Assembly (NCBI GenBank): GCA_951406725.2
Contig: OX597819.1
Coordinates: 94,488,001-94,552,000, forward strand
DNA length: 64,000 bases
Reading direction: 5' to 3'
Source of the DNA: Octopus vulgaris
Lineage: Eukaryota
This document shows, piece by piece, positions 1-64,000 of this stretch. The position numbers and the translations under genes are program-made. How positions within the stretch are numbered: the first letter of the stretch is position 1; each line of letters opens with the position of its first letter. Below the pieces are notes generated by a model, which was not told the origin of the DNA, searched no databases, and worked only from the letters and a program-made list of their open reading frames with translations.

Positions 1-346
1 AGTCAACAAAATATAGGATTGACAGATATATAAATATGAGTGAGAGAGGTTTAAATAGAAATATTAAATTGATTTCATCTTCCTAAGCACATTTTATGTA
101 AATTGCTAATTCTTCTTTTAAATTTGTAATGCACTGAGATTGAGATTTTTTTCCAGAATAACTGCATAATTTAAAGTTACCAATCACAGTCATAGCTGTG
201 TGGTTGAGAAGCTTGTTTTCTTGGGTTCCAGTCCCACTGGGCAAGTGTCTTCAACTATTGTTATATTTATTAATTGGTTCAGCCCCAGGCTGACCAAAGC
301 CTTGTGAGTGGAATTGGTAGATAGAAACTGAAAGAAACTTACTCTG

Positions 347-389
<43 letters not shown>

Positions 390-552
390 GTGTGTCTGTC
401 TGTGTTATATTTATCTCCCACCACTGTTTGGCAACTGGTGTTGGTTTCTTTACATCCCCATAACTTAGCAGTTTAGGAAAAGAAACCAATAGAATAATTG
501 TCAGGCTTAAAAAATAAAAACTGCCGTTAATTTGTTCAACTAAGCTCTTTAA

Positions 553-1625
553 CCCTTTCGTTACCAAACCGCCCGAAACCACCCGAAAAATAATTTTGGT
601 TAATGTGACCAAACCGCCCAAAGCCGCCTGTATTTACCTATTCATATTTAAATGAGAATATCAGAGCAAATCTCTTTAGTACATTCGTGAAAATACGTAT
701 TATACTTCGTAAAGAGTTCAACTACAGTTTTGTACAAAAATCGAAGTGTAATTTTAATTCCATGAATTTTGGGAGATTTTTTTCCAAAATTTGTTCCTAT
801 TGTGTTTTCAAAATTTGTAATTCTGACAAAAAATGGATACAAATTTCATTATATCAAGCAGCGAGTCAGAATTCGAAGGATTTTCTACTGAAGACCTTCA
901 TAAATCTAACTCTATGACTGAAAAAAAAAAGCATGTGGTATTTGATAATGAATCTGATGTTTCATTTTCCAAAAGTGAAAACAGTGAATCCGAGAGCTCC
1001 GACAGCAATAAAGAAAATGAATTGGCACCTGAATGGAGTGAAAATTTAAAAACTGTTTCTTTCAGTGATTTTTCTGAAGAAACTGGACCAAGCCACAGAC
1101 TTTCCCAGAAGAGTAAAGCCTTAGACTATTTCTTTTTACTTTTTCGAATGAGCCTATTTGAAATCATTACGGCAGAAACGAACTGTTATGCTAAATGTAA
1201 ACAAAACGAAAGAAAGTGGTTTCCCATAACCTTAAATGAAATTAAGACTATTTTGCCATAAATATTATTATGGGTATCAGAAAGTTACCCAGAATAACAA
1301 ATTCTATCGTAAAATTTTGTTGTATACCCAATTGAATATTAGCTAATAACCCATTTTCTATAGCGATGTTTGAACAAAATTTTAATAATTTTATATTTTG
1401 TTGAATTTACCTGTATCTACCTGCAATTAGAGTCACTTTGTGACAAAAATTATAGTATAGAATTGGTTGAGAACATTTCATTAAATTATCTTCCAAAATT
1501 CACGTTACTATATTGATAAATAAAAAAAGTTGTTTAATGAAACCAGACTAAATTTATGATTATGTGAGAAATTAATTGAAACACATAAGAGGTGTATTTT
1601 GGTCAGAAATATAGTAGCGAAAGGG
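553..1625 (+). mobile_element. Internally deleted piggyBac-like DNA transposon, inserted in a SINE
   Basis: TTAA flanks at 549-552 and 1626-1629. TIRs CCCTTTCGTTAC / GTAGCGAAAGGG. ORF 833-1261 has an acidic Ser-rich N-terminus, then FSEETGP..LDYFFLLF..IITAETNCYA..WFPITLNEIK, and frameshifts into IIMGIRKLP, like a piggyBac transposase N-terminus. Confidence 0.85.
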
Positions 1626-2392
1626 TTAAGGCAGTGCCCAATTGGCCACAGTCCAGTGTCAGAAAAAAGTGAAACATAAAAGATAACTGCAAACTGTCAA
1701 AATATTTTGTCAAATATGTATTCAAATCAAAGCCATTTTTTCTGATTGATCAAGTGTTTATTTCATCAATACAGGATGAATATAAGGCTTAATTGACCTG
1801 CACAAGATTTGAACCACAGAACTATAAGCTCAAAAATTGTTATCTTACTTAGCTTATATGAAAAATAAGTGCTGCGACAGCTATACCTATTCAACTATTT
1901 CTCCATATTTATGTTTCTGCAAACAAACTATAAATATAACAATAGTCGAATGCATTTATAACCTTAAAAATCACTTGATTCTATGGTGAAGTTTAGACTT
2001 TAGAACAATACATTGTCAGTTAAACATGTGGTTGATGGATGCACTTAGGAAGCTGATATCAATTTAATATTTCTATTTAAACCCCTCTCACTCATATTTA
2101 TGTATCTGTCAATCCTATATTTTGTTGACTCTTCTGTGGTATGTAGGCAGAATTTCACTTTATGATCAAAGTGCAGTCAATCACCTGATTTCTAGGACCT
2201 TGCACTACATGGTAATTTTATGATTTCAAGTGTAATTCAACACCAACATAACAAGTCTCTGATAATATTCTACATTAGCTTGATAATGTTTATAATGAAC
2301 TTAACTTTGTTTTCCCAACATTATTCCCAAGTTATCATCATCATGATCATTATTTAAGGTTAATAGGAAAAAATAGCTTTTGTGTGTGAAAA

Positions 2393-3390
2393 ATGCACAC
2401 CAAAAATATACAAAAAATAGACTCCATTAACTACCAGAGGAGAAAGCAAGAGGTAGTAGATACCTTCTGTTATCTAGGTGACCAAATTAGTAGTGGAGGT
2501 GGATGCTCCATGGGTGTAGCTACTAGAATAAGAATTGGCTGGGAAAAGTTCAGAGAGCTCCTACCTCTGCTGGCAACAAAGGGCCTCTCTCTCAGAGTGA
2601 AAGGCAGATTGTATGATGCATGTGTGCAAACAGCTAAGTACCTGCATAGGCTTGAATGAAATGAAGCCAGTGTGCTTTGCTAGATGTGCAATGTCAATGT
2701 GCACATACAACAATGTAAGCATCTTGAGAGAAAAGTTGAGCATAAGAGGCACCAGATGTGATGTGCAAAAGAGACGACTGCACTGTTATGGTCATGTGAT
2801 GCATATGGACAAGGACAGCTGTGTAAAGAAGTACCAAACTCTAGAGGGAACCTGTGGTAGACCCAGGAAGACATCGGATGAAGTGGTGAAGCATGATCTT
2901 CAAACTTTGGGCCCCACAGTGGCAATGACTAGTGACTGAGACCTTTGGCGATATGCTGTGCATGAGAAGGCCCATCAAGCCAGGTGAAATCATAGTTGTG
3001 GCCGATGCTGGTGTCACATTACTGGCACGTAAAAAGCACCTCTTAAGTGTAGGGCTTCATGGAAGCAAAGCAGCCTATGCCAATGGTGGCATGTGAAAAG
3101 CACCTTTCAAGTAATTAGCCTCACATTGGCAATGACGAATGACCAAAACCTTTGGCATTTTGCCATGCTTGAGAAGAAGACCCATCAAACCAAGTAAAAT
3201 CACAGTCATGGCAGGTACTGGTATCATGCAAATAGCATGTAAAAGCACCCATTACACTCTCTGAGTGGTTGGCTTTAGGAAGGACATCTAGCCGTAGAGA
3301 TCATGCCAAATTAGACTGGAGTCTGATGCTGCCTTCCAGCTTGCCAACCCTCACTAGCATGGACAAGAGATGTTAAATGATGATGATGAT
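2393..3390 (+). mobile_element. 5'-truncated RTE-clade LINE remnant with 3' tail
   Basis: EVVDTFCYLGDQISSGGGC..RIRIGWEKFRELLPLL..KGRLYDACV and RRLHCYGHVMHM..GRPRKT are RTE ORF C-terminal motifs. It ends in the TTAAATGATGATGATG tail shared with the abundant short elements. Confidence 0.8.
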
Positions 3391-3949
3391 GATAATGAAC
3401 ATTCCAATATCACACTACCTATATGTGTGCATGCTTCCCAAGATGCATTGTTGCATTCTTGATATTTTTTTTTGTGGCGGGGAAATGCACAGGCATAACC
3501 ATGTACTTCAAAGGCTTGCTTCTCAACCTTGGTCCTTGGGATCAGTCCTTTTGTGTTGTACCTCAGGCAAGTGTCACCTGTAACCCTAGACTCAGCCAAA
3601 GCCTTGTGAGTAAATTTGGTAGACAGAAACTGAAATCAGCCTGTTGTATGTGCATATATGTGAGTACATACATACCCTTGTCTTGACGTCATACGATGGT
3701 TGTAGTTGAGCATCTTCATGCAAGTGATGTTCGTTTCTGCTCTTCTGTGAAAAGAACATCTGGATTTTAGGAAATATTACCTTTGAAAACAGGTGAGGCT
3801 TGGCAACTGGAATGGCATCTGGTCAAAGGAAATCTTGCTCAGCAAATTCATATAACCCATGCAAACATGGAAAAGTGGATGTTAAATGAAGTAATGATTT
3901 TGAAGATATGAATATGTGTGATGTTAGTAGATGTGTGTGTGCTTAAGGC

Positions 3950-3983
<34 letters not shown>

Positions 3984-4180
3984 TAAATCCAAAAAAATAA
4001 GAACAACAAACAAAAAACACAACAGTGCAAAGATGTGGTACATGTAAAGTATTAGCAGATGCTCGGGGAAGGAAAGAAAAGTGGTTTAACATTTCGAGCA
4101 ATGCTCTTCTTCAGAAATAGAGGAAAGTCCAATAGAAAGGAAGACGGAAGAAGAAAATTGCCAACGATTCACGTGTGGTT

Positions 4181-4211
<31 letters not shown>

Positions 4212-5234
4212 ATGTATTTGCTTGCTAAAATGTGTACACAGTATATACATGTGGGTGTGAGTGCATAAACACATACCTAAAGCATGCACTGACGTGAAAG
4301 GCTGGAGATATGTATAGATGTATGTGTGTATTATCACCTGTATATATATATATCATCATCATCATCCAGTGTTTTGTCCCCATTAATGAGGGTGGCTGGA
4401 TCTGCCTCAATGCCATAGCAGCCGAGGTAGGCAGGTGCAGCTCATGTGTATATGAGCAGTATCAAGGACATGTTTGTTTGTGTGGGCTTATGCTCTTATA
4501 TTATTTTTTATGTGTATAATATGTGTTAGTGAATAAGCAGCTAAGTCAGTATACATGTCATGCTTGTAAATTACACATACACACATACTAGAAGGGTAGA
4601 AAGGTACCTAGTGTTGCCTAAGAAATAGAGCACGTGGTTGGTGGAGAACTGCTTGAATGAAAATCAATGCAGTTCTGCATAAATTTATTTCATTCACAAT
4701 GTTTATGCTATTTGTAACAGGTTTCTTCTTTGAAATATTATTTGCATAACAATTCACTAGGAAAGAAAATAACACAAAGGCATTACAGCTGTGACACATG
4801 GAAAAATATGTATTTAATATATAAGATATTTATAAAATATGCAGCAGAGCTTTTTTTTAATTTCTTCAAATTTAAACTTTGAAGATTATGATTCTGCAAA
4901 CAAATATTTGTATAAATTCACTGTTTTCAATCACTTCCTCTTTATTTAACACAGACTCTAATTTTTTTTACTTGTGAAATAGTAATCTATACTTGAAACA
5001 TGTAATTGATGTTGTGAGAGAGAGAGAGAGTTTGTGTATAGGGTGCGGGTGTCACTGTGTGATAAGAAGTTTGCTTTCCAACCACATGGTTCCAGGTTTA
5101 GTCCCACTGTGTGATGCCTTGAGCCAGTATCTTCTACCATAGCCTTGGGCCGACCAAAGCCTTGCAAGTAGATTTGATACATGGAAACTGAAAGAAGCTT
5201 GTGTGTATGTATATATATATATATATATATATAT

Positions 5235-5329
5235 AGTAATACTAAGTAATTAAGGGTTTAGCAACGAATTGCCTCACCAACACACCGTGAGGCAATTCGT
5301 TGCTAAACCCTTAATTACTTAGTATTACT
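5235..5329. repeat. Perfect inverted repeat, 43-bp arms, 9-nt loop
   Basis: AGTAATACTAAGTAATTAAGGGTTTAGCAACGAATTGCCTCAC-caacacacc, followed by its exact reverse complement. Confidence 0.95.
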
Positions 5330-6056
5330 TAAATTTTCCTCGAATGGGGCTTTTACATGCCGAAATCTACTTGGTGTAATTGATAATTATCCCTAATTAA
5401 TTAATTTCACCCTTTATTATTACTGATATATATATATATATGTATGTATGTATGTATATGTGTGTGTGTGTGTGTCTTTGTGTCTGTGTTCCCCACCACC
5501 ACCACTTGACACCTAGTGTATGGTGTGTTTATGTCCCCATAACTTTGTGGTTTGGCAAAAGAGGCCAATAGAATAAGCACCAGGCTTGAAAAAAAGTACT
5601 GGGGCTGATTTTTCCGACTAAAATTCTTCAAGCCTGTGCCCCAGCATGGCCGCAGTCTAATGATTGAAACAAATAAAAGATTAGAGATATACTGTTATCA
5701 TCATCATCCTCATCATCATTTGATTGTATTGAAGATGAACATTTAATGCCCATCTTCAATACTGGCATAGGTCAGATGGTTTGACAAGATCTAATGGGTT
5801 TTGAGGACTGCTCCAATGTCTGCTTTAGCAAGGTTGCAAGGTTTCTATGACTGGATGCCCTTCTTACTAACACTTTACAAAATATATCGCTGACTCTTTC
5901 CTCCTGCATCTTGCAGCTCACCTGCGATGGACCAGCGTCCCATCCAGGTGGGGAACTTATATGCCAAGGAAACCAGCCCTATGAGCCCGGCGTGGCTCGA
6001 GAAGGAACAAACAATGTATATGAGAGCTGATAAGCTGGCAGGCAATGCTTTACCAA

Positions 6057-6182
6057 TTGTCCAATGCTTTACCAATTCTGTCAATCTACAGCTCTATACA
6101 CACATACACACACACATACGTACGTGTGTGTGTATGTGTGTATAGAGCTGTAGATTGACAGAATTGGTAAAGCATTGGACAA
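6057..6182. repeat. Near-perfect palindrome, 59-bp arms
   Basis: TTGTCCAATGCTTTACCAATTCTGTCAATCTACAGCTCTATACACACAT.. is mirrored across ATACGTAC. Confidence 0.95.
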
Positions 6183-7939
6183 AATGTCCTTTATGTTCTG
6201 AGTTCAAATCCCACTTAAGGCAACTTTGCTTTCCATCCCTCTGAAATTGATAAAGCAAGTACTAGTCAAATACTAGGGGGTCAATACTAATGACTATACT
6301 CCATCTCAAATTTTAGACCTTGTGATTATGTCAGAAATATTTATGTTGTTAATAACAAAGAGACTAAGACAGTGAAGTTGGCAGAATTGTTAGCATGCTG
6401 GGCAAAATGCTTAGCAAATTCTGCTGAGGTCAACTCTCTCTTTCATCCTTTTGAGGGTGGGGTTGATAAAATAAGTACCAGTTAAACCTTGGAGTTGATC
6501 TTATCGACTTATCCCCGCCACTGAAATTGCTGGCCTAGTGCCAAAATTTGAAACCCATATATATAAGAGATTGCATTTGACTTGTAGGTATTTGAGAAGC
6601 CAACATTTCATATCTTGTCCTTAGCATTGTGTTATATCCATGGCCAAATGGATCAGTCCAACAAGCTGCAACTATATATATATATATATATCATAAAGTG
6701 GCAACCACTCTTTACCCTGAACAATATCAGCACTGTTGATGTGATGCAAGATTTGTTAACTTACTCCAGTACTGAGTTCAAATTTCTTCCTCTGAGTAAA
6801 GTTAGCCATGAAGGATTAGCTTCCTATCCCAGTGAGTAGATGGCATTTGTTTTTCATTCACTTACGAAATATAAGGATAAACATGAAATCATGACTCATT
6901 GTGAAGGAGTGTAAGATTACCTTTTAATATTTTTATATATTGTATAGAGTGGGTTGATAAACAAACAGACAGTGTAAGGGTTAAGTGAGGCCTTTTGTAT
7001 TGCTGAGGGCTTGATGACATCTCTTGTATTAGTGCCACAATAAAATGCACTCAGTACACTAAGTAAAGTAGTTTGTATTAGGATTGGCATCCGGCACTAG
7101 AAACCATGTCAAAAATAGAGTATGAATGTGAGATGGTCCCAAACCTTTTTAAGAAGGCAGTAATTCCAAATAAGAGCTGAGCTGACCTGAACTTTGACAA
7201 CCCCTACAAGCTATGTTACCATTGAAATTGAGCGTAAAATAATAATGATGATGTTGATGGTGGGTAGTGAAGAAGTCATAAATCACTGTTAATAATGAAT
7301 GTAACAATGCCATTATTAATTTCTTTGTTTATTTTTAAATTAGTTTTTCTTTTAAGCATGTTATATCATCATCATTATTTAACATCCACCTTCCATGCTG
7401 GCATGGGTGGGAAGGTTTGACAAGAGCCGGCCAGGCAGAAGTCTGCATCAGACTTCTGTAACTGTTTTGGCAAGATTTTTACAGCTGGATGCCCTTCCTA
7501 ACACCAACTACTAAGCAGAGTGGACTTAGTGTTTTTTACATGATGCAAGCACAAGCGAGGTCAGTTTTGACAAGGTTTTTATACTTGGATGTCCTTCCAA
7601 ATGCCAATCACTTTACAGTGTGGACTGGGTGCTTTTAAGTAGCACCTGCACTGACAGGGTCACCAAGTACTTGCAAGACAAAAAAAAACCTCTTTTGAGA
7701 GGGGAGGGGATATTGGAGGAAGTGCTTTTGTGTCAGATGATGAAAGGTTATAGTGAGGCAGAGAGACAGAATCAAGTTTCTTGCTATAGAGGAGGTACAA
7801 GGTTACCTGGCTGAGAGAGAGAGAGAGAGACTCTATATATAGAGTCTTAGGGGCTAATTATATATTAGTCATGTCAGCTTGTACATATTTTCTTTTCCTA
7901 TTTTTCTTTGTTTTATCTTATCTTATCTTCTAATTTTAG

Positions 7940-8117
7940 ATTGTTGATTCAATTCATCTCTAAGAGAAGTGCATTCACATGGCAAGGATTTTTATATGCA
8001 TCACTCTTATTAATTTCTGCAACCTTACAATCAATAGTTTTGCATCAATACTTCCACAACTGCTTAGTAGTTGGCATGAAGCTAAGAACTACTATTACTT
8101 CTGCTGTATATTGCAAG
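7940..8117 (+). CDS. ABCC1: ABCC1/MRP1-like transporter, TMD1 exon (178 nt)
   Basis: Acceptor ttttag|A. Translates LLIQFISKRSAFTWQGFLYASLLLISATLQSIVLHQYFHNCLVVGMKLRTTITSAVYCK, with the MRP-type LHQYFH..GM.R..AVY.K motif. Donor is AAG|GCAAGT (GC-AG intron). The symbol means ABCC1/2/3-type homolog; strict orthology was not tested. Confidence 0.92.
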
Positions 8118-8295
8118 GCAAGTAAATTGTTATCCATGTATGCTATTTTTTTCCCTTTTACTGCTTTCAACCAGAGATTGTGACCCTGCTGGGACACCAA
8201 CTATATATATTTAAATATTTAAGGGGTTTCTCATGAGTAAATTTATATTATAAACAAACAGAAGAAAATGCTTTGAGAAATTTATCATGGATGTA

Positions 8296-8498
8296 AGGGA
8301 GTGCTGAAAAGTTCCTGGCTTTAAAGGTATCGCGAAAGGTCTGGTTGGAAGCCCAACTTTTACAGGACTTAGAAAAACTGAAGGACCACTGCGATAAGTG
8401 TGTGAATCTGAGAGGGAATATGTTGAATAAACTCATAATTAACTGATCTTCCTATATTTTCTTTTATCCAAAACCAGGAACTTTTCAGTACCCCCTCA
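8296..8498. mobile_element. Mariner-type MITE (second copy, inverted, at about 25092-25306)
   Basis: TIR-like GTGCTGAAAAGTTCCTGG / CCAGGAACTTTTCAGTAC with TA flanks. The internal sequence is shared, in reverse, with the 25.1 kb copy. Confidence 0.75.
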
Positions 8499-11084
8499 TA
8501 CATTTTTATCAAAATATGCAACTGATTTCAAGTGTTTTAAGTCAGTTTAGTCCTGCTGTGAGAGAAGGCAAAATGAATTAAATTAATCTTTCATGATATC
8601 TGTTTTGAAAGTTCACATTTTTCTTCAAAAATTCACATGATGTTGGTTTCCTTCTGGTTGCTGCTGGGTCATAATATTAGTTGTAACAGTTTTAGCAGCA
8701 GCAGCTGACTTTTGTTACTTACTGGTAGCATTGGTATCGAGAGCTGGCTATTAACAGTGGGAGAACTGGCTCTTAGCAGTAGCAATGGTAGTGGACATAG
8801 TAGAAGTGACTGTATCAGGTTCATTAGTAGAAGTAGCAGTAGTTGTAATAGTAGTAGTGGAAATGGTAAAATAATGTAGATATAATGGTAGTGGTTTGTT
8901 CCTTGCCTTCAGTAGCAAGAGTAGTGACCATACCAGCAGTAGTGCTGTAGTATTGGAAGTTGTGCTTTCTCACCCACAGTGTCAGTATTTGGTTATGAAA
9001 GTTGTTTCATTGTTGATGTCTTGTCATTGGAATGTGCCATCAGCAAATTGTTATAAAAGGAAGATCATAAAATTTAGTTGCTTCCTACAGGTGTATGTGA
9101 CAATATGTTCAATAAATTCTATTTGACGGTATACCAGTATTCTAATTTGGGATCTATGCAGAGTCATGCATTGTCTTAAGGACATCTTAGTTTGTCCTAT
9201 GTAGTTTTATTACATCCTGAATATGTAATTGTATTGATCAAATTTTCAGATGCACAGATAGTTATTTTTAATTATAAAGAATTGCCTTTATTTAAAATAG
9301 ATCTCCAATCCTTCTGACAGATTTAAACATATACCACCATTGAATCTTCTGTATTCTTTTTACTGTTGGTTTTGTTATTGTGTTATACCTTTGTATTTTT
9401 TTCCATTGACTTGAGCTGTCTTTTGCTTTTTATGATAGTATGAGTTTGAAGGACTTGGTCATTATGTTTTGAAATATGATGCTGTAGGCCTTGCTTTTAG
9501 GATTGCAGGTGGAAATATGAGGTAAAATTTTTAATTCTTTGGTGGTAGGAAGGGTATTTAGCCATAGAAACCAAGCCAAGAGACTATTGAACCCAGTGCA
9601 GACCCTGCCTTACCAGTTCCTGTCAAGCCATCCAACCTATGCCAGTATGGAAAATGGACATGAAATGATGATGATGATGATATTTTAATTTCTTTGTTTT
9701 GTTAGGATGTTGCTTTTTACGGCTCATTCTGTTCTATTATCAATTAAGTGAATAATTACTGTCTAAATGTGTACCCTTAAGTACTTGAAGTCTTATGTCT
9801 GGATGTTTTCATTGGATACAATTGTGCAGACCCATTTGGCTAGGTTATAAGTAACATTTACTCAGGTGTGCTTTGGATGGCACAGGTGGAAAACATTTGT
9901 TTATAGAATATGGCTCTCTTTATTTGGTTGTTGACTTCTTTTATTAGGATGTCTATATCTTGGCTATATTCCATGGTAAATTGTGTATCTTTCTTAATTT
10001 TGAATTCTTTCAATTTCTCTATACTTTCATTCCACAGAATGAACCTATTGTTGAGGTATCTTTTCCAGCTTTCTTCTCCCAGCCATTCTCATTTTGTAAA
10101 CAAAAATTATGAACGTAGAAATAAATTATACATTAATCCCTATTTTTGAAAGAAGTTGTATCTGTAAAAATTTCATCTGAAGAGAGCAGAAATTGAAAGA
10201 GAAAACAAAAAGAACAGAGAAAGAAAGTGAAAGATGTATGTACATCTATATGAAATGGACGTGTGTGTGTGTGCATGCATGCATGCTTGCGCATGTGTAT
10301 GTGAGAGAGAAAGAGTGAGTGAGTGAAGGTGTGTGTCGTGATGAGTGATATCTTTTAAGGTACACACACATATAGAAAATGTGACATCATCGTATAAAAT
10401 TTTTACAATAGTTGATTTACGGAAAAGATTATGTTAAATTTTTGAAATACAAATATGTGAATGGAAATTAAGTTTAATTTGTAGCCAAAATAGTACTGAA
10501 TCTTTTGATACCCCATATGTCAAAATCTGTAACTCAGTTTTGGAAAGCATAAGGAATATATAATATATAGGACAGTATTTCACGTTGCAATACAGACGTA
10601 ATACTGAAATAGTGTAAGAGATAACAAATTGCTCTGGGCTCGCATCAGGCAAGAAGTTGGAAATTTTTTTTCCCATGACACTGCATGGACCTTGGCTTTT
10701 GTATTTGACGCCTGTTGCTTTAAGTATTTTATTTGAGGGAGAGGAAAGAAGAGAGCCAGCATAGTGACAGTTTTGGCTGGCTGTCATCCTGTACTCCCCT
10801 TGTTGCTAGCAAAATGGTATGTGCCAACTGTCTGAGCAACTGGTTGTTTTAATGGCGGAACAAATAGGACATAAAGATTACAAAAATAGTGATTCTCACT
10901 TTGAAACTAACAATTTTGAAAATCTTTTTAGATTACGGAACACCCCGCTCTCTCATCTATCCAAGTTTAAAATTTCAGCGGGATTGGATGAACAATACTC
11001 AAGTTATAAGCACACAGACAGACAGATAGAACAGATTTTATACATTAAGATAATATATATATCTCTTTTTCCATTTATTTATAG

Positions 11085-11339
11085 AGCCTTACATTATCAA
11101 ATTCTGCACGCAAAACTTCAACTGTTGGAGAAATCGTCAATTTGATGTCAATCGATGCCCAGAAGTTCCAAGATCTCATGACCTACGTTAACACTATCTG
11201 GTCTGGTCCTCTACAAATTATGATTGCTCTTTACTTCCTCTGGCTTACCTTAGGACCATCCATATTTGTTGGAGTTGGCATTTTAGTATTTTTTATTGGA
11301 ATGAACATGTTTATCTTAAATGCAAAGAGTGTGTTACAG
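11085..11339 (+). CDS. ABCC1: ABCC1-like exon, TMD1 (255 nt)
   Basis: atag|AGC..CAG|gtgagc. Translates SLTLSNSARKTSTVGEIVNLMSIDAQKFQDLMTYVNTIWSGPLQIMIALYFLWLTLGPS...VLQ, with the hallmark TVGEIVNLMS.DAQ motif. Confidence 0.95.
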
Positions 11340-12923
11340 GTGAGCCTTGTTTTATTTTAATTTTTATACATTTTTTAAAGTTTTGGTTTAAATTAAAAAA
11401 ATTTTTCTATATCTAGAAGATATTTTAGAAGCAATATTTTAATTTTTGGGGAAGAACTTTCAAAGAAGAGATAAGCTACATATATGCTTAACCCAGCGAG
11501 GTCCTTCCTTACTTTATTTAATCCCTTCACTCTCTATGAAGCATAGGCTATTGACAAATTTCTCCCATTATGTTCTCAACTTTTGACTGTCTTTTCTGCT
11601 TCTCTCCAATTGGATCCTTGCTTTTCCAGCTATGCCTCAGTGTCTTGCCACCAGCTGTTTTTAGGGCATCCTCTTTTCTACCTCCAGTGAGGGTCACAGG
11701 TCAGGATTTGTCATGTTTCCCTAAGGAAAAGCCCTCCTCTCCCAGCTCATGTTGATTTTGAGTTGTCATTGATGTTTCTGTAACTTTGCCTCTTCTAGGC
11801 AGGAATGTTGGTCCAATGTGAATCCATTTATACCTCTGGGAAGAAGTGGTCCATATTAGTCCGGCCTCTACCCTTTGACTTTTCCAATATGGAAGGCCCT
11901 ACCAAGAGCCTGTACCCTGCTGGCATAGCTCTCAGAGTCATTGTGGTACATAAGTCTCCACACCACAAAAAGGACTGGATCTTGTGGTGGGAAGTCTTTA
12001 AGGATGTATCATTTAATTTATGCTATTGTTTACTATATGAATGTCACAAATATCACAATCTAGTAAGGGAGCTCAAATTATTAGAAATAACAGCCAAATC
12101 GTTTTCAAACAACCCTTTCAAAAGAAGACATTAGAAAATGTAGATCTCGAATACACTATACTTGATAGTAGGATAGGATGGTCATGGATGAAACACCTTT
12201 AGTCAATCGTCTGACTTCAGTTTAAACAACATAAACACATTTTATCTTCCATATTTTCCCTAGGTTCATTAAAAGAGTTGAGCAAAATCAACGTATTATT
12301 TTTTTTTTATTTATTGCTTTTTTTGTGATTATTTTATAGTTAAAGAAAGTTACTCTCAAACCCTCCTTCGTTTTCCTTCTTCTGCTATTTAATTTTATAA
12401 ACATTGTCACCTGATAAATAACTTAATGCTGCTTGTGAACCATGAGTAGATTTCTTCTGTTGCAGTTTCTGTAATCAACTCAATGTTTACATGGGTAAGT
12501 GATTAGCCTTCCACCCAACCCCTAATCCTGATGGACCAGACCAATGAATCTGGACCTCTGGTAGTGTGAAACCCTATGGCTTAGTAGGTGGAGGCTAACT
12601 TTTGAGACAGTTCCAGTTCACCTGAGATCCTACCTGCTCTGATGAGTCTGTTGCCATATGGTCTATGACTGCTTATTTGCCAAGTGGCCCCGATATAGGT
12701 CCCACCTTATTTTGCAACTACCCACATACTTGTGGCCCATCCCATAAAGGACTAAGTAGGGTTCATTAGAACATTAGCCATCATAGTGAATAATATATTT
12801 CCATTTTGGAAATCTGTTTTTATTTTCCTTGTTGATGATAAACACTCAACAACACACAAGTATCACAAGTTCCTCTTTCTACTCAAATAAAAATAAAATA
12901 ACATTATTATTAGATTTAATCCA

Positions 12924-13138
12924 GACTGAGGGCTGGCGAACCAGGTGGCTGCACCAGGCTTCAATCTTGATCTGGCAGAGTTTCTACAGCTGGATGCTCT
13001 TCCTAACACCAACCACTCTAAGAGTGCACCCACTACACTCTCGGAGTGGTTGGCATTAGGAAGGGCATCCAGCTGTAGAAACTCTGCCAGATCAAGATTG
13101 AAGCCTGGTGCAGCCATCTGGTTCGCCAGCCCTCAGTC
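12924..13138. repeat. Foldback (inverted) pair of the (GAT)n-tailed element core
   Basis: Arms of about 95 bp with few mismatches. It produces the mirror-image ORFs 12863-13117(-) and 12945-13184(+). Confidence 0.9.
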
Positions 13139-13264
13139 ATTCGTCCAACCCATGCTAGCATGGAAAGTGGATGTTAAACGATGAAGATGATGTTATGTAA
13201 GAAAGTCACTTTCCATCTACTGCTGATATAAACTAAAATTGAGTTTGTTTGATTTTTTTTGTAG

Positions 13265-13330
13265 ATGAAGCAAATGAAATTAAAAGATTCCAGGATTAAA
13301 ATGATGAATGAAATTCTCAATGGTATAAAG
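13265..13330 (+). CDS. ABCC1: ABCC1-like exon (66 nt)
   Basis: gtag|ATG..AAG|gtaaca. Translates MKQMKLKDSRIKMMNEILNGIK. Confidence 0.95.
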
Positions 13331-13361
13331 GTAACAGAAGACTGTTGTTCTGTGTCATTTT

Positions 13362-13546
13362 AAAGAGAACTTATTTACTCACTTGCCTTACTCCTAACTA
13401 AAAAAAATTTTCACTTTTATACCAATATCATCATCATCATCATCGGAGAATGGACGTTAAACGATGATGATGATGATGATATTGGTATAAAAGTGAAAAT
13501 TTTTTTTGAGTTAGGAGTAAGGTAAGTGAGTAAATAAGTTCTCTTT
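13362..13546. repeat. Inverted repeat, ~84-bp arms, 16-nt spacer
   Basis: AAAGAGAACTTATTTACTCACTTGCCTTACTCCTAACT..CATCATCG / CGATGATG..AGTTAGGAGTAAGGTAAGTGAGTAAATAAGTTCTCTTT. Confidence 0.93.
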
Positions 13547-16001
13547 GTGTAATGTAAATATGTATGGCTATTTGGTGTAAGCATATTACTTCATGGAAAT
13601 TTTTAAAAAATTTAAATACAGGTAAGATTGTTTTGCAAATTTTGATTGATTACATATGAATTTTTGCAAAATGTATTTTTATGTGCTGAATGTTACTATG
13701 TCTGATGCCATAAATCAAATGAAATTAATCATTCCCACACAAGAAAAAGCAATTTTTTCTTTTACTGTTTCAAGTTTTCAAGTGTTGTGTTTTTATATCT
13801 TGTTTTTGCTGTGAGTGTGTGTACCTGTGTACACACACACACATACTATGAAAGCAAGAGCGGGAAGTAAGAATATATAAAACTACACACACACGTGCAT
13901 GCGCATGTGTGCACACACACACACACATTTTGGATTAGAGCTAAATTGAAGTACAATTAAGATTTGTGAATTCAGTCCTAGTCAAAGAAAATGCACACAC
14001 ATATATAAAAATAGAGCACCAAAATAAAATGAAAAAATATGCCTATTATTTTTTCAAGATGCTTTAAAGCATCTTATTTACTCTAGTAACAGTAGACAAA
14101 ACGCTGCTATATCTGTCATTGCATATGACACCTTCCTGTATAATCTAAAAGCGGATGTTAAATGATGGTGGTGGTGGAGGTAGTAGCAACATACTTTTAA
14201 GATCTCGGTGGTCAGTCCTAATGAGTCAGTGGTTTTCCTGCGGTCATATCTTTAATTGTGTTATTTATCATACTGTTGTTCACTAGAATCGCCTGTCTCT
14301 CTGTTAGGTCTACATTCAGAAAGACCCTCTTTCTTCTATACATTCTCTACATTTCATAACTTTTCATGACATCACTTCCATGTTTCTTTCTTTCCAGAAC
14401 CACTAAGTGCATAGGTGCCTTTATCTATCTATACTTCTCACCCACAATGTCTCTATTCTCTCTGCTTTGCAATAAAAAAATGTCTCATGCCTCTGATCCT
14501 CACACTATAGAACATTGACAAACTTCTCACTTTCTACTTCTCCCCTTGCGAAATAAACCTGTCACCATTGGCCTGGCTGGAACTTTGCTCCAGCCACAGA
14601 TATGGTCTGCAGTCCTTAGTAGGTCATCTTCCAGAACTTCTAGTTTTGGTGTCCTATTTTTATTATATATGTTGATATTTCATTTGACTAGGATTGAATT
14701 AAAAAATCTTAATTGTGCTTCTATTTAGCTGCAATCCAAAATGTGTGTTTAATATTTTGTTACTTTCTGCTCTCATAGTGTGTGTGTATAAGGGTGCACA
14801 CACTCACTTTGGCTGTGAAGGCAGGATATTAGGAAGGGCATCCAGCTGTAGAAACACCGCCAGATCTGACTGGCCTGGTGCAGCCTTCGGGCTTCCCAGA
14901 CCCCAGTTGAGCCGTCCAACCCATGCTAGCATGGAAAGCGGACGTTAAACGATGATGATGATGATTACTTGAAAACTTGAGACTTTAATGAAAGGGAGAA
15001 AGAGCATGGTAGAGTTGCTCTTTCTTATCTGGATTTGATTAATTTCATTTGGTTTATGGTGTTTATGATGTATATAAAAATACATTTTGCAAAAATCAGT
15101 CAATATTTGCAGAGCAATCTTACCTGTATTTTATTTTGTCTTGAATTTCTGTGAAATAACCCAATAAAATGGTTATTAGATAGCATGATCTGCTAACCTA
15201 TTTATGCTACAATTATCAATTTTTCCATAATAATTAAAATCTCTCTATTAGCAACAATTTCATGAAATTAAATGATGCTATGATCATTTGACCTCTGTCT
15301 TCCATGCGGGCATGGTTTGAACAGTTCTATAGGATCTGTTGAGCCAGAGGAATGTTATCATGCTCTGATGTTTGCATTACCTTGGTTTATATGGTTGGTT
15401 GCCCTTTCTAGTGCCAACTACTTTACAGAGTGTGCTTGGTACTTTTACATGACACCTGAACTAATGATCAAGACCTTTGACAATATACTGTGCTTGAGAA
15501 GACCTGTCAAGCCAAGTGAGATCATAGTCATGGCTGATGGTGGTGTTTTGTAACAGGCACCTGTGCCAGTGGCACATAAAAAGTACTCACTATACTCTTG
15601 GAGTGGTTGGCTTTAGGAAAGACATCCAGCTGTAGAAACCATGCCAAATGAGACTGGAACCTGGTGCAGCTCCTCAGCTTATCAGTTTTCAGCCAAACCA
15701 TCCAACATATGCCAGCATAGAAAACAGATGTTAAATGATGATGATACACACACATAGAAACAGAGGGAACATAGGGATGCTAATAAACAATATTAATAAT
15801 AGATCTAAGGGGAACATTCTACTTACTAAAAATGCATATACGTTACAGTTAGACAACTTACCAATTTCTAACTGCTAAATTATAACATGATCTAATAATT
15901 AGTAACCTTAATTCTTTCTGCCTTCAAGTTCATTAAACTCTCTCTTTAAAAAAATTTTTTTTTTTTTACTAACTTATGTTTTTTTTTTTTTATAAATTTA
16001 G

Positions 16002-16139
16002 GTTTTGAAGTTGTATGCCTGGGAGAATTCTTTCAAGGAGCAGATCATGAAAATACGAAATGATGAAATGAGAATTTTGAGAAAGCAAGCCTATCTTAAT
16101 GCTTTCACTACACTAACATGGAGCTGTGCACCCGTATTT
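16002..16139 (+). CDS. ABCC1: ABCC1-like exon (138 nt)
   Basis: ttag|GTT..TTT|gtaagt. Translates VLKLYAWENSFKEQIMKIRNDEMRILRKQAYLNAFTTLTWSCAPVF. Confidence 0.95.
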
Positions 16140-16547
16140 GTAAGTACTTATCTGAAGTAAAAATTATTTCCTGATTAGAATGATTAACATTAATCACTCA
16201 CCCTCCTCCTCATCATCATCATCACACATCCATTTTCCATGCTTACATGGGTTGGGATAGTTTGACAGGAGCTAGCAAGCCAGAGGACTGTACCATATTT
16301 CACCGTCTGCTTTGCCATGGTTGCTGTGGCTGGACGCCCTCCCTAATGCTAACAACTTTACAGAGCATACTGGGTGCTTTCCATGTGACACTGGTACCAG
16401 TAAGATGTATCTTTTATCTGTTTCAGTCATTAAACTGTGACCATGCTGTCTTGAAGAACTTTTGTTGAATCAATCAACCCCAGTACTTTCATTTTTGTTT
16501 TTTAAGCCAGGTACTTATTCTATCAATCAATTTCTGCCAAAACACTG

Positions 16548-16920
16548 GTTGGCTGTGTGTTAAGTAGCTTGCTTACCAACCACATGGTTTCAGGTTCAGT
16601 CCCACTGCGTGGCACCTTGGGCAAGTGTCTTCTACTGTAGCCTCGGGCTGACCAAAGCCTTGTGAGTGGATTTGGTAGACAGAAACTGAAAGAAGCCCGT
16701 CATATATATATGTCTGTGTGTGTATATGTTTGTGTGTCTTTGTCCCCCAGCATCACTTGACAATTGATGGTAGTGTGTTTACGTCCCCGTAACTTAGCGG
16801 CTCGGCAAAAGAGACTGATAGAATAAGTACTAGGCTTCCAAAGAATAAGTCCTGCGGTTGATTTGCTCGACTGAAGGCAGTGCTCCAACATGGCTGCAGT
16901 CAAATGACTGAAACAAGTTA
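16548..16920 (+). mobile_element. tRNA-derived SINE, representative copy (others at about 190-548, 5050-5680, 23750-24290, and inverted at 48735-49150)
   Basis: tRNA-like head with A/B-box-like GGCTGTGTG..GGTTCAGTCCC, a conserved body (GGGCAAGTGTCTTCTACT..GCCTTGTGAGTGGATTTGGTAGAC) and an internal (TA)/(GT) microsatellite. Many copies on both strands. Confidence 0.8.
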
Positions 16921-17433
16921 AAAGTTACGGGGACATAAACAAACCAACACCGGTTGTCAAGCAATGGTGGAGGACAAATAGAAACACACGCACACACTCA
17001 CACATATATAAATACAACAGATTGGAGCCTGGTGCAGCCATCTGGTTCGCCAGTCCTCAGTCAAATCGTCCAACCCATGCTAGCATGGAAAGCAGACGTT
17101 AAACGATGATGATGACAACAGGTTTCTTTCAATTTCCATCTACCAAATCCACTCGCAAAGCTTTGGTCTGCCTAAGGCTATAGTTGAAAACACTTGCCCA
17201 AGGGGCCGCATAGTAGGACTACCACTCAGTCACGCCTGCACCTACCAAGTAATTCTCAATAAAGGACCCTTCAACTGATGGGTTTTAGTATTGAGGTAAT
17301 ATTGTGCCAAGTAATTAGAGGTTAAATTATGATAGAAGGAAATTAAGCTTCATCAACTTCTCAACTTTGGGTTGTTTTTCGTTTCTATATATATTAACCT
17401 TATTCTTTCTCTTGTTTATTTCTTAATTTCTAG

Positions 17434-17727
<294 letters not shown>

Positions 17728-18588
17728 TAGAAATAGCAGCTGAACCCTCAAATCATGCTCTATTATCTTATAAAATGAAGCACACATTGAACTATGTGGT
17801 CCTTAATATATAAAGAGACAAACTGGTTACAGCTAGAATACTTTTGATCATAGATCTCTTTAGTTAGGCCTGATCTGAATCTAAACATCTGCTTTATATG
17901 TTCATTTCTTCCATGATATAATTTGGTCAGGTTTGCAAAGCATTTATTTGACTATGTCTGGCTTGTAAATCTTCTGGCAAAACTTGCCACCTGTAGGCTC
18001 CATCCAACTTTCATTGCTTAATGACTTTCTGATTTGGATCATTGCACTAAGTTATGTATAATCAATGAAACTATATCATCAGATGTGCACTCATTTGGTA
18101 TTAGAAACAAATTCTGCTTAAGCAATCACTTATGATTTGTTTATAACACTGATATTTATTTAAACTGAGTAGTGGCATGACCAAGCTGCCCTACATACTC
18201 AGTTATTTGCCAGTCTTCATGTGTGTGCACATGTATCTCTGTGTTCTGCAAATTTCAAATCCAGAGCAAGATATAATAGATAAGTCATATTGTTTTCCAT
18301 ATCCATATTTTAGATTAAAGAATGCAACTTACATCTGAAAGTATATATGGTAAATACCAGTAATATACAAAGTTTTTTTTTATCTGTTATACACTTCTTT
18401 TTAAAAAATTCTCTAGTCATATAAGGAGCCTCTTCCCTATGTCTATATTATCATCTTTAGTGAAACAATATAACCTAAAATTTCTATTCAGATGATATAC
18501 AAAACTATGTTATTATTTGATTATGTTTACAAATGCCATTTAGCATTTATATAATGTATTTTTATTTTGTATTTCATCTATTTGTCAG

Positions 18589-18679
18589 GCAAATGTTTCA
18601 GTGAAAAGAGTCACCGAGTTTTTGAACAAAGATGAATTAGATTTAAAATCTGTTGAACACAGTTTAACAGACTCAGATA
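18589..18679 (+). CDS. ABCC1: ABCC1-like exon (91 nt)
   Basis: tcag|GCA..GAT A|gtaagc. Translates ANVSVKRVTEFLNKDELDLKSVEHSLTDSD and ends in phase 1. Confidence 0.92.
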
Positions 18680-19611
18680 GTAAGCGATTATTTTCTATTA
18701 TCTGGACTTGCCATTAGCTTTATCCCAAAAAGAAATTTACACATTTCATTTAAACAAGCTTACTAATTAAACACAGTCATTTAACCTGTTCGAAGTAGCT
18801 ACCAGACCTCCCTAAAATCAAAACCTACCATCTTAAAAAAAGGAAGTGCACATTGGACAGTTTAGTCCTAGGTATATGAAAATATGGGATGCTCATGGCT
18901 AGAATGCCTTTGGTCAGTATCATTAAGTGTATCAGACAAAATACTTAGCATCATTTTTTCTGACTCTTTACATTCTGAGTTCAAATCTTGCTGAGGTCAG
19001 CTTTGCCTTTCATTTCTTCAGAGTCAATAAAATAAAGTACCAGTCACATTCTGAGGTTGATGTAATCAACTTGCCCTCTCTCCTTAAAATTGCCACCCTT
19101 GGACCATGCAATGGACCAGTGTTCTGTTCAGAAGGAGTGTTGAGATCTCAGTCACTTATATACTTTGGAAACTGGGTAACTGGTCATATGAACCTCAGGG
19201 CTCTAGAAAAAAGATGTATAGCTATTCATTACTTTTCCTTTCCTTGATCATCACATTTCTAATGTCTATTTCTTGCCTCTTTTCAAATATAATGTTCTCC
19301 ATTTCAAATATTCATTCATTAATTCTATACACCCTTTCTAACAGAATATCAAATTTAACCCAGCACCATTAGTCTCTTCTGTCTATTTCTCTTTCCTGTT
19401 TGGTCTTAGGCTTTTATGGATTTGAAATATAAAAACACAGTTGCGAAATGTTGGGCAATTCAAGCATTGAAACTTTAATAGATGCTTCTATTCTTCCACC
19501 ACTTTATTACTATCAATACTTTAATGTCTTCTTCCCTATTCTGTCTTTATGTCACATCTCTTCCTCTCTTGAAAGTTCTCCAGCATAGCTAGAACTCAAT
19601 GACCAAGACTA

Positions 19612-19713
<102 letters not shown>

Positions 19714-20715
19714 TTAATTAAGATTCCTCTTAATTAATCTATATATTTTTGTATCTCTTTTACTTGTTTCAGTCAGTGGACAGGGGTTATGCTGGGACAC
19801 ACCTAGAAGGGTTTAGAGAACAGATCAATCCCAATATTTATTTTTTTAAGTTTGGTATTTATTCTACTTTTGCCAAACTGTTAAGTTACAAGGATAAACA
19901 TAAACCAATACCTGTTGTCAAACAGTTGTGGGGAGAAATATAAAGACATATGCACACACAGAGGCACACAAATGACAGGCTTCCACACAGTTTCTGCCTA
20001 CCAGATTCACTCACAAGACATTGGTCAATCTAAGGCTACATTTGCCCAAGGTGCCACACAATGAAACTGAACCTAGAACCATGGGATTTCAAAACAAGCT
20101 TCTTGGCCACACAGCCATGCTTGCATCTATATCTCAGTATTCATATTTTCTTGATCACTCAGCTCCTTTTACCGACATTCAATACCCAGCAAGTTCCACT
20201 AATTTCATTCTATTATATTTGTTGCAAATTTTCTAGTCTACTTCCATTGTTTTTTCTATTTTCAATCTTCAATATTTCATTTATAAATTAATTTTTTGGT
20301 AGAAGTAGACACTAAGAATTTTCTCTCAATTGCTAAACTGCAAAAACTCTGTGAAGAAAAAGAAAAGGGAAAATACACATCCCATGAATTTCTTCCAGGC
20401 TGTAATTACTTTCTTTATTACAAGAAATGTCTCACTTCATAAAATGTTTAATTTATACACCTTGAGCTGTGTCATACTGATGATTTCTAAAATGAACGAA
20501 ATGGTTCAACACCTGAATATCAATGACTAGAAATTTTAAGACTTTCATAATAAGTAAGCAAAATAAAAACAATATGTGTATTCTGTGCATCTTTCCTTGT
20601 TTCTAAATTACAAATTCAAACTTCTAAACCCACCGTGAAGAAATGCTTATTTCCTTTGCACTAACTCTCCACTAGAAGATACCACAAGAGTATTTCTTAT
20701 TCATTTTATTTTAAG

Positions 20716-20782
20716 GTCATTCTGTCATCATTGAAAATGGATCTTTTAAATGGGATAAAGAAGAGCCTTGCATTTTAAAAAA
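20716..20782 (+). CDS. ABCC1: ABCC1-like exon, start of NBD1 (67 nt)
   Basis: taag|GT CAT..AAA AA|gtatgt. Translates (S)HSVIIENGSFKWDKEEPCILK(N). Phases match both neighbours. Confidence 0.9.
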
Positions 20783-21746
20783 GTATGTGTTTTTTTTTTA
20801 TTATCAAATGATATAATTACCAGTGTCTTCCAAATGAATGAGCATTTTGTTTTTCAATATGAGATTTGCTTTACTAAACAAACTTCATATCTCTTAGAGA
20901 GAACCTTGTCAGCTTAAAATATTTTAGAGTATTTTTAGGAACAGGACTATCAAAGCTATTAAAAGCTATTATTAATCAATTACAAACAAGAATTTCTTAG
21001 GTAAGATTGCTTTGATAAAAAATAGTTTATTCCAATCCTTTTTTTATATGTTTAGTAAAACATTTGAATAATTTCTTAAATCATTTTGGATGCTAGTCCC
21101 AATTCACAATAAAAGTTTATCTCAGTTATTTGTTTGATAGAACCTTAGACCATCAATGGCAGATGATAAAAGTAACTATATAGCTTGCTAGCCTTTAGCA
21201 TTCTAGCAATGATAAGCTTTTCTAGCACACCTATTGACTTTCCTTTTACTGCCCTGTAAATTGTAGCACAATGAGTTTTCCAATCATTGTTTACATGTAA
21301 TGTAAAATAAAGATGTTTATAAGTAATCATTTAATATACTTACCCATTACACTCCTGGAGTGGTTGGCATTAGGAAGGATATCCAGCTGTAGAAACCATG
21401 CCAAATCAGACTGGAACCTGGTGCAGCTCTCCAGCTCATCAGCTCCAGTCAAACCATTTAACCCATGCCAGCATGGAGAGTGGACGTTAAATGATGATGT
21501 GTTTAAACTGTTTATTTCAGACCTCAGGATTAGCTGGTTAATGAGCTTGTCTTCAGATTTTTATCTAGTTGAAGACCTACATTTTTGTATTCTGGTGAAT
21601 ATGAATTCATTTAAAGGCTAAAACTGGGTCTTACATTCTTTTTTCTGTAGTTTGATGATTTTGTAAATATATTGTATTCTTGTATCTTAGATAATGAGAT
21701 TTATTTTTAAGTACTTTGATGTATAAAATTAAATTTCTGATTTTAG

Positions 21747-21873
21747 CATTCATTTTAAAGTTACACAAGGGACTCTTGTTGCAGTTGTGGGAGTTGTTGG
21801 ATCAGGAAAATCATCCTTAATCTCAGCCATTCTTGGTGAAATGGAAAAATGTTCTGGAAAAGTTAATGTACAG
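21747..21873 (+). CDS. ABCC1: ABCC1-like exon, NBD1 Walker A (127 nt)
   Basis: ttag|C ATT..CAG|gtttgt. Translates [42 protein letters not shown]. Confidence 0.95.
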
Positions 21874-22927
21874 GTTTGTTTTCTTAAATTTTTTCAGTTT
21901 GTAAGTCAAATACTATAGAATTAACCAGCACCATATATAATTACTTGTTTGACTTGCTAAAATTAGCAACCAAGGTCAGCTTTGCCTTTCATCCTTTCGG
22001 GGTCGATAAATTAAGTACCAGTTGCATACTAGGGTTGATCTAATCGACTGGCCCTCTCCCCAAAAATTTCTGGCTTTGGCCAAGAGTAAAAAAGAATCTG
22101 GTGTGTGTCCAGTCGAGGCTGGTCTGAGGTTTAACAACAGCTGTTTTAGTGCCCATCTGCTATCAACAAGTGATTTTTTTCTTGTACATGAACAGTGAGC
22201 AGAGCGGGATCTAAACTCCTCACCTGTAACAGATAAAACATTTTACATGTCCATAATAACATTATTGTAATATTTGCTTTGTGAAGAATATCAATTCAGC
22301 CAAAATAATGACAGTGCAGAATAAGAAATTAAATCATTTTATTCTATTATAAACATAAAATGGGAAAATATATCCTGCACTAGCTGATATAGACATGTTT
22401 ATCTGAGTGAATGAAATATGGAGATAAGTTTGCTTTATGGTGCACTACTAATATTATTCTTTCTGCTCTAAGTACAAGGCCTAAACTTGGGGGGTGGGGT
22501 GCTGGTCAGTTACATTGACTCCAGTGCTTGACTGAAACTTATTTTTATTGCTCCTGAAAGGATAAAAGGCAAAGCTGATTACAACTGAATTTTAACTCAG
22601 AAAATAAACCTAGAAGAAATGCTACAAATCATTTTTGTCGGGCATGCTAACAATTCTACCAACACACTGCTTTTGGTTTCGAATTTTGGCACAATGCCTG
22701 CAACTTTTTGGGGGAGGGGCTAAGTTGATTACATCAGCCCTAGTGCTCAACTTGTACTTAGTTTATTAATCCTGCAAGGATGAAAGGCAGAGTCAACCTT
22801 TGCAGGATTTGAACACAGAATGTAATGAGTTGGAAGACATGCTGCAAAACATTTTGACAGTTGGCTATACAACACAATCTGTGCCCTTATATTTTTGAAC
22901 AAAGGAATCTAGCACACCACCTATTAT

Positions 22928-22972
22928 TCTGTGCTGATGAAGGAAAGTAACCTGAAGATCGCGATACACAGA
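22928..22972 (+). ncRNA. Minimal type I hammerhead ribozyme-like motif (probably Penelope-derived, possibly inactive)
   Basis: TCTGTG-CTGATGA-AGG(AAAGTAA)CCT-GAA(g)-ATCGCGAT-A-CACAGA. It has stem I, the core, stem II and a palindromic stem III, with one extra G in the GAAA box. Confidence 0.55.
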
Positions 22973-23312
22973 TATTGTTTTGAGCTGTGTGGGGGTGCTA
23001 GATTCCCTTGTTTGAAAATATAAGGACACAGATCATGTTGTATAGCCAGCTGGAGACAATGTTTCCTGGGGCTAAATTACAGCAACATTCGTCCTAAACC
23101 AGGACTGCCATGTTATGTTGGCAAACAATCTTTACTCCAACTGCAATTATTGAGCCAAAAGATTCCCACAGTTTGAATAAACCTGGTATTGTGTAGTTAT
23201 TTCACTCTTTTAATTTATGTATTTCTATTAACTAATTGTTATACCTTTAATTGTGTTGTAAGTAATACCTGATACAATGGTTGTAGCAGTTATTTGTTTA
23301 TCTTCCCTCCAG

Positions 23313-23489
23313 AGTAATGTGGCTTATGTAGCACAGCAAGCTTGGATTCAAAATGATACCTTGCGGAATAATATCTTGTTTGGGAAACAGTATCATCAGT
23401 CTTTTTACACTAAAATCATCAATTCCTGTGCACTTCATACAGACTTAAAAATACTACCTGCTGCTGATCAAACTGAAATTGGTGAAAAG
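23313..23489 (+). CDS. ABCC1: ABCC1-like exon, NBD1 Q-loop (177 nt)
   Basis: ccag|AGT..AAG|gtagtg. Translates SNVAYVAQQAWIQNDTLRNNILFG...DLKILPAADQTEIGEK. Confidence 0.95.
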
Positions 23490-25418
23490 GTAGTGTATTT
23501 TGTTTTTATGATAATGGTCTTAGATGTTTTATGGATTTGAATGATGATGATGAATGATCAATGTCCAATATTTTAAATCCAGGTTTGTCCCCGTTAACAG
23601 GAATGGCCAGATCTACCTCACTCTTACAGCAACCGCTCTCACACCATCTTGCCAACTCACCCAATTTTGGGCATCCTCCCACCTCATGCCAACCCTCCCA
23701 ATCTCTTGCATGACCAAGGATGAGAGTTTGCACCTTCCTTTCAGTCCCATTGCAGCACCTTGGGCAAGTGTCTTCTCTTATAGCCTTCAGCTGATCAAAA
23801 GCTCGTGAGTGGATTTGGTAGATGAAAACTAAAAAGAAAGCCTGTTCTGTGTGTTTGTGTGTATGTATACATGTACATATGTGTTTATGTGTGTGTATAC
23901 GTTTCTCTATTCATAACATAATGGTTGTAAATGAGCATCATTGTCACACAAGCAAATCCCACTGAGTGACACCTTGGGCAAGTGACTTCTGCTATAGCCC
24001 TGAGCTGACAAGTGTCCTGTGAGTAAGTTTGGTTGATGGAGACTGTGTGGAAACTTGTGGTGTATATATGTGTGTATATGTCTGCGTTTGTTTCTCCCAC
24101 CACTTGATAACAGGTGTTGGTTTGTTTACATCCCTGTAACTTAATGGCTTGGCAAAAGAGACTGATAGAATAAGTACAAAGATTAAAAACTTAAATACTG
24201 AGGATGATTTCTTTGATTAAAAATCCTTCAAAGCAATGCTTCAACATGACTGCAGTTCAGTGACTGAAACAAGTAAAAGATAAAAATAAATCCTCGTGTA
24301 CGACAGCTTCTAACTGTGTGTTGCCATGTTAGTTTTGGTTATACAAGTGAGATCCACTGAAAACCAACATAGTTTACAGCAATAAAATTCTGTTCTTAGA
24401 GAACTTAGTCATGGTCTGGTAGAATGAGTCATTGAAATGTAAATGTTTTAGCTGTGGACTGAGTACTATCCCAGTGACAGAATAATCACAGAATGAGTCA
24501 TTTAGTTATCTGGTACCTACAAACTTGACAATTTTTTTCTCTTCTGTACACACACATGGCACATAAAAAGCACCATCCGAACATGGCTGATGCCAGCGCC
24601 ACCTGACTGACGTCTGTGTCGGTGACACATAAAAAGCACCAACCAATCGTGGACGTTTGCCAGCCTCCTCTGGCCCCTGTGCTGGTGGCACGTAAAAAGC
24701 ACCCACTATACTCATGGAGTGGTTGGCGTTAGGAAGGGCATCCAGCTGTAGAAACACTGCCAGATCAGACAGGAGCCTGGTGCAGCTTCCCAGACCCCGG
24801 TCGAACTGTCCAACCCATGCTAACATGGAAAACGAACATTAAATGATGATGATGATGATGAGATATATATATATGTGTGTGTGTAAAAGAATAAACAATC
24901 TCAGTTCAGTGCAATACACGTTTCAGAAGTAAGATATCCACCAAATCAAATGTGTACTATATCATATTATAAAGATATTTACCTCCACATCAGGCACATG
25001 ACTACCACATCAGAGTGATCTACATAAGCCAATTGTATGCTGAATGCTGAGCTGTTGACTTTCATCTATGTGATTCTTATAAACTTATATATGTAGGGGT
25101 GCTGAAAAGTTCTTGGCTTTGGGTAAAAAAAGATACAGGAGGATCAGTTAATTATGATTTTATTCAGCATATTCCCCTCTCAGATGCACACACTTATTAC
25201 AGCAGTCCATCAGTTTTTCTAAGCCCTGTTAAAAAACTTAAAAGTTTGGGTCTCCAACCAAACCTTTCACAAAACCTTTAAAGCCAGGAACTTTTCAGTA
25301 CCCCTTTATATATATATATATAATGTCTATGTAAAATATATAAACTGCATCTACTTAGTTACACATGATTACAAATTTTATTGTGTATGTATAAATTCAA
25401 GTTCTTTATGTAAGTTAA

Positions 25419-25655
<237 letters not shown>

Positions 25656-27814
25656 TAGTCTTGGTCATTGAGCTCTAGCTGTGCTGGAGAACTTTCAAGT
25701 GTTTTAACACTTTAGCATTTAAACTGACCATATCTACCCCAAATATTCTTTAAGCTCAAATTATCCAGATTTTGTCTTTTACACCAACCTTACAATGTCA
25801 CACCATTAAAATATTGAAGCTATGAGATGAGCCTTGATTAATTCAAAACAATATGAATAAATAAGCATTACATTTGGCAGAGTGATCTGAATGCTAAAGG
25901 GCTGATTGATATCAAATCCACTTCCGATACTTGTTTCAGTCTGGTATTGTTTTATTGATCTCAAATTGTGCTTCATACAGAAGCATTGTTCAATCTGCAC
26001 CTTCACTCTCAGGAAGGGTACCTTCATTGTGAAGAGAAATAGTAGTTCCCTGAATTTTTACCATCCCATTCTTTCTCTGGCTGTTATGCTTTTTGCAGCA
26101 ACCACTTTCATTGCTTATTAGGTCAAGGAGGAATATTGTATGTTAATAATTCTCAATATGCATAATAATATTCTGTTTGTTAGTAAAGTTACTATCGAAA
26201 TAAAGTTTATCCAGTATGTGACACAAAACTAACTTCTTCAATTATATATATATATGTGCAGGTGGCACATAAAAAGCACCATTTGAGCATGGCCGTTGCC
26301 AGTACCGCCTGACTGGACCTCGTGCCAGTGGGACGTAAAAAGCACTGACTACACTCTCGGAGTGGTTGGCATTAGGAAGGGCATCCAGCTGTAGAAACTT
26401 TGCCAGATCAGATTGGAGTCTGGTGCAGCCATCTAAATGTCTAAAAACGAACAATACAAAAGTATATATAAATCAATATTGGGCTAAATATTCTATTCTT
26501 TGTTTTCTTTTCTATCAATTTTATATATATATATATATATATACACACATGCACTTTATTTGTGGGTTATCAATGCAACCAATGGTTTCATGCAAAGATA
26601 TCTTCTCAATTGTTCAAGTGTACTACATGGAAGTGTTGGTACTTGTCTCCATTTTCAATGAGAATTCATGAGGTTACATGAGACTGAACAGGACATTGTA
26701 ATAAATACACAGATCGCAGGAGGTAACTTATAAGAATATCTTAATTGTTATTTTCCCTTGCACTAGCCCTGGAATTTTGCAAGAAATTGTGTTCACCATA
26801 GATTAATTCTTTAATTTTCTTATGTAAGAAACGTTCATACATGTCCATATTTATAAATCATACATACACATATGTAAAAGATACATGTATAAACACACAC
26901 ACACACCCTACAATATGAGTACATACATATAATTATTTATGGGATTTCATAGGTTTTAGAAGCCAGACTTCGTCCATGGAATTGCGAGTTCATAGATTTA
27001 TATAGATATGCTTTTTCTTGTTACTCATGTGATGTCCTAAATGTGTTATGCATATAAAACTGTGTGATTAGGGAATCCAGCCTAAGTTCATGGGGTGTAT
27101 GTCTTTAATGTATAATGTACATATATTATTGATATCCAAAAAACTGATGTGTATTTATTTCAAAATCCATGGCCGATGCTAGTGCCGCTTGACTGGCACC
27201 TGCGCCAGTGGCAAGTAAAAAGCACCATTCAAGCGTGGCCAATGCCAGTGGCACGTAAAAAGCACCATTTGAGCATAGTCGATGCCAGTACCGGTAGCAC
27301 ATTAAAAGCACCATCCCAGCTTGGTCGATGCCAGTGCTGCCTGACTAGCTTCCATGCCAATGGCACGTAAAAAGCACCATTCGAGCGTGGTCATTGCCAG
27401 TGCCACCTGACTGGCCCCCATGCTGGTGGCATATAAAGAGCACCCACTACACTCTCGGAGTGGTTGGTTTTAGGAAGGCATCCAGCTGTAGAAACCTTGC
27501 CAGGACAGACTGGAGCTTAGTGTAGCTTCCTGGCTTTCCAGTCCTCAGTCAAACCATCCAACCCATGCCAGCATGGAAAGCAGACATCAGTCTCATGTAA
27601 CCTTGTGTATTCTCATCCAAAATGGAGATGAGTACCAAGATTCCATATGCCATGCAGGAACAATTGTGAAGATCTCTTCACATGAAATCATTGGCTTCTT
27701 AATCCACAAATAAAAAAATATTTATCTACCAATGCAGTGTTGAGCACTCATTCTCACTGTTCAATATTGGCATATATATATATATTTGTTTCTCTTTCCC
27801 TCTCTGCCTCTTAG

Positions 27815-28013
27815 ACACGAATACTAGTAACCCATAATATCAACTACCTTGAACATATGGACATGATTATTGTAATGAAAGATGGCCAGATCAGTGAGAG
27901 AGGAACATTTCAAGAACTTCTTGGTCATAAAGGGGAATTCTCAGAATTCTTGCAAAATTATTTAACAGAACAGAAACAAACTGGAAATGAAGCTAGTGAA
28001 GAACAAGAAGCAG
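27815..28013 (+). CDS. ABCC1: ABCC1-like exon, NBD1 H-loop into linker (199 nt)
   Basis: ttag|ACA..GCA G|gtcagt. Translates TRILVTHNINYLEHMDMIIVMKDGQISERGTFQELLGHKGEFSEFLQNY... Confidence 0.94.
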
Positions 28014-28982
28014 GTCAGTATCTTCTTTTTTTTTTTCTCCTTCTGAAATTTATTCAGTCCTCAAAGAATCATTAAACCATAGAACTTTATAATTCTTTCT
28101 TTTCAAATGTTTAGATTTCCAAATTCTTGTTGTTGTTTATATTTTCAGTAAGGGGCTTGTTTTTAATGCTAAGAAATTGTCTAAGAAAATATTTACATCT
28201 GGGTTCAATGCCATGATTTTGGAAACTTTATTCAAATACATTTCTGTGCTGGTGGCACGTAAAAAGCACCAACCGATCATGGCTGTTGCTAGCCTCCCCT
28301 GGCACCTGTGCCAGTGGCACGTAAAAAGCACCCACTACACTCATGGAGTGGTTGGCGTTAGAAAGGGCATCCAGCTGTAGAAACACTGCCAGATCAGACT
28401 GGAGCCTGGTGCAGCCTCCTGGCTTCCCAGACCCAGTCGAACCGTCCAACCCATGCTAACATGGAAAACGGACATTAAACGATGATGATGATGATGATGA
28501 TTTCTCTCTTAAATTCTCCTTCATTATCTTTATATTAAATTTAAAAAATCTATCTGTTATCATTTACTAATTTCAGTCATTGAATTGCAACCATGATGGG
28601 GTACTGCCTTGAAGGGCATATTTGAACAAATCAACCCCAGTACTCATTTTTATTAGTCTATTACTTATATTGGCCTCTTTTGCTGAATTGCAAAGTTACA
28701 GGGATGTAAAGAAACCAACACCTGTTGTTGAACACTGGTGAGATAAATACAAAGATACACACACAAAATATTATTAACTTTCTTTTATCTTTTACTAGTT
28801 TCAGTCATTAGACTGCAAGCATGCTGGAGCATCATTTTGAATAATTTTTATTTGAATGAATAGCTCCCAATACTTATTTTTTTTTAACCTGGTACTTTTT
28901 CTGTCAGTCTATTTTGCTGAACTGCTAAGTTATGGTGATATAATCAAACCAACACCAGTTGTCAAGCAGTGGTATGGGACAT

Positions 28983-29025
<43 letters not shown>

Positions 29026-29920
29026 CTACACTCATGGAGTGGTTGGTGTTAGGAAGGGCATCCAGCCGTAGAAACATTGCCAGATCAAACTGGGCCTGGT
29101 GCAGCCTTCTGGCTTCCCAGACCCCAGTTGAACCATCCAACCCATGCTAGCATGGAAAGCGGACGCTAAACGATGATGATGATGATGATGATGATATATG
29201 ATAAGATTCTTTCAGTTTCTGGATACCATATCTACTTGCAAGGCTTTGGTTGACCCAAGGCTATAATAGAAGTCACTTGCCCAAGGTGTTATGCAGTGGA
29301 CTGAACTATGTGGTTGGGAAGCAAACTTCTTGACACACAGCCACATCTGCTCCTGTAAATATGGATGTGTGTGTGTGCTGGTGGCACATAAAAGGGCACC
29401 ATTCGAGTGTGATCGTTACCAACACCGTCTTACTGGCACTTGTGCCGGTGGCATGTGTAAAAAGATTCGAGCGAGGTCATTGCCAGTATCGCCTGACTGG
29501 CTCTGTGCCGGTGGCATGTAAAAAGCACCCACTACACTCTCGGAGTGATTGGCATTAGGAAGGGCATCCAGCTGTAGAAACCATGCCAGATCAAAATTGG
29601 AGTCTGGTGTGGCCATCTGGTTCACCAGCCCTCAGTCAAAATCGTCCAAAGTGGACGTTAAACGATGATGATGATGATGATGATGATGATATACATACAC
29701 ACACACACACATATACATGTTCCATCTACCAAATTCACTCACAAGGCATTGGTTGGCTCAGAGCTATAATTTAAGACACTTGCCTAAGGTGCTGCACAGT
29801 GGGACTGAACCCAAGACCATATGGTTAATGCTGTAGACTGTAGAGGTGTGCTGTTGTTTTTTTTCACATTTAAAATAAATTGTTGATGAACATATATGTG
29901 TACACATGTATTTGAGTACA

Positions 29921-29959
<39 letters not shown>

Positions 29960-30251
29960 GCCATTGCCAGCCTCGCCTGGCACGTAAAAAGCACCCACTA
30001 CACTCTCGGAGTGGTTGGCGTTAGGAAGGGCATCCAGCTGTAAAAACACTGCCAGATCAGACTGGGCCTGGTGCAGCCTTCTGGCTTCCCAGATCCCCGG
30101 TCGAACCGTCCAACCCATGCTAGCATGGAGAACGGACGTTAAATGATGATGATATGAGAGAGAGAGAGAGAGAGATACATTCATTTATTTGCATACATTT
30201 TTTTTATATATCTTTCCTAAATGAAAGTAATAATTTCAAATTTTTCTGTAG

Positions 30252-30303
30252 ATGATGATATTCATTCTTCACTTGAGGAAATTGTGCCTGAAGTTCGTAG
30301 AAG
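30252..30303 (+). CDS. ABCC1: ABCC1-like small linker exon (52 nt)
   Basis: ctgtag|AT GAT..AGA AG|gtaaag. Translates (D)DDIHSSLEEIVPEVRR(R). It bridges the phase-1 donor at 28013 to the phase-2 acceptor at 31626. The linker is poorly conserved, so support is splice signals and phase only. Confidence 0.75.
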
Positions 30304-30364
30304 GTAAAGTCTATGCTGCTATTTCTGTATTTGTTCTCTTGGCTTCAGCTTCCAGTCCTCCTGT

Positions 30365-30920
30365 GCTACTCTTGCACATCCATTCCACATAATGTTGACT
30401 ATTTTCAGGTCATCTTATAATGTCCACTACCATGTGTTTTTATACTGTTCTCTTTATGCCTGCCATCAGGTAGTGCCCAAGTCACAGCTGTTTTTGAGTG
30501 TTGCTGATCAGCTGGGTGAAGAATGTGTCCAGCCAGGTGGAATCGGTGCTCTGTTACAATCTTTTGTATGAACTCTTCTCAGAATTCCCTCATTAGTAAC
30601 AGTCCCACCAGTAGCATCGTTTGTAACACAGTCCCACTTGTAGCCTCAAAAGTACCACAGAAAGATCCTGTGGCACCATTGATGAAATACATTAAATTTT
30701 CTTTCCGTCCATATTGTGCTCTTCTAAGTCTCACTGGCATAGAGCAAAGGGGTTATACAGATGAAATTACTGGTCATTGCTGATGTTTGAGGCTGCCCAG
30801 ATGGAATACATATGCTGGAACACTGCTACTGCCTTTCCAATCCTGTAGTCTGTCAAGTTCCACATTACTAGTGCTACTTACAACACTGCCCAGATTGGTG
30901 AATTGGTTCACTTCTGTCTA
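30365..30920 (-). mobile_element. Decayed RTE-like LINE fragment
   Basis: The minus strand has remnants resembling E.NQFTNLGS, RIGKA and RFHLAGH(I), as in an RTE C-terminal region. Confidence 0.5.
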
Positions 30921-31557
30921 GTATTTGCTTTCACCCATCCATCTACTGACTTATGTAAATTAGTGGGCTGTTTAGTGTACATTGTAGATTAGTCACTATT
31001 TCTCTTACTCCACATGCTTGTTTTAAAGGTTACATCTCTAATACTTTGTTGTTAAGAATCTATATGTTGGATGAAGATTCATAGAGGTATATCTGTTGAA
31101 GTCCGTTCAACATATCCCAGCAAGTCTTTTTCTTAATGCTAACTAGGGCACTCTTATATGGTTGTATGTCATGTTAGGAATGTTAGCCAATCTCCCTCAA
31201 AACGCACTCAACTATTTTTAAAATAAAAGAAGACTCGGATGGAAATGTTAGTTAAACTAGTTTGAGATAAAATACATCTTTTATATTTTACTTGCTTCGG
31301 TCATTGGATTGTGGCCATATTACAGCACCACCTTGAAGGATTTAGTCAAACAACTTGACCCCAGTACTTATTTTTTTAAAGTCTGGTACTTATTTTATCA
31401 GTCTCTTTTGCTGAAGAGCTAAGTTACAGAGGTATAAACAAGCCAACACTGGTTGTCAAGTGGTGGTGGAGGGTAAGCACATACACAGACACACATATAT
31501 GTGATGGGCATCCACTGTATCTGTGTACCAAATTCACTCACAAGCTTTGTGTGTGTA

Positions 31558-31615
<58 letters not shown>

Positions 31616-31625
31616 TACTTTTCAG

Positions 31626-31764
31626 ATGGCATGGTCAAGAGGATGGGAAAATGGGCTCACCAGTGATGTCTTTGAAATCAGAGAATGCCTTTGAACTTGC
31701 TGAAAAAGACCAGTCTACTCCAAAAGATAAATTAATCGAGAAAGAAGCAACAATGACAGGAAAT
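31626..31764 (+). CDS. ABCC1: ABCC1-like linker exon (139 nt)
   Basis: ttcag|A TGG..AAT|gtgagt. Translates WHGQEDGKMGSPVMSLKSENAFELAEKDQSTPKDKLIEKEATMTGN. KLIEKE...TG is the conserved pre-TMD2 motif. Confidence 0.88.
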
Positions 31765-32561
31765 GTGAGTCGCATATTTTTTCTTTCCTCTCAGTGGTCA
31801 AGATTGAAGCATGCTGAAAATTTAAATTTACTATATAAATACACATTTTCACAGGCCAAAATATTTTGATGTAGATATGAATGTAACTTCAATGCAGTAT
31901 CATTAAAGAAGTTTTGTTTTTTATAACGGTGAAACAAAACCTAACTAGTTGTAACCTTAAGCAGACCTGTTGCAAGATATTTATTGGTTCAGGACAACAT
32001 AAAATGCCATCTAGTCATGTTGCTTTGATAGAATAACAAAGATGATATTGCACATTGTGTAGTGTTCATCATGAGGTGTGGAGGAATACCTCTTAAAAAA
32101 ATTTGAGGATTGAAGAGGGGTGGACAAATTGCCCATGTTTAATAAAATTAAGATGATTTTTAAACTTTGTAAACTTATCCAACACTATGGCAAAGAAAGA
32201 ATAACTATACAGATGCAATCTCTATTTTGTGTCTTCTTATAAATGAAGTGGAGTGGGTGGGGTTGCAGAACCACTAACTTAGCAGTTGTGGACTAAGGGT
32301 GGTGAAGAGGATATGCGCACACATGTGTGTATGTACACATATACATGACAGACTTCTATACAGTTTCTAGCTACCAAATTCACTCACAAGGCATGGGTCA
32401 GTTCAGAGCTATAGTAGAAGACACTTGCTCATGGTGCCATGCAGTGGAACTGCACCCAAGACTATGCGATTGCAAAGCAAACTTCTTAAGCATATAGTCA
32501 TCCTTGTGAAAGTTTCCTTCAATTTCTAATTAAAGATTTTCTGTTTTTTTCTTTCTTTCAG

Positions 32562-32784
32562 GTGAAATTGTCAGTGTTTTTAGCCTATGCTAAATTTGTC
32601 GGTGCCAAATTTATGTTAGTAACTTTAGTCACATTTTTCATGGTTGGTGCACTCAACATTTATTCAAACATTTGGCTCAGTGAATGGAGCAATGATGCCT
32701 TGCTTATTCCACAAAATGGTACAATTGACACTTCCCAAAGAGATTTGAGACTTAGTGTTTATGGTGTGTTGGGGATTAGCCAGA
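32562..32784 (+). CDS. ABCC1: ABCC1-like exon, start of TMD2 (223 nt)
   Basis: ttcag|GTG..CAG A|gtaagt. Translates VKLSVFLAYAKFVG...SNIWLSEWSND...RDLRLSVYGVLGISQ and ends in phase 1. Confidence 0.95.
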
Positions 32785-33792
32785 GTAAGTTTGAATTTTT
32801 TATTATTTCTCTTTCTTTTTTTCCATGTTAAAGACTGACAGCATCGATGGATAAAACAGAAATGTCTGTAAAGATATTGTTGTTCTCTTATTACATTTTA
32901 ATTTAGTTTTCCCCAAATATTTTAGTTTGATGTAAACAATAATTCTTGGTAGCTGTAAATATTGTTCATAAATTGGAATGGGAAGTTAAGACTCCTATTT
33001 CATGCAAAGACTTTCTTGGAAAGAAAATAAAAGGTCTCTCTTTCTCTCCCTCCCCCCTCTCTCTCTTTTTCTCTCACCCCAGCAAACAGCTTTGCTCAAA
33101 ATGTCAATATTCATAATTTCCAAAATTGTATGATCTTCACAAAATATTTTTTACTAGTGCGAAACATCACACTGTATGTAATTTTTCTGTTTAGTCAGAG
33201 AGAAAAGAACAGCCCTATGATCTCTGCTTTTTCAGAGTTTCTGAGACTGATTGTAAGAAAGGAGAAACTTAACCTCAAACTGGAGATGTCCAAATGCTTG
33301 CACCCAAGGACCAATCAGTGTTTAACTAGGCGACAGATTAAGTCTACTGTTTAAGGACTCAGAACACAAAAAACCAAAACATGTATTACAAAGGCCCTCA
33401 TCTGCTACTTTAGCAGTTTTGCTAATCTACCATCTTGGAATGGTACTTTATTTTATTGATCCCAAAAGGATGAAAGGCAAATATGATGTTAGTGACATAT
33501 GAACTCAGATTGCGGAAAACCAGAGCAAATACCACAAAGTATTTTGTTTTACACACTCTCAAGCAACTCTGCCAATTCACCAACTTAATATATTCATATA
33601 GCCAATTATTTTGAAACTGATTGTCAACAGTATATTTGTCATCTTATGGCACAGTTGGTTTACTTTATTTTTCTACATGATTCTACTACTGGTGGTAGGG
33701 GGGTTCTGGGTTTAAATTTTTTTTTTTTTTAATGTAAAAGAATGCTTGTGTTCCTGTTCATTCAAACAAGATTCATTCCTGTTCATTATTCC

Positions 33793-33818
33793 AGAAGAGT
33801 ATCTATCACATGTTTTCC
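33793..33818 (+). promoter_or_regulatory. Putative upstream docking element for mutually exclusive splicing
   Basis: AGAAGAGTATCTATCACATGTTTTCC is complementary to 38286-38311: about 23 bp in total, with 13 contiguous pairs including 2 G-U. Confidence 0.6.
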
Positions 33819-33994
33819 TCAGCAGCTTCCAATAGAGAATCTTAAATCTTTGTCAGCTACCTCTTTCATTAACAGAATTAATATCTGGGATTGCTCGATG
33901 TTGGCATATATTTTTAACTCTGTTCCCATTCTTGAACAGAAGAAATTCAATACTTCTTTTTATAAACTTTACTATGTTGTTTTATTTCTTGCAG

Positions 33995-34305
33995 GTATTG
34001 CAGTAGTGATAGCTGATCTGCTTTTATTTGTTGGTTGCCTACGAGCTGCAGGCTTCCTCCACGAAAACATACTTTCCAATGTTCTTTTCTCTCCAATGGC
34101 CTTCTTTGATCAGACACCTGTGGGCCGACTCCTCAATCGGTTTGGAAAGGATGTAGAAGTCCTGGATTTCCGTTTGGTTGAAAACATTGAATCGTGTATC
34201 ATGTGTTTACTCAGGATTGTTTCTGTACCCATCGTTATTATACTCAATACACCTATTTTTATAGTTGTCTGCATCCCTCTCTTCATCTTATACTTCATAG
34301 TTCAG
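33995..34305 (+). CDS. ABCC1: ABCC1-like alternative TMD2 exon, copy A (311 nt; about TM13-ICL3-TM14-TM15)
   Basis: gcag|GT ATT..CAG|gtttga. Translates IAVVIADLLLFVGCLRAAGFLHENILSNVLFSPMAFFDQTPVGRLLNRFGKDVEVLDFRLVENIESCIMCLLRIVSVPIVIILNTPIFIVVCIPLFILYFIVQ. Phase 1 in, phase 0 out. Confidence 0.93.
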
Positions 34306-34391
34306 GTTTGATAGCATTTTTTTGTATCTTTGAATTTTTCTAAAATTTATTCTTTAAAAAAAATATACTATTTTTTAAAAAATATGTATTG

Positions 34392-34411
34392 CATAGTTTA
34401 TCGTTGGAATT
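34392..34411 (+). promoter_or_regulatory. Putative selector element downstream of exon copy A
   Basis: CATAGTTTATCGTTGGAATT is complementary to 38770-38790: 11 contiguous bp, then 4 bp after a 1-nt bulge, extendable. Confidence 0.5.
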
Positions 34412-37400
34412 AGGTAGGCTTATTCCCCCCATTCAAAACAGTCTTTCTCTCTCTTGGTTTCACTCTATAAAATCTTATTTTATCAAAAATCCCATATGCA
34501 ATTTGTCACAAAATTGTAACACAAACTTTGTATTCTTAGTGGTCCAAAGTCTGCTCGTTTAGTTATGCACTAGATATACATGTCACAAAATGAAGATTTT
34601 ATTTTGTTAAATTACCTATATATTTTACCTGGACTAACAATCTTGCTAAACCGATTCCACTCATACCATCAATGTATATCACCACCTGTCACCAGTGTTT
34701 TTAAAACTAAATGTCCAAGTTTGTTTTACTACAACAACCACTTGTTTTTGTACAATTTTTAGAGATTTCAGCTTGAAGTTTAAACACCTTATCATAGCCT
34801 AGAGAGAAAATAATTTGCACATTTTTCCAGTATACTAATGGTAATTAAATTAAATAACAAAAGAAGAAATGAAAATATTATTTGTTGTGTAAATATCTCT
34901 TCCTATGTAGATATATATATATACCATTAGGAAAGAAAATGAAATAATAGGAATTAATTGTAATGCTATTTGCTTCTTTTCTCTTTCTCTCTGACAAGCA
35001 TGTTGCTTTATTTTAGTCATTAAATCATGCTATCCTTGCTGTTTTATGCTTGTCTTTAGTTTGATTTTTACTGTGAAAATTAACTCACTTTATCAGTAAT
35101 TCACACTTATATTTTCATTTAATTACAAATGGAATTGTGAGGATGGTAGCTTTTAGAAAATTAGAATTACTTAAGATTTATTTTTTTATCTGATCCCTTA
35201 TCATTGTTCCTTTTATGTAATTTAATGAAAATTTTCAGGTCTTAAAAGATACTGTAGTTAAATATCTTCATCAGAACACCAGAAACTTGGGGTTTATTTG
35301 TTGTTATTCACTTATGAACACCAAATTATTAAAACTTTAATAAAGCATTACTGCTTTATGTCCTTATGATATTTCAAAAATCCTATTAGACATGGATTTG
35401 TTGTCGAGTCACCAATATAGCCAGATTTACTTTCTATATCAATAGCAGTTTTAAGTCTCTCATCATTTAACAGCCTTTTTCCTTGCTGGCATGAGTTGGA
35501 CAATATGACAGTATTTGAAGCTTTTGTAAATCACTGAGAATGTTTCAAAATTGTGCATCTTTTATTGATAATTAATGTAGTCCAATTAATATGAAGCACA
35601 TATTCATTTTTAAGAAAAGCTTATTAACGACTCAAGCATAACTATTTTTGTAGTATTTTTTATAGTTTGCTAGTATTTTTTCTAAGATTATGGCGAAGAG
35701 AAGAGAGGATTGCAATCATATCATCTAAATTGAGTTTTACCATTTCTTTCTACAGCAATAGTAGTATCACTTTTTTTTCCACCTCTCTGTTTTAGCACCC
35801 ACACATACATTCTGTATCATCAAGCACATTTTACATTAGCTATTAAGTTGTCTTTTGGTTTCATTTCCAGTAAAATCTAAGCATTTTTTTTGTTCCATCA
35901 CTTGCACTTTTGATGTGATATAACTACACTGTCTGTTGTCTTCAATTAATGTTTGACTCAATAACAAACAGCTTTCAGCTTTGACCCTTTAGCATTCAAA
36001 CCAGCCATATCCAGCCCAAATATTCTACCTGTTTTATATTCAAACTGGCCTTATCTGCCGCTCACCCTTACCCTACAATGTCATTCTAAAAATATACAAA
36101 CATAATGAAACCTCAGAGCTGTGAGATAATGCATGATTACTTCAAAATAATGTGAATAAATAAGCATTACATTTAACAGAGTAATCTGAATGCCAGGGGG
36201 TCAAACTGCAATGACACTTAAAGCCTTGTTTATAAACATTAATTAATGAAGCTTTATATAAGTAGTTATATGCTTTCTTTGACTTTTACTTTTCTCTTCT
36301 TTTTTTTTTAATTCTTTCTCCCTCTTTAGGAGCAATTACTAATTTGTACTTTTAATATAATTACTTATCTTTTCCTATAACAGATCTCTTGGAATATCTA
36401 CATTTTCTTCTCTTAATAACCAGTGCTTCTAATTCTCTCTCCTCTTTGCAGCATGTGATATACATACATATATATATCCCATTAAGCAATTTTCTTTAGT
36501 TTTATTTTATTTGTATGTTAAATTGTATTGACTTTTTATTCTTTTATATTTTCATGTTTTATTTCTTATTAACATTTTTATGTTTTTTAAATTTTAGTTT
36601 TATTTCTCTTTTATTTGTTTTTTGTTTATTTCTTTCAGTTTTCAGTTTTTTTCTTTTTTTATATATTTTGTTTGCATTATCTTTAAATAATAATAATAAC
36701 AATAATGATAATAATAATGGCAATAATAATGATAAACTTTTCTAAACATTAAGTTAGTTCAGCTTATATATATATATATAGACAGAAGTCAACTCATGGC
36801 TAAGACAACTTCCTAAGTAATTCTGTGCAAACGTTCTGGGAGCCCAAGAAATTTCTGTGCATAAATTTGTATTAAATGGATAAAGAATGGCATAGCATTG
36901 AACCCACTTTTCAGCATAATCAGTTCTAAAACTAGTGGCACAACAGAGGCTGAGATAACCAGAAACCAACTGCACTTCAGGTTTTTTTAATATGTGTTTA
37001 CCTTCTAGAAGGAAGTTCCTACAACTAGGAATCCTTCGTTCCCAGTGGTTTACATGCTAATTAACTCTGAGCTGGGACCCTAGCAGATGTTACTCAGGGT
37101 CAGAGTAGACCTGGAAACAATAATGGCTAGGAGGTGGTTTCACACTCACTCAAACCCTAGAACTCCAGTTCCAGGGTTCCACTACTAAGTCATACCCAGT
37201 GGTGGGAGGACACTAAAATAATAGTGTTTATTAATTCTCTTCCTTTTTATAATTTAGATGATAATGATTACTATCATAAAAAGATGTTTAGCCTATTATA
37301 TTCTAAGCGCTTAAAGTAGTAGATTATGCATTCAAAACTAACCGCTGCTAGTATGCTATTCCCTTGGATAATGCATATTTCTAATTAAATAAACTAATTA

Positions 37401-38285
37401 AAATGATAACAGGCTAGATTCAAATTAGCACCATTCATTTCCAAATTAAGAGCAATAACACCCTTAACCACAAAAATCATTGATGCATAAGCACATAATT
37501 ATCCTTACATTAGAAATTAAAGTTTCCTTTCTCAAAACCCATATAGTGCTATGTACAAACCTAGGAATCATACATCTGATGATAATCAGTTATTGAAACC
37601 TAGGATAGATTATTAGTATCATGGCAAACATTATTAGTCTGGAAATTGCGTAATCATATTAACAATGCATATCAGGCATTTAAACAGTTAAGTATTCTAA
37701 AAGTTTCTGCAATCTAAACCTGCTAAAAGGGAGAAAATAATAAACTAAAATTGTGCTAAAATAATAATGCCACACAACCTTTTCAACTGTTGTAATATCA
37801 CAGAAAATTTACAAGAAAAAATTTAATACAAATGAAAATATATTAACCTACTCCTTCTTCTCATTTGCATCATTATCATTCTAAGTCTTAAATCTACGAC
37901 TGCATGCCAGGACAGATTGTACACTGATTGTACACTGTATACTTAATGGCTACCATATTTGCCTGTGCTGGCTCTTTTGCATATTTGGTTGTGTTTCTGA
38001 AGTTTTACCTGGAGACTTTACAAGTAGATGCCCTTATTTAGTGGGGCATGCTAAGTTATGTTTGCCATGATACTTTCAGCAGAACCTCTTCATTAACCTA
38101 AGAGATATCTTCACTCCATATCAACTTCAGTCCCCTACCATAAAAAACAAAATAAGTAAATAAACCAAGTGTGTTTCTTATGGAAACCAATAAAAGAAAA
38201 ATTTGAATTATAAAAATTGTTTTAAGAGTAATATTTTACTTAATTTTATTAATTCTTAACAATTTTATTCACTTTTATCAAACTC

Positions 38286-38311
38286 GGAGTAAACATGATA
38301 GATATTTTACT
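38286..38311 (+). promoter_or_regulatory. Putative selector element upstream of exon copy B
   Basis: GGAGTAAACATGATAGATATTTTACT pairs with 33793-33818. It abuts the branch-point-like TACTTAAT at 38308-38315. Confidence 0.6.
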
Positions 38312-38387
38312 TAATTTTTACTTTGTTGTTTTTTAAATTTTTTTAGTATTTTTATTTTATTTTGTTCTTTATTGTTTTGTTATGCAG

Positions 38388-38698
38388 ATGCGATGAGCAT
38401 GATAGCTGCACTCTTAATGGCTTACTCTGGTATGCACGCTTCATGTGGTGTGTTTGATAAACTGCTTGAAAACATCTTGCACCTTCCTATATCTGCTTTC
38501 GATGCTATTCCAGTCGGCCGAATTATAAATCGCTTCTCATTTGACATGGATGATGTTGACAATGTCATTCCGTTTACTATTCGCTCCATGCTAAATACAA
38601 TAATAACGGGTGCTTTCACTTTTCTAATCCTCTCTATAAATACTCCTCTTGTCATTTCAATTGTGCCTATTGTAGGCATAATGTTCATATATGTCAAG
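38388..38698 (+). CDS. ABCC1: ABCC1-like alternative TMD2 exon, copy B (311 nt; paralog of 33995-34305)
   Basis: Long pyrimidine tract, gcag|AT GCG..AAG|gtaact. Translates AMSMIAALLMAYSGMHASCGVFDKLLENILHLPISAFDAIPVGRIINRFSFDMDDVDNVIPFTIRSMLNTIITGAFTFLILSINTPLVISIVPIVGIMFIYVK. Same length and phases as copy A, no stops. Confidence 0.9.
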
Positions 38699-38769
38699 GT
38701 AACTATATACTTGTATTACATTTTAATTAAAAATGTATTTCTTAAAGATTGTGCTTATATGTATATACA

Positions 38770-38790
38770 AGTTCCAATGAAAACATAATG
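38770..38790 (+). promoter_or_regulatory. Putative downstream docking element after exon copy B
   Basis: AGTTCCAATGAAAACATAATG pairs with 34392-34411. Confidence 0.5.
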
Positions 38791-39189
38791 AAGTTTAAAA
38801 ATTATGGTTTATGCATAAAATAAATTTAGAACCACAGTATTAATTATAGTCTAATGGTATCAGAAAACTCAGTTTAGCTACTTTAAAACAGTTGCTAGTT
38901 TGTTTTTTTTTTAATTCATTGCCTTCTTATTTGCTGAAAATAAATCTACAGAAATATTAAACCAGCATTGAAACTTTGAGATTATAGAGGTTTCTACAAA
39001 TATTACATAATATATTTTAAACCAGAGAACTAATTTTAGCTTTATAATGTTAAAGAATTAAGCTCTAGGATGTGAGTGTTCTATATCCTTTCCATTAAAT
39101 CAATACATGAGAAGAAAATAACAATCAGTTATATATATATATCTTAGCTGCTTTCTTGTATATGAGCAAAACCATTGCCAGAAAGAATC

Positions 39190-39490
39190 ACTGAAATGAG
39201 TCATTGTTGATGTAATGTGAGGCCCTCCTATGACTTGAGCCCAGCAAAAGATTTGCACATTCTATTGCACAATGCACAGCAGTGCTGGCTGGCAGAAGGA
39301 ACAGGTGCCATAGTATGAACTCCTTTGACATGCCTTTTCAATCCTCCAACTGAGAGGCACACCTTTTCGCAGGTTGCACATGTTCTGTTGTGCACAATAG
39401 CCATATCACAATTTACCATGAGTCAATTTTTGTGAGCTCTTTGATGGCTGACCAGGCCCACATTACTCAAGCACCTCTCTTCTCTTAATC
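39190..39490 (-). mobile_element. LINE 3' fragment with paired C2H2-like zinc fingers (similar decayed fragment at about 42400-43010)
   Basis: CATCEKVCLSVGGLKRHVKGVH..CALCNRMCKSFAGLKS, then a stop. It is isolated in an intron with no exon structure and resembles the C-terminal finger of RTE-like LINEs. Confidence 0.5.
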
Positions 39491-42400
39491 TTGGGATATA
39501 TATACATACACACACATATATATATAGATGAATAATGGTTAAGAGTCCATACAAATCAAAAATTAGAGTTGGAAAAGGCACAGAAATATATTTTAGAGAA
39601 TGATTAATAAAATATTACCTGTTTCAAAGTATCCATCTTAACAAATATAGAACTCAAATTTGGGTACAAATATATATATAATCATCATTGTTATTTAATG
39701 ACCATTTTCCATAGGTTGGACAGTTTGACAAGAGCTGGCAAGCTAGAGGGTCATGGTAAGGCCTGCTGCCTGTTTTGGCATGATTTCTATGACTGGATGC
39801 CCTTTCTAACATGAACCACTTTATGGAGTATACTGGGTGCTTTTTTGTGGCCCTGGCACCAGTGGGGTTTCCAAATAATTTGCAAGAAAAGTCATTGTTT
39901 TAACATCTGCTTTTCCAAACTGCTTTATATAAGTAACAGTTTGTAGCAGTATAGTTTTATCATCAAATATTTTTTCTTAAGCATCCATTATATGATTTAT
40001 ACTTTTTGGCCGGGTACTGTTTTTATCCCCCCAAAATATAGTATTGCCAATTGGATTGACTATAGTATTTTACTAGAGCATATTTTTTATCATTTATGAA
40101 TATGAATGCTACATCATCATCATCATCATCACTTAGCATCTGTTTTCCATACTGGCATGGGTTGTTTGGTTTGACAGGAGCTGCCTAGTCAGAAGACTGC
40201 ACCAAGCTCCACTGTCTGATTAAACATGGTTTCTATGGCCTGATGCCCTTCCTAATACCAAACATTTTACAGGTGTACTGAGCACTTTTTACGTGGCACT
40301 AGCAACAGTGAGGCCACCAAATAATTTACATGACAAGACCCCCTTAAGCTATTGGGTGGGCTAACTAGAATTGGAAAAGGTGGCTTGGTGCTTGATGAGA
40401 AGTTACAGTATGAGTAGAGGGACAGAAATAAATGTCTTGCAATAAAGGAAATATATGGATGCCTTAGTAGGTGGGGATGAAAAGATGGGGGATACACTTA
40501 AATTACAGGGAAGTGAATATAAGTGAAGTGAGACCAAGGATTGGACAAGGTGAGTGGGAGGCAGAGGGAATGTAGTGAGTGGACAGAGATAGAGGGAGGG
40601 GGTGTTTAGGTGGATATGTTGTGGGGAAGACATTCAACAGGAATGATAGGGAGTAGTGGGGTACAGCAGATGGTGAGCACAAGCGAGGAGAGAGGGGAAG
40701 TGCCGCAAAGAATTGAACTCAAAAGTTACAAATCAATCATTGAGCGAAGTATTTTTTGTACAACCTTTTATTTATTGAAATATTTTCACTGATCAAAATA
40801 GGCTCATATTAATTCTGAAATAATTTCCTGAATTCTATGACCTGCATGACATAACATGTCATATGTCTTCTGAATTCTTTGCTAGCTCATAACGGCTACA
40901 TACTGATCGGCATCTGAAGCAGTATCTTTGTTTTCATGTTTAATTATGCATGTTAGCATGCATTACACACAACTATTAATATACTCTCAGCCTCTTTCCT
41001 TCACATTTCAATCTTGTGTTAGCATGTATGAGAGATTAATATATTCAGATCAATTTTAGCCACTTTGAACATCAGCCTACATTTCTTCACTCAGCATGTA
41101 TGATTTATATTGTTGCATATCTATAACTCTTATACTTATTTCTCCTGGATGCATACAGTAACCAATGCCTTTGGTAATATAGCTGCATGCTTTTTCAACT
41201 CTTTTGCACTGGCTTTTCTCACAAGTTAAACTTATATCTATTTACTGCTCTCACTGCTATACAGTATCACAATTTCTACATACTCTATAACTTTATTTTG
41301 TTTGTTTCTTTGAAGTTTTTTTGTTGTTGTTGTTTTTCTTCTTACTTTTTCCATGCTGGCATGAGTTAGGCAAGACTTATTGAAGCAAATTTTCTACAGT
41401 TGGATCCTCTTTTTGTTGTGAACCTTTATTTTATTTTCCTAAGAATGGTATTTTTTTCATTCTATTGGTCCTCACCTGTCAAAATTGATTGAACAAAAGG
41501 CCTTTAGTTTACTGGAGAATGTAAATAATGTCACTAGTTTATTCAGACAGTGTTAATGAACACACACATGTTTACACAATAGACTTCCTCATAGTTTTCG
41601 TCTACCAATTCCACTCGCAAAACATGGGTCAGCTCAAGGATCCACTCTACAGGACTGAACCCAAAAACACATAATTGAGAAGCAAACTTCTTTACCACAC
41701 AGCCATGCATGTATCAGTTTGTCTTTCATAAAGCTTTGTATTGTTGTTTAGTATAGTTACAGTCAAGTCTCACATACTAAATATGTTGAGCTTTGGTGTA
41801 TTTTGATATCATACCTTACACTTCACAAATATTGTTTAACTGAGAGGCATATTGAATTTAGTTATCAGTGCAGAGACTGGCATTATAGATACAGTTAGTA
41901 CATAAACTTGATTTTTTTTTTATGTTTAACTATTATATATTACCATTATATTCTCTTTCTAGTAAGTTATCTGGACACTCTACAACCTTTTAGTCCAAGA
42001 CAACTCACATCACTATCTCTCTACACCAGTGTGTCTGGTTTCCTTAAAGGGATTTTTTTCTCTCATATTACCAGAGATCTTTCTACTTTTTTTTAGTTGG
42101 TGGCTATTTGCAATGAGCAAAGATATTCAGTTTTCTGCCTGGTTCATAATCATCACCATCATCGTTTAATGTCTGTTTTCCATGCTGGTATGGGTTGGAT
42201 GGTTTGACTGAGGCCTGGAGAGCCATTCTGCATATTTCACAAGTTCCTAACATTTGTAAAAGATCTCTGTTCGTTTCTCAAATTTTCTAATCTAAGACTT
42301 CTTATATTCTATATTATGGTAATAATCATCACTGTCATTGGTGTTTCACCCTGTATTCTCTTTCTTTAATATATATTGATTGGCTTCTTTGTGGTTTGTC

Positions 42401-45157
42401 CTTCATTGTCAACGGTGACCAAGACTTATGATTAGCTTGTATATCTAGTCTAGTGAGTCTAGATGTGACTGATGATCCCTATCCAGGCCAGGAATTTTCT
42501 CCCACATTGAGGGCTTTTATGGAAACGTGCAACACTCAGAGTACTTATAGTTCTAGCTTTGTTGAGTGAACGCTTCTCAGAAGCAGCAGTTCTTGTGTTT
42601 TTAGCTGCTTGGGCCTCAGTGTAAATCAGACTGCACCAGTTGCATCAGCTTTGGGCAAGCTGCTCTCAAGAGTCAACTACAATGGTGAAGTCTTTTAGAG
42701 ATACTTTTATGTAATCCTTGAACCACTTCTTTTGCCTGCCACAACAGTATGTTTTCCCTCACAAAATTTGCAATAGAGAAACTGCTTTGGGATGAGATGT
42801 TTTGGTATGTAATGATATGCCCAGGCCATCTCACCTCAGTCTTTACAAGAGGATGTACAAGATTGGAATATTGGCTTACTGTACTTATTGCACTTCATTG
42901 CCCAGGATCTTGTTTTTCCAGCAGATGTGCAGGATGCTGTAAAGCCATTGTGTGAAAAGAATTGAAATATTTCGTGTGTTTCTTATAGACTGTTTAGGAC
43001 TCATAAGCATATCAGCTCAACCTTTTTGTGATTAAATTTCTAACATGTACACTATTTCTTATATATCAATATAATCAGGACTTTGGGAGTTCAGCAAAAT
43101 ATCTTACTTCATATATTGGTATTTATTATGTTGATGTTGATAAACTGATATCATGCTATCATTCATGCAACATTTTCGTTCAAATATAAAATCTTAAGTG
43201 TGGCTGGCCTCAGACAGGAGTTGCTATATAAAAGGCTTAAAATCTTTTCTCATAAATTAGTCTAAATTATTTCACTTTCAATGATAGTAAAATATAAGAT
43301 ATATAGATAGCACTTTCACTTACATATAATACGAATATTTTCTCATAAAGTGTTCTTGAATTCATAAAATAATCTAGATTTGTTTTTTGTTTTTGTTTCA
43401 TGTTGCTGAAATGTAAAGGTTAACGTAATAATTTTACTAAATCTTGTCTTTGTAATTAATAAAGTTGTTTGCTAAATCAGTTTAAGATCTTTGTTAAAAC
43501 AATTTTAACACTAAGTAAGAAACATGGTTATATAACATTCTAATTCATTGGTGCTGGATTTATACTCATCTTATAATAACTCTGCTTGTCATTGCTTTAC
43601 TTAGCCCATGGGTAACGTTTTCATGTAACTAGAGAAAAAGAGGGCAAGAGAAGTGTCCATGGCATGGGGTATAGGGAATGTAATTGTAATGCTTTCACGT
43701 GATTAGTTGAAGGGAAAGAGGGGAGAGAGAAAAAGAGGATAAGACAGAAAGAGGGAGAGAAAAGCATCTATGACATGAAGTAGGGGGAACGTAATATTTA
43801 TTATATGGTTAAAAATGTGAGTTGAAAGTAGAAGAGGGGAGTTTAAAATATAATTTTAACAGAGGGGTGATGTTCTGATGGTGAGGTTAAAGAAAGGCAG
43901 AGAGGTAGGGAGATGATGATGGTGGTGGTGATTGGATAGTGAAAAGTGTTTGTTTGTTTTTTGTCTTAATTGAACTAAGTTTTTTACATCACCGTTCACT
44001 TAACACAGGCACATAAGTGCAATTCCATGAAATATTCAAGCTTATTTACATGGCAGATATATGCAATTTAACTAAAGGTTGTATCATATGTATGAGATAT
44101 TTTTTTCTTTATGGGAAAATGGAAAAATAAGAGTAAATATTTATTTTATGAGTGCTGTGTATTAAATCTATAAAATTGTGCATAAAGTATATAAAGTGTA
44201 TATATAAAGTTCATTAGGTAACCGTCATATTCCAATTTCTTTCACTTTTCAATGAGTAGCAGATAAGCGACAATCTTTCCATTCAGACACTGCACAGACT
44301 ACACTTTCAGGTTTTTTGGATAAAGTTTTCAGAAATAACCCAATAGGTTTACCATTAATTCCATTATTCATGGGTCCCACTAGTAAATTTTAATTTTCTC
44401 AAACTTAAACATTGTTCACTCATATTGTTGATATAAATTTACAAGTTGTCACTTTATCATAAAATTATTTGTTTTGAGATTTTGCCTCAAAAAAATTGTG
44501 AATGACATATTTTTCAAGCTGTTCAAGTATTAATACAGAATTTCTAAAGCCTCTGAGAACCATGTTCCTACTGTCATGGGTCTGCTTGATTAAAGATGAC
44601 CTGAAGCTATAAAACACAAAAAATATTAGCATATAATCTCTGTGTTAATAATCCTTAGGTATATAACAATTTATTAGAAGCCAAATAATTACTAGTTTTG
44701 TTATTCTTTTTGTGCATGTAAATGCAGTTCTTTGCTGGCATAGTTTAAATGGCTAACAGGATCCAATGGGCTCAAGGACTACATCCTGTTCCAGTGTCTA
44801 TTTGCAAGATTTCTACAGCTGGATGCCCTTCCTAATGCCAACCACTTTACAGTGTGCACAGGGTGCTTTTTTTCATACCAGTGGGGAAGGCAAACTTTAT
44901 ACTAGGAGGATAAGGTGTAGAGAGGGGTAAAATATGAGAGAAAAAGGCCAGAGCAAAGCAGGTTTTTTGTTGAGGGGAGGATGGGGAGAGCAGGAAATTG
45001 GTGATGAGGTGTCAGTGTAGACCTTAGAGGTACATGGTGGCTAAGAATGGGTAGAATAGGGGTACCAAAAATGAGTGGAAGAAGTAGAGGATGTTTTATT
45101 TATATTTTTGTCTTTTTGTTCACATATTATAAAACAGAATAAAAAAAACTTTGCTAA

Positions 45158-45388
<231 letters not shown>

Positions 45389-45430
45389 TAATTTTATCTT
45401 CTCTATACATTATTATTATTGTTGTTGTTG

Positions 45431-46548
45431 TTATTGAGTGAGAAAGCAGTGCATGCCATCAGAGTAACTGGGGTAAAATATATGAAGCCTCGTATTATAC
45501 CCATCACAACTACCCATCTGATAAGGGTAACCCAGGCACATTCATCACAACCATGTGTGCACAACATGATGACCTGATATTGAAATAAACAGCCACATGA
45601 CCTTGCAAGTGGGGCCCAGTTAGAATTTTCATGTTGAGTAGCCCATCTCACTCAAAAGGTCTCTAAATAAGAGTTGTTTAAGGATGTTGAACAAAACACC
45701 CATGTTTCCAGAGATGAATTATTCAAACTCCAAAGTATTCCTCTCAATACATGGCTATGGTGCTCCCACACTACTTCTGCTCATAATCAGAGATGCACAT
45801 ATCATCAGCCACTAAGGAACATGCTCAACTAGTTATGATCAAACAACTGGCAGGCAAATCTGTGGTATTGAGAGCAGAATATTTGCTGTAGCCCATCTTT
45901 TATACCAAGACAAAGCAGTGTACATGATAACACTTCCAATCAGTTAAAATCAGGAGCCATGAGAGTCACTGCTTAGTACTTATCAGGGCATTTATTATTA
46001 TTGAGTGAAAGAGCAGTGCATGCCATCAATGTGACACTGGAGTAAAATATACGAAGCCTAGTATACCCATCATGACTACCCGTCTGATAAGGGTACACTA
46101 GGTACACGCATCACAACCATATGTGCGCGATATGGTGATCTCATATCAAGATAAACAGTGCATGACCTTGCAGGTGGGGCCCAGTTAGAATTTTCTTCTG
46201 GTTGAGTAACCCATCCGTCTCTAAATGTCTTTGAATAAATAATGTTTAAGGATGTTAAACAAACCACCCATGTTTCCAAAGGTGAATTATCCAAACCTCC
46301 AAGAATTCCTTTCAACACATGGCTATGATGCTCCTCCACTACTTCTGCTTGTGGTCAGAGATACACATATCGTCAGCCACTAAGGGACATGATCAACTGG
46401 TTATGGTCAAACAACTGACAAGCAAATCTGTGGTATTGAGCAGAATATTTGCTGTAGACCATCTTTTATACCAAGACAAAACAATGTACATGATAACACT
46501 GCCAATCAGTTAAGATCAGAAGCTATGAGAGCCACTGTCTGGTACTGC
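45431..46548. repeat. Two tandem diverged copies of a ~560-bp repeat
   Basis: 45431-45990 and 45998-46548 align throughout (TTGAGTGA..GCAGTGCATGCCATC ... GAGAG.CACTG) and are separated by (TTA)n. Confidence 0.85.
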
Positions 46549-46832
46549 TATTATTATTTTTTTTTTTCCTTCTTTTTACAAATTTTCTTACATTTCTCGC
46601 CGAGTGTTTTCCGTACACCTAGGGCAGAGAGGCTCATTGTATGCATTCCCAGATTACACACACAAATTCACAGTTAAAATATGCATTTAAAAAAAAATTA
46701 ATAAATAAATAAATTCATGAATGGATGTTGTTTTCACAGCGATAATGCTCTTCTCAGTACATGAGCCATTCCAGTTAACACGATTTTTTGCACTTCCTCC
46801 TCCTTCTTATTATTATTATTATTACAACAAAA

Positions 46833-48055
46833 GACAGTGAGCTGGCAGAATCATAAGCACACTGGGCGAAATTCTTATCATTTCATCCATCTTTACATTC
46901 TGAGTTGAAATTCCACCAGGGTTGACTTTGCCTTTCATCCTTTTGGGGTTGATAAAATAAGTACCAGTTGAGCACTGAGTTGATGTAATCAACTAGTCTC
47001 CTCCCCTGAAATTTCAGGCCTTGTGCCTATAGTAGAAAGGATTATTAAGGTTATGAGCTGGCAAAATTGTCAGCTCAACAAACAAAATGCTTAATGCCAT
47101 TTCATCTGTGTTTATATTCTAAGTTCAAATTGTGCTAAGGTTGACTTTGCTTTCATCCTTTCAGGAGTGATAAAATAAGTACCAGTTGAACATTGGGGTT
47201 AATGTAATCAATTAGCACCCTCAACTCTGAAATTTTAGGTCTTGTACCTATAGAGTTATTATTATTATTATTTAAGGTAGCTAGCTGGCAGCACTGTTAG
47301 CACATGGAACAAAGTGCTTGGGGGCATTTCATCCACCCATTCATTCAAAGCTCATATTCTACCAAGTTTGGCTTTGCCGTTCATCCTTTTGCAAGTCAAT
47401 AAAATAGGTACCAGCTGAGTGCTGAGGTCAATGTTATTGACTTTCCCCTCCACTAGAATTTCAAGCCTTGTGTCTCTGATAGAAAAGAATGGCAGCAGGA
47501 GGAGGAGGGTGGCAAGCTGACAGAATTGTTAGCATGCCAAGCAAAATGCTTTGTGGCATTTCTTTCGTCCTTACGTTCTGAGTTCAAATTTCGCTGGGGT
47601 CAATGAAATATGTACCAGCTATGCACTGGAGGTCAATGTAATCAACTAGTCCTCCAAAACTTTAGGCTTTGTGCCTATAGTAGAAAGGATTATTATTATT
47701 ATGTTATTATGATCAGCAGCAGCATCAAATGGCAAAATCATTGCGATGCTCAACAAAATGCTTAATGGCACTTCTTCCAGCTCTTTGCATTCTGAGTTCA
47801 AATCCCACTGCAATCAACTTTGTCTTTTATCCTCACCTATGATTGATAAAATAAAATAGCAATCAAGTACTGGAGTCAGTTTAATTTGACTTAACTCCTT
47901 CCCCTCAAATTTCAACCTTGTACCTATGTTAGAAACAATTAGTATTTTTACTTTTATGAACTTTTATTAGGGCAGTTGATTGGCAAAATTGTCTTACAGT
48001 ATTTATTCTGGCTCTTTTTATTCTGAGTTCAAATCCCACTAGGACATCTTCATCC
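46833..48055 (+). repeat. Tandem array of 5-6 diverged ~220-bp SINE units
   Basis: Each unit reads GAGCTGGCAGAAT..TTCTGAGTTCAAAT..GACTTTGCCTTTCATCCTTT..GATAAAATAAGTACCAG..(ATT)n. The central motif resembles the Nin/Deu SINE domain as I recall it. Dispersed copies also occur (e.g. 21974, inverted at 50470-50670). Confidence 0.75.
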
Positions 48056-48415
48056 TTAATACGCTACTCTCTGCTGTTACCAAAATAATGTGGTTGCAAA
48101 CTGACAGCCATTGGTTGTTTTTTTCTTTTCCTTTTTTTTTTTCTTGTGGTAATGTGATGATAGTGTTTAGTACCAAATCAGCACCAGCTGAGCTGAATTA
48201 TGATCAAAGACAATCCACTTGTCACCATCTTATCTCCTGAACTTTAGCCATAATGTATCAAGAACTAAATTATCCATCAGCATATCTTTTTTTTCTGAAT
48301 GGTACTGTGTGAACTGAGAGAGATTTGACTGCTGTTTCTCACAAGTCAAATGACCATCTAAGGACTCCCTTGCTGACATGTTTGTTCCTTACCTTTTCTT
48401 CTTTATTTTTACTAG

Positions 48416-48542
48416 GTGGCTGGCTTTTAGAACTGGATTTATGAGTGATCTGATTGTATTCTTTTCTGCTGTCTTTTCTGTAACCAACCGAGATTCACTC
48501 ACTCCTGGCAGTGTTGGACTTGCTATAACATACGCTCTCAGT
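48416..48542 (+). CDS. ABCC1: ABCC1-like exon, TM16 (127 nt)
   Basis: ctag|G TGG..AGT|gtaagt. Translates WLAFRTGFMSDLIVFFSAVFSVTNRDSLTPGSVGLAITYALS. Confidence 0.94.
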
Positions 48543-49503
48543 GTAAGTAAATCTAAAAAAGTTATGGGTTCTTTTTGGTGGGAGTGGGGTTCTGTCTTGT
48601 TATTCTAGTCATAGCCTCTCTAGATCGACTGAAAGTGAAATCAGAGATAACTGAGTGACACGGCAGTGATAACAGAGGTGAGGGTACCAAGATGATAACT
48701 ATCAAATTAATAAAACCAATCAATGGGAATATTCTTTTTGCGTTTACTTGTTTCAGGCATTTGACTGTGGCCATGCTGGAGTACCACCTTTAGTCAAACA
48801 AATCAACCCCAGGACTTATTCTTTTTAAGCCTGGTACTTATTCTATTGGTCTCTTAAGCCGAACTGCTAAGTTATGGGGATGTAAACACACCAACATCGG
48901 TTGTCAAGGGATGGTAGGGGACAAACACGGACACACAAATACATATGTGTATGTGTGTATATATATATATATACACACATACACATGACAGGCTTCTTTT
49001 AGTTTCCATCTACTAAATCCACTCACAAGGTTTTGGTCAGCCCGAGGCTATTGCAGAAGATACTTGCCCAAGGTACCACACAGTGGGACTGAACCCAGAC
49101 ACATGTGGTTTGTAAGCAAGCTACTTACCACACAGCCACTCTTGTGCCTATGTGGATATTTTCAATGAAAACAAATCAAAATAGATGAACATCAATGGAA
49201 TTTGTATCTTTGTGGTACCAGTGCCGGTGGCACACAAGAAAGCCATCCAAGCGTGGCGGTAGCCAGTACCACATCGACTGGCCTCCGTGCTGTGGGCAAG
49301 TAACAAACACCATCCGATCGTGGCCGTTTGCCAGCCTCATCTGGCACCTGTGTCGGTGGCACATAAAAACACCATCCGAAGACCCGGCAAGACTAGTCAG
49401 GCCATAACCCGTGGCCCCTACCTGGGACGTAGTCAGTCCACCTGTGCATACCTTCCTTCTTGTGACACTTGTGAAGACCTGTTGAGGCAAGTGAAAATCA
49501 ATC

Positions 49504-50003
49504 AAAACAAATCAAAATAGATGAACATCAATGGAATTTGTATCTTTGTGGTACCAGTGCCGGTGGCACACAAGAAAACCATCCGAACGTGGCCGTAGCC
49601 AGTACCGCATCGACTGGCCTCCGTGCTGCGGGCACGTAACAAACACCATCCGATCGTGGCCATTCGCCAGCCTCATCTGGCACCTGTGTCGGTGGCACAT
49701 AAAAACACCATCCGAGCGTGGCCGTCTGCCAGCCTCGTCTGGCACCTGTGTCGGTGGCACATAAAAAACACCATCCGAGCGTGGCCGTTCGCCAGCCTCG
49801 TCTGGCACCTGTGTCGGTGGCACATAAAATCACCCACTACACTCTCGGAGTGGTTGGCGTTAGGAAGGGCATCCAGCTGTAGAAACACTGCCAGATCTGA
49901 CTGGCCTGGTGCAGCCTTCGGGCTCCCCAGACCCCAGTTGAACCGTCCAACCCATGCTAGCATGGAAAACGGACGCTAAATGAATGATGATGATGATGAT
50001 GAT
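49504..50003 (+). mobile_element. (GAT)n-tailed short retroelement, representative of more than 15 copies (e.g. 24555-24860, 28245-28500, 29958-30152, 51575-51820; inverted 52072-52418, 60623-60960)
   Basis: Shared core CACCCACTACACTCTCGGAGTGGTTGGCGTTAGGAAGGGCATCCAGCTGTAGAAAC..CCAACCCATGCTAGCATGGAAA..GACGTTAAACGATGATG, preceded by variable numbers of ~60-bp subrepeats. The 3' end matches the RTE remnant. Confidence 0.85.
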
Positions 50004-50140
50004 GAAGGCTTTAGAAAATCCATATTAAGGGTTACAACATCTTGAAAAATGTGTTATTCATAAATTTGTCATACAAATAGGATTACTAAAACAAGGTAAG
50101 CAATAGTTTTCTGTATTTTTACCTAAAATTTAATCTTTAA

Positions 50141-50360
50141 CCCTTTAGCATATAAACCAGTGATATCCAGCCAAAATATTTTACCTGCTTTATCTTCAAA
50201 TCGACCAGATTTGGCATCTCACACCTACCCTACAATGTCATTTTAAAAATAAACAATCACATTATCAAAATTTCAAAGCTATGAGATAATGCATGATTAA
50301 TTCAAAACAATATGAATAAATAAGTAGAATATTTGACAAAGTAATCTGATTGCTAAAGGA
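50141..50360. mobile_element. TTAA-flanked MITE family CCCTTTAGCA..TGCTAAAGG (also 25708-25901, 35985-36200, 58233-58430)
   Basis: Four related copies of 200-220 bp with short TIRs and TTAA-like target duplications, typical of piggyBac-mobilised MITEs. Confidence 0.75.
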
Positions 50361-51093
50361 TTAAAGCACAGTTTGTTTAACTTTCCAAGTGTGGCGTATT
50401 AATAATTTTTAACTTTCTGTCAGAATTGCACTCGTAGGATTAATATTTATTTCTCTATTGCTCACAGGGGGCTAAACATAGAGGGGACAAACAAGGACAG
50501 ACAAAAGGATTAAGTCGATTACATCGACCCAGTGCATAACTGGTACTTATTTAACTGACCCCGAAAGGATGAAAGGCAAAATCGACCTCAGCTGAATTTG
50601 AACTCAGAACATAATGGCAAACAAAATACTGCTAAACATTTTGGCTGGCATCCTAACAATTCTGCCAGCTCACTGTTTTAGTTGGGTTAATATTTATATA
50701 TATTTTTTTTTTCTCCCCTTGTTTCTTCTGTGTCCCTTTCTGTAGAAGAGCGTAGGCTCGAAACGTAAAAGACTTTTTCTATTCCTGAGCATTATACTAA
50801 TACATCTGTTTGTTTTGTACACCACCTGTCTTCATCTTTTTGTTTTTTTCGTAAACTCTCCCTTAATATTTATATATATTCCCCCCTTCCATTGCTAAGA
50901 GCATTTTTAAGCCAGCCCGTCAGTTCAACCTTCGCATATTCCCGTGTCAGGCCGAAGAACGAAATGTTCCCAAGATAAGAGTCTTTCTAATCTAATGTTG
51001 TGGTTGAGCTGTTTTGTTTATTATTTATTTATTATTATTATTACTATTATTAGTATTAGTATTGTCCCTTTGATCCCCTGGTCGACAGTTTGC

Positions 51094-51124
<31 letters not shown>

Positions 51125-52440
51125 TTTCAGCTTCGCCTCGTATTGCATATTATTTCTCCATACAGGGGTTTTTTTCAATGGCGGCCCATTTTCGCGGGGT
51201 TCCACTGTTCCCTTCTCTATCTCTCTCTCTCTCTCCCTCTCTCACGTTGTCTGCCATTCCCCCCTTCCATTGCTAAGAGCATTTTTAAGCCAGCCCGTCA
51301 GTTCAACCTTCGCATATTCCCGGTGCACCCGCCCTTGCCCACCCCCACCACCAATACCGGATATCTCTATATTTTTGCTCCATCTATACCGGATGTCGCT
51401 TCTCCCACCACCATTATAGGTGTCTACTCTTCGAACCCCCCTTTTCAATACGCTATTTCACCATGCATTACCCCTCTCTTGATATCCTACGTTCTACTTG
51501 CCTAGAACCTGTCATCATTTCTCTGAACCACCCCTCCCCACTGGTGCTCCCCTATATATTTCTGCCCCACCCCACATAAAAAAAGGCACCATCCGAACGT
51601 GGCCGATGCCAGACCCCTCTGGCACCTGTGCAGGTGGCACGTAAAAAACACCCACTACACTCGCGGAGTGGTTGGCGTTAGGAAGGGCATCCAGCTGTAG
51701 AAACACTGCCAGACTAGACTGGTGCCTGGGGCAGTCCCTAGCTCCCCAGACCCCGGTCGATACCGTCCAACCCGTGCTAGCGCGGAAAACGGACGTTAAA
51801 CGATGATGATGATGATGATGTATATATCTCCAGTGCACCATGAAGTTGAAAAAATTGAGGATAACTAGTGTCTAAATAATAACAGTATTTTGTTCCAGTA
51901 CTGCTTCTAGATTTCAAAATCATACCAAGATCAGCTCCTCTTTCCTTTTCTTTGAAGTAGCTAAAATAAGGATCAACCACCTAGTAGGATCAGTTTAGTT
52001 ATCGACACTCTCTTTCACTTTAAAATTGTGATAGTCTGCCAGTACCAGAAATTATTGCGATTACTGCAATTCATCATCATCATCGTTTAACGTCCGTTTT
52101 CCATGCTAGCACGGGTTGGATGGTTCGACCGGGGTCTGGGAAGCCAGGAGGCTGCACCAGGCTCCAGTCTGATCTGGCAGTGTTTCTACAGCTGGATGCC
52201 CTCCCTAACGCCAACCACTCCCTGAGTGTAGTGGATGCTTTTTACGTGCCAGGGGAGGCTGGCAGCAGCCATGATCGGTTGGTGCTTTTTACGTGCCACT
52301 GGCACAGAAGCCAGTTAGGGCGGCGCTGGCATCGGCCATGTTCGGATGGTGCATGCCACCAGCACAAGTATCACAACTACTATTTCCATCTGATATTTAT
52401 TTCGATGTTGATGTACTTATGCTTTTTTTTTTTATTTTAG

Positions 52441-52554
<114 letters not shown>

Positions 52555-52761
52555 TAAATTATTACTCTAAGCCTATGATGGATGAATTCTAACTTACATT
52601 TACTTTATTGAATATTAATGTCTTTTGATTAGGTAAAAGGTCAGTATTTTATTGGGGAGTGTAGTGCAGTCATTTAAATGAAACTTTAGTGAGTTATGCT
52701 GAAATCATGGAGCGCAGCATGCTGATTTGAACTATTTCAGCAGAAGAATTTAATGAGTTAA

Positions 52762-54187
52762 CCCTTTCGTTACTATATTTCTGACCAAAATACACCCCTC
52801 ATGAGTTTCAATTAAATTCTAAAATAATCATGAATCTAGGCTTGTTTCATTAAATAACTGTAACTTTTTTACTTATCAACATATTAATGTGATATTTGGA
52901 ACATAATTAAAGAAAGGGTTCTTAATCAATTCTATTGCATAACTTTTGTCTCAAAGTGACTTTAATTACAGGTAAATCCAGGTAAATTGAGCAAAAGGTA
53001 AAAATATTAAAATTTTGTTTAAACATCACCATAGAAAATGAATCATCAGCTAATATTCAAATGGGTATGCAACAAAATTTTGATAAAGAAGAATTGTGCA
53101 CATCACTAGATCTCAGTTGAATTTAATGCACAACAGGTGTACCATAAAGGTGGAATAAAGTGAAATACTGGAATCCACCGCAAGTTTGACCGAACTAAAG
53201 AAATCGGTCAAAAAATAATATACGGCCCTGGTTATGGTATGGAAGTGATAAATTCCAGACCACATCGTTCCCTAGGCCATGCTGACTAACATTATTTTCC
53301 CTGTATAAAAACTAAATCCACGCAGTACCCAGTATTTGCTTCACAAATTTTCCGAAATTTGAACCCCCATTTTGTGTTTGTTTACATTCTGCGTAAGTTT
53401 GTTTCCGCATTGATCGCTTCAAACAATAACTTCCAGACCACATCTACCCTAAGCCATGCTGACTAACATTAGTTTCCCTGTATAAAAACTAAATCCACAA
53501 CAGTACCCAGTATTTGCTTCACAAATTTTCCAAACTTTGAACCCCCATTTTGTGTTTGTTTACAATCTGTGTAAATTTGTTTTCGAAGTGATCGCTTCAA
53601 ACTAACATACTGAAAAAAATAAAAGTCTAATGGTTTCACTTCCTAAGAAAGGCTATAGATAAACTTTATCTCCTCAGAAAAATTGCTAATAAAAACATTT
53701 TAAAAGTTTTTTACTTCATTCCAATGTAAAATCGTCTTTGCTGTCGCCATCGCCACTTTGTTTCTTCGGAAGGCGCTGCTTTCATTTTCAGATAAAAAAA
53801 AAATCCTATTCATTATTTTGTACACCACGTGCTTTAAGACCTCATGCATTCTTTTTCTCGATATCTCCCTATTTTCCGTTGGAAAAGCTTTAAATTCGGA
53901 ATCAATGCTTGATAATATGAAACTCCTATCCATTTTCAAAGTTGAAGAAAAATCGATGCCGAAAAAAATGTGGAAAAAAATCTCCCAAAATTCACTGAGT
54001 TGAGATATCACGTCAAGCAATGTCGGATACTATAAGCCAACTATTTACAAAGTGAAATCGCATGTTTTAACGAATGTACCAACGAGATTTGGGTTCAAAT
54101 TTACATTTAAATAACAATAGTTTCTCGCGGGCCGGGTTGGTATTATATAAACCAAAAAATTTTTCGGTCGGGTTAGTAACGAAAGGG
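52762..54187 (-). mobile_element. Internally deleted piggyBac-like element related to 553-1625
   Basis: TTAA flanks at 52758-52761 and 54188-54191, same TIR. The left end is the reverse complement of the right end of the first copy. The minus strand encodes MDRSFILSSIDSEFKAF, KWGFKVWKICEANTGYC and frameshifted GRILFFDRF remnants. Internal duplication of about 178 bp at 53253-53602. Confidence 0.85.
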
Positions 54188-55733
54188 TTAATGGTGAATA
54201 TCACTAGATGCTGAGCTGATGAATAGACAACAAACTACCAATGGCCAGGATCAACCAGTTCAGTTAGTGAACCACTGCTATCATCTTCAGTCACAGCATG
54301 CACAGACAGATGAGACATTCAGCTATCAAATGACTAATGCAACCCATTGGTCCAGGCAAGTCACCCAACTGGATGATGAGGATGATGATAGAGGGATAAT
54401 CAAAGTTAAATCATGAAAGGGCCACAAGATCATTGAATTAGCTTATAAGCTGAAAGGCAAAGTCAAATGTGCAAATTTAGACTAAGAACAGAGAAGAAAA
54501 AAATGGAAAAAAACTATAAGAGACACCAAGCATGACTGTAGATATGGATTTCACTTCATAATCACTTGGTTTTGTGGTTCCAAATTCCATCTCACTGCAT
54601 GGTATCTTCAATCATGTATTGTTTACTATAGCTTTAGATCAACTGTCTTGGGAGAGAAATTGGTTGATGGAAACTGTATGAAAGTCAGTTGTATGCATGT
54701 CATCATCATCGTTTAACGTCTGCTTTCCATGCTAGCATGGGTTGGACAATTTTGACTGAGGGCTGGCGAACCAGATGGCTGCACCAGGCTCCAATCTTGA
54801 TCTGGCAGAGTTTCTACAGCTGGATACCCTTCCTAACGCCATGTGAATGTTTATATTCTGCATCTTATGCAAAATCACTTGAGCAAAAACTATATCATTA
54901 TGCTGACATTCCCTATTAAAAAATCAATGCACAGCTCTGTACTTTCAAAGACAAATGGAATATAAAATGCATCACTTGAAAAACAAGTTAGTGCTGGAGA
55001 CAGAAAACTGTAATGTTATGCCTCTGTAATAAGGTTTTATCCAACCTATGCTAGCATAAAAACTGAATAACAGGTGTGAGACATAGTCATTTAGTCTGGT
55101 CCTTATTATATATAACTGTGCAGACATGACTGTGTGGTTAAGAGATTTGCTTCTAAACCAGGTGGGGGTGGCGGCAGTTGTTGTTGAGCAATAGTTGAAG
55201 AGAAACATATAGAACAAATGCAATGATTCTAGTATGTTGCTGGTACATGTTTCTTGACAAAGGAGAGATGAAAAGCAATCTCAGTCTTTTCTAGTCATAT
55301 ATTTATTTATAAAAATGAAATTTTTACAGAATCTTTATGAAATAGGAAAGAACTAAAACAGTTTCTGAATGGTTGATAAAGGATAGGGAAGCCTTTTATA
55401 CCGAACAATTTGAGCTAGATTGGAAGAGCAACAACACTAAATACTTTAATGAATTTGTTCAGTACTCCATAATTTTGATCAACTCCTCATCCCACTTTTT
55501 GATGACAAAATATGACAATAAATGAAATACAGATAGATTTACATCCCAATATGTAGAGATGTAATAGAAATGGGGTTTCTAACAAACTCTGCATCATACA
55601 TCCCATCTCTCTATCCCCGCCTCTCCATTTGTATACTACTTTTAATATTTGGTAATATAAATATTGATGAGTATACTAAAAATATTATGCTACTTGATTT
55701 CTAAGCCTAAATGAAATGCAAATCTCTCTTTTA

Positions 55734-56997
55734 TTGGGTTGGCAACTAAGTTCCCACAGTTTTTTTTTTTCATTTTGGAATTTATTGCGTTTTTAAATTT
55801 TGGAATCTTTTTTTTTTTTTTTTTTTGAGAATTATATTTTTTAATCATTTTGGAATCTATTTTGTTTTGGTTTTTTTTTCTAGTTAATTTTAGTTAATTT
55901 TTGTTTATTTCCAGATCATTAAAATGGAATGTCAAGTTAAGAAAATCAAGCATTTTTGACACCTCCTTCTTTTTGCTTTTAATCAAGGTTCTAAGGCCAC
56001 AAAAGCTGCTCGCGACATTTGTGCTGTGTATGGAGAGGATGCCATAGCTGAAAGAACCACTCGTGATTGGTATGCCATGTTCAAAAATGGAAATTTTGAC
56101 CTCAAAGATGCACCTCATTCTGGCCAGCCATTTGAGTTCAATAAAGAGCGATTAAACCAACTTTTGCACGAACTGGCAGAGAAAATGGAAGGCTCCTACA
56201 CTACTATAGAGAAGCATTTTCACTCGATGGGAAAGGTTCAGAAGTATGGAGCATGGGTTCCTCATGCTTTAAGTGACAACAACAAAAATCAACGAGCCAC
56301 AATCTCCGCAGGTTTGCTTGCTCATCACCGCTCATCTCATGGACACAAGTAAGGATTTCTTTACCGAATCGTTACTGGCAACGAAAAATGGTGCCTGTAC
56401 ATCAATATGAAGCAGCATAAGGAATGGCTTAGCCCCAGTAAACAAGTGACACCACATGTGAAACAAGATCTGCATCTGCGTAAAACGATGTTGTGTAGAT
56501 GGTGGAACTGGGAAGGAATTATCCATTATGAATTGCTTGAACGGAACCAGACGGTCAATGCGGAACTCAACACGGCTATTCAAGAGAAGAGACCTAATCA
56601 GCAGCATGGAGTTCTTCTGCTGCACGACAACACTCGCCCTCATATCTCCAATATGACCAAGGAAGCCATTCAGACGCATGGCTGGGAAGTGATGCCACAC
56701 CCGCCATACTCTCCTGATTTGGCACCAATGGATTTCCACTTTTTCAATCTCTTTCAAATGCTATGCATGGAGTTTCGTTCAATACTGATGCAGAATTGAG
56801 AGCTTGGTTGGATCAATTTTTTGAGTTGAAATCGGGTGATTTCTACCAACGAGGTATTGAAAATCTTGTTGAATGTTGGGAAGAAGTTGTAAACAACAAG
56901 GGTGAATACATTATTGATTAATTAGTTGTTATTTTTTATTCAACCTTTTAAAAAATTTAAATTTAAAAAAACAGCAGGAACTTAGTTGCCAACCCAA
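55734..56997 (+). mobile_element. Near full-length decayed mariner (D,D34D) transposon
   Basis: TA flanks. TIRs TTGGGTTGGCAACTAAGTTCC / GGAACTTAGTTGCCAACCCAA. Transposase pseudogene from the ATG at 55924 to about 56921 with WVPHAL, IVTGNEKW, LLHDNTRPH and YSPDLAPMDFH motifs, in-frame stops and a frameshift. Confidence 0.95.
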
Positions 56998-57034
56998 TAT
57001 TAACCAACAGCAATAATTTTTTTTTTTTTTGCAG

Positions 57035-57181
57035 GGTCCCTACGAGATAAAAAACAACAAACCAGCTCCCGAATGGCCAGAAAAGGGAGAGGTAGTCTTT
57101 AGTAACTATGCTACACGTTATCGAGAAAATATGGACCTGGTTATTAAAGACATAAGTTGTCACATTTTGCCGACAGAAAAG
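57035..57181 (+). CDS. ABCC1: ABCC1-like exon, start of NBD2 (147 nt)
   Basis: gcag|GGT..AAG|gtaatt. Translates GPYEIKNNKPAPEWPEKGEVVFSNYATRYRENMDLVIKDISCHILPTEK. Confidence 0.95.
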
Positions 57182-57604
57182 GTAATTTATGCAAAAGCAT
57201 GCTGATATATTAAAAAATAAGGATTTAGATATTCAATAAAACACTCATCTTTTTTTTTTTAGGCAAAAGAAAACAAAACTAAACTATTAGCTAGGGAGAA
57301 AACAACACTATAATCTTAACTAAAATTTTATATTTCATTTCCTATCTATTCTTCTGTATTAGTATAAATAGGTTGGAAGTGGGAGCAGGGGTAAATTTAA
57401 ACATTTGCATCTTAAAATTTTTCCTATAGTTAGATGAATTTCATGGCTGTGTGCTTAAGATGCTCACCTCCCAACCTGGTTTTGGGTTTAGTCCCACTGT
57501 ATGGAACTTTGTGCAACAGTCTTCTGCTATAGCCCTGACAACAAAAGCCTTGTAAGTAGATTTTGAGAAAAGAAAATGAAAGAAACCAGTTGTGTACATA
57601 AATG

Positions 57605-57635
<31 letters not shown>

Positions 57636-59045
57636 ATTTATGTCTCCTTGTCTTGACATTATAAAACAGTCACCATCATACAAGCTGAGTCCTCGTTTCC
57701 AGACTTCCCTGAAAGCATGTCTGGTTATAAGGAATTATTACCTCACTTAGAAACAGGGGAAATTTGACAATAAGAAAGCATCTGGTCATAGAAAATCTAC
57801 CTTGATGAACCCCATCTGACCCATATAATCAGGTGTCAAACATTAAAACAATGATGGTGTTGGTGGTGGCAAAGATGGCGTCTATTTATCTACACAGGAA
57901 TTTTCAAGGTACTTTTGTATAAGAAAAAAAAATGTGATAAAGTTTTTGTAAGACTTGTTTCTTTAAAACTTTTCTATCTCTATGGCTTCACGGTTAAGAC
58001 TTCACAAACATGTTCTGAGTTTGATCTCACTGTGTAACTTCCTGGGCATAATTTGGTGAACAGAAGTGATGCAGAACCCTACCATGCATCTGTGTGTGTG
58101 TGTGTGTTCTTTGTCAGTGTATCTTAGTGAAGGATGTAACCATTAATGACAAATCGGAAAAATGAATGTTCTTCAAATAGTGTTTTGGGTGGTGGGCTTT
58201 TTATATTTGTTCCAATATTTTCATTATGTTAACCCTTTAGCATTCAGATCACTCTGTCTAGTGTAATTTTGTATTTATCATACATTATCTTGTAGCTTTG
58301 AAATTTCAATATGATTGGTTATTTTTAGAATAGCATTGTAAGGTATGTGTGACAGGCCAGATCTGGCCAGTTTGAACATAAAATAGGTAGAATATTTGGA
58401 TTGGATGTGGCCAGTTTAAATGCTAAAGAGTTAATTGACATTTCTGTGTCACTTTTGCTGTCAGAAATGTCGTAAATTAGTAACTGGTTCTTTGGAAATT
58501 TGTATTCAGTGATACTATTGTTTACGAGTTGTTACATAAAATAAAAACTTGTAAACAGCACTTGTTTTTACTTATTATAGACACCTTACAAACAACACTT
58601 GTTTTTCTCAACAACATTATTGCTCAGCAGCTACCAAACTTATTTTGACATGGAACTGTTATAAATTATTGCAAAACCCCCTACTTTTATTTTATGCACA
58701 ATTTCCACCACAATAATTTTAAAAGCCTTTAAATAAAACAAAAATTGTTTTAGTGAGAGGATCATATAAAATAAATACAACTTATTACTTTGAAAATGGC
58801 GAATAATACTCCTTTCATAAAATAAATTTTGATTAAGTGTTATTAAGAGATGTCTGTAGGTTAATTAAAAAAATGTTGAATTTTTCATCATGTTGATTTT
58901 TTAAATTGACATGTTTTTTGTATAGAGTCTGTATGCTTGATGAAAAGTTTGGTACACACAATCAACACATAGGAGCAAAATTATCAGCTTTTGATTAATT
59001 ATTGTCAAGCTTTGTTGGCATTGGAATGGTTGACAAGCTAAAGAA

Positions 59046-59508
59046 ACATTATTTGCATTTGACAGATATTTGTTCTCATCATGTTCGTTGTTAACACAAT
59101 GTTTTGGCTGATATACCCTCCAGCCTTCATCAGGTGTCTTGGGGAAATTTAGAACCTGGTTTCTCATTCCTAAGGTATTTTTCGATGTTATTATTATCAT
59201 TATCATTATTCAGGTCACTACCTGGAATTGAACTCGGAATATTGGGGTTAGTAGTCCACGCTCTTAACCACTATGCCCACAGGCATATGGCGTAGTGGTT
59301 AAGAGCGCGGGTTACTAACCCCAAGATTCCAAATCCGATTCCAGGCAGAGACATGAATAACAATAACATCGAAAAATACCTTAGGAATGAGAACCCAGGT
59401 TCGAAATTTCCCCAATACACCTGATGAAGGCTGGAGGATATATCAGCTGAAATGTTGTGTTAACAACAAACAAGATGAGAACAAATATCTGTCAAATGTA
59501 AATAACGT
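59046..59508. mobile_element. Head-to-head inverted dimer of a tRNA-headed element ending in a Penelope-type hammerhead motif
   Basis: Arms of about 225 bp are reverse complements around 59277-59289. Each has GGCGTAGTGGTTAAGAGCGCGGG.. at its head and CACCTGATGAAGGCTG..CAGC(C)GAAA(C)GTTGTG near its end. Confidence 0.7.
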
Positions 59509-59659
59509 ACATAATTCTTCATCTCTTAAATATAGCTGTATTGAGCTAAAGAAATTTCTCAGATTTCTAAATAAGTATTTCAATTGATGTAATTTTTCCT
59601 GGTTGTAAAGCAAAAATTTAAATGTGCTAACCTATTTTTATTTTATCCTAAACTTATAG

Positions 59660-59830
<171 letters not shown>

Positions 59831-59972
59831 TAAATTTTCACTTAAACTGTTTTCTTCCTTTTTTGAAACGAAGGTTCTTATTCAATAGTGATAATACTAA
59901 ATTCTTGGTCATTTAGTCATGAGTTGAAATGTTAAATACTTTTATATTTGAACCATTAGTTGAATATCTTAA

Positions 59973-60191
59973 CCCTTTCATTACCAACCTGGCTGAAACC
60001 AGCTCTGGCTCTGAGTACAAATGTCTTGTTTTCATACGTTTTGAATTAAAATCTTCCACCAAACCTTAGTCACAATTTATGTTCCTAACACTAGCTGAAT
60101 GATAACTAAGTTATTTACAAAATTCTCTATGATATTTAAGGTAATCAAAAGAAACACAGAGCATCTCAAAATAAATACAGTAACAAAAGGG
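59973..60191. mobile_element. piggyBac-type MITE (related copy at 61725-61892)
   Basis: TTAA|CCCTTTCATTAC ... GTAACAAAAGGG|TTAA. The ends resemble the TIRs of the larger piggyBac elements. Confidence 0.75.
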
Positions 60192-62108
60192 TTAATCAGT
60201 CAGCTTCTAAATTGCTTTTTTTTTTGTTATTTTTTTTAAAATTTGTCTACTGTCTGTATCTTGTTTTGTCTATCCTCCAGCCTTAATAAAAGATGATACA
60301 TTAAAGTATGTGATAGTTTCCAAGTTGCTCAGCAAATAAGAGATTTTTCTTCCACTAAATAACATACCAGTCTGTTATATGGTGCTGATGATTTAGCTGC
60401 AAGTCAAACCTGATCCAGCAGACCTATGATCTAAGAAATTACAACTGTGGTTATTTATCTTTTCTCTAGACTATGTTATTTAATGTATCTCGTTTCCTTA
60501 TTTAAGATATTGTGTAATGTGAGGCAGATAGATCTGGCTGTTATTTCTGGTTAGTACAGCAACTGGGTAAAGGGTCTTTATTACAGGTTTCATCCATGGC
60601 GAAACTTATGCTCAGTACTGCAATCATCATTTAACGTCCGTTTTCCATGCTAGCATGGGTTGGACGGTTTGACTGGGTCTGGGAAGCCAGGAGGTTGCAC
60701 CAAGCTCCAGTCTGATATGGTAGTATTTCTACAGCTGGATGCCCTTCTTAACGCCAACCACTCCATGAGTGTAGTGGGTGCTTTTTACGTGCCACCGGCA
60801 CAGGAACTAGAGGGGGCTGGCAAACGGCCACGATCGGTTGGTGCTTTTTACATGTCACCACCACGGACGCCAGTCTGGCCACGCTGGCATCACCCACATA
60901 CATATAGTGCTTTTTACGTGCCACCAGCACTGGTATCTTAACTACAATTTCCATTTGATTTTTATCACTCTAAAGAAATATTTGCCAATTACCTACCTCC
61001 TAGAATTTTGGCTCAAGGCTAGCATTTTCAAGGGAGGGAACAAAGTTGATTACATCAACTCCAGTACTCAACTGGTATTTATTTTATCGACCTTGAAATT
61101 ATGAAAGGCAAAGTCAACTTCAGCAGAATTTAAACTCAATGTAAATATAGATGAAATGCCACTAAGCATTTTGCCTGGTGTGCTAACAATTCTACCAGCT
61201 GGCTGCCTTTATCTCCTAGATTATTGAAAGTGAAATATCCCTACCAGAGACATAATGTGGTACTAGAAACACAGACCACTATCATACAAATTAACTAGCT
61301 GTAATTCTTAAGTAAGAGGGTAAAGACTCCCTTCGGTCATGAATGACCATGGGATTGCACCTAGAAAGGTCCCTCTGAGGCACATGTCCAGGCAAAGTTG
61401 TTTATGGAAGACCAGCAGTTGCCCATGCATACCAGCCTCCCTTCTCCATGCCATCAATGTTATTCAAGGGAAAAGCAAAGGCTGATACAGCTTGGCACCA
61501 ATGACAAGCAACTCATTTCTACAGCTGAGTGAACTGGAGCAATGTGAAATAAAGTGTCTTGCTCAAGAACACCACACACAGCCTGGTCCAAGAATCAAAC
61601 TCACTACCTCATGATTGTGAGCCCAATGATTCAATTGCCGAGCCATGTGCCTTCATAGTTTTTAAGTACCACTTTTAAAAATCAGTAAAAGCATCTAATG
61701 TGGGTCAGCTCTAATTTTTTTTAACCCTTTTGATATCAACCAACTTCAGACCACCCTTGATTCTATGATGTTAATTTCTGTTCCAAACACTAACTTAATA
61801 GTGATGGAGTTATTTTGCTAAATTCTTTGTTACTTTCAAAATTAATTTAAACAATGGTAGTGTCTTTGAATAGAAATATGGTAGCAAAAGGGTTAAACCC
61901 CTAACTGTGGCAGTTGCCCTAACTCAGAAGTATGAGCATCACTTTGAATCAAGCAAAAAATGTTAATACATTTTACAATTTACATTTTTCTTAGTTATGA
62001 TAGATAAAATAAACTTAAGACCATGCTAAAGTACTATCTCCATTAGTGTTTGTGATATGCTAGTATATTGTTTATATCTCCTATTCCTGTGATGTCACTA
62101 GTATTTGA

Positions 62109-62285
<177 letters not shown>

Positions 62286-62860
62286 TAATGTAACTCGTTT
62301 ACTATAGTAATAAGTTAGCGTAATTGTCTTTATTCAGCATAACATATAGAGAATAGAAAAATCTGTACAAAAGACTTTACCATAATATTTCTCATTTTAA
62401 GGGAATTTTATCTATAGAATTCATTCTTTTTGTTCTATATTAATTTCTAACATTGGCACAAGACCACAGATTTAGGAAGAGAGTGCAGTCAATTAAACAA
62501 CTCAAGTATTTGGCTGGTGCTATAAATTCATCAACCCCAAAAAAGGTTCTGATGATGAAATTTGGATGAAAAACAAAACTGACCTTTGCAAAATTTGAAT
62601 TCAAAATGTGAAGGGTTTACAACTAGATACAAAGATGACTATTGGATAAAGAATTTCCAAGCAATTCAAGTGGTAAAAACCTATAGAAGATGGAACTAAT
62701 GAAGTGTTGAAGGTTGACAAAGGAGTGCAACTGCTCATGCAAGCATAGAAAAATGGGCATATAGTGATGATGCATTGAATAAAAATATTATATTGAGTTT
62801 CATTCCTTTACACCAAGGAGAACTTAGTCCTTCAAATTATAGAGATCACTAAATTAAGTA

Positions 62861-63323
62861 CAGTGATCCCTCACTACTTCGCGGTTCAACTATCGCAGAT
62901 TCATGACTTCATAGATTTTTAAAATATATATGAACACCTAAAATTTTTCATTAAATCCATTAAAATATTAATATTATTTCCTAGTCTAGGAACAACAAAA
63001 CAAGTGTAAAATAGCAAAAAAGCATTTACAGGGGTATTTGAACTTAAGACGAGCAGTGATTGGTGCAATGGAGAGGCAACGAATCGCAGCTTTCTATTTT
63101 GTAATCTGGCCTGTGTAACAATCTTTATTTTTGTAAATCTAAAGTGTTATTGCTTAACAGTTGTCTTTGTTATTAATAGACTACTGTAATGGGTGGGTTG
63201 TTACCAGTACAGGGAGGATTATAAAAGTTCAAATACATGTTAAATAAATACTGTAAATATGGTGTCCCTACTTCGCAGAAATTCAGTTATCACCAATCTA
63301 CCATGATAAACAAGGGATCACTG
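62861..63323. mobile_element. Tigger/pogo-like non-autonomous element
   Basis: TA|CAGTGATCCCT ... AGGGATCACTG|TA termini. Confidence 0.75.
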
Positions 63324-64000
63324 TACAATGGAAGAGATAGTAAGTAAAGAAAATAGTTTGGGCGCAATGTTTCTGTATGGTCACAAATTCTAAAAACAGT
63401 AAAAGAAGGTAAAAGAGGCTCCTTACAATGATCAAACAATTCAAGTAAAACAAAGTTAGGATCAAAAACATGAAAAATGTGGAGGAATTTACACTACTTG
63501 TAATATCTGCAATATATAATTTACTAATCAAAGTTAAAGGGTTTAAAGCATTCAAAGAAACTTATGTCACAGGCTTCTTTAAAAAAAGGGATACCAAATA
63601 AAGACATACAAATTGGGTAAATAGCTCCATGGCAAAATAAGAAATTATCTTTCAGTTTAGAAGATTCATCATCATCATCGTTTAACATCTGTCTTCCATG
63701 CTGGCATGGGTTGGACAGTTTGATGGGAGCTGGCCAGGCAGAAGACTGCACCAGATTTGTCTGTTTTTGCACATGGAACCAGCACAGATGAGGTCAGTTT
63801 TGGCATGATTTTTTACATCTGTATGCCCTTCCAAATGCCAGCCATTTCACAGTATTGAAGCTTTTTATGTAACACCAGCAGAACTATCCTTTGGAATCAA
63901 TAATTCACAAGTGCTTCAGTGTGATGCCCATTGATATTGAGTTTAGTGTAGATCTGCTTTAGAATTTGGTCTTAAATACAGTGCAAGAAATTGATATGAT

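Follow-up and report, generated by a model that had tools for sequence, protein, structure and literature searches.

The window analysed here is a 64,000-nt stretch of the Octopus vulgaris genome (assembly GCA_951406725.2, contig OX597819.1, positions 94,488,001 to 94,552,000, forward strand), and it contains a large part of a gene coding for an ABC transporter, the features of which are listed in Table 1. The gene begins about 30.6 kb upstream of the window and extends to position 65,495, about 1.5 kb past the window end. When copy A of the variable exon described below is used, the 21 exons located in the window agree with the 1510-aa protein P0002 at every residue. P0002 is an O. vulgaris MRP1-like protein according to the NCBI naming, possesses domains PF24357, PF00664 and PF00005, and has the composition of the long (MRP1-like) ABCC proteins, namely TMD0, two TMDs and two NBDs. 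Its best matches in the PDB are MRP1, then ABCC3 and ABCC2, which agrees with the MRP1/ABCC1-like host gene assumed in an earlier reading of this DNA (hereafter, the original prediction).

Table 1 Features of the ABCC1/MRP1-like gene and its variable exon pair in the window.
Feature	Position	Strand	Description
ABCC1/MRP1-like host gene, part in the window	7940..62284	+	21 exons with copy A; P0002 residues 327-1405
Constitutive exon 5' of the pair	32562..32784	+	223 nt; donor GTAAGT; ends in phase 1
Variable exon A	33995..34305	+	311 nt; aligns to human MRP1 1028-1130
Exon A codons for human 1089-1100	34180..34215	+	E1089, E1092, S1093, C1097, R1100
Intron between A and B	34306..38387	+	4082 nt
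Variable exon B	38388..38698	+	311 nt; B-type clade member (PFTIRS..N)
Exon B codons for human 1089-1100	38573..38608	+	F1089, R1092, S1093, N1096, T1097, T1100
Constitutive exon 3' of the pair	45188..45387	+	200 nt; starts in phase 0

Two variable exons, A and B, lie one after the other between a constitutive exon which we take to code for the TM12 region and the next constitutive exon, with introns of 1210, 4082 and 6489 nt around them. Both are stop-free, are entered in phase 1 and left in phase 0, and are bordered by TTGCAG and GTTTGA in the case of A and by ATGCAG and GTAACT in the case of B; the phases, the absence of stops, the common length of 311 nt and the AG/GT sites had been predicted originally and were reproduced on remeasurement. 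Aligned without gaps, the two exons share 129 of 311 nucleotides and 28 of 103 residues, the latter value being the same as the one first counted by hand, whereas shuffled sequences share 7.9 residues on average and 19 at most (10,000 shuffles). Between positions 32,790 and 45,188, A and B are the sole open 311-nt phase-1 exons with AG and GT borders, and no third copy of the exon was detected there with tblastn. The frame test also bore out the predicted frame rule: either exon alone reads through from the exon ending at 32,784 into the one starting at 45,188, while inclusion of both leads to a stop two codons into B and omission of both to a stop 48 codons into the next exon. Being adjacent homologues of the same length and phase with splice sites and such a frame rule, A and B have the properties that define tandem duplicated mutually exclusive exons.

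No other duplicated exons were found in the host gene in a sliding-peptide search over 164 kb; the only other match in that search was an inverted NBD1 fragment. The O. vulgaris genome contains six ABCC paralogues of this gene, each with one 311-nt exon at the same place and with both flanking exons in view, between which no tandem copies were detected. Since all six have a single exon here, this can be considered the ground plan of the family. The human ABCC1 gene also has a single 311-nt exon, exon 23, at this place. With six paralogues possessing the same 311-nt exon, the second copy might be suspected of being a paralogue piece or an assembly artefact, but A and B are only 41% alike in DNA, neither of them groups with a paralogue's exon in the 47-row tree described below, and the best paralogue identity to B is 38%. 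Both copies are, moreover, present in the independent annotation of O. bimaculoides, and their presence in a second species refutes the artefact reading, so the chance that the second copy is spurious is negligible.

In O. bimaculoides, the orthologous gene is represented in RefSeq by two predicted models, X1 (XP_014791160.1, P0012) and X2 (XP_014791161.1, P0007). Both are 1471 aa long and differ in 74 positions, all within residues 963-1066; X1 contains A, and X2 contains B joined to both flanks. Alternative RefSeq models usually rest on transcripts. These models, predicted as they are, speak for the suggestion that one gene gives two isoforms. Between O. vulgaris and O. bimaculoides, 101 of 103 residues are identical in A and 98 of 103 in B, compared to 1285 of 1367 (94%) in the remaining protein, and four of the five changes in B are conservative. 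The claim that both copies are maintained thus holds in terms of conservation, A and B being as well conserved as the remaining protein, but the intron read-through 3' of B in O. bimaculoides (P0019) is similarly close (27 of 29 residues agree, counted by eye), so that little neutral divergence might make the case for B look stronger than it is.

Exon A is present in P0002, in P0012, in the Argonauta protein P0003 and in the decapod-type proteins P0005, P0006 and P0013, and the listed gene models of O. vulgaris and O. sinensis contain A only. A word-based search, which gives weak evidence of absence, returned no B-containing full-length protein outside O. bimaculoides, squid and cuttlefish included. 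The closest B outside Octopus among the best 150 matches of the search described below is an ENA reading frame (P0021) with 47% identity. Since the other full-length cephalopod proteins found all carry A, B may be a minor or restricted isoform. A stricter view would be that A alone is used and that B is a remnant, either silent or in decay; it would account for the presence of A in all the full-length proteins found from O. vulgaris, O. sinensis, Argonauta and decapod-type animals, as well as for the long branch on which B sits in the 47-row tree. It has a slim chance, however, given that the frame and splice sites of B are intact, that B is conserved between the two octopuses with mostly conservative changes, that X2 joins it to both flanks, and that its signature is kept across distant animals.

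The TMD2 stretch can be aligned gap-free to human MRP1, its best match among solved structures (E-value 1.8e-74), residue i of the exon corresponding to residue 1027+i of the human protein. All pocket positions given here derive from that one ungapped alignment, according to which the exon presumably codes for TM13, a cytoplasmic loop, TM14 and TM15. In bovine ABCC1, residues Q1088, M1092, S1096 and N1099, equivalent to human E1089, M1093, S1097 and N1100, belong to a hydrophobic "plastic" pocket and contact vincristine, estrone sulfate or a cyclic dinucleotide, as stated in the available part of PMC12647609. At these four positions A has E, S, C and R and B has F, S, T and T, which means that three of the four differ. 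Position 1092 is occupied by E in A and by R in B, and aspartate 1084 is kept in all 47 rows of the tree alignment. The same portion of PMC12647609 reports that E1089A in human ABCC1 had little effect on vincristine export and that M1093A did affect it; position 1093, the one with a mutant effect, is S in both A and B. With E1089A being mild and position 1093 being the same in both exons, a difference in cargo preference between the two isoforms is no more than likely.

B-type exons were sought outside the octopuses with HMMER, using B against 1.84 billion representatives, and the best 150 matches were used. After 14 near-duplicate or internally repeated proteins had been dropped, a quick tree of 167 rows, which served solely for spotting a B clade, placed octopus B in a group of 30 rows (SH-aLRT 94), the 28 members of which outside Octopus are all read-throughs of a single exon, with 27 terminating at a common donor. 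Metagenome contigs were then scanned with 13 of these 28 sequences, resulting in 36 loci (L033-L068) of intron-containing, animal-type DNA. Thirty-two of them have a complete B-type 311-nt exon and 13 have at least two complete 311-nt copies, arranged in tandem at the same exon. The ten loci of the L035 group do not all represent separate cases, nine of them, from related species, having a B-type copy followed by another copy; the other multi-copy loci are L062, L063, L064 and L065, the last of which has seven copies, and in L056 a B-type exon stands alone between both flanking exons. The order of copies varies: B is second in octopus and in L064, where it follows an A-like copy, and first in the L035 group, L062, L063 and L065. 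In the loci with enough sequence, the constitutive exons are 54-62% identical to those of octopus, the corresponding identities of decapod-type proteins, a beetle and a fish being 75%, 59% and 56%, and these loci lie well outside the cephalopods.

The careful tree was built from 47 chosen rows and 103 columns, which is few for a deep tree. In this tree, all 17 B-types form one clade (support 99/99), octopus B being on a long branch, and cephalopod A groups with copy 1 of L064 (95/92). A constrained clade holding cephalopod A and B, to which P0021 was added following the quick tree, was rejected (p-AU 0.00093). The B-type signature P-F-T-x-R-S-x-x-N is invariant, with six positions identical in 17 of 17 B-type rows. 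As the loci L033-L068 were fetched with the B motif, its presence in them is given by construction, which is why two controls matter: without the signature columns, 16 of the 17 B-types stay together (SH-aLRT 86), and N1096, which lies outside the search pattern, is present in every B-type row.

The original prediction described the duplication as old and independently evolved. Its age is supported; its independence, by contrast, is unsupported, as B belongs to a clade with B-type exons from tandem arrays of distant animals and a cephalopod clade of A and B is rejected. It could still be proposed that the pair arose within the cephalopod line and that B-like exons elsewhere converged: MRP exon arrays are described in the available text of PMC6071210 as the outcome of multiple independent duplications across phyla, the A/B order differs between lineages, and the support for the B clade drops to 86 without the signature columns. 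The 99/99 support obtained with all columns, the p-AU value, the six invariant positions and the closer similarity of octopus B to five distant B-types (33-41 of 103 residues) than to its own neighbour A (28 of 103) make such convergence improbable. The duplication is thus likely not octopus-specific, and the B-type exon is likely far older than octopuses.

With regard to how one exon excludes the other, the intron between A and B is, at 4082 nt, too long for steric exclusion. A mixed U2/U12 spliceosome was rejected as a candidate, all sites being GT-AG and the donors GTAAGT, GTTTGA and GTAACT lacking the generally known U12 consensus. Another mechanism, in which competing pairings of a docking site with selectors in the RNA enforce the choice, is reported for insect MRP1 in the available part of PMC6071210. 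A 37-nt inverted match in octopus, between 34943-34979 and 44333-44368, would loop out B, and only 2 of 60 local shuffles reach its score, but it is average in duplex energy, since equal or better pairing is seen for 64 of the 127 non-repeat windows within the last intron. Between the A-B intron, except for a short 3' stretch, and the last intron, no pairing above chance was detected in this one genome. Two elements are conserved 3' of the B-type exon in the L035 group, but no partner for them was found at a consistent place in five loci, and they are absent 3' of A or B in the window. Competing RNA pairing is therefore unlikely, and the likeliest reading is regulated exon choice, with nonsense-mediated decay acting on the transcripts that contain both exons or none.

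Taken as a whole, it is quite reasonable to suggest, with a probability of about 75%, that the locus holds a swappable exon pair of this regulated kind which gives two pumps and includes an ancient B copy. The two tandem 311-nt exons, used one at a time in frame, would likely produce two MRP1-type export pumps, whose cargo pockets are predicted to be unlike each other in the wall formed by TM14. The B-type copy would go back to a common ancestor with distant invertebrates and would have been retained because of its own cargo preference; splicing factors would likely set the exon choice, and transcripts with both exons or with neither would be removed by nonsense-mediated decay. More tentatively, and at somewhat less than even odds, the B-type exon may be an ancestral MRP1 splice variant that more than one animal phylum has retained, its aromatic-basic pocket wall (F1089, R1092, S1093, N1096) being fixed while its partner exons turn over freely (one to six per gene). 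It would then represent a second mode of substrate handling conserved in invertebrate MRP1.

That MRP genes of several phyla contain tandem exon arrays has already been published, and the octopus pair itself is already in RefSeq for O. bimaculoides. Nothing was found in the literature on a cephalopod exon pair or on a conserved B-type exon, although a 2017 survey by Yue et al. and its supplements may bear on both. As an octopus case alone, the pair is one further example of the published pattern. The isoforms nevertheless amount to a natural exchange of one helix lining the pocket, the remainder of the MRP1 pump being identical, and hence offer a clean test of the role of TM14 in cargo choice. 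If the B-type does span phyla, invertebrates have retained, for some cargo, a conserved MRP1 form that is mostly missing from annotation and would have escaped notice through its omission from gene models, and the idea that MRP arrays originated separately in each phylum needs revision.

Among the closest known cases, O. bimaculoides X1 and X2 represent this exon pair itself in the orthologous gene, as produced by automatic annotation only. Human and bovine ABCC1, in contrast, show one sequence for the segment in the solved chains, whereas the octopus gene has two. The survey by Yue et al. reportedly lists Mollusca, Annelida and amphioxus. It deals with tandem exon arrays in metazoan MRP genes (Yue et al. 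2017, RNA Biol 14:1399, PMC5711460), and thus with the same phenomenon in the same gene family, and the octopus pair may be among or near its mollusc examples; the passages citing it in PMC6071210 and PMC9741552 do so for independent origins across phyla, whereas the octopus B-type is common to distant lineages.

As the original prediction stated, mutually exclusive exons also occur in the MRP genes of fly and worm. Drosophila melanogaster MRP (CG6214) has clusters of two and eight such exons, according to the available text of PMC4588896, and C. elegans mrp-1 has four (13A-D), according to that of PMC4165533. The worm exons resemble the octopus pair in being homologous and mutually exclusive in an MRP gene but are 156 nt long (3n) and 50-60% alike, compared to the two octopus exons of 311 nt (3n+2) and 27% identity. 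Drosophila MRP is likewise an MRP1-type gene with tandem homologous exons used singly, and according to PMC9741552 the events in fly and worm fall in the same part of the structure. In the gene models of Blattella (P0020) and Molorchus (P0022), three tandem copies are found of the region equivalent to P0002 residues ~1003-1076, that is, of the 5' ~74 aa of the octopus exon, with the same start and with the pocket positions included, which makes the original statement that the fly clusters involve other segments doubtful. These ~74-aa repeats are probably the orthologue of the fly eight-exon cluster. None of the copies compared from these two insects has the B signature or falls into the A or B clade. 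The insect genes also differ from the octopus gene in the size of the repeated unit (~74 versus 103 aa) and in the competing RNA pairing, which is reported for them and was not found in octopus. This segment of MRP thus looks like a repeated target of duplication.

Around the B-type exon, that is, the relatives of exon B with the P-F-T-x-R-S-x-x-N signature, most of the metagenome loci L035, L036, L037, L043, L047, L051, L052 and L058 share two short conserved intronic elements, located within the first 300 nt downstream of the exon, and the acceptor upstream of it is conserved among these loci, with a TACRTTTGYAG-like sequence. It is possible that these elements and the acceptor represent splicing-factor sites. 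The metagenome loci also include an extended array of the 311-nt exon (L065), which is led by the B-type copy in the fetched stretch, the latter lacking the next constitutive exon, and a single B-type exon (L056), which may reflect loss, a paralogue or misassembly.

Features detected in the window, the octopus genome, metagenome loci and other gene models
Feature	Sequence	Position	Strand	Details
Reverse-oriented fragment of the MRP1-like gene's NBD1 exon, lying in one of its introns	window	19618-19713	minus	84% identity to residues 770-801 of P0002 (octopus MRP1-like protein)
Reading frames with stops	window, intron of the MRP1-like gene	55960-56796
Six ABCC paralogues	G000 (octopus genome)	C20: near 2.7, 43.9, 72.05, 72.20 and 72.26 Mb; C22: near 15.78 Mb
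311-nt exon array	L065	10008-16237		seven tandem copies, single MRP1-like gene
Lone B-type exon	L056	1592-1902		both neighbouring exons present, no partner copy
Doubled segment	P0027 (Coryphaenoides rupestris)	residues 997-1099, 1122-1214		differing full-segment copies, consecutive
Doubled segment	P0050	residues 6-109, 113-212		differing full-segment copies, consecutive

Within the window gene, the NBD1 fragment retains the donor side of the exon and is likely to be a remnant of local duplication. The interrupted intronic frames presumably resemble a mariner-type transposase.

The six ABCC paralogues, two of which are near-identical tandem genes on C20, are united in a single clade (SH-aLRT 97) with the window gene placed outside. 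In both the P0027 and P0050 models the doubled segment is followed by the sequence of the next exon; the duplication may also be present in a fish ABCC gene, or the model may fuse two genes.

Follow-up and report, generated by a model that had tools for sequence, protein, structure and literature searches.

Two tandem exons of an octopus MRP1-like transporter gene differ at predicted ligand-contacting positions of TM14

In a 64,000-nt stretch of the Octopus vulgaris genome (contig OX597819.1), which we refer to as the window, we confirm that an MRP1-like ABCC gene contains two variants, A and B, of one exon. That A and B constitute a genuine exon pair is almost certain. The explanation that best accounts for the observations overall, and one that we regard as likely, is that they are mutually exclusive exons whose exchange swaps TM13–TM15, including the wall that TM14 contributes to the substrate pocket. 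The gene and the exons around the pair are arranged as follows.

Positions 7878 to 62282, + strand: the part of the window in which tblastn detected the host gene, an MRP1-like ABCC gene, with approximate ends, covering about residues 305–1405 of a 1510-aa protein.
Positions 32562 to 32784, + strand: upstream constitutive exon, 223 nt, TM12 region, donor phase 1.
Positions 33995 to 34305, + strand: exon A, 311 nt, TM13–ICL–TM14–TM15 (human MRP1 1028–1130), non-B type.
Positions 34306 to 38387, + strand: 4082-nt intron that separates A from B, in which no further exon copy was detected.
Positions 38388 to 38698, + strand: exon B, 311 nt, with the same phases as exon A, belonging to the exon clade that shares F1089-R1092-S1093-N1096.
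Positions 45188 to 45387, + strand: downstream constitutive exon, 200 nt.

The sequence predicts a long ABCC, MRP1-like exporter that would use ATP to export glutathione conjugates or drugs. The protein P0002 scores above the cut-off for all three expected domain types (TMD0, two ABC_membrane and two ABC_tran domains), and the TMD0 of P0016, which is shorter at its N terminus, reaches 26.9 bits against a cut-off of 27. Among PDB entries, the B isoform matches MRP1 best. In an alignment that extends to about residue 970, with the glutathione contacts taken from PMC12647609, the residues K332, H335, L381, F385, Y440, Q450, W553, R593 and F594 are all kept; the glutathione-binding residues seen in this alignment are encoded by constitutive exons.

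Both peptides described in an earlier note on this DNA were located on the + strand, the A segment from the codon at 34138 and the B segment from the codon at 38531. The two adjacent exons are homologous (BLASTP E = 1e-12) and align without gaps, with 28 of 103 residues identical, and both have canonical AG/GT splice ends and equal phases. Scanned with an HMM in all six reading frames, the window yielded no third exon copy. Exon A is 100% identical to the O. vulgaris protein CAI9724597.1. Its cephalopod-specific features are V1088, E1092 and R/K1100.

The reading frame remains open when the upstream and downstream exons are joined through A, and likewise when they are joined through B. Including both copies introduces a stop 7 nt into B, and skipping both places one 144 nt into the downstream exon, so that only one copy at a time fits a full-length product. 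A and B would be mutually exclusive, tandem-duplicated exons of the octopus exporter, with aberrant products that carry both or neither probably cleared by nonsense-mediated decay. In Octopus bimaculoides, RefSeq lists MRP1 X1 (P0009) with exon A and X2 (P0016) with exon B, and the two sequences differ only at residues 963–1066. Splicing of B in O. vulgaris is very probable, judging from this computational annotation of the congener and from conservation: between the two species, 101 of 103 residues are identical in A, 98 of 103 in B and 1285 of 1367 (94%) in the remaining protein. Protein searches found no B-bearing protein for O. vulgaris or O. sinensis, and against the MRP2 and MRP1 structures B scores below A (best 51 versus 78 bits), both of which would suit a decaying or rarely used duplicate that yields no functional isoform in O. 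vulgaris. We consider such decay highly improbable given that the frame and splice ends of B are intact, that its identity to the O. bimaculoides exon exceeds the average of the gene, that the B isoform is annotated in that species and that distant animals keep the same exon type.

Residues are numbered after human MRP1 with an offset of 1027, obtained from equal-length matched spans to chain 8vt4_A (A 7–103 to 1034–1130; B 10–102 to 1037–1129); the printed MRP2 alignments are gap-free. The mutation tables in the available portion of PMC7072590 give the human residues as Asp1084, Glu1089, Lys1092, Met1093, Ser1097 and Asn1100. The corresponding stretches of TM14 are as follows.

Positions 34165 to 34215, + strand: TM14 codons 1084–1100 of exon A, with D1084, R1086, E1089, E1092, S1093, M1096, C1097 and R1100.
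Positions 38558 to 38608, + strand: TM14 codons 1084–1100 of exon B, with D1084, V1086, F1089, R1092, S1093, N1096, T1097 and T1100.

The earlier note had read 1084 as D in both exons, 1089 as E in A and F in B, and 1092 as E in A and R in B, and this mapping is correct. Position 1088, which is V in A and P in B, was absent from its comparison, as were 1086, 1093, 1096, 1097 and 1100. The cryo-EM structures of bovine ABCC1 presented in the available text of PMC12647609 have Q1088, M1092, S1096 and N1099, the equivalents of human 1089, 1093, 1097 and 1100, in contact with vincristine, E1SO4 or a cyclic dinucleotide. A and B differ at three of these four positions (1089 E/F, 1097 C/T and 1100 R/T), with serine at 1093 in both, a comparison that supports a change of residues at ligand-contacting positions with exon choice. 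The possibility, allowed for in the earlier note, that the differing residues face lipid does not apply at 1089, where the bovine equivalent contacts ligand (PMC12647609, available text). On the helix face defined by the contacts, A would present R1086, E1089, S1093, C1097 and R1100 (net charge +1) and B V, F, S, T and T (net charge 0), with side-chain directions derived from the bovine structures and from an idealized helical wheel, a crude model in which position 1092 lies about 94 degrees off the contact face. The string K1091, which is the bovine numbering of 1092, is absent from the available text of PMC12647609. An AlphaFold2 model of exon B alone, made without an alignment, was uninformative (pLDDT 50, pTM 0.25), and ESM Atlas queries with B and with an exon of locus L009 yielded nothing beyond generic ABC_membrane clusters.

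The earlier note had further proposed that exon choice turns the pocket from acidic in A to hydrophobic or basic in B, so that A would accept cationic and B anionic or conjugated substrates. An altered pocket is borne out by the ligand-contacting positions, but the charge switch is unsupported, and we judge it quite improbable. In its favor, A has E1089 and E1092 where B has F and R, and E1092 is found in all six other cephalopod A exons versus 6 of 126 other non-B segments. Loss of the charge of K1092 reportedly raised resistance to cationic drugs. E1089Q is cited in the available text of PMC1488846 as strongly changing drug resistance with organic-anion transport unaffected. However, the cavity face of A also carries R1086 and R1100, and residues 1085–1101 of A comprise two acidic and two basic residues. 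Position 1089 is E in two and K in four of the six other cephalopod A exons (one K being that of Sepia pharaonis), and in the partner exon of non-cephalopod loci, 1089 is R or S and 1092 is H or S. At 1078 it is the B-type exons that are more acidic (D/E in 17 of 33), and E1089A, according to the available text of PMC12647609, barely affected export of vincristine or GSH, the bovine ABCC1 having Q at this position. The difference between A and B would lie in shape, aromaticity and the placement of charge rather than in a clean acid-versus-base switch.

Exchange of the exons would replace TM13–TM15, and with them the wall that TM14 gives to the 'plastic' pocket, in which a hydrophobic co-substrate or a conjugated moiety is taken up. 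The A wall would be polar and of mixed charge (R1086, E1089 and R1100, flanked by E1092) and has changed within cephalopods; the B wall would be neutral and aromatic (F1089, T1097 and T1100, flanked by R1092 and N1096) and appears constant over deep time. Both isoforms may remain glutathione-linked exporters that prefer different cargo, and we think it likely that their substrate profiles differ. The literature searched contained neither transport data for these octopus proteins nor a side-by-side assay of MRP isoforms. The swap might instead mainly tune gating, ATPase coupling or regulation and bear less on the choice of cargo, since the exon also encodes the cytoplasmic extensions of TM13–TM15 and a coupling loop. 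Consistent with this, most of the 74 residues that differ between the O. bimaculoides isoforms lie outside the pocket face, the basic residue at 1078 is lost in all 33 B-type rows, and a regulatory segment of human ABCC2 binds the cytosolic TM14/TM15 cleft (PMC10844203, available text). The ABCC2 residues R1079 and R1083 named in that text, which correspond to 1071 and 1075 in MRP1, are nevertheless kept in both A and B, and the conserved columns that are most specific to B (1089, 1092, 1093 and 1096) fall in pocket-forming turns, a point that is partly circular. Altogether, we hold a predominantly regulatory role of the swap to be unlikely.

In trees built from about 100 columns with quick searches, B falls inside a clade of exon segments that share F1089-R1092-S1093-N1096 (34 rows and SH-aLRT 96 in the 167-row tree), with support of 97 and 99 in two subsets chosen by hand, of 63 and 38 rows respectively, and of 91 when columns 1085–1100 are dropped. 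Near-duplicate proteins, segments shorter than 80 aa and P0095_161, a TMD1 match, were removed. One fungal row lies inside the B clade of the 63-row tree. The B-like piece of Paragonimus westermani P0168 is partial and sits on a very long branch, and so is weak evidence; the B-clade matches other than P0168 are short single-exon fragments. Counts of the motif itself are partly circular, as the group was first chosen by it, but column 1078 was not used to define the group and has K or R in 0 of 33 B-clade rows versus 98 of 126 others.

A complete 311-nt B-type exon, in every case with F-R-S-N, is present in 25 of the 28 loci fetched, and a complete 311-nt partner accompanies the B-type exon in seven of these 25, all non-cephalopod; L001–L025 are close relatives and amount to roughly one lineage. 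An AU test rejects the grouping of cephalopod A and B together (p = 0.023, and a borderline p = 0.0495 without the motif columns) and with it a duplication confined to cephalopods. The pairs of the L001 group are likewise rejected as a group of their own (p = 0.036). On balance, the trees favor a single duplication older than the cephalopods. The order of the exons, A then B in octopus and B then partner in all seven complete pairs elsewhere, requires an extra event under a single duplication, and it is among the points that favor several independent duplications, each yielding a B-type exon that then converged on one TM14 motif. According to the available text of PMC6071210, Yue et al. found that MRP exons had been duplicated independently several times in different phyla, and the tandem pairs of P0027, P0020, P0022 and P0033 lie wholly outside the B clade, which indicates that this region duplicates repeatedly. 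Against independent origins stand the survival of the B clade once the motif columns are removed, the results of both AU tests and the identical length and phase of the exons, and we find such convergence rather unlikely.

Taking the single old duplication further, we tentatively suggest that the TM13–TM15 exon was duplicated in early spiralians and gave rise to an ancient B pocket module and a second MRP1 isoform. The TM14 face of B (F1089, R1092, S1093 and N1096, with the basic residue at 1078 lost) would have remained fixed in octopus, in other intron-rich animals, in a compact-genome animal and perhaps in flatworms, and the partner exon would drift as the xenobiotic-facing version. Were this so, the B isoform would have a conserved endogenous cargo, and the idea of a separate origin of MRP exon pairs, phylum by phylum, would need revision. 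A B lineage as old as the trees suggest would in itself point to a conserved substrate, and the exon may then be absent from many invertebrate annotations.

The intron between A and B also holds a candidate for RNA pairing.

Positions 37615 to 38074, no strand assigned: 17-nt perfect inverted repeat with arms at 37615–37631 and 38058–38074, unremarkable for the introns of this gene.

Although this repeat stands out against shuffled sequence (1/300; fold z = −2.3), of 15 four-kb windows taken from the gene, six contain inverted matches of at least 17 nt, and we rejected it as a splicing switch because the gene's own introns match it. In a search that concerned strong stems, and next to which weaker or G-U-rich pairings could still exist, no docking-site/selector (competing RNA) pairing was found; the sole strong stem pairs with just one partner.

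Tandem exons in MRP genes are already familiar from Drosophila and C. elegans, and the octopus pair belongs to this type. The abstract of Yue et al. 2017 (RNA Biol 14:1399) is said to include Mollusca, Annelida and Platyhelminthes among its phyla. The octopus gene matches the metazoan MRP exons of that study in gene family and in kind of event. Yue et al. described tandem MRP exon arrays across phyla and are cited for independent origins (PMC6071210, available text), whereas the present trees favor one old B lineage; in contrast to those arrays, no competing RNA pairing was found in the octopus gene. A literature search of titles and abstract openings found no paper on the octopus MRP exon pair, and term searches of the available text of PMC10912322, PMC8042237, PMC5740500 and PMC12772994 gave no mention of this exon event.

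The best structural relative is mammalian MRP1/ABCC1 with its bipartite pocket (PMC12647609, available text), whose constitutive glutathione-site residues are kept. Mammalian MRP1 differs from the octopus protein at M1093, where both octopus exons have S, and at N597, I598 and M601, so that the phenotypes of mammalian mutants need not transfer. The two isoforms would represent a natural swap of one pocket wall in an otherwise identical multidrug transporter. As such they could provide a clean test of the share of TM14 in the choice of substrate by ABCC transporters and of whether the duplication of MRP exons diversifies their cargo, with relevance to the way in which octopuses deal with toxins from the diet and the environment.

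As in octopus, homologous exons are swapped in the MRP transmembrane region of Drosophila MRP (CG6214) and C. elegans mrp-1. The fly cluster comprises eight exons (PMC6071210 and a figure legend of PMC9741552, available text), and the fly MRP isoform 8a 4b has been assayed (PMC6185855, available text); the available portions of PMC8373072 and PMC9013439 mention fly MRP in passing. The octopus gene differs from those of the fly and worm, compared here by description only, in having just two copies that are 28% identical. In O. bimaculoides, the computationally annotated MRP1 X1 and X2 are identical except for this exon, which is orthologous to A in X1 and to B in X2.

The window carries a gene for an MRP1-like ABCC transporter whose O. 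vulgaris product, P0002 (CAI9724597.1, 1510 aa), combines TMD0 with two ABC_membrane and two ABC_tran domains. Between a 223-nt upstream and a 200-nt downstream exon lie two homologous exons covering TM13–TM15, A and B, and P0002 matches exon A at 100%.

~7878 to 62282, plus strand: host gene, P0002 exons tiling the window
33995 to 34305: exon A, 311 nt, AG/GT flanks
38388 to 38698: exon B, 311 nt, AG/GT flanks
37615 to 38074: inverted repeat with perfect 17-nt arms, 314 nt before exon B

The two exons align without gaps, with 28 of 103 residues identical (E = 1e-12), and the reading frame is kept with either one alone. With A joined to B, a stop codon falls 7 nt into B; with both skipped, one falls 144 nt into the downstream exon. 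Transcripts of either kind would be removed by decay. A third copy was sought in the window and not found. The pair is real and already annotated in the congener O. bimaculoides, whose isoforms X1 (with A) and X2 (with B) are identical apart from residues 963–1066; MRP1 is the best solved relative of the latter. We infer that exon B is also spliced in O. vulgaris. Between the two octopuses, identity is 98/103 for B, 101/103 for A and 1285/1367 for the remaining protein, so that exon B is, judged by sequence, under at least average constraint. Elsewhere in the gene, an inverted copy of 25553–25698, the 3′ part of an NBD1 exon plus its donor, lies in an upstream intron (19567–19712, minus strand; 146 bp, 95% identical) and has the look of either a duplication that occurred locally and recently or an artefact of the assembly.

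Human MRP1, whose numbering we use, aligns with each of the two exons at an offset of 1027, with residue names confirmed by mutation tables in the available part of PMC7072590. According to the accessible text of PMC12647609, bovine Q1088, M1092, S1096 and N1099 contact ligands in the plastic pocket. With a shift of +1, these become human 1089, 1093, 1097 and 1100, where A has E, S, C and R and B has F, S, T and T. Because three of the four contacts differ, the structural premise of the earlier note, that exon choice alters pocket positions, holds, and its residue mapping at three positions is correct in this alignment. When an ideal helical wheel is centred at the contacts, 1086 shares their face at +26°, with 1096 at −54° and 1092 at −94°; the cavity face reads R, E, S, C, R in A and V, F, S, T, T in B. 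The glutathione-site residues, located by reading the alignment of the B-bearing congener isoform to MRP1 against the contacts of PMC12647609, lie in constitutive exons. The isoforms would have a common glutathione site and different cargo preferences.

The same note had proposed that exon choice turns the pocket from acidic (A) to hydrophobic or basic (B). The mixed face of A argues against such a switch. Residues 1085–1101 include two acidic and two basic residues in A (none and one in B). In six other cephalopod A segments, V1088, E1092 and K/R1100 are constant, but 1089 is E in two (O. bimaculoides and Argonauta) and K in four, including Sepia pharaonis. Moreover, E1089A barely affected vincristine or GSH export, according to the portion of PMC12647609 available. 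There may nevertheless be a partial charge effect, because few segments other than cephalopod A carry E1092 (6 of 126 among the matches listed). Neutralisation of K1092 reportedly favoured cationic drugs. Also in favour is E1089Q, cited in the accessible part of PMC1488846 as markedly affecting drug resistance with no effect on organic-anion transport. A substrate switch by exon choice is plausible in its general form, though not as a change from acid to base. The window codons for E1089 (GAA, 34180) and R1100 (AGG, 34213) are each one A-to-G step from the K found in A exons of the cuttlefish cluster, a type of change that A-to-I editing makes; transcript-sized assemblies of that cluster read K at these codons and gave no sign of editing.

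The part worth following is the deep conservation of the exon B pocket face. With B as the query, 4560 of 1.84 billion representatives matched at E ≤ 0.001; the 150 best of these, a sample skewed to B-like sequences, were listed. In a 167-row tree, B falls within a 34-row clade (SH-aLRT 96) separate from A and all other segments. Besides the window's own row, the clade has 33 among the matches listed, with F/Y1089 in 33, R1092 in 32, S1093 in 31 and N1096 in 32, counts that are partly circular in that rows were first flagged by this motif. The full set occurs in 0 of the 126 other segments among the matches listed. At an independent column, K/R1078 is found in 0/33 B-clade rows versus 98/126 others, again among the matches listed. 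P0021, a single-exon protein 47% identical to B and sister to octopus B (support 96), may, from its sequence, represent exon B of a different cephalopod or mollusc.

A metagenome scan with patterns outside TM14 yielded 28 loci, 25 of them with a complete 311-nt B-type exon bearing F, R, S and N. In seven (L001, L004, L005, L009, L013, L024 and L028), the same flanking exons also enclose a complete 311-nt partner, and partner exons carry R or S at 1089, not an acidic residue. Sixteen of the 18 B-only loci have neither partner nor downstream exon before the contig ends; in L006 the contig ends inside the partner. L021 (1592–2940) runs from a B-type exon through 837 nt to the downstream exon with no partner. 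It may represent a gene copy with B alone, an allele with a deletion, or sequence wrongly joined across a repeat. The remaining three are the truncated L025 and two loci that are not of B type, L026 and L027. L001–L025 are closely related to one another; L028 comes from a distant genome that is AT-rich and has 53–99-nt introns. Identity to the octopus exons is just 24–46/103, so these loci are not from cephalopods. In a Paragonimus westermani prediction (P0168), which sits on a very long branch, a non-B exon follows a B-like piece. Seven gene predictions (P0027, P0020, P0022, P0024, P0033, P0050 and P0112) contain two or three joined TM13–TM15 copies, all outside the B clade, and probably represent further exon arrays that arose independently at this site.

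B-type exons cluster by type and not by species, in quick trees of ~100 columns and hand-picked rows, with support of 97 in a 63-row tree, where one long fungal branch falls inside the group, 99 in a 38-row tree, and 91 when columns 1085–1100 are removed. AU tests on such trees rejected a duplication confined to cephalopods (p = 0.023, or 0.0495 once the motif columns were left out), as well as one restricted to the L001 group (p = 0.036). Since B comes first in all seven complete metagenomic pairs and A first in octopus, the history requires either a further duplication accompanied by loss or an ancestor with three exons.

Docking/selector pairing was looked for at the octopus pair and none was found. 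The 17-nt stem was rejected as a splicing switch, as equal or longer inverted repeats elsewhere in the same gene make it ordinary. In L001, L004, L009 and L013, a conserved intronic block ~140–260 nt past the B-type exon (four pairwise matches, 70–84% identical) is a candidate splicing regulator.

We found no published account of the octopus pair or the conserved TM14 motif in a search thin on subscription papers. The survey by Yue et al. 2017 is said to include molluscs, annelids and flatworms. In the available part of PMC6071210, it is cited as a cross-phyla survey of MRP tandem exons that found independent origins. Tandem mutually exclusive MRP exons are established in Drosophila and C. elegans (PMC6071210 and PMC9741552, as far as their accessible text goes), and the octopus A/B pair is of the same kind.
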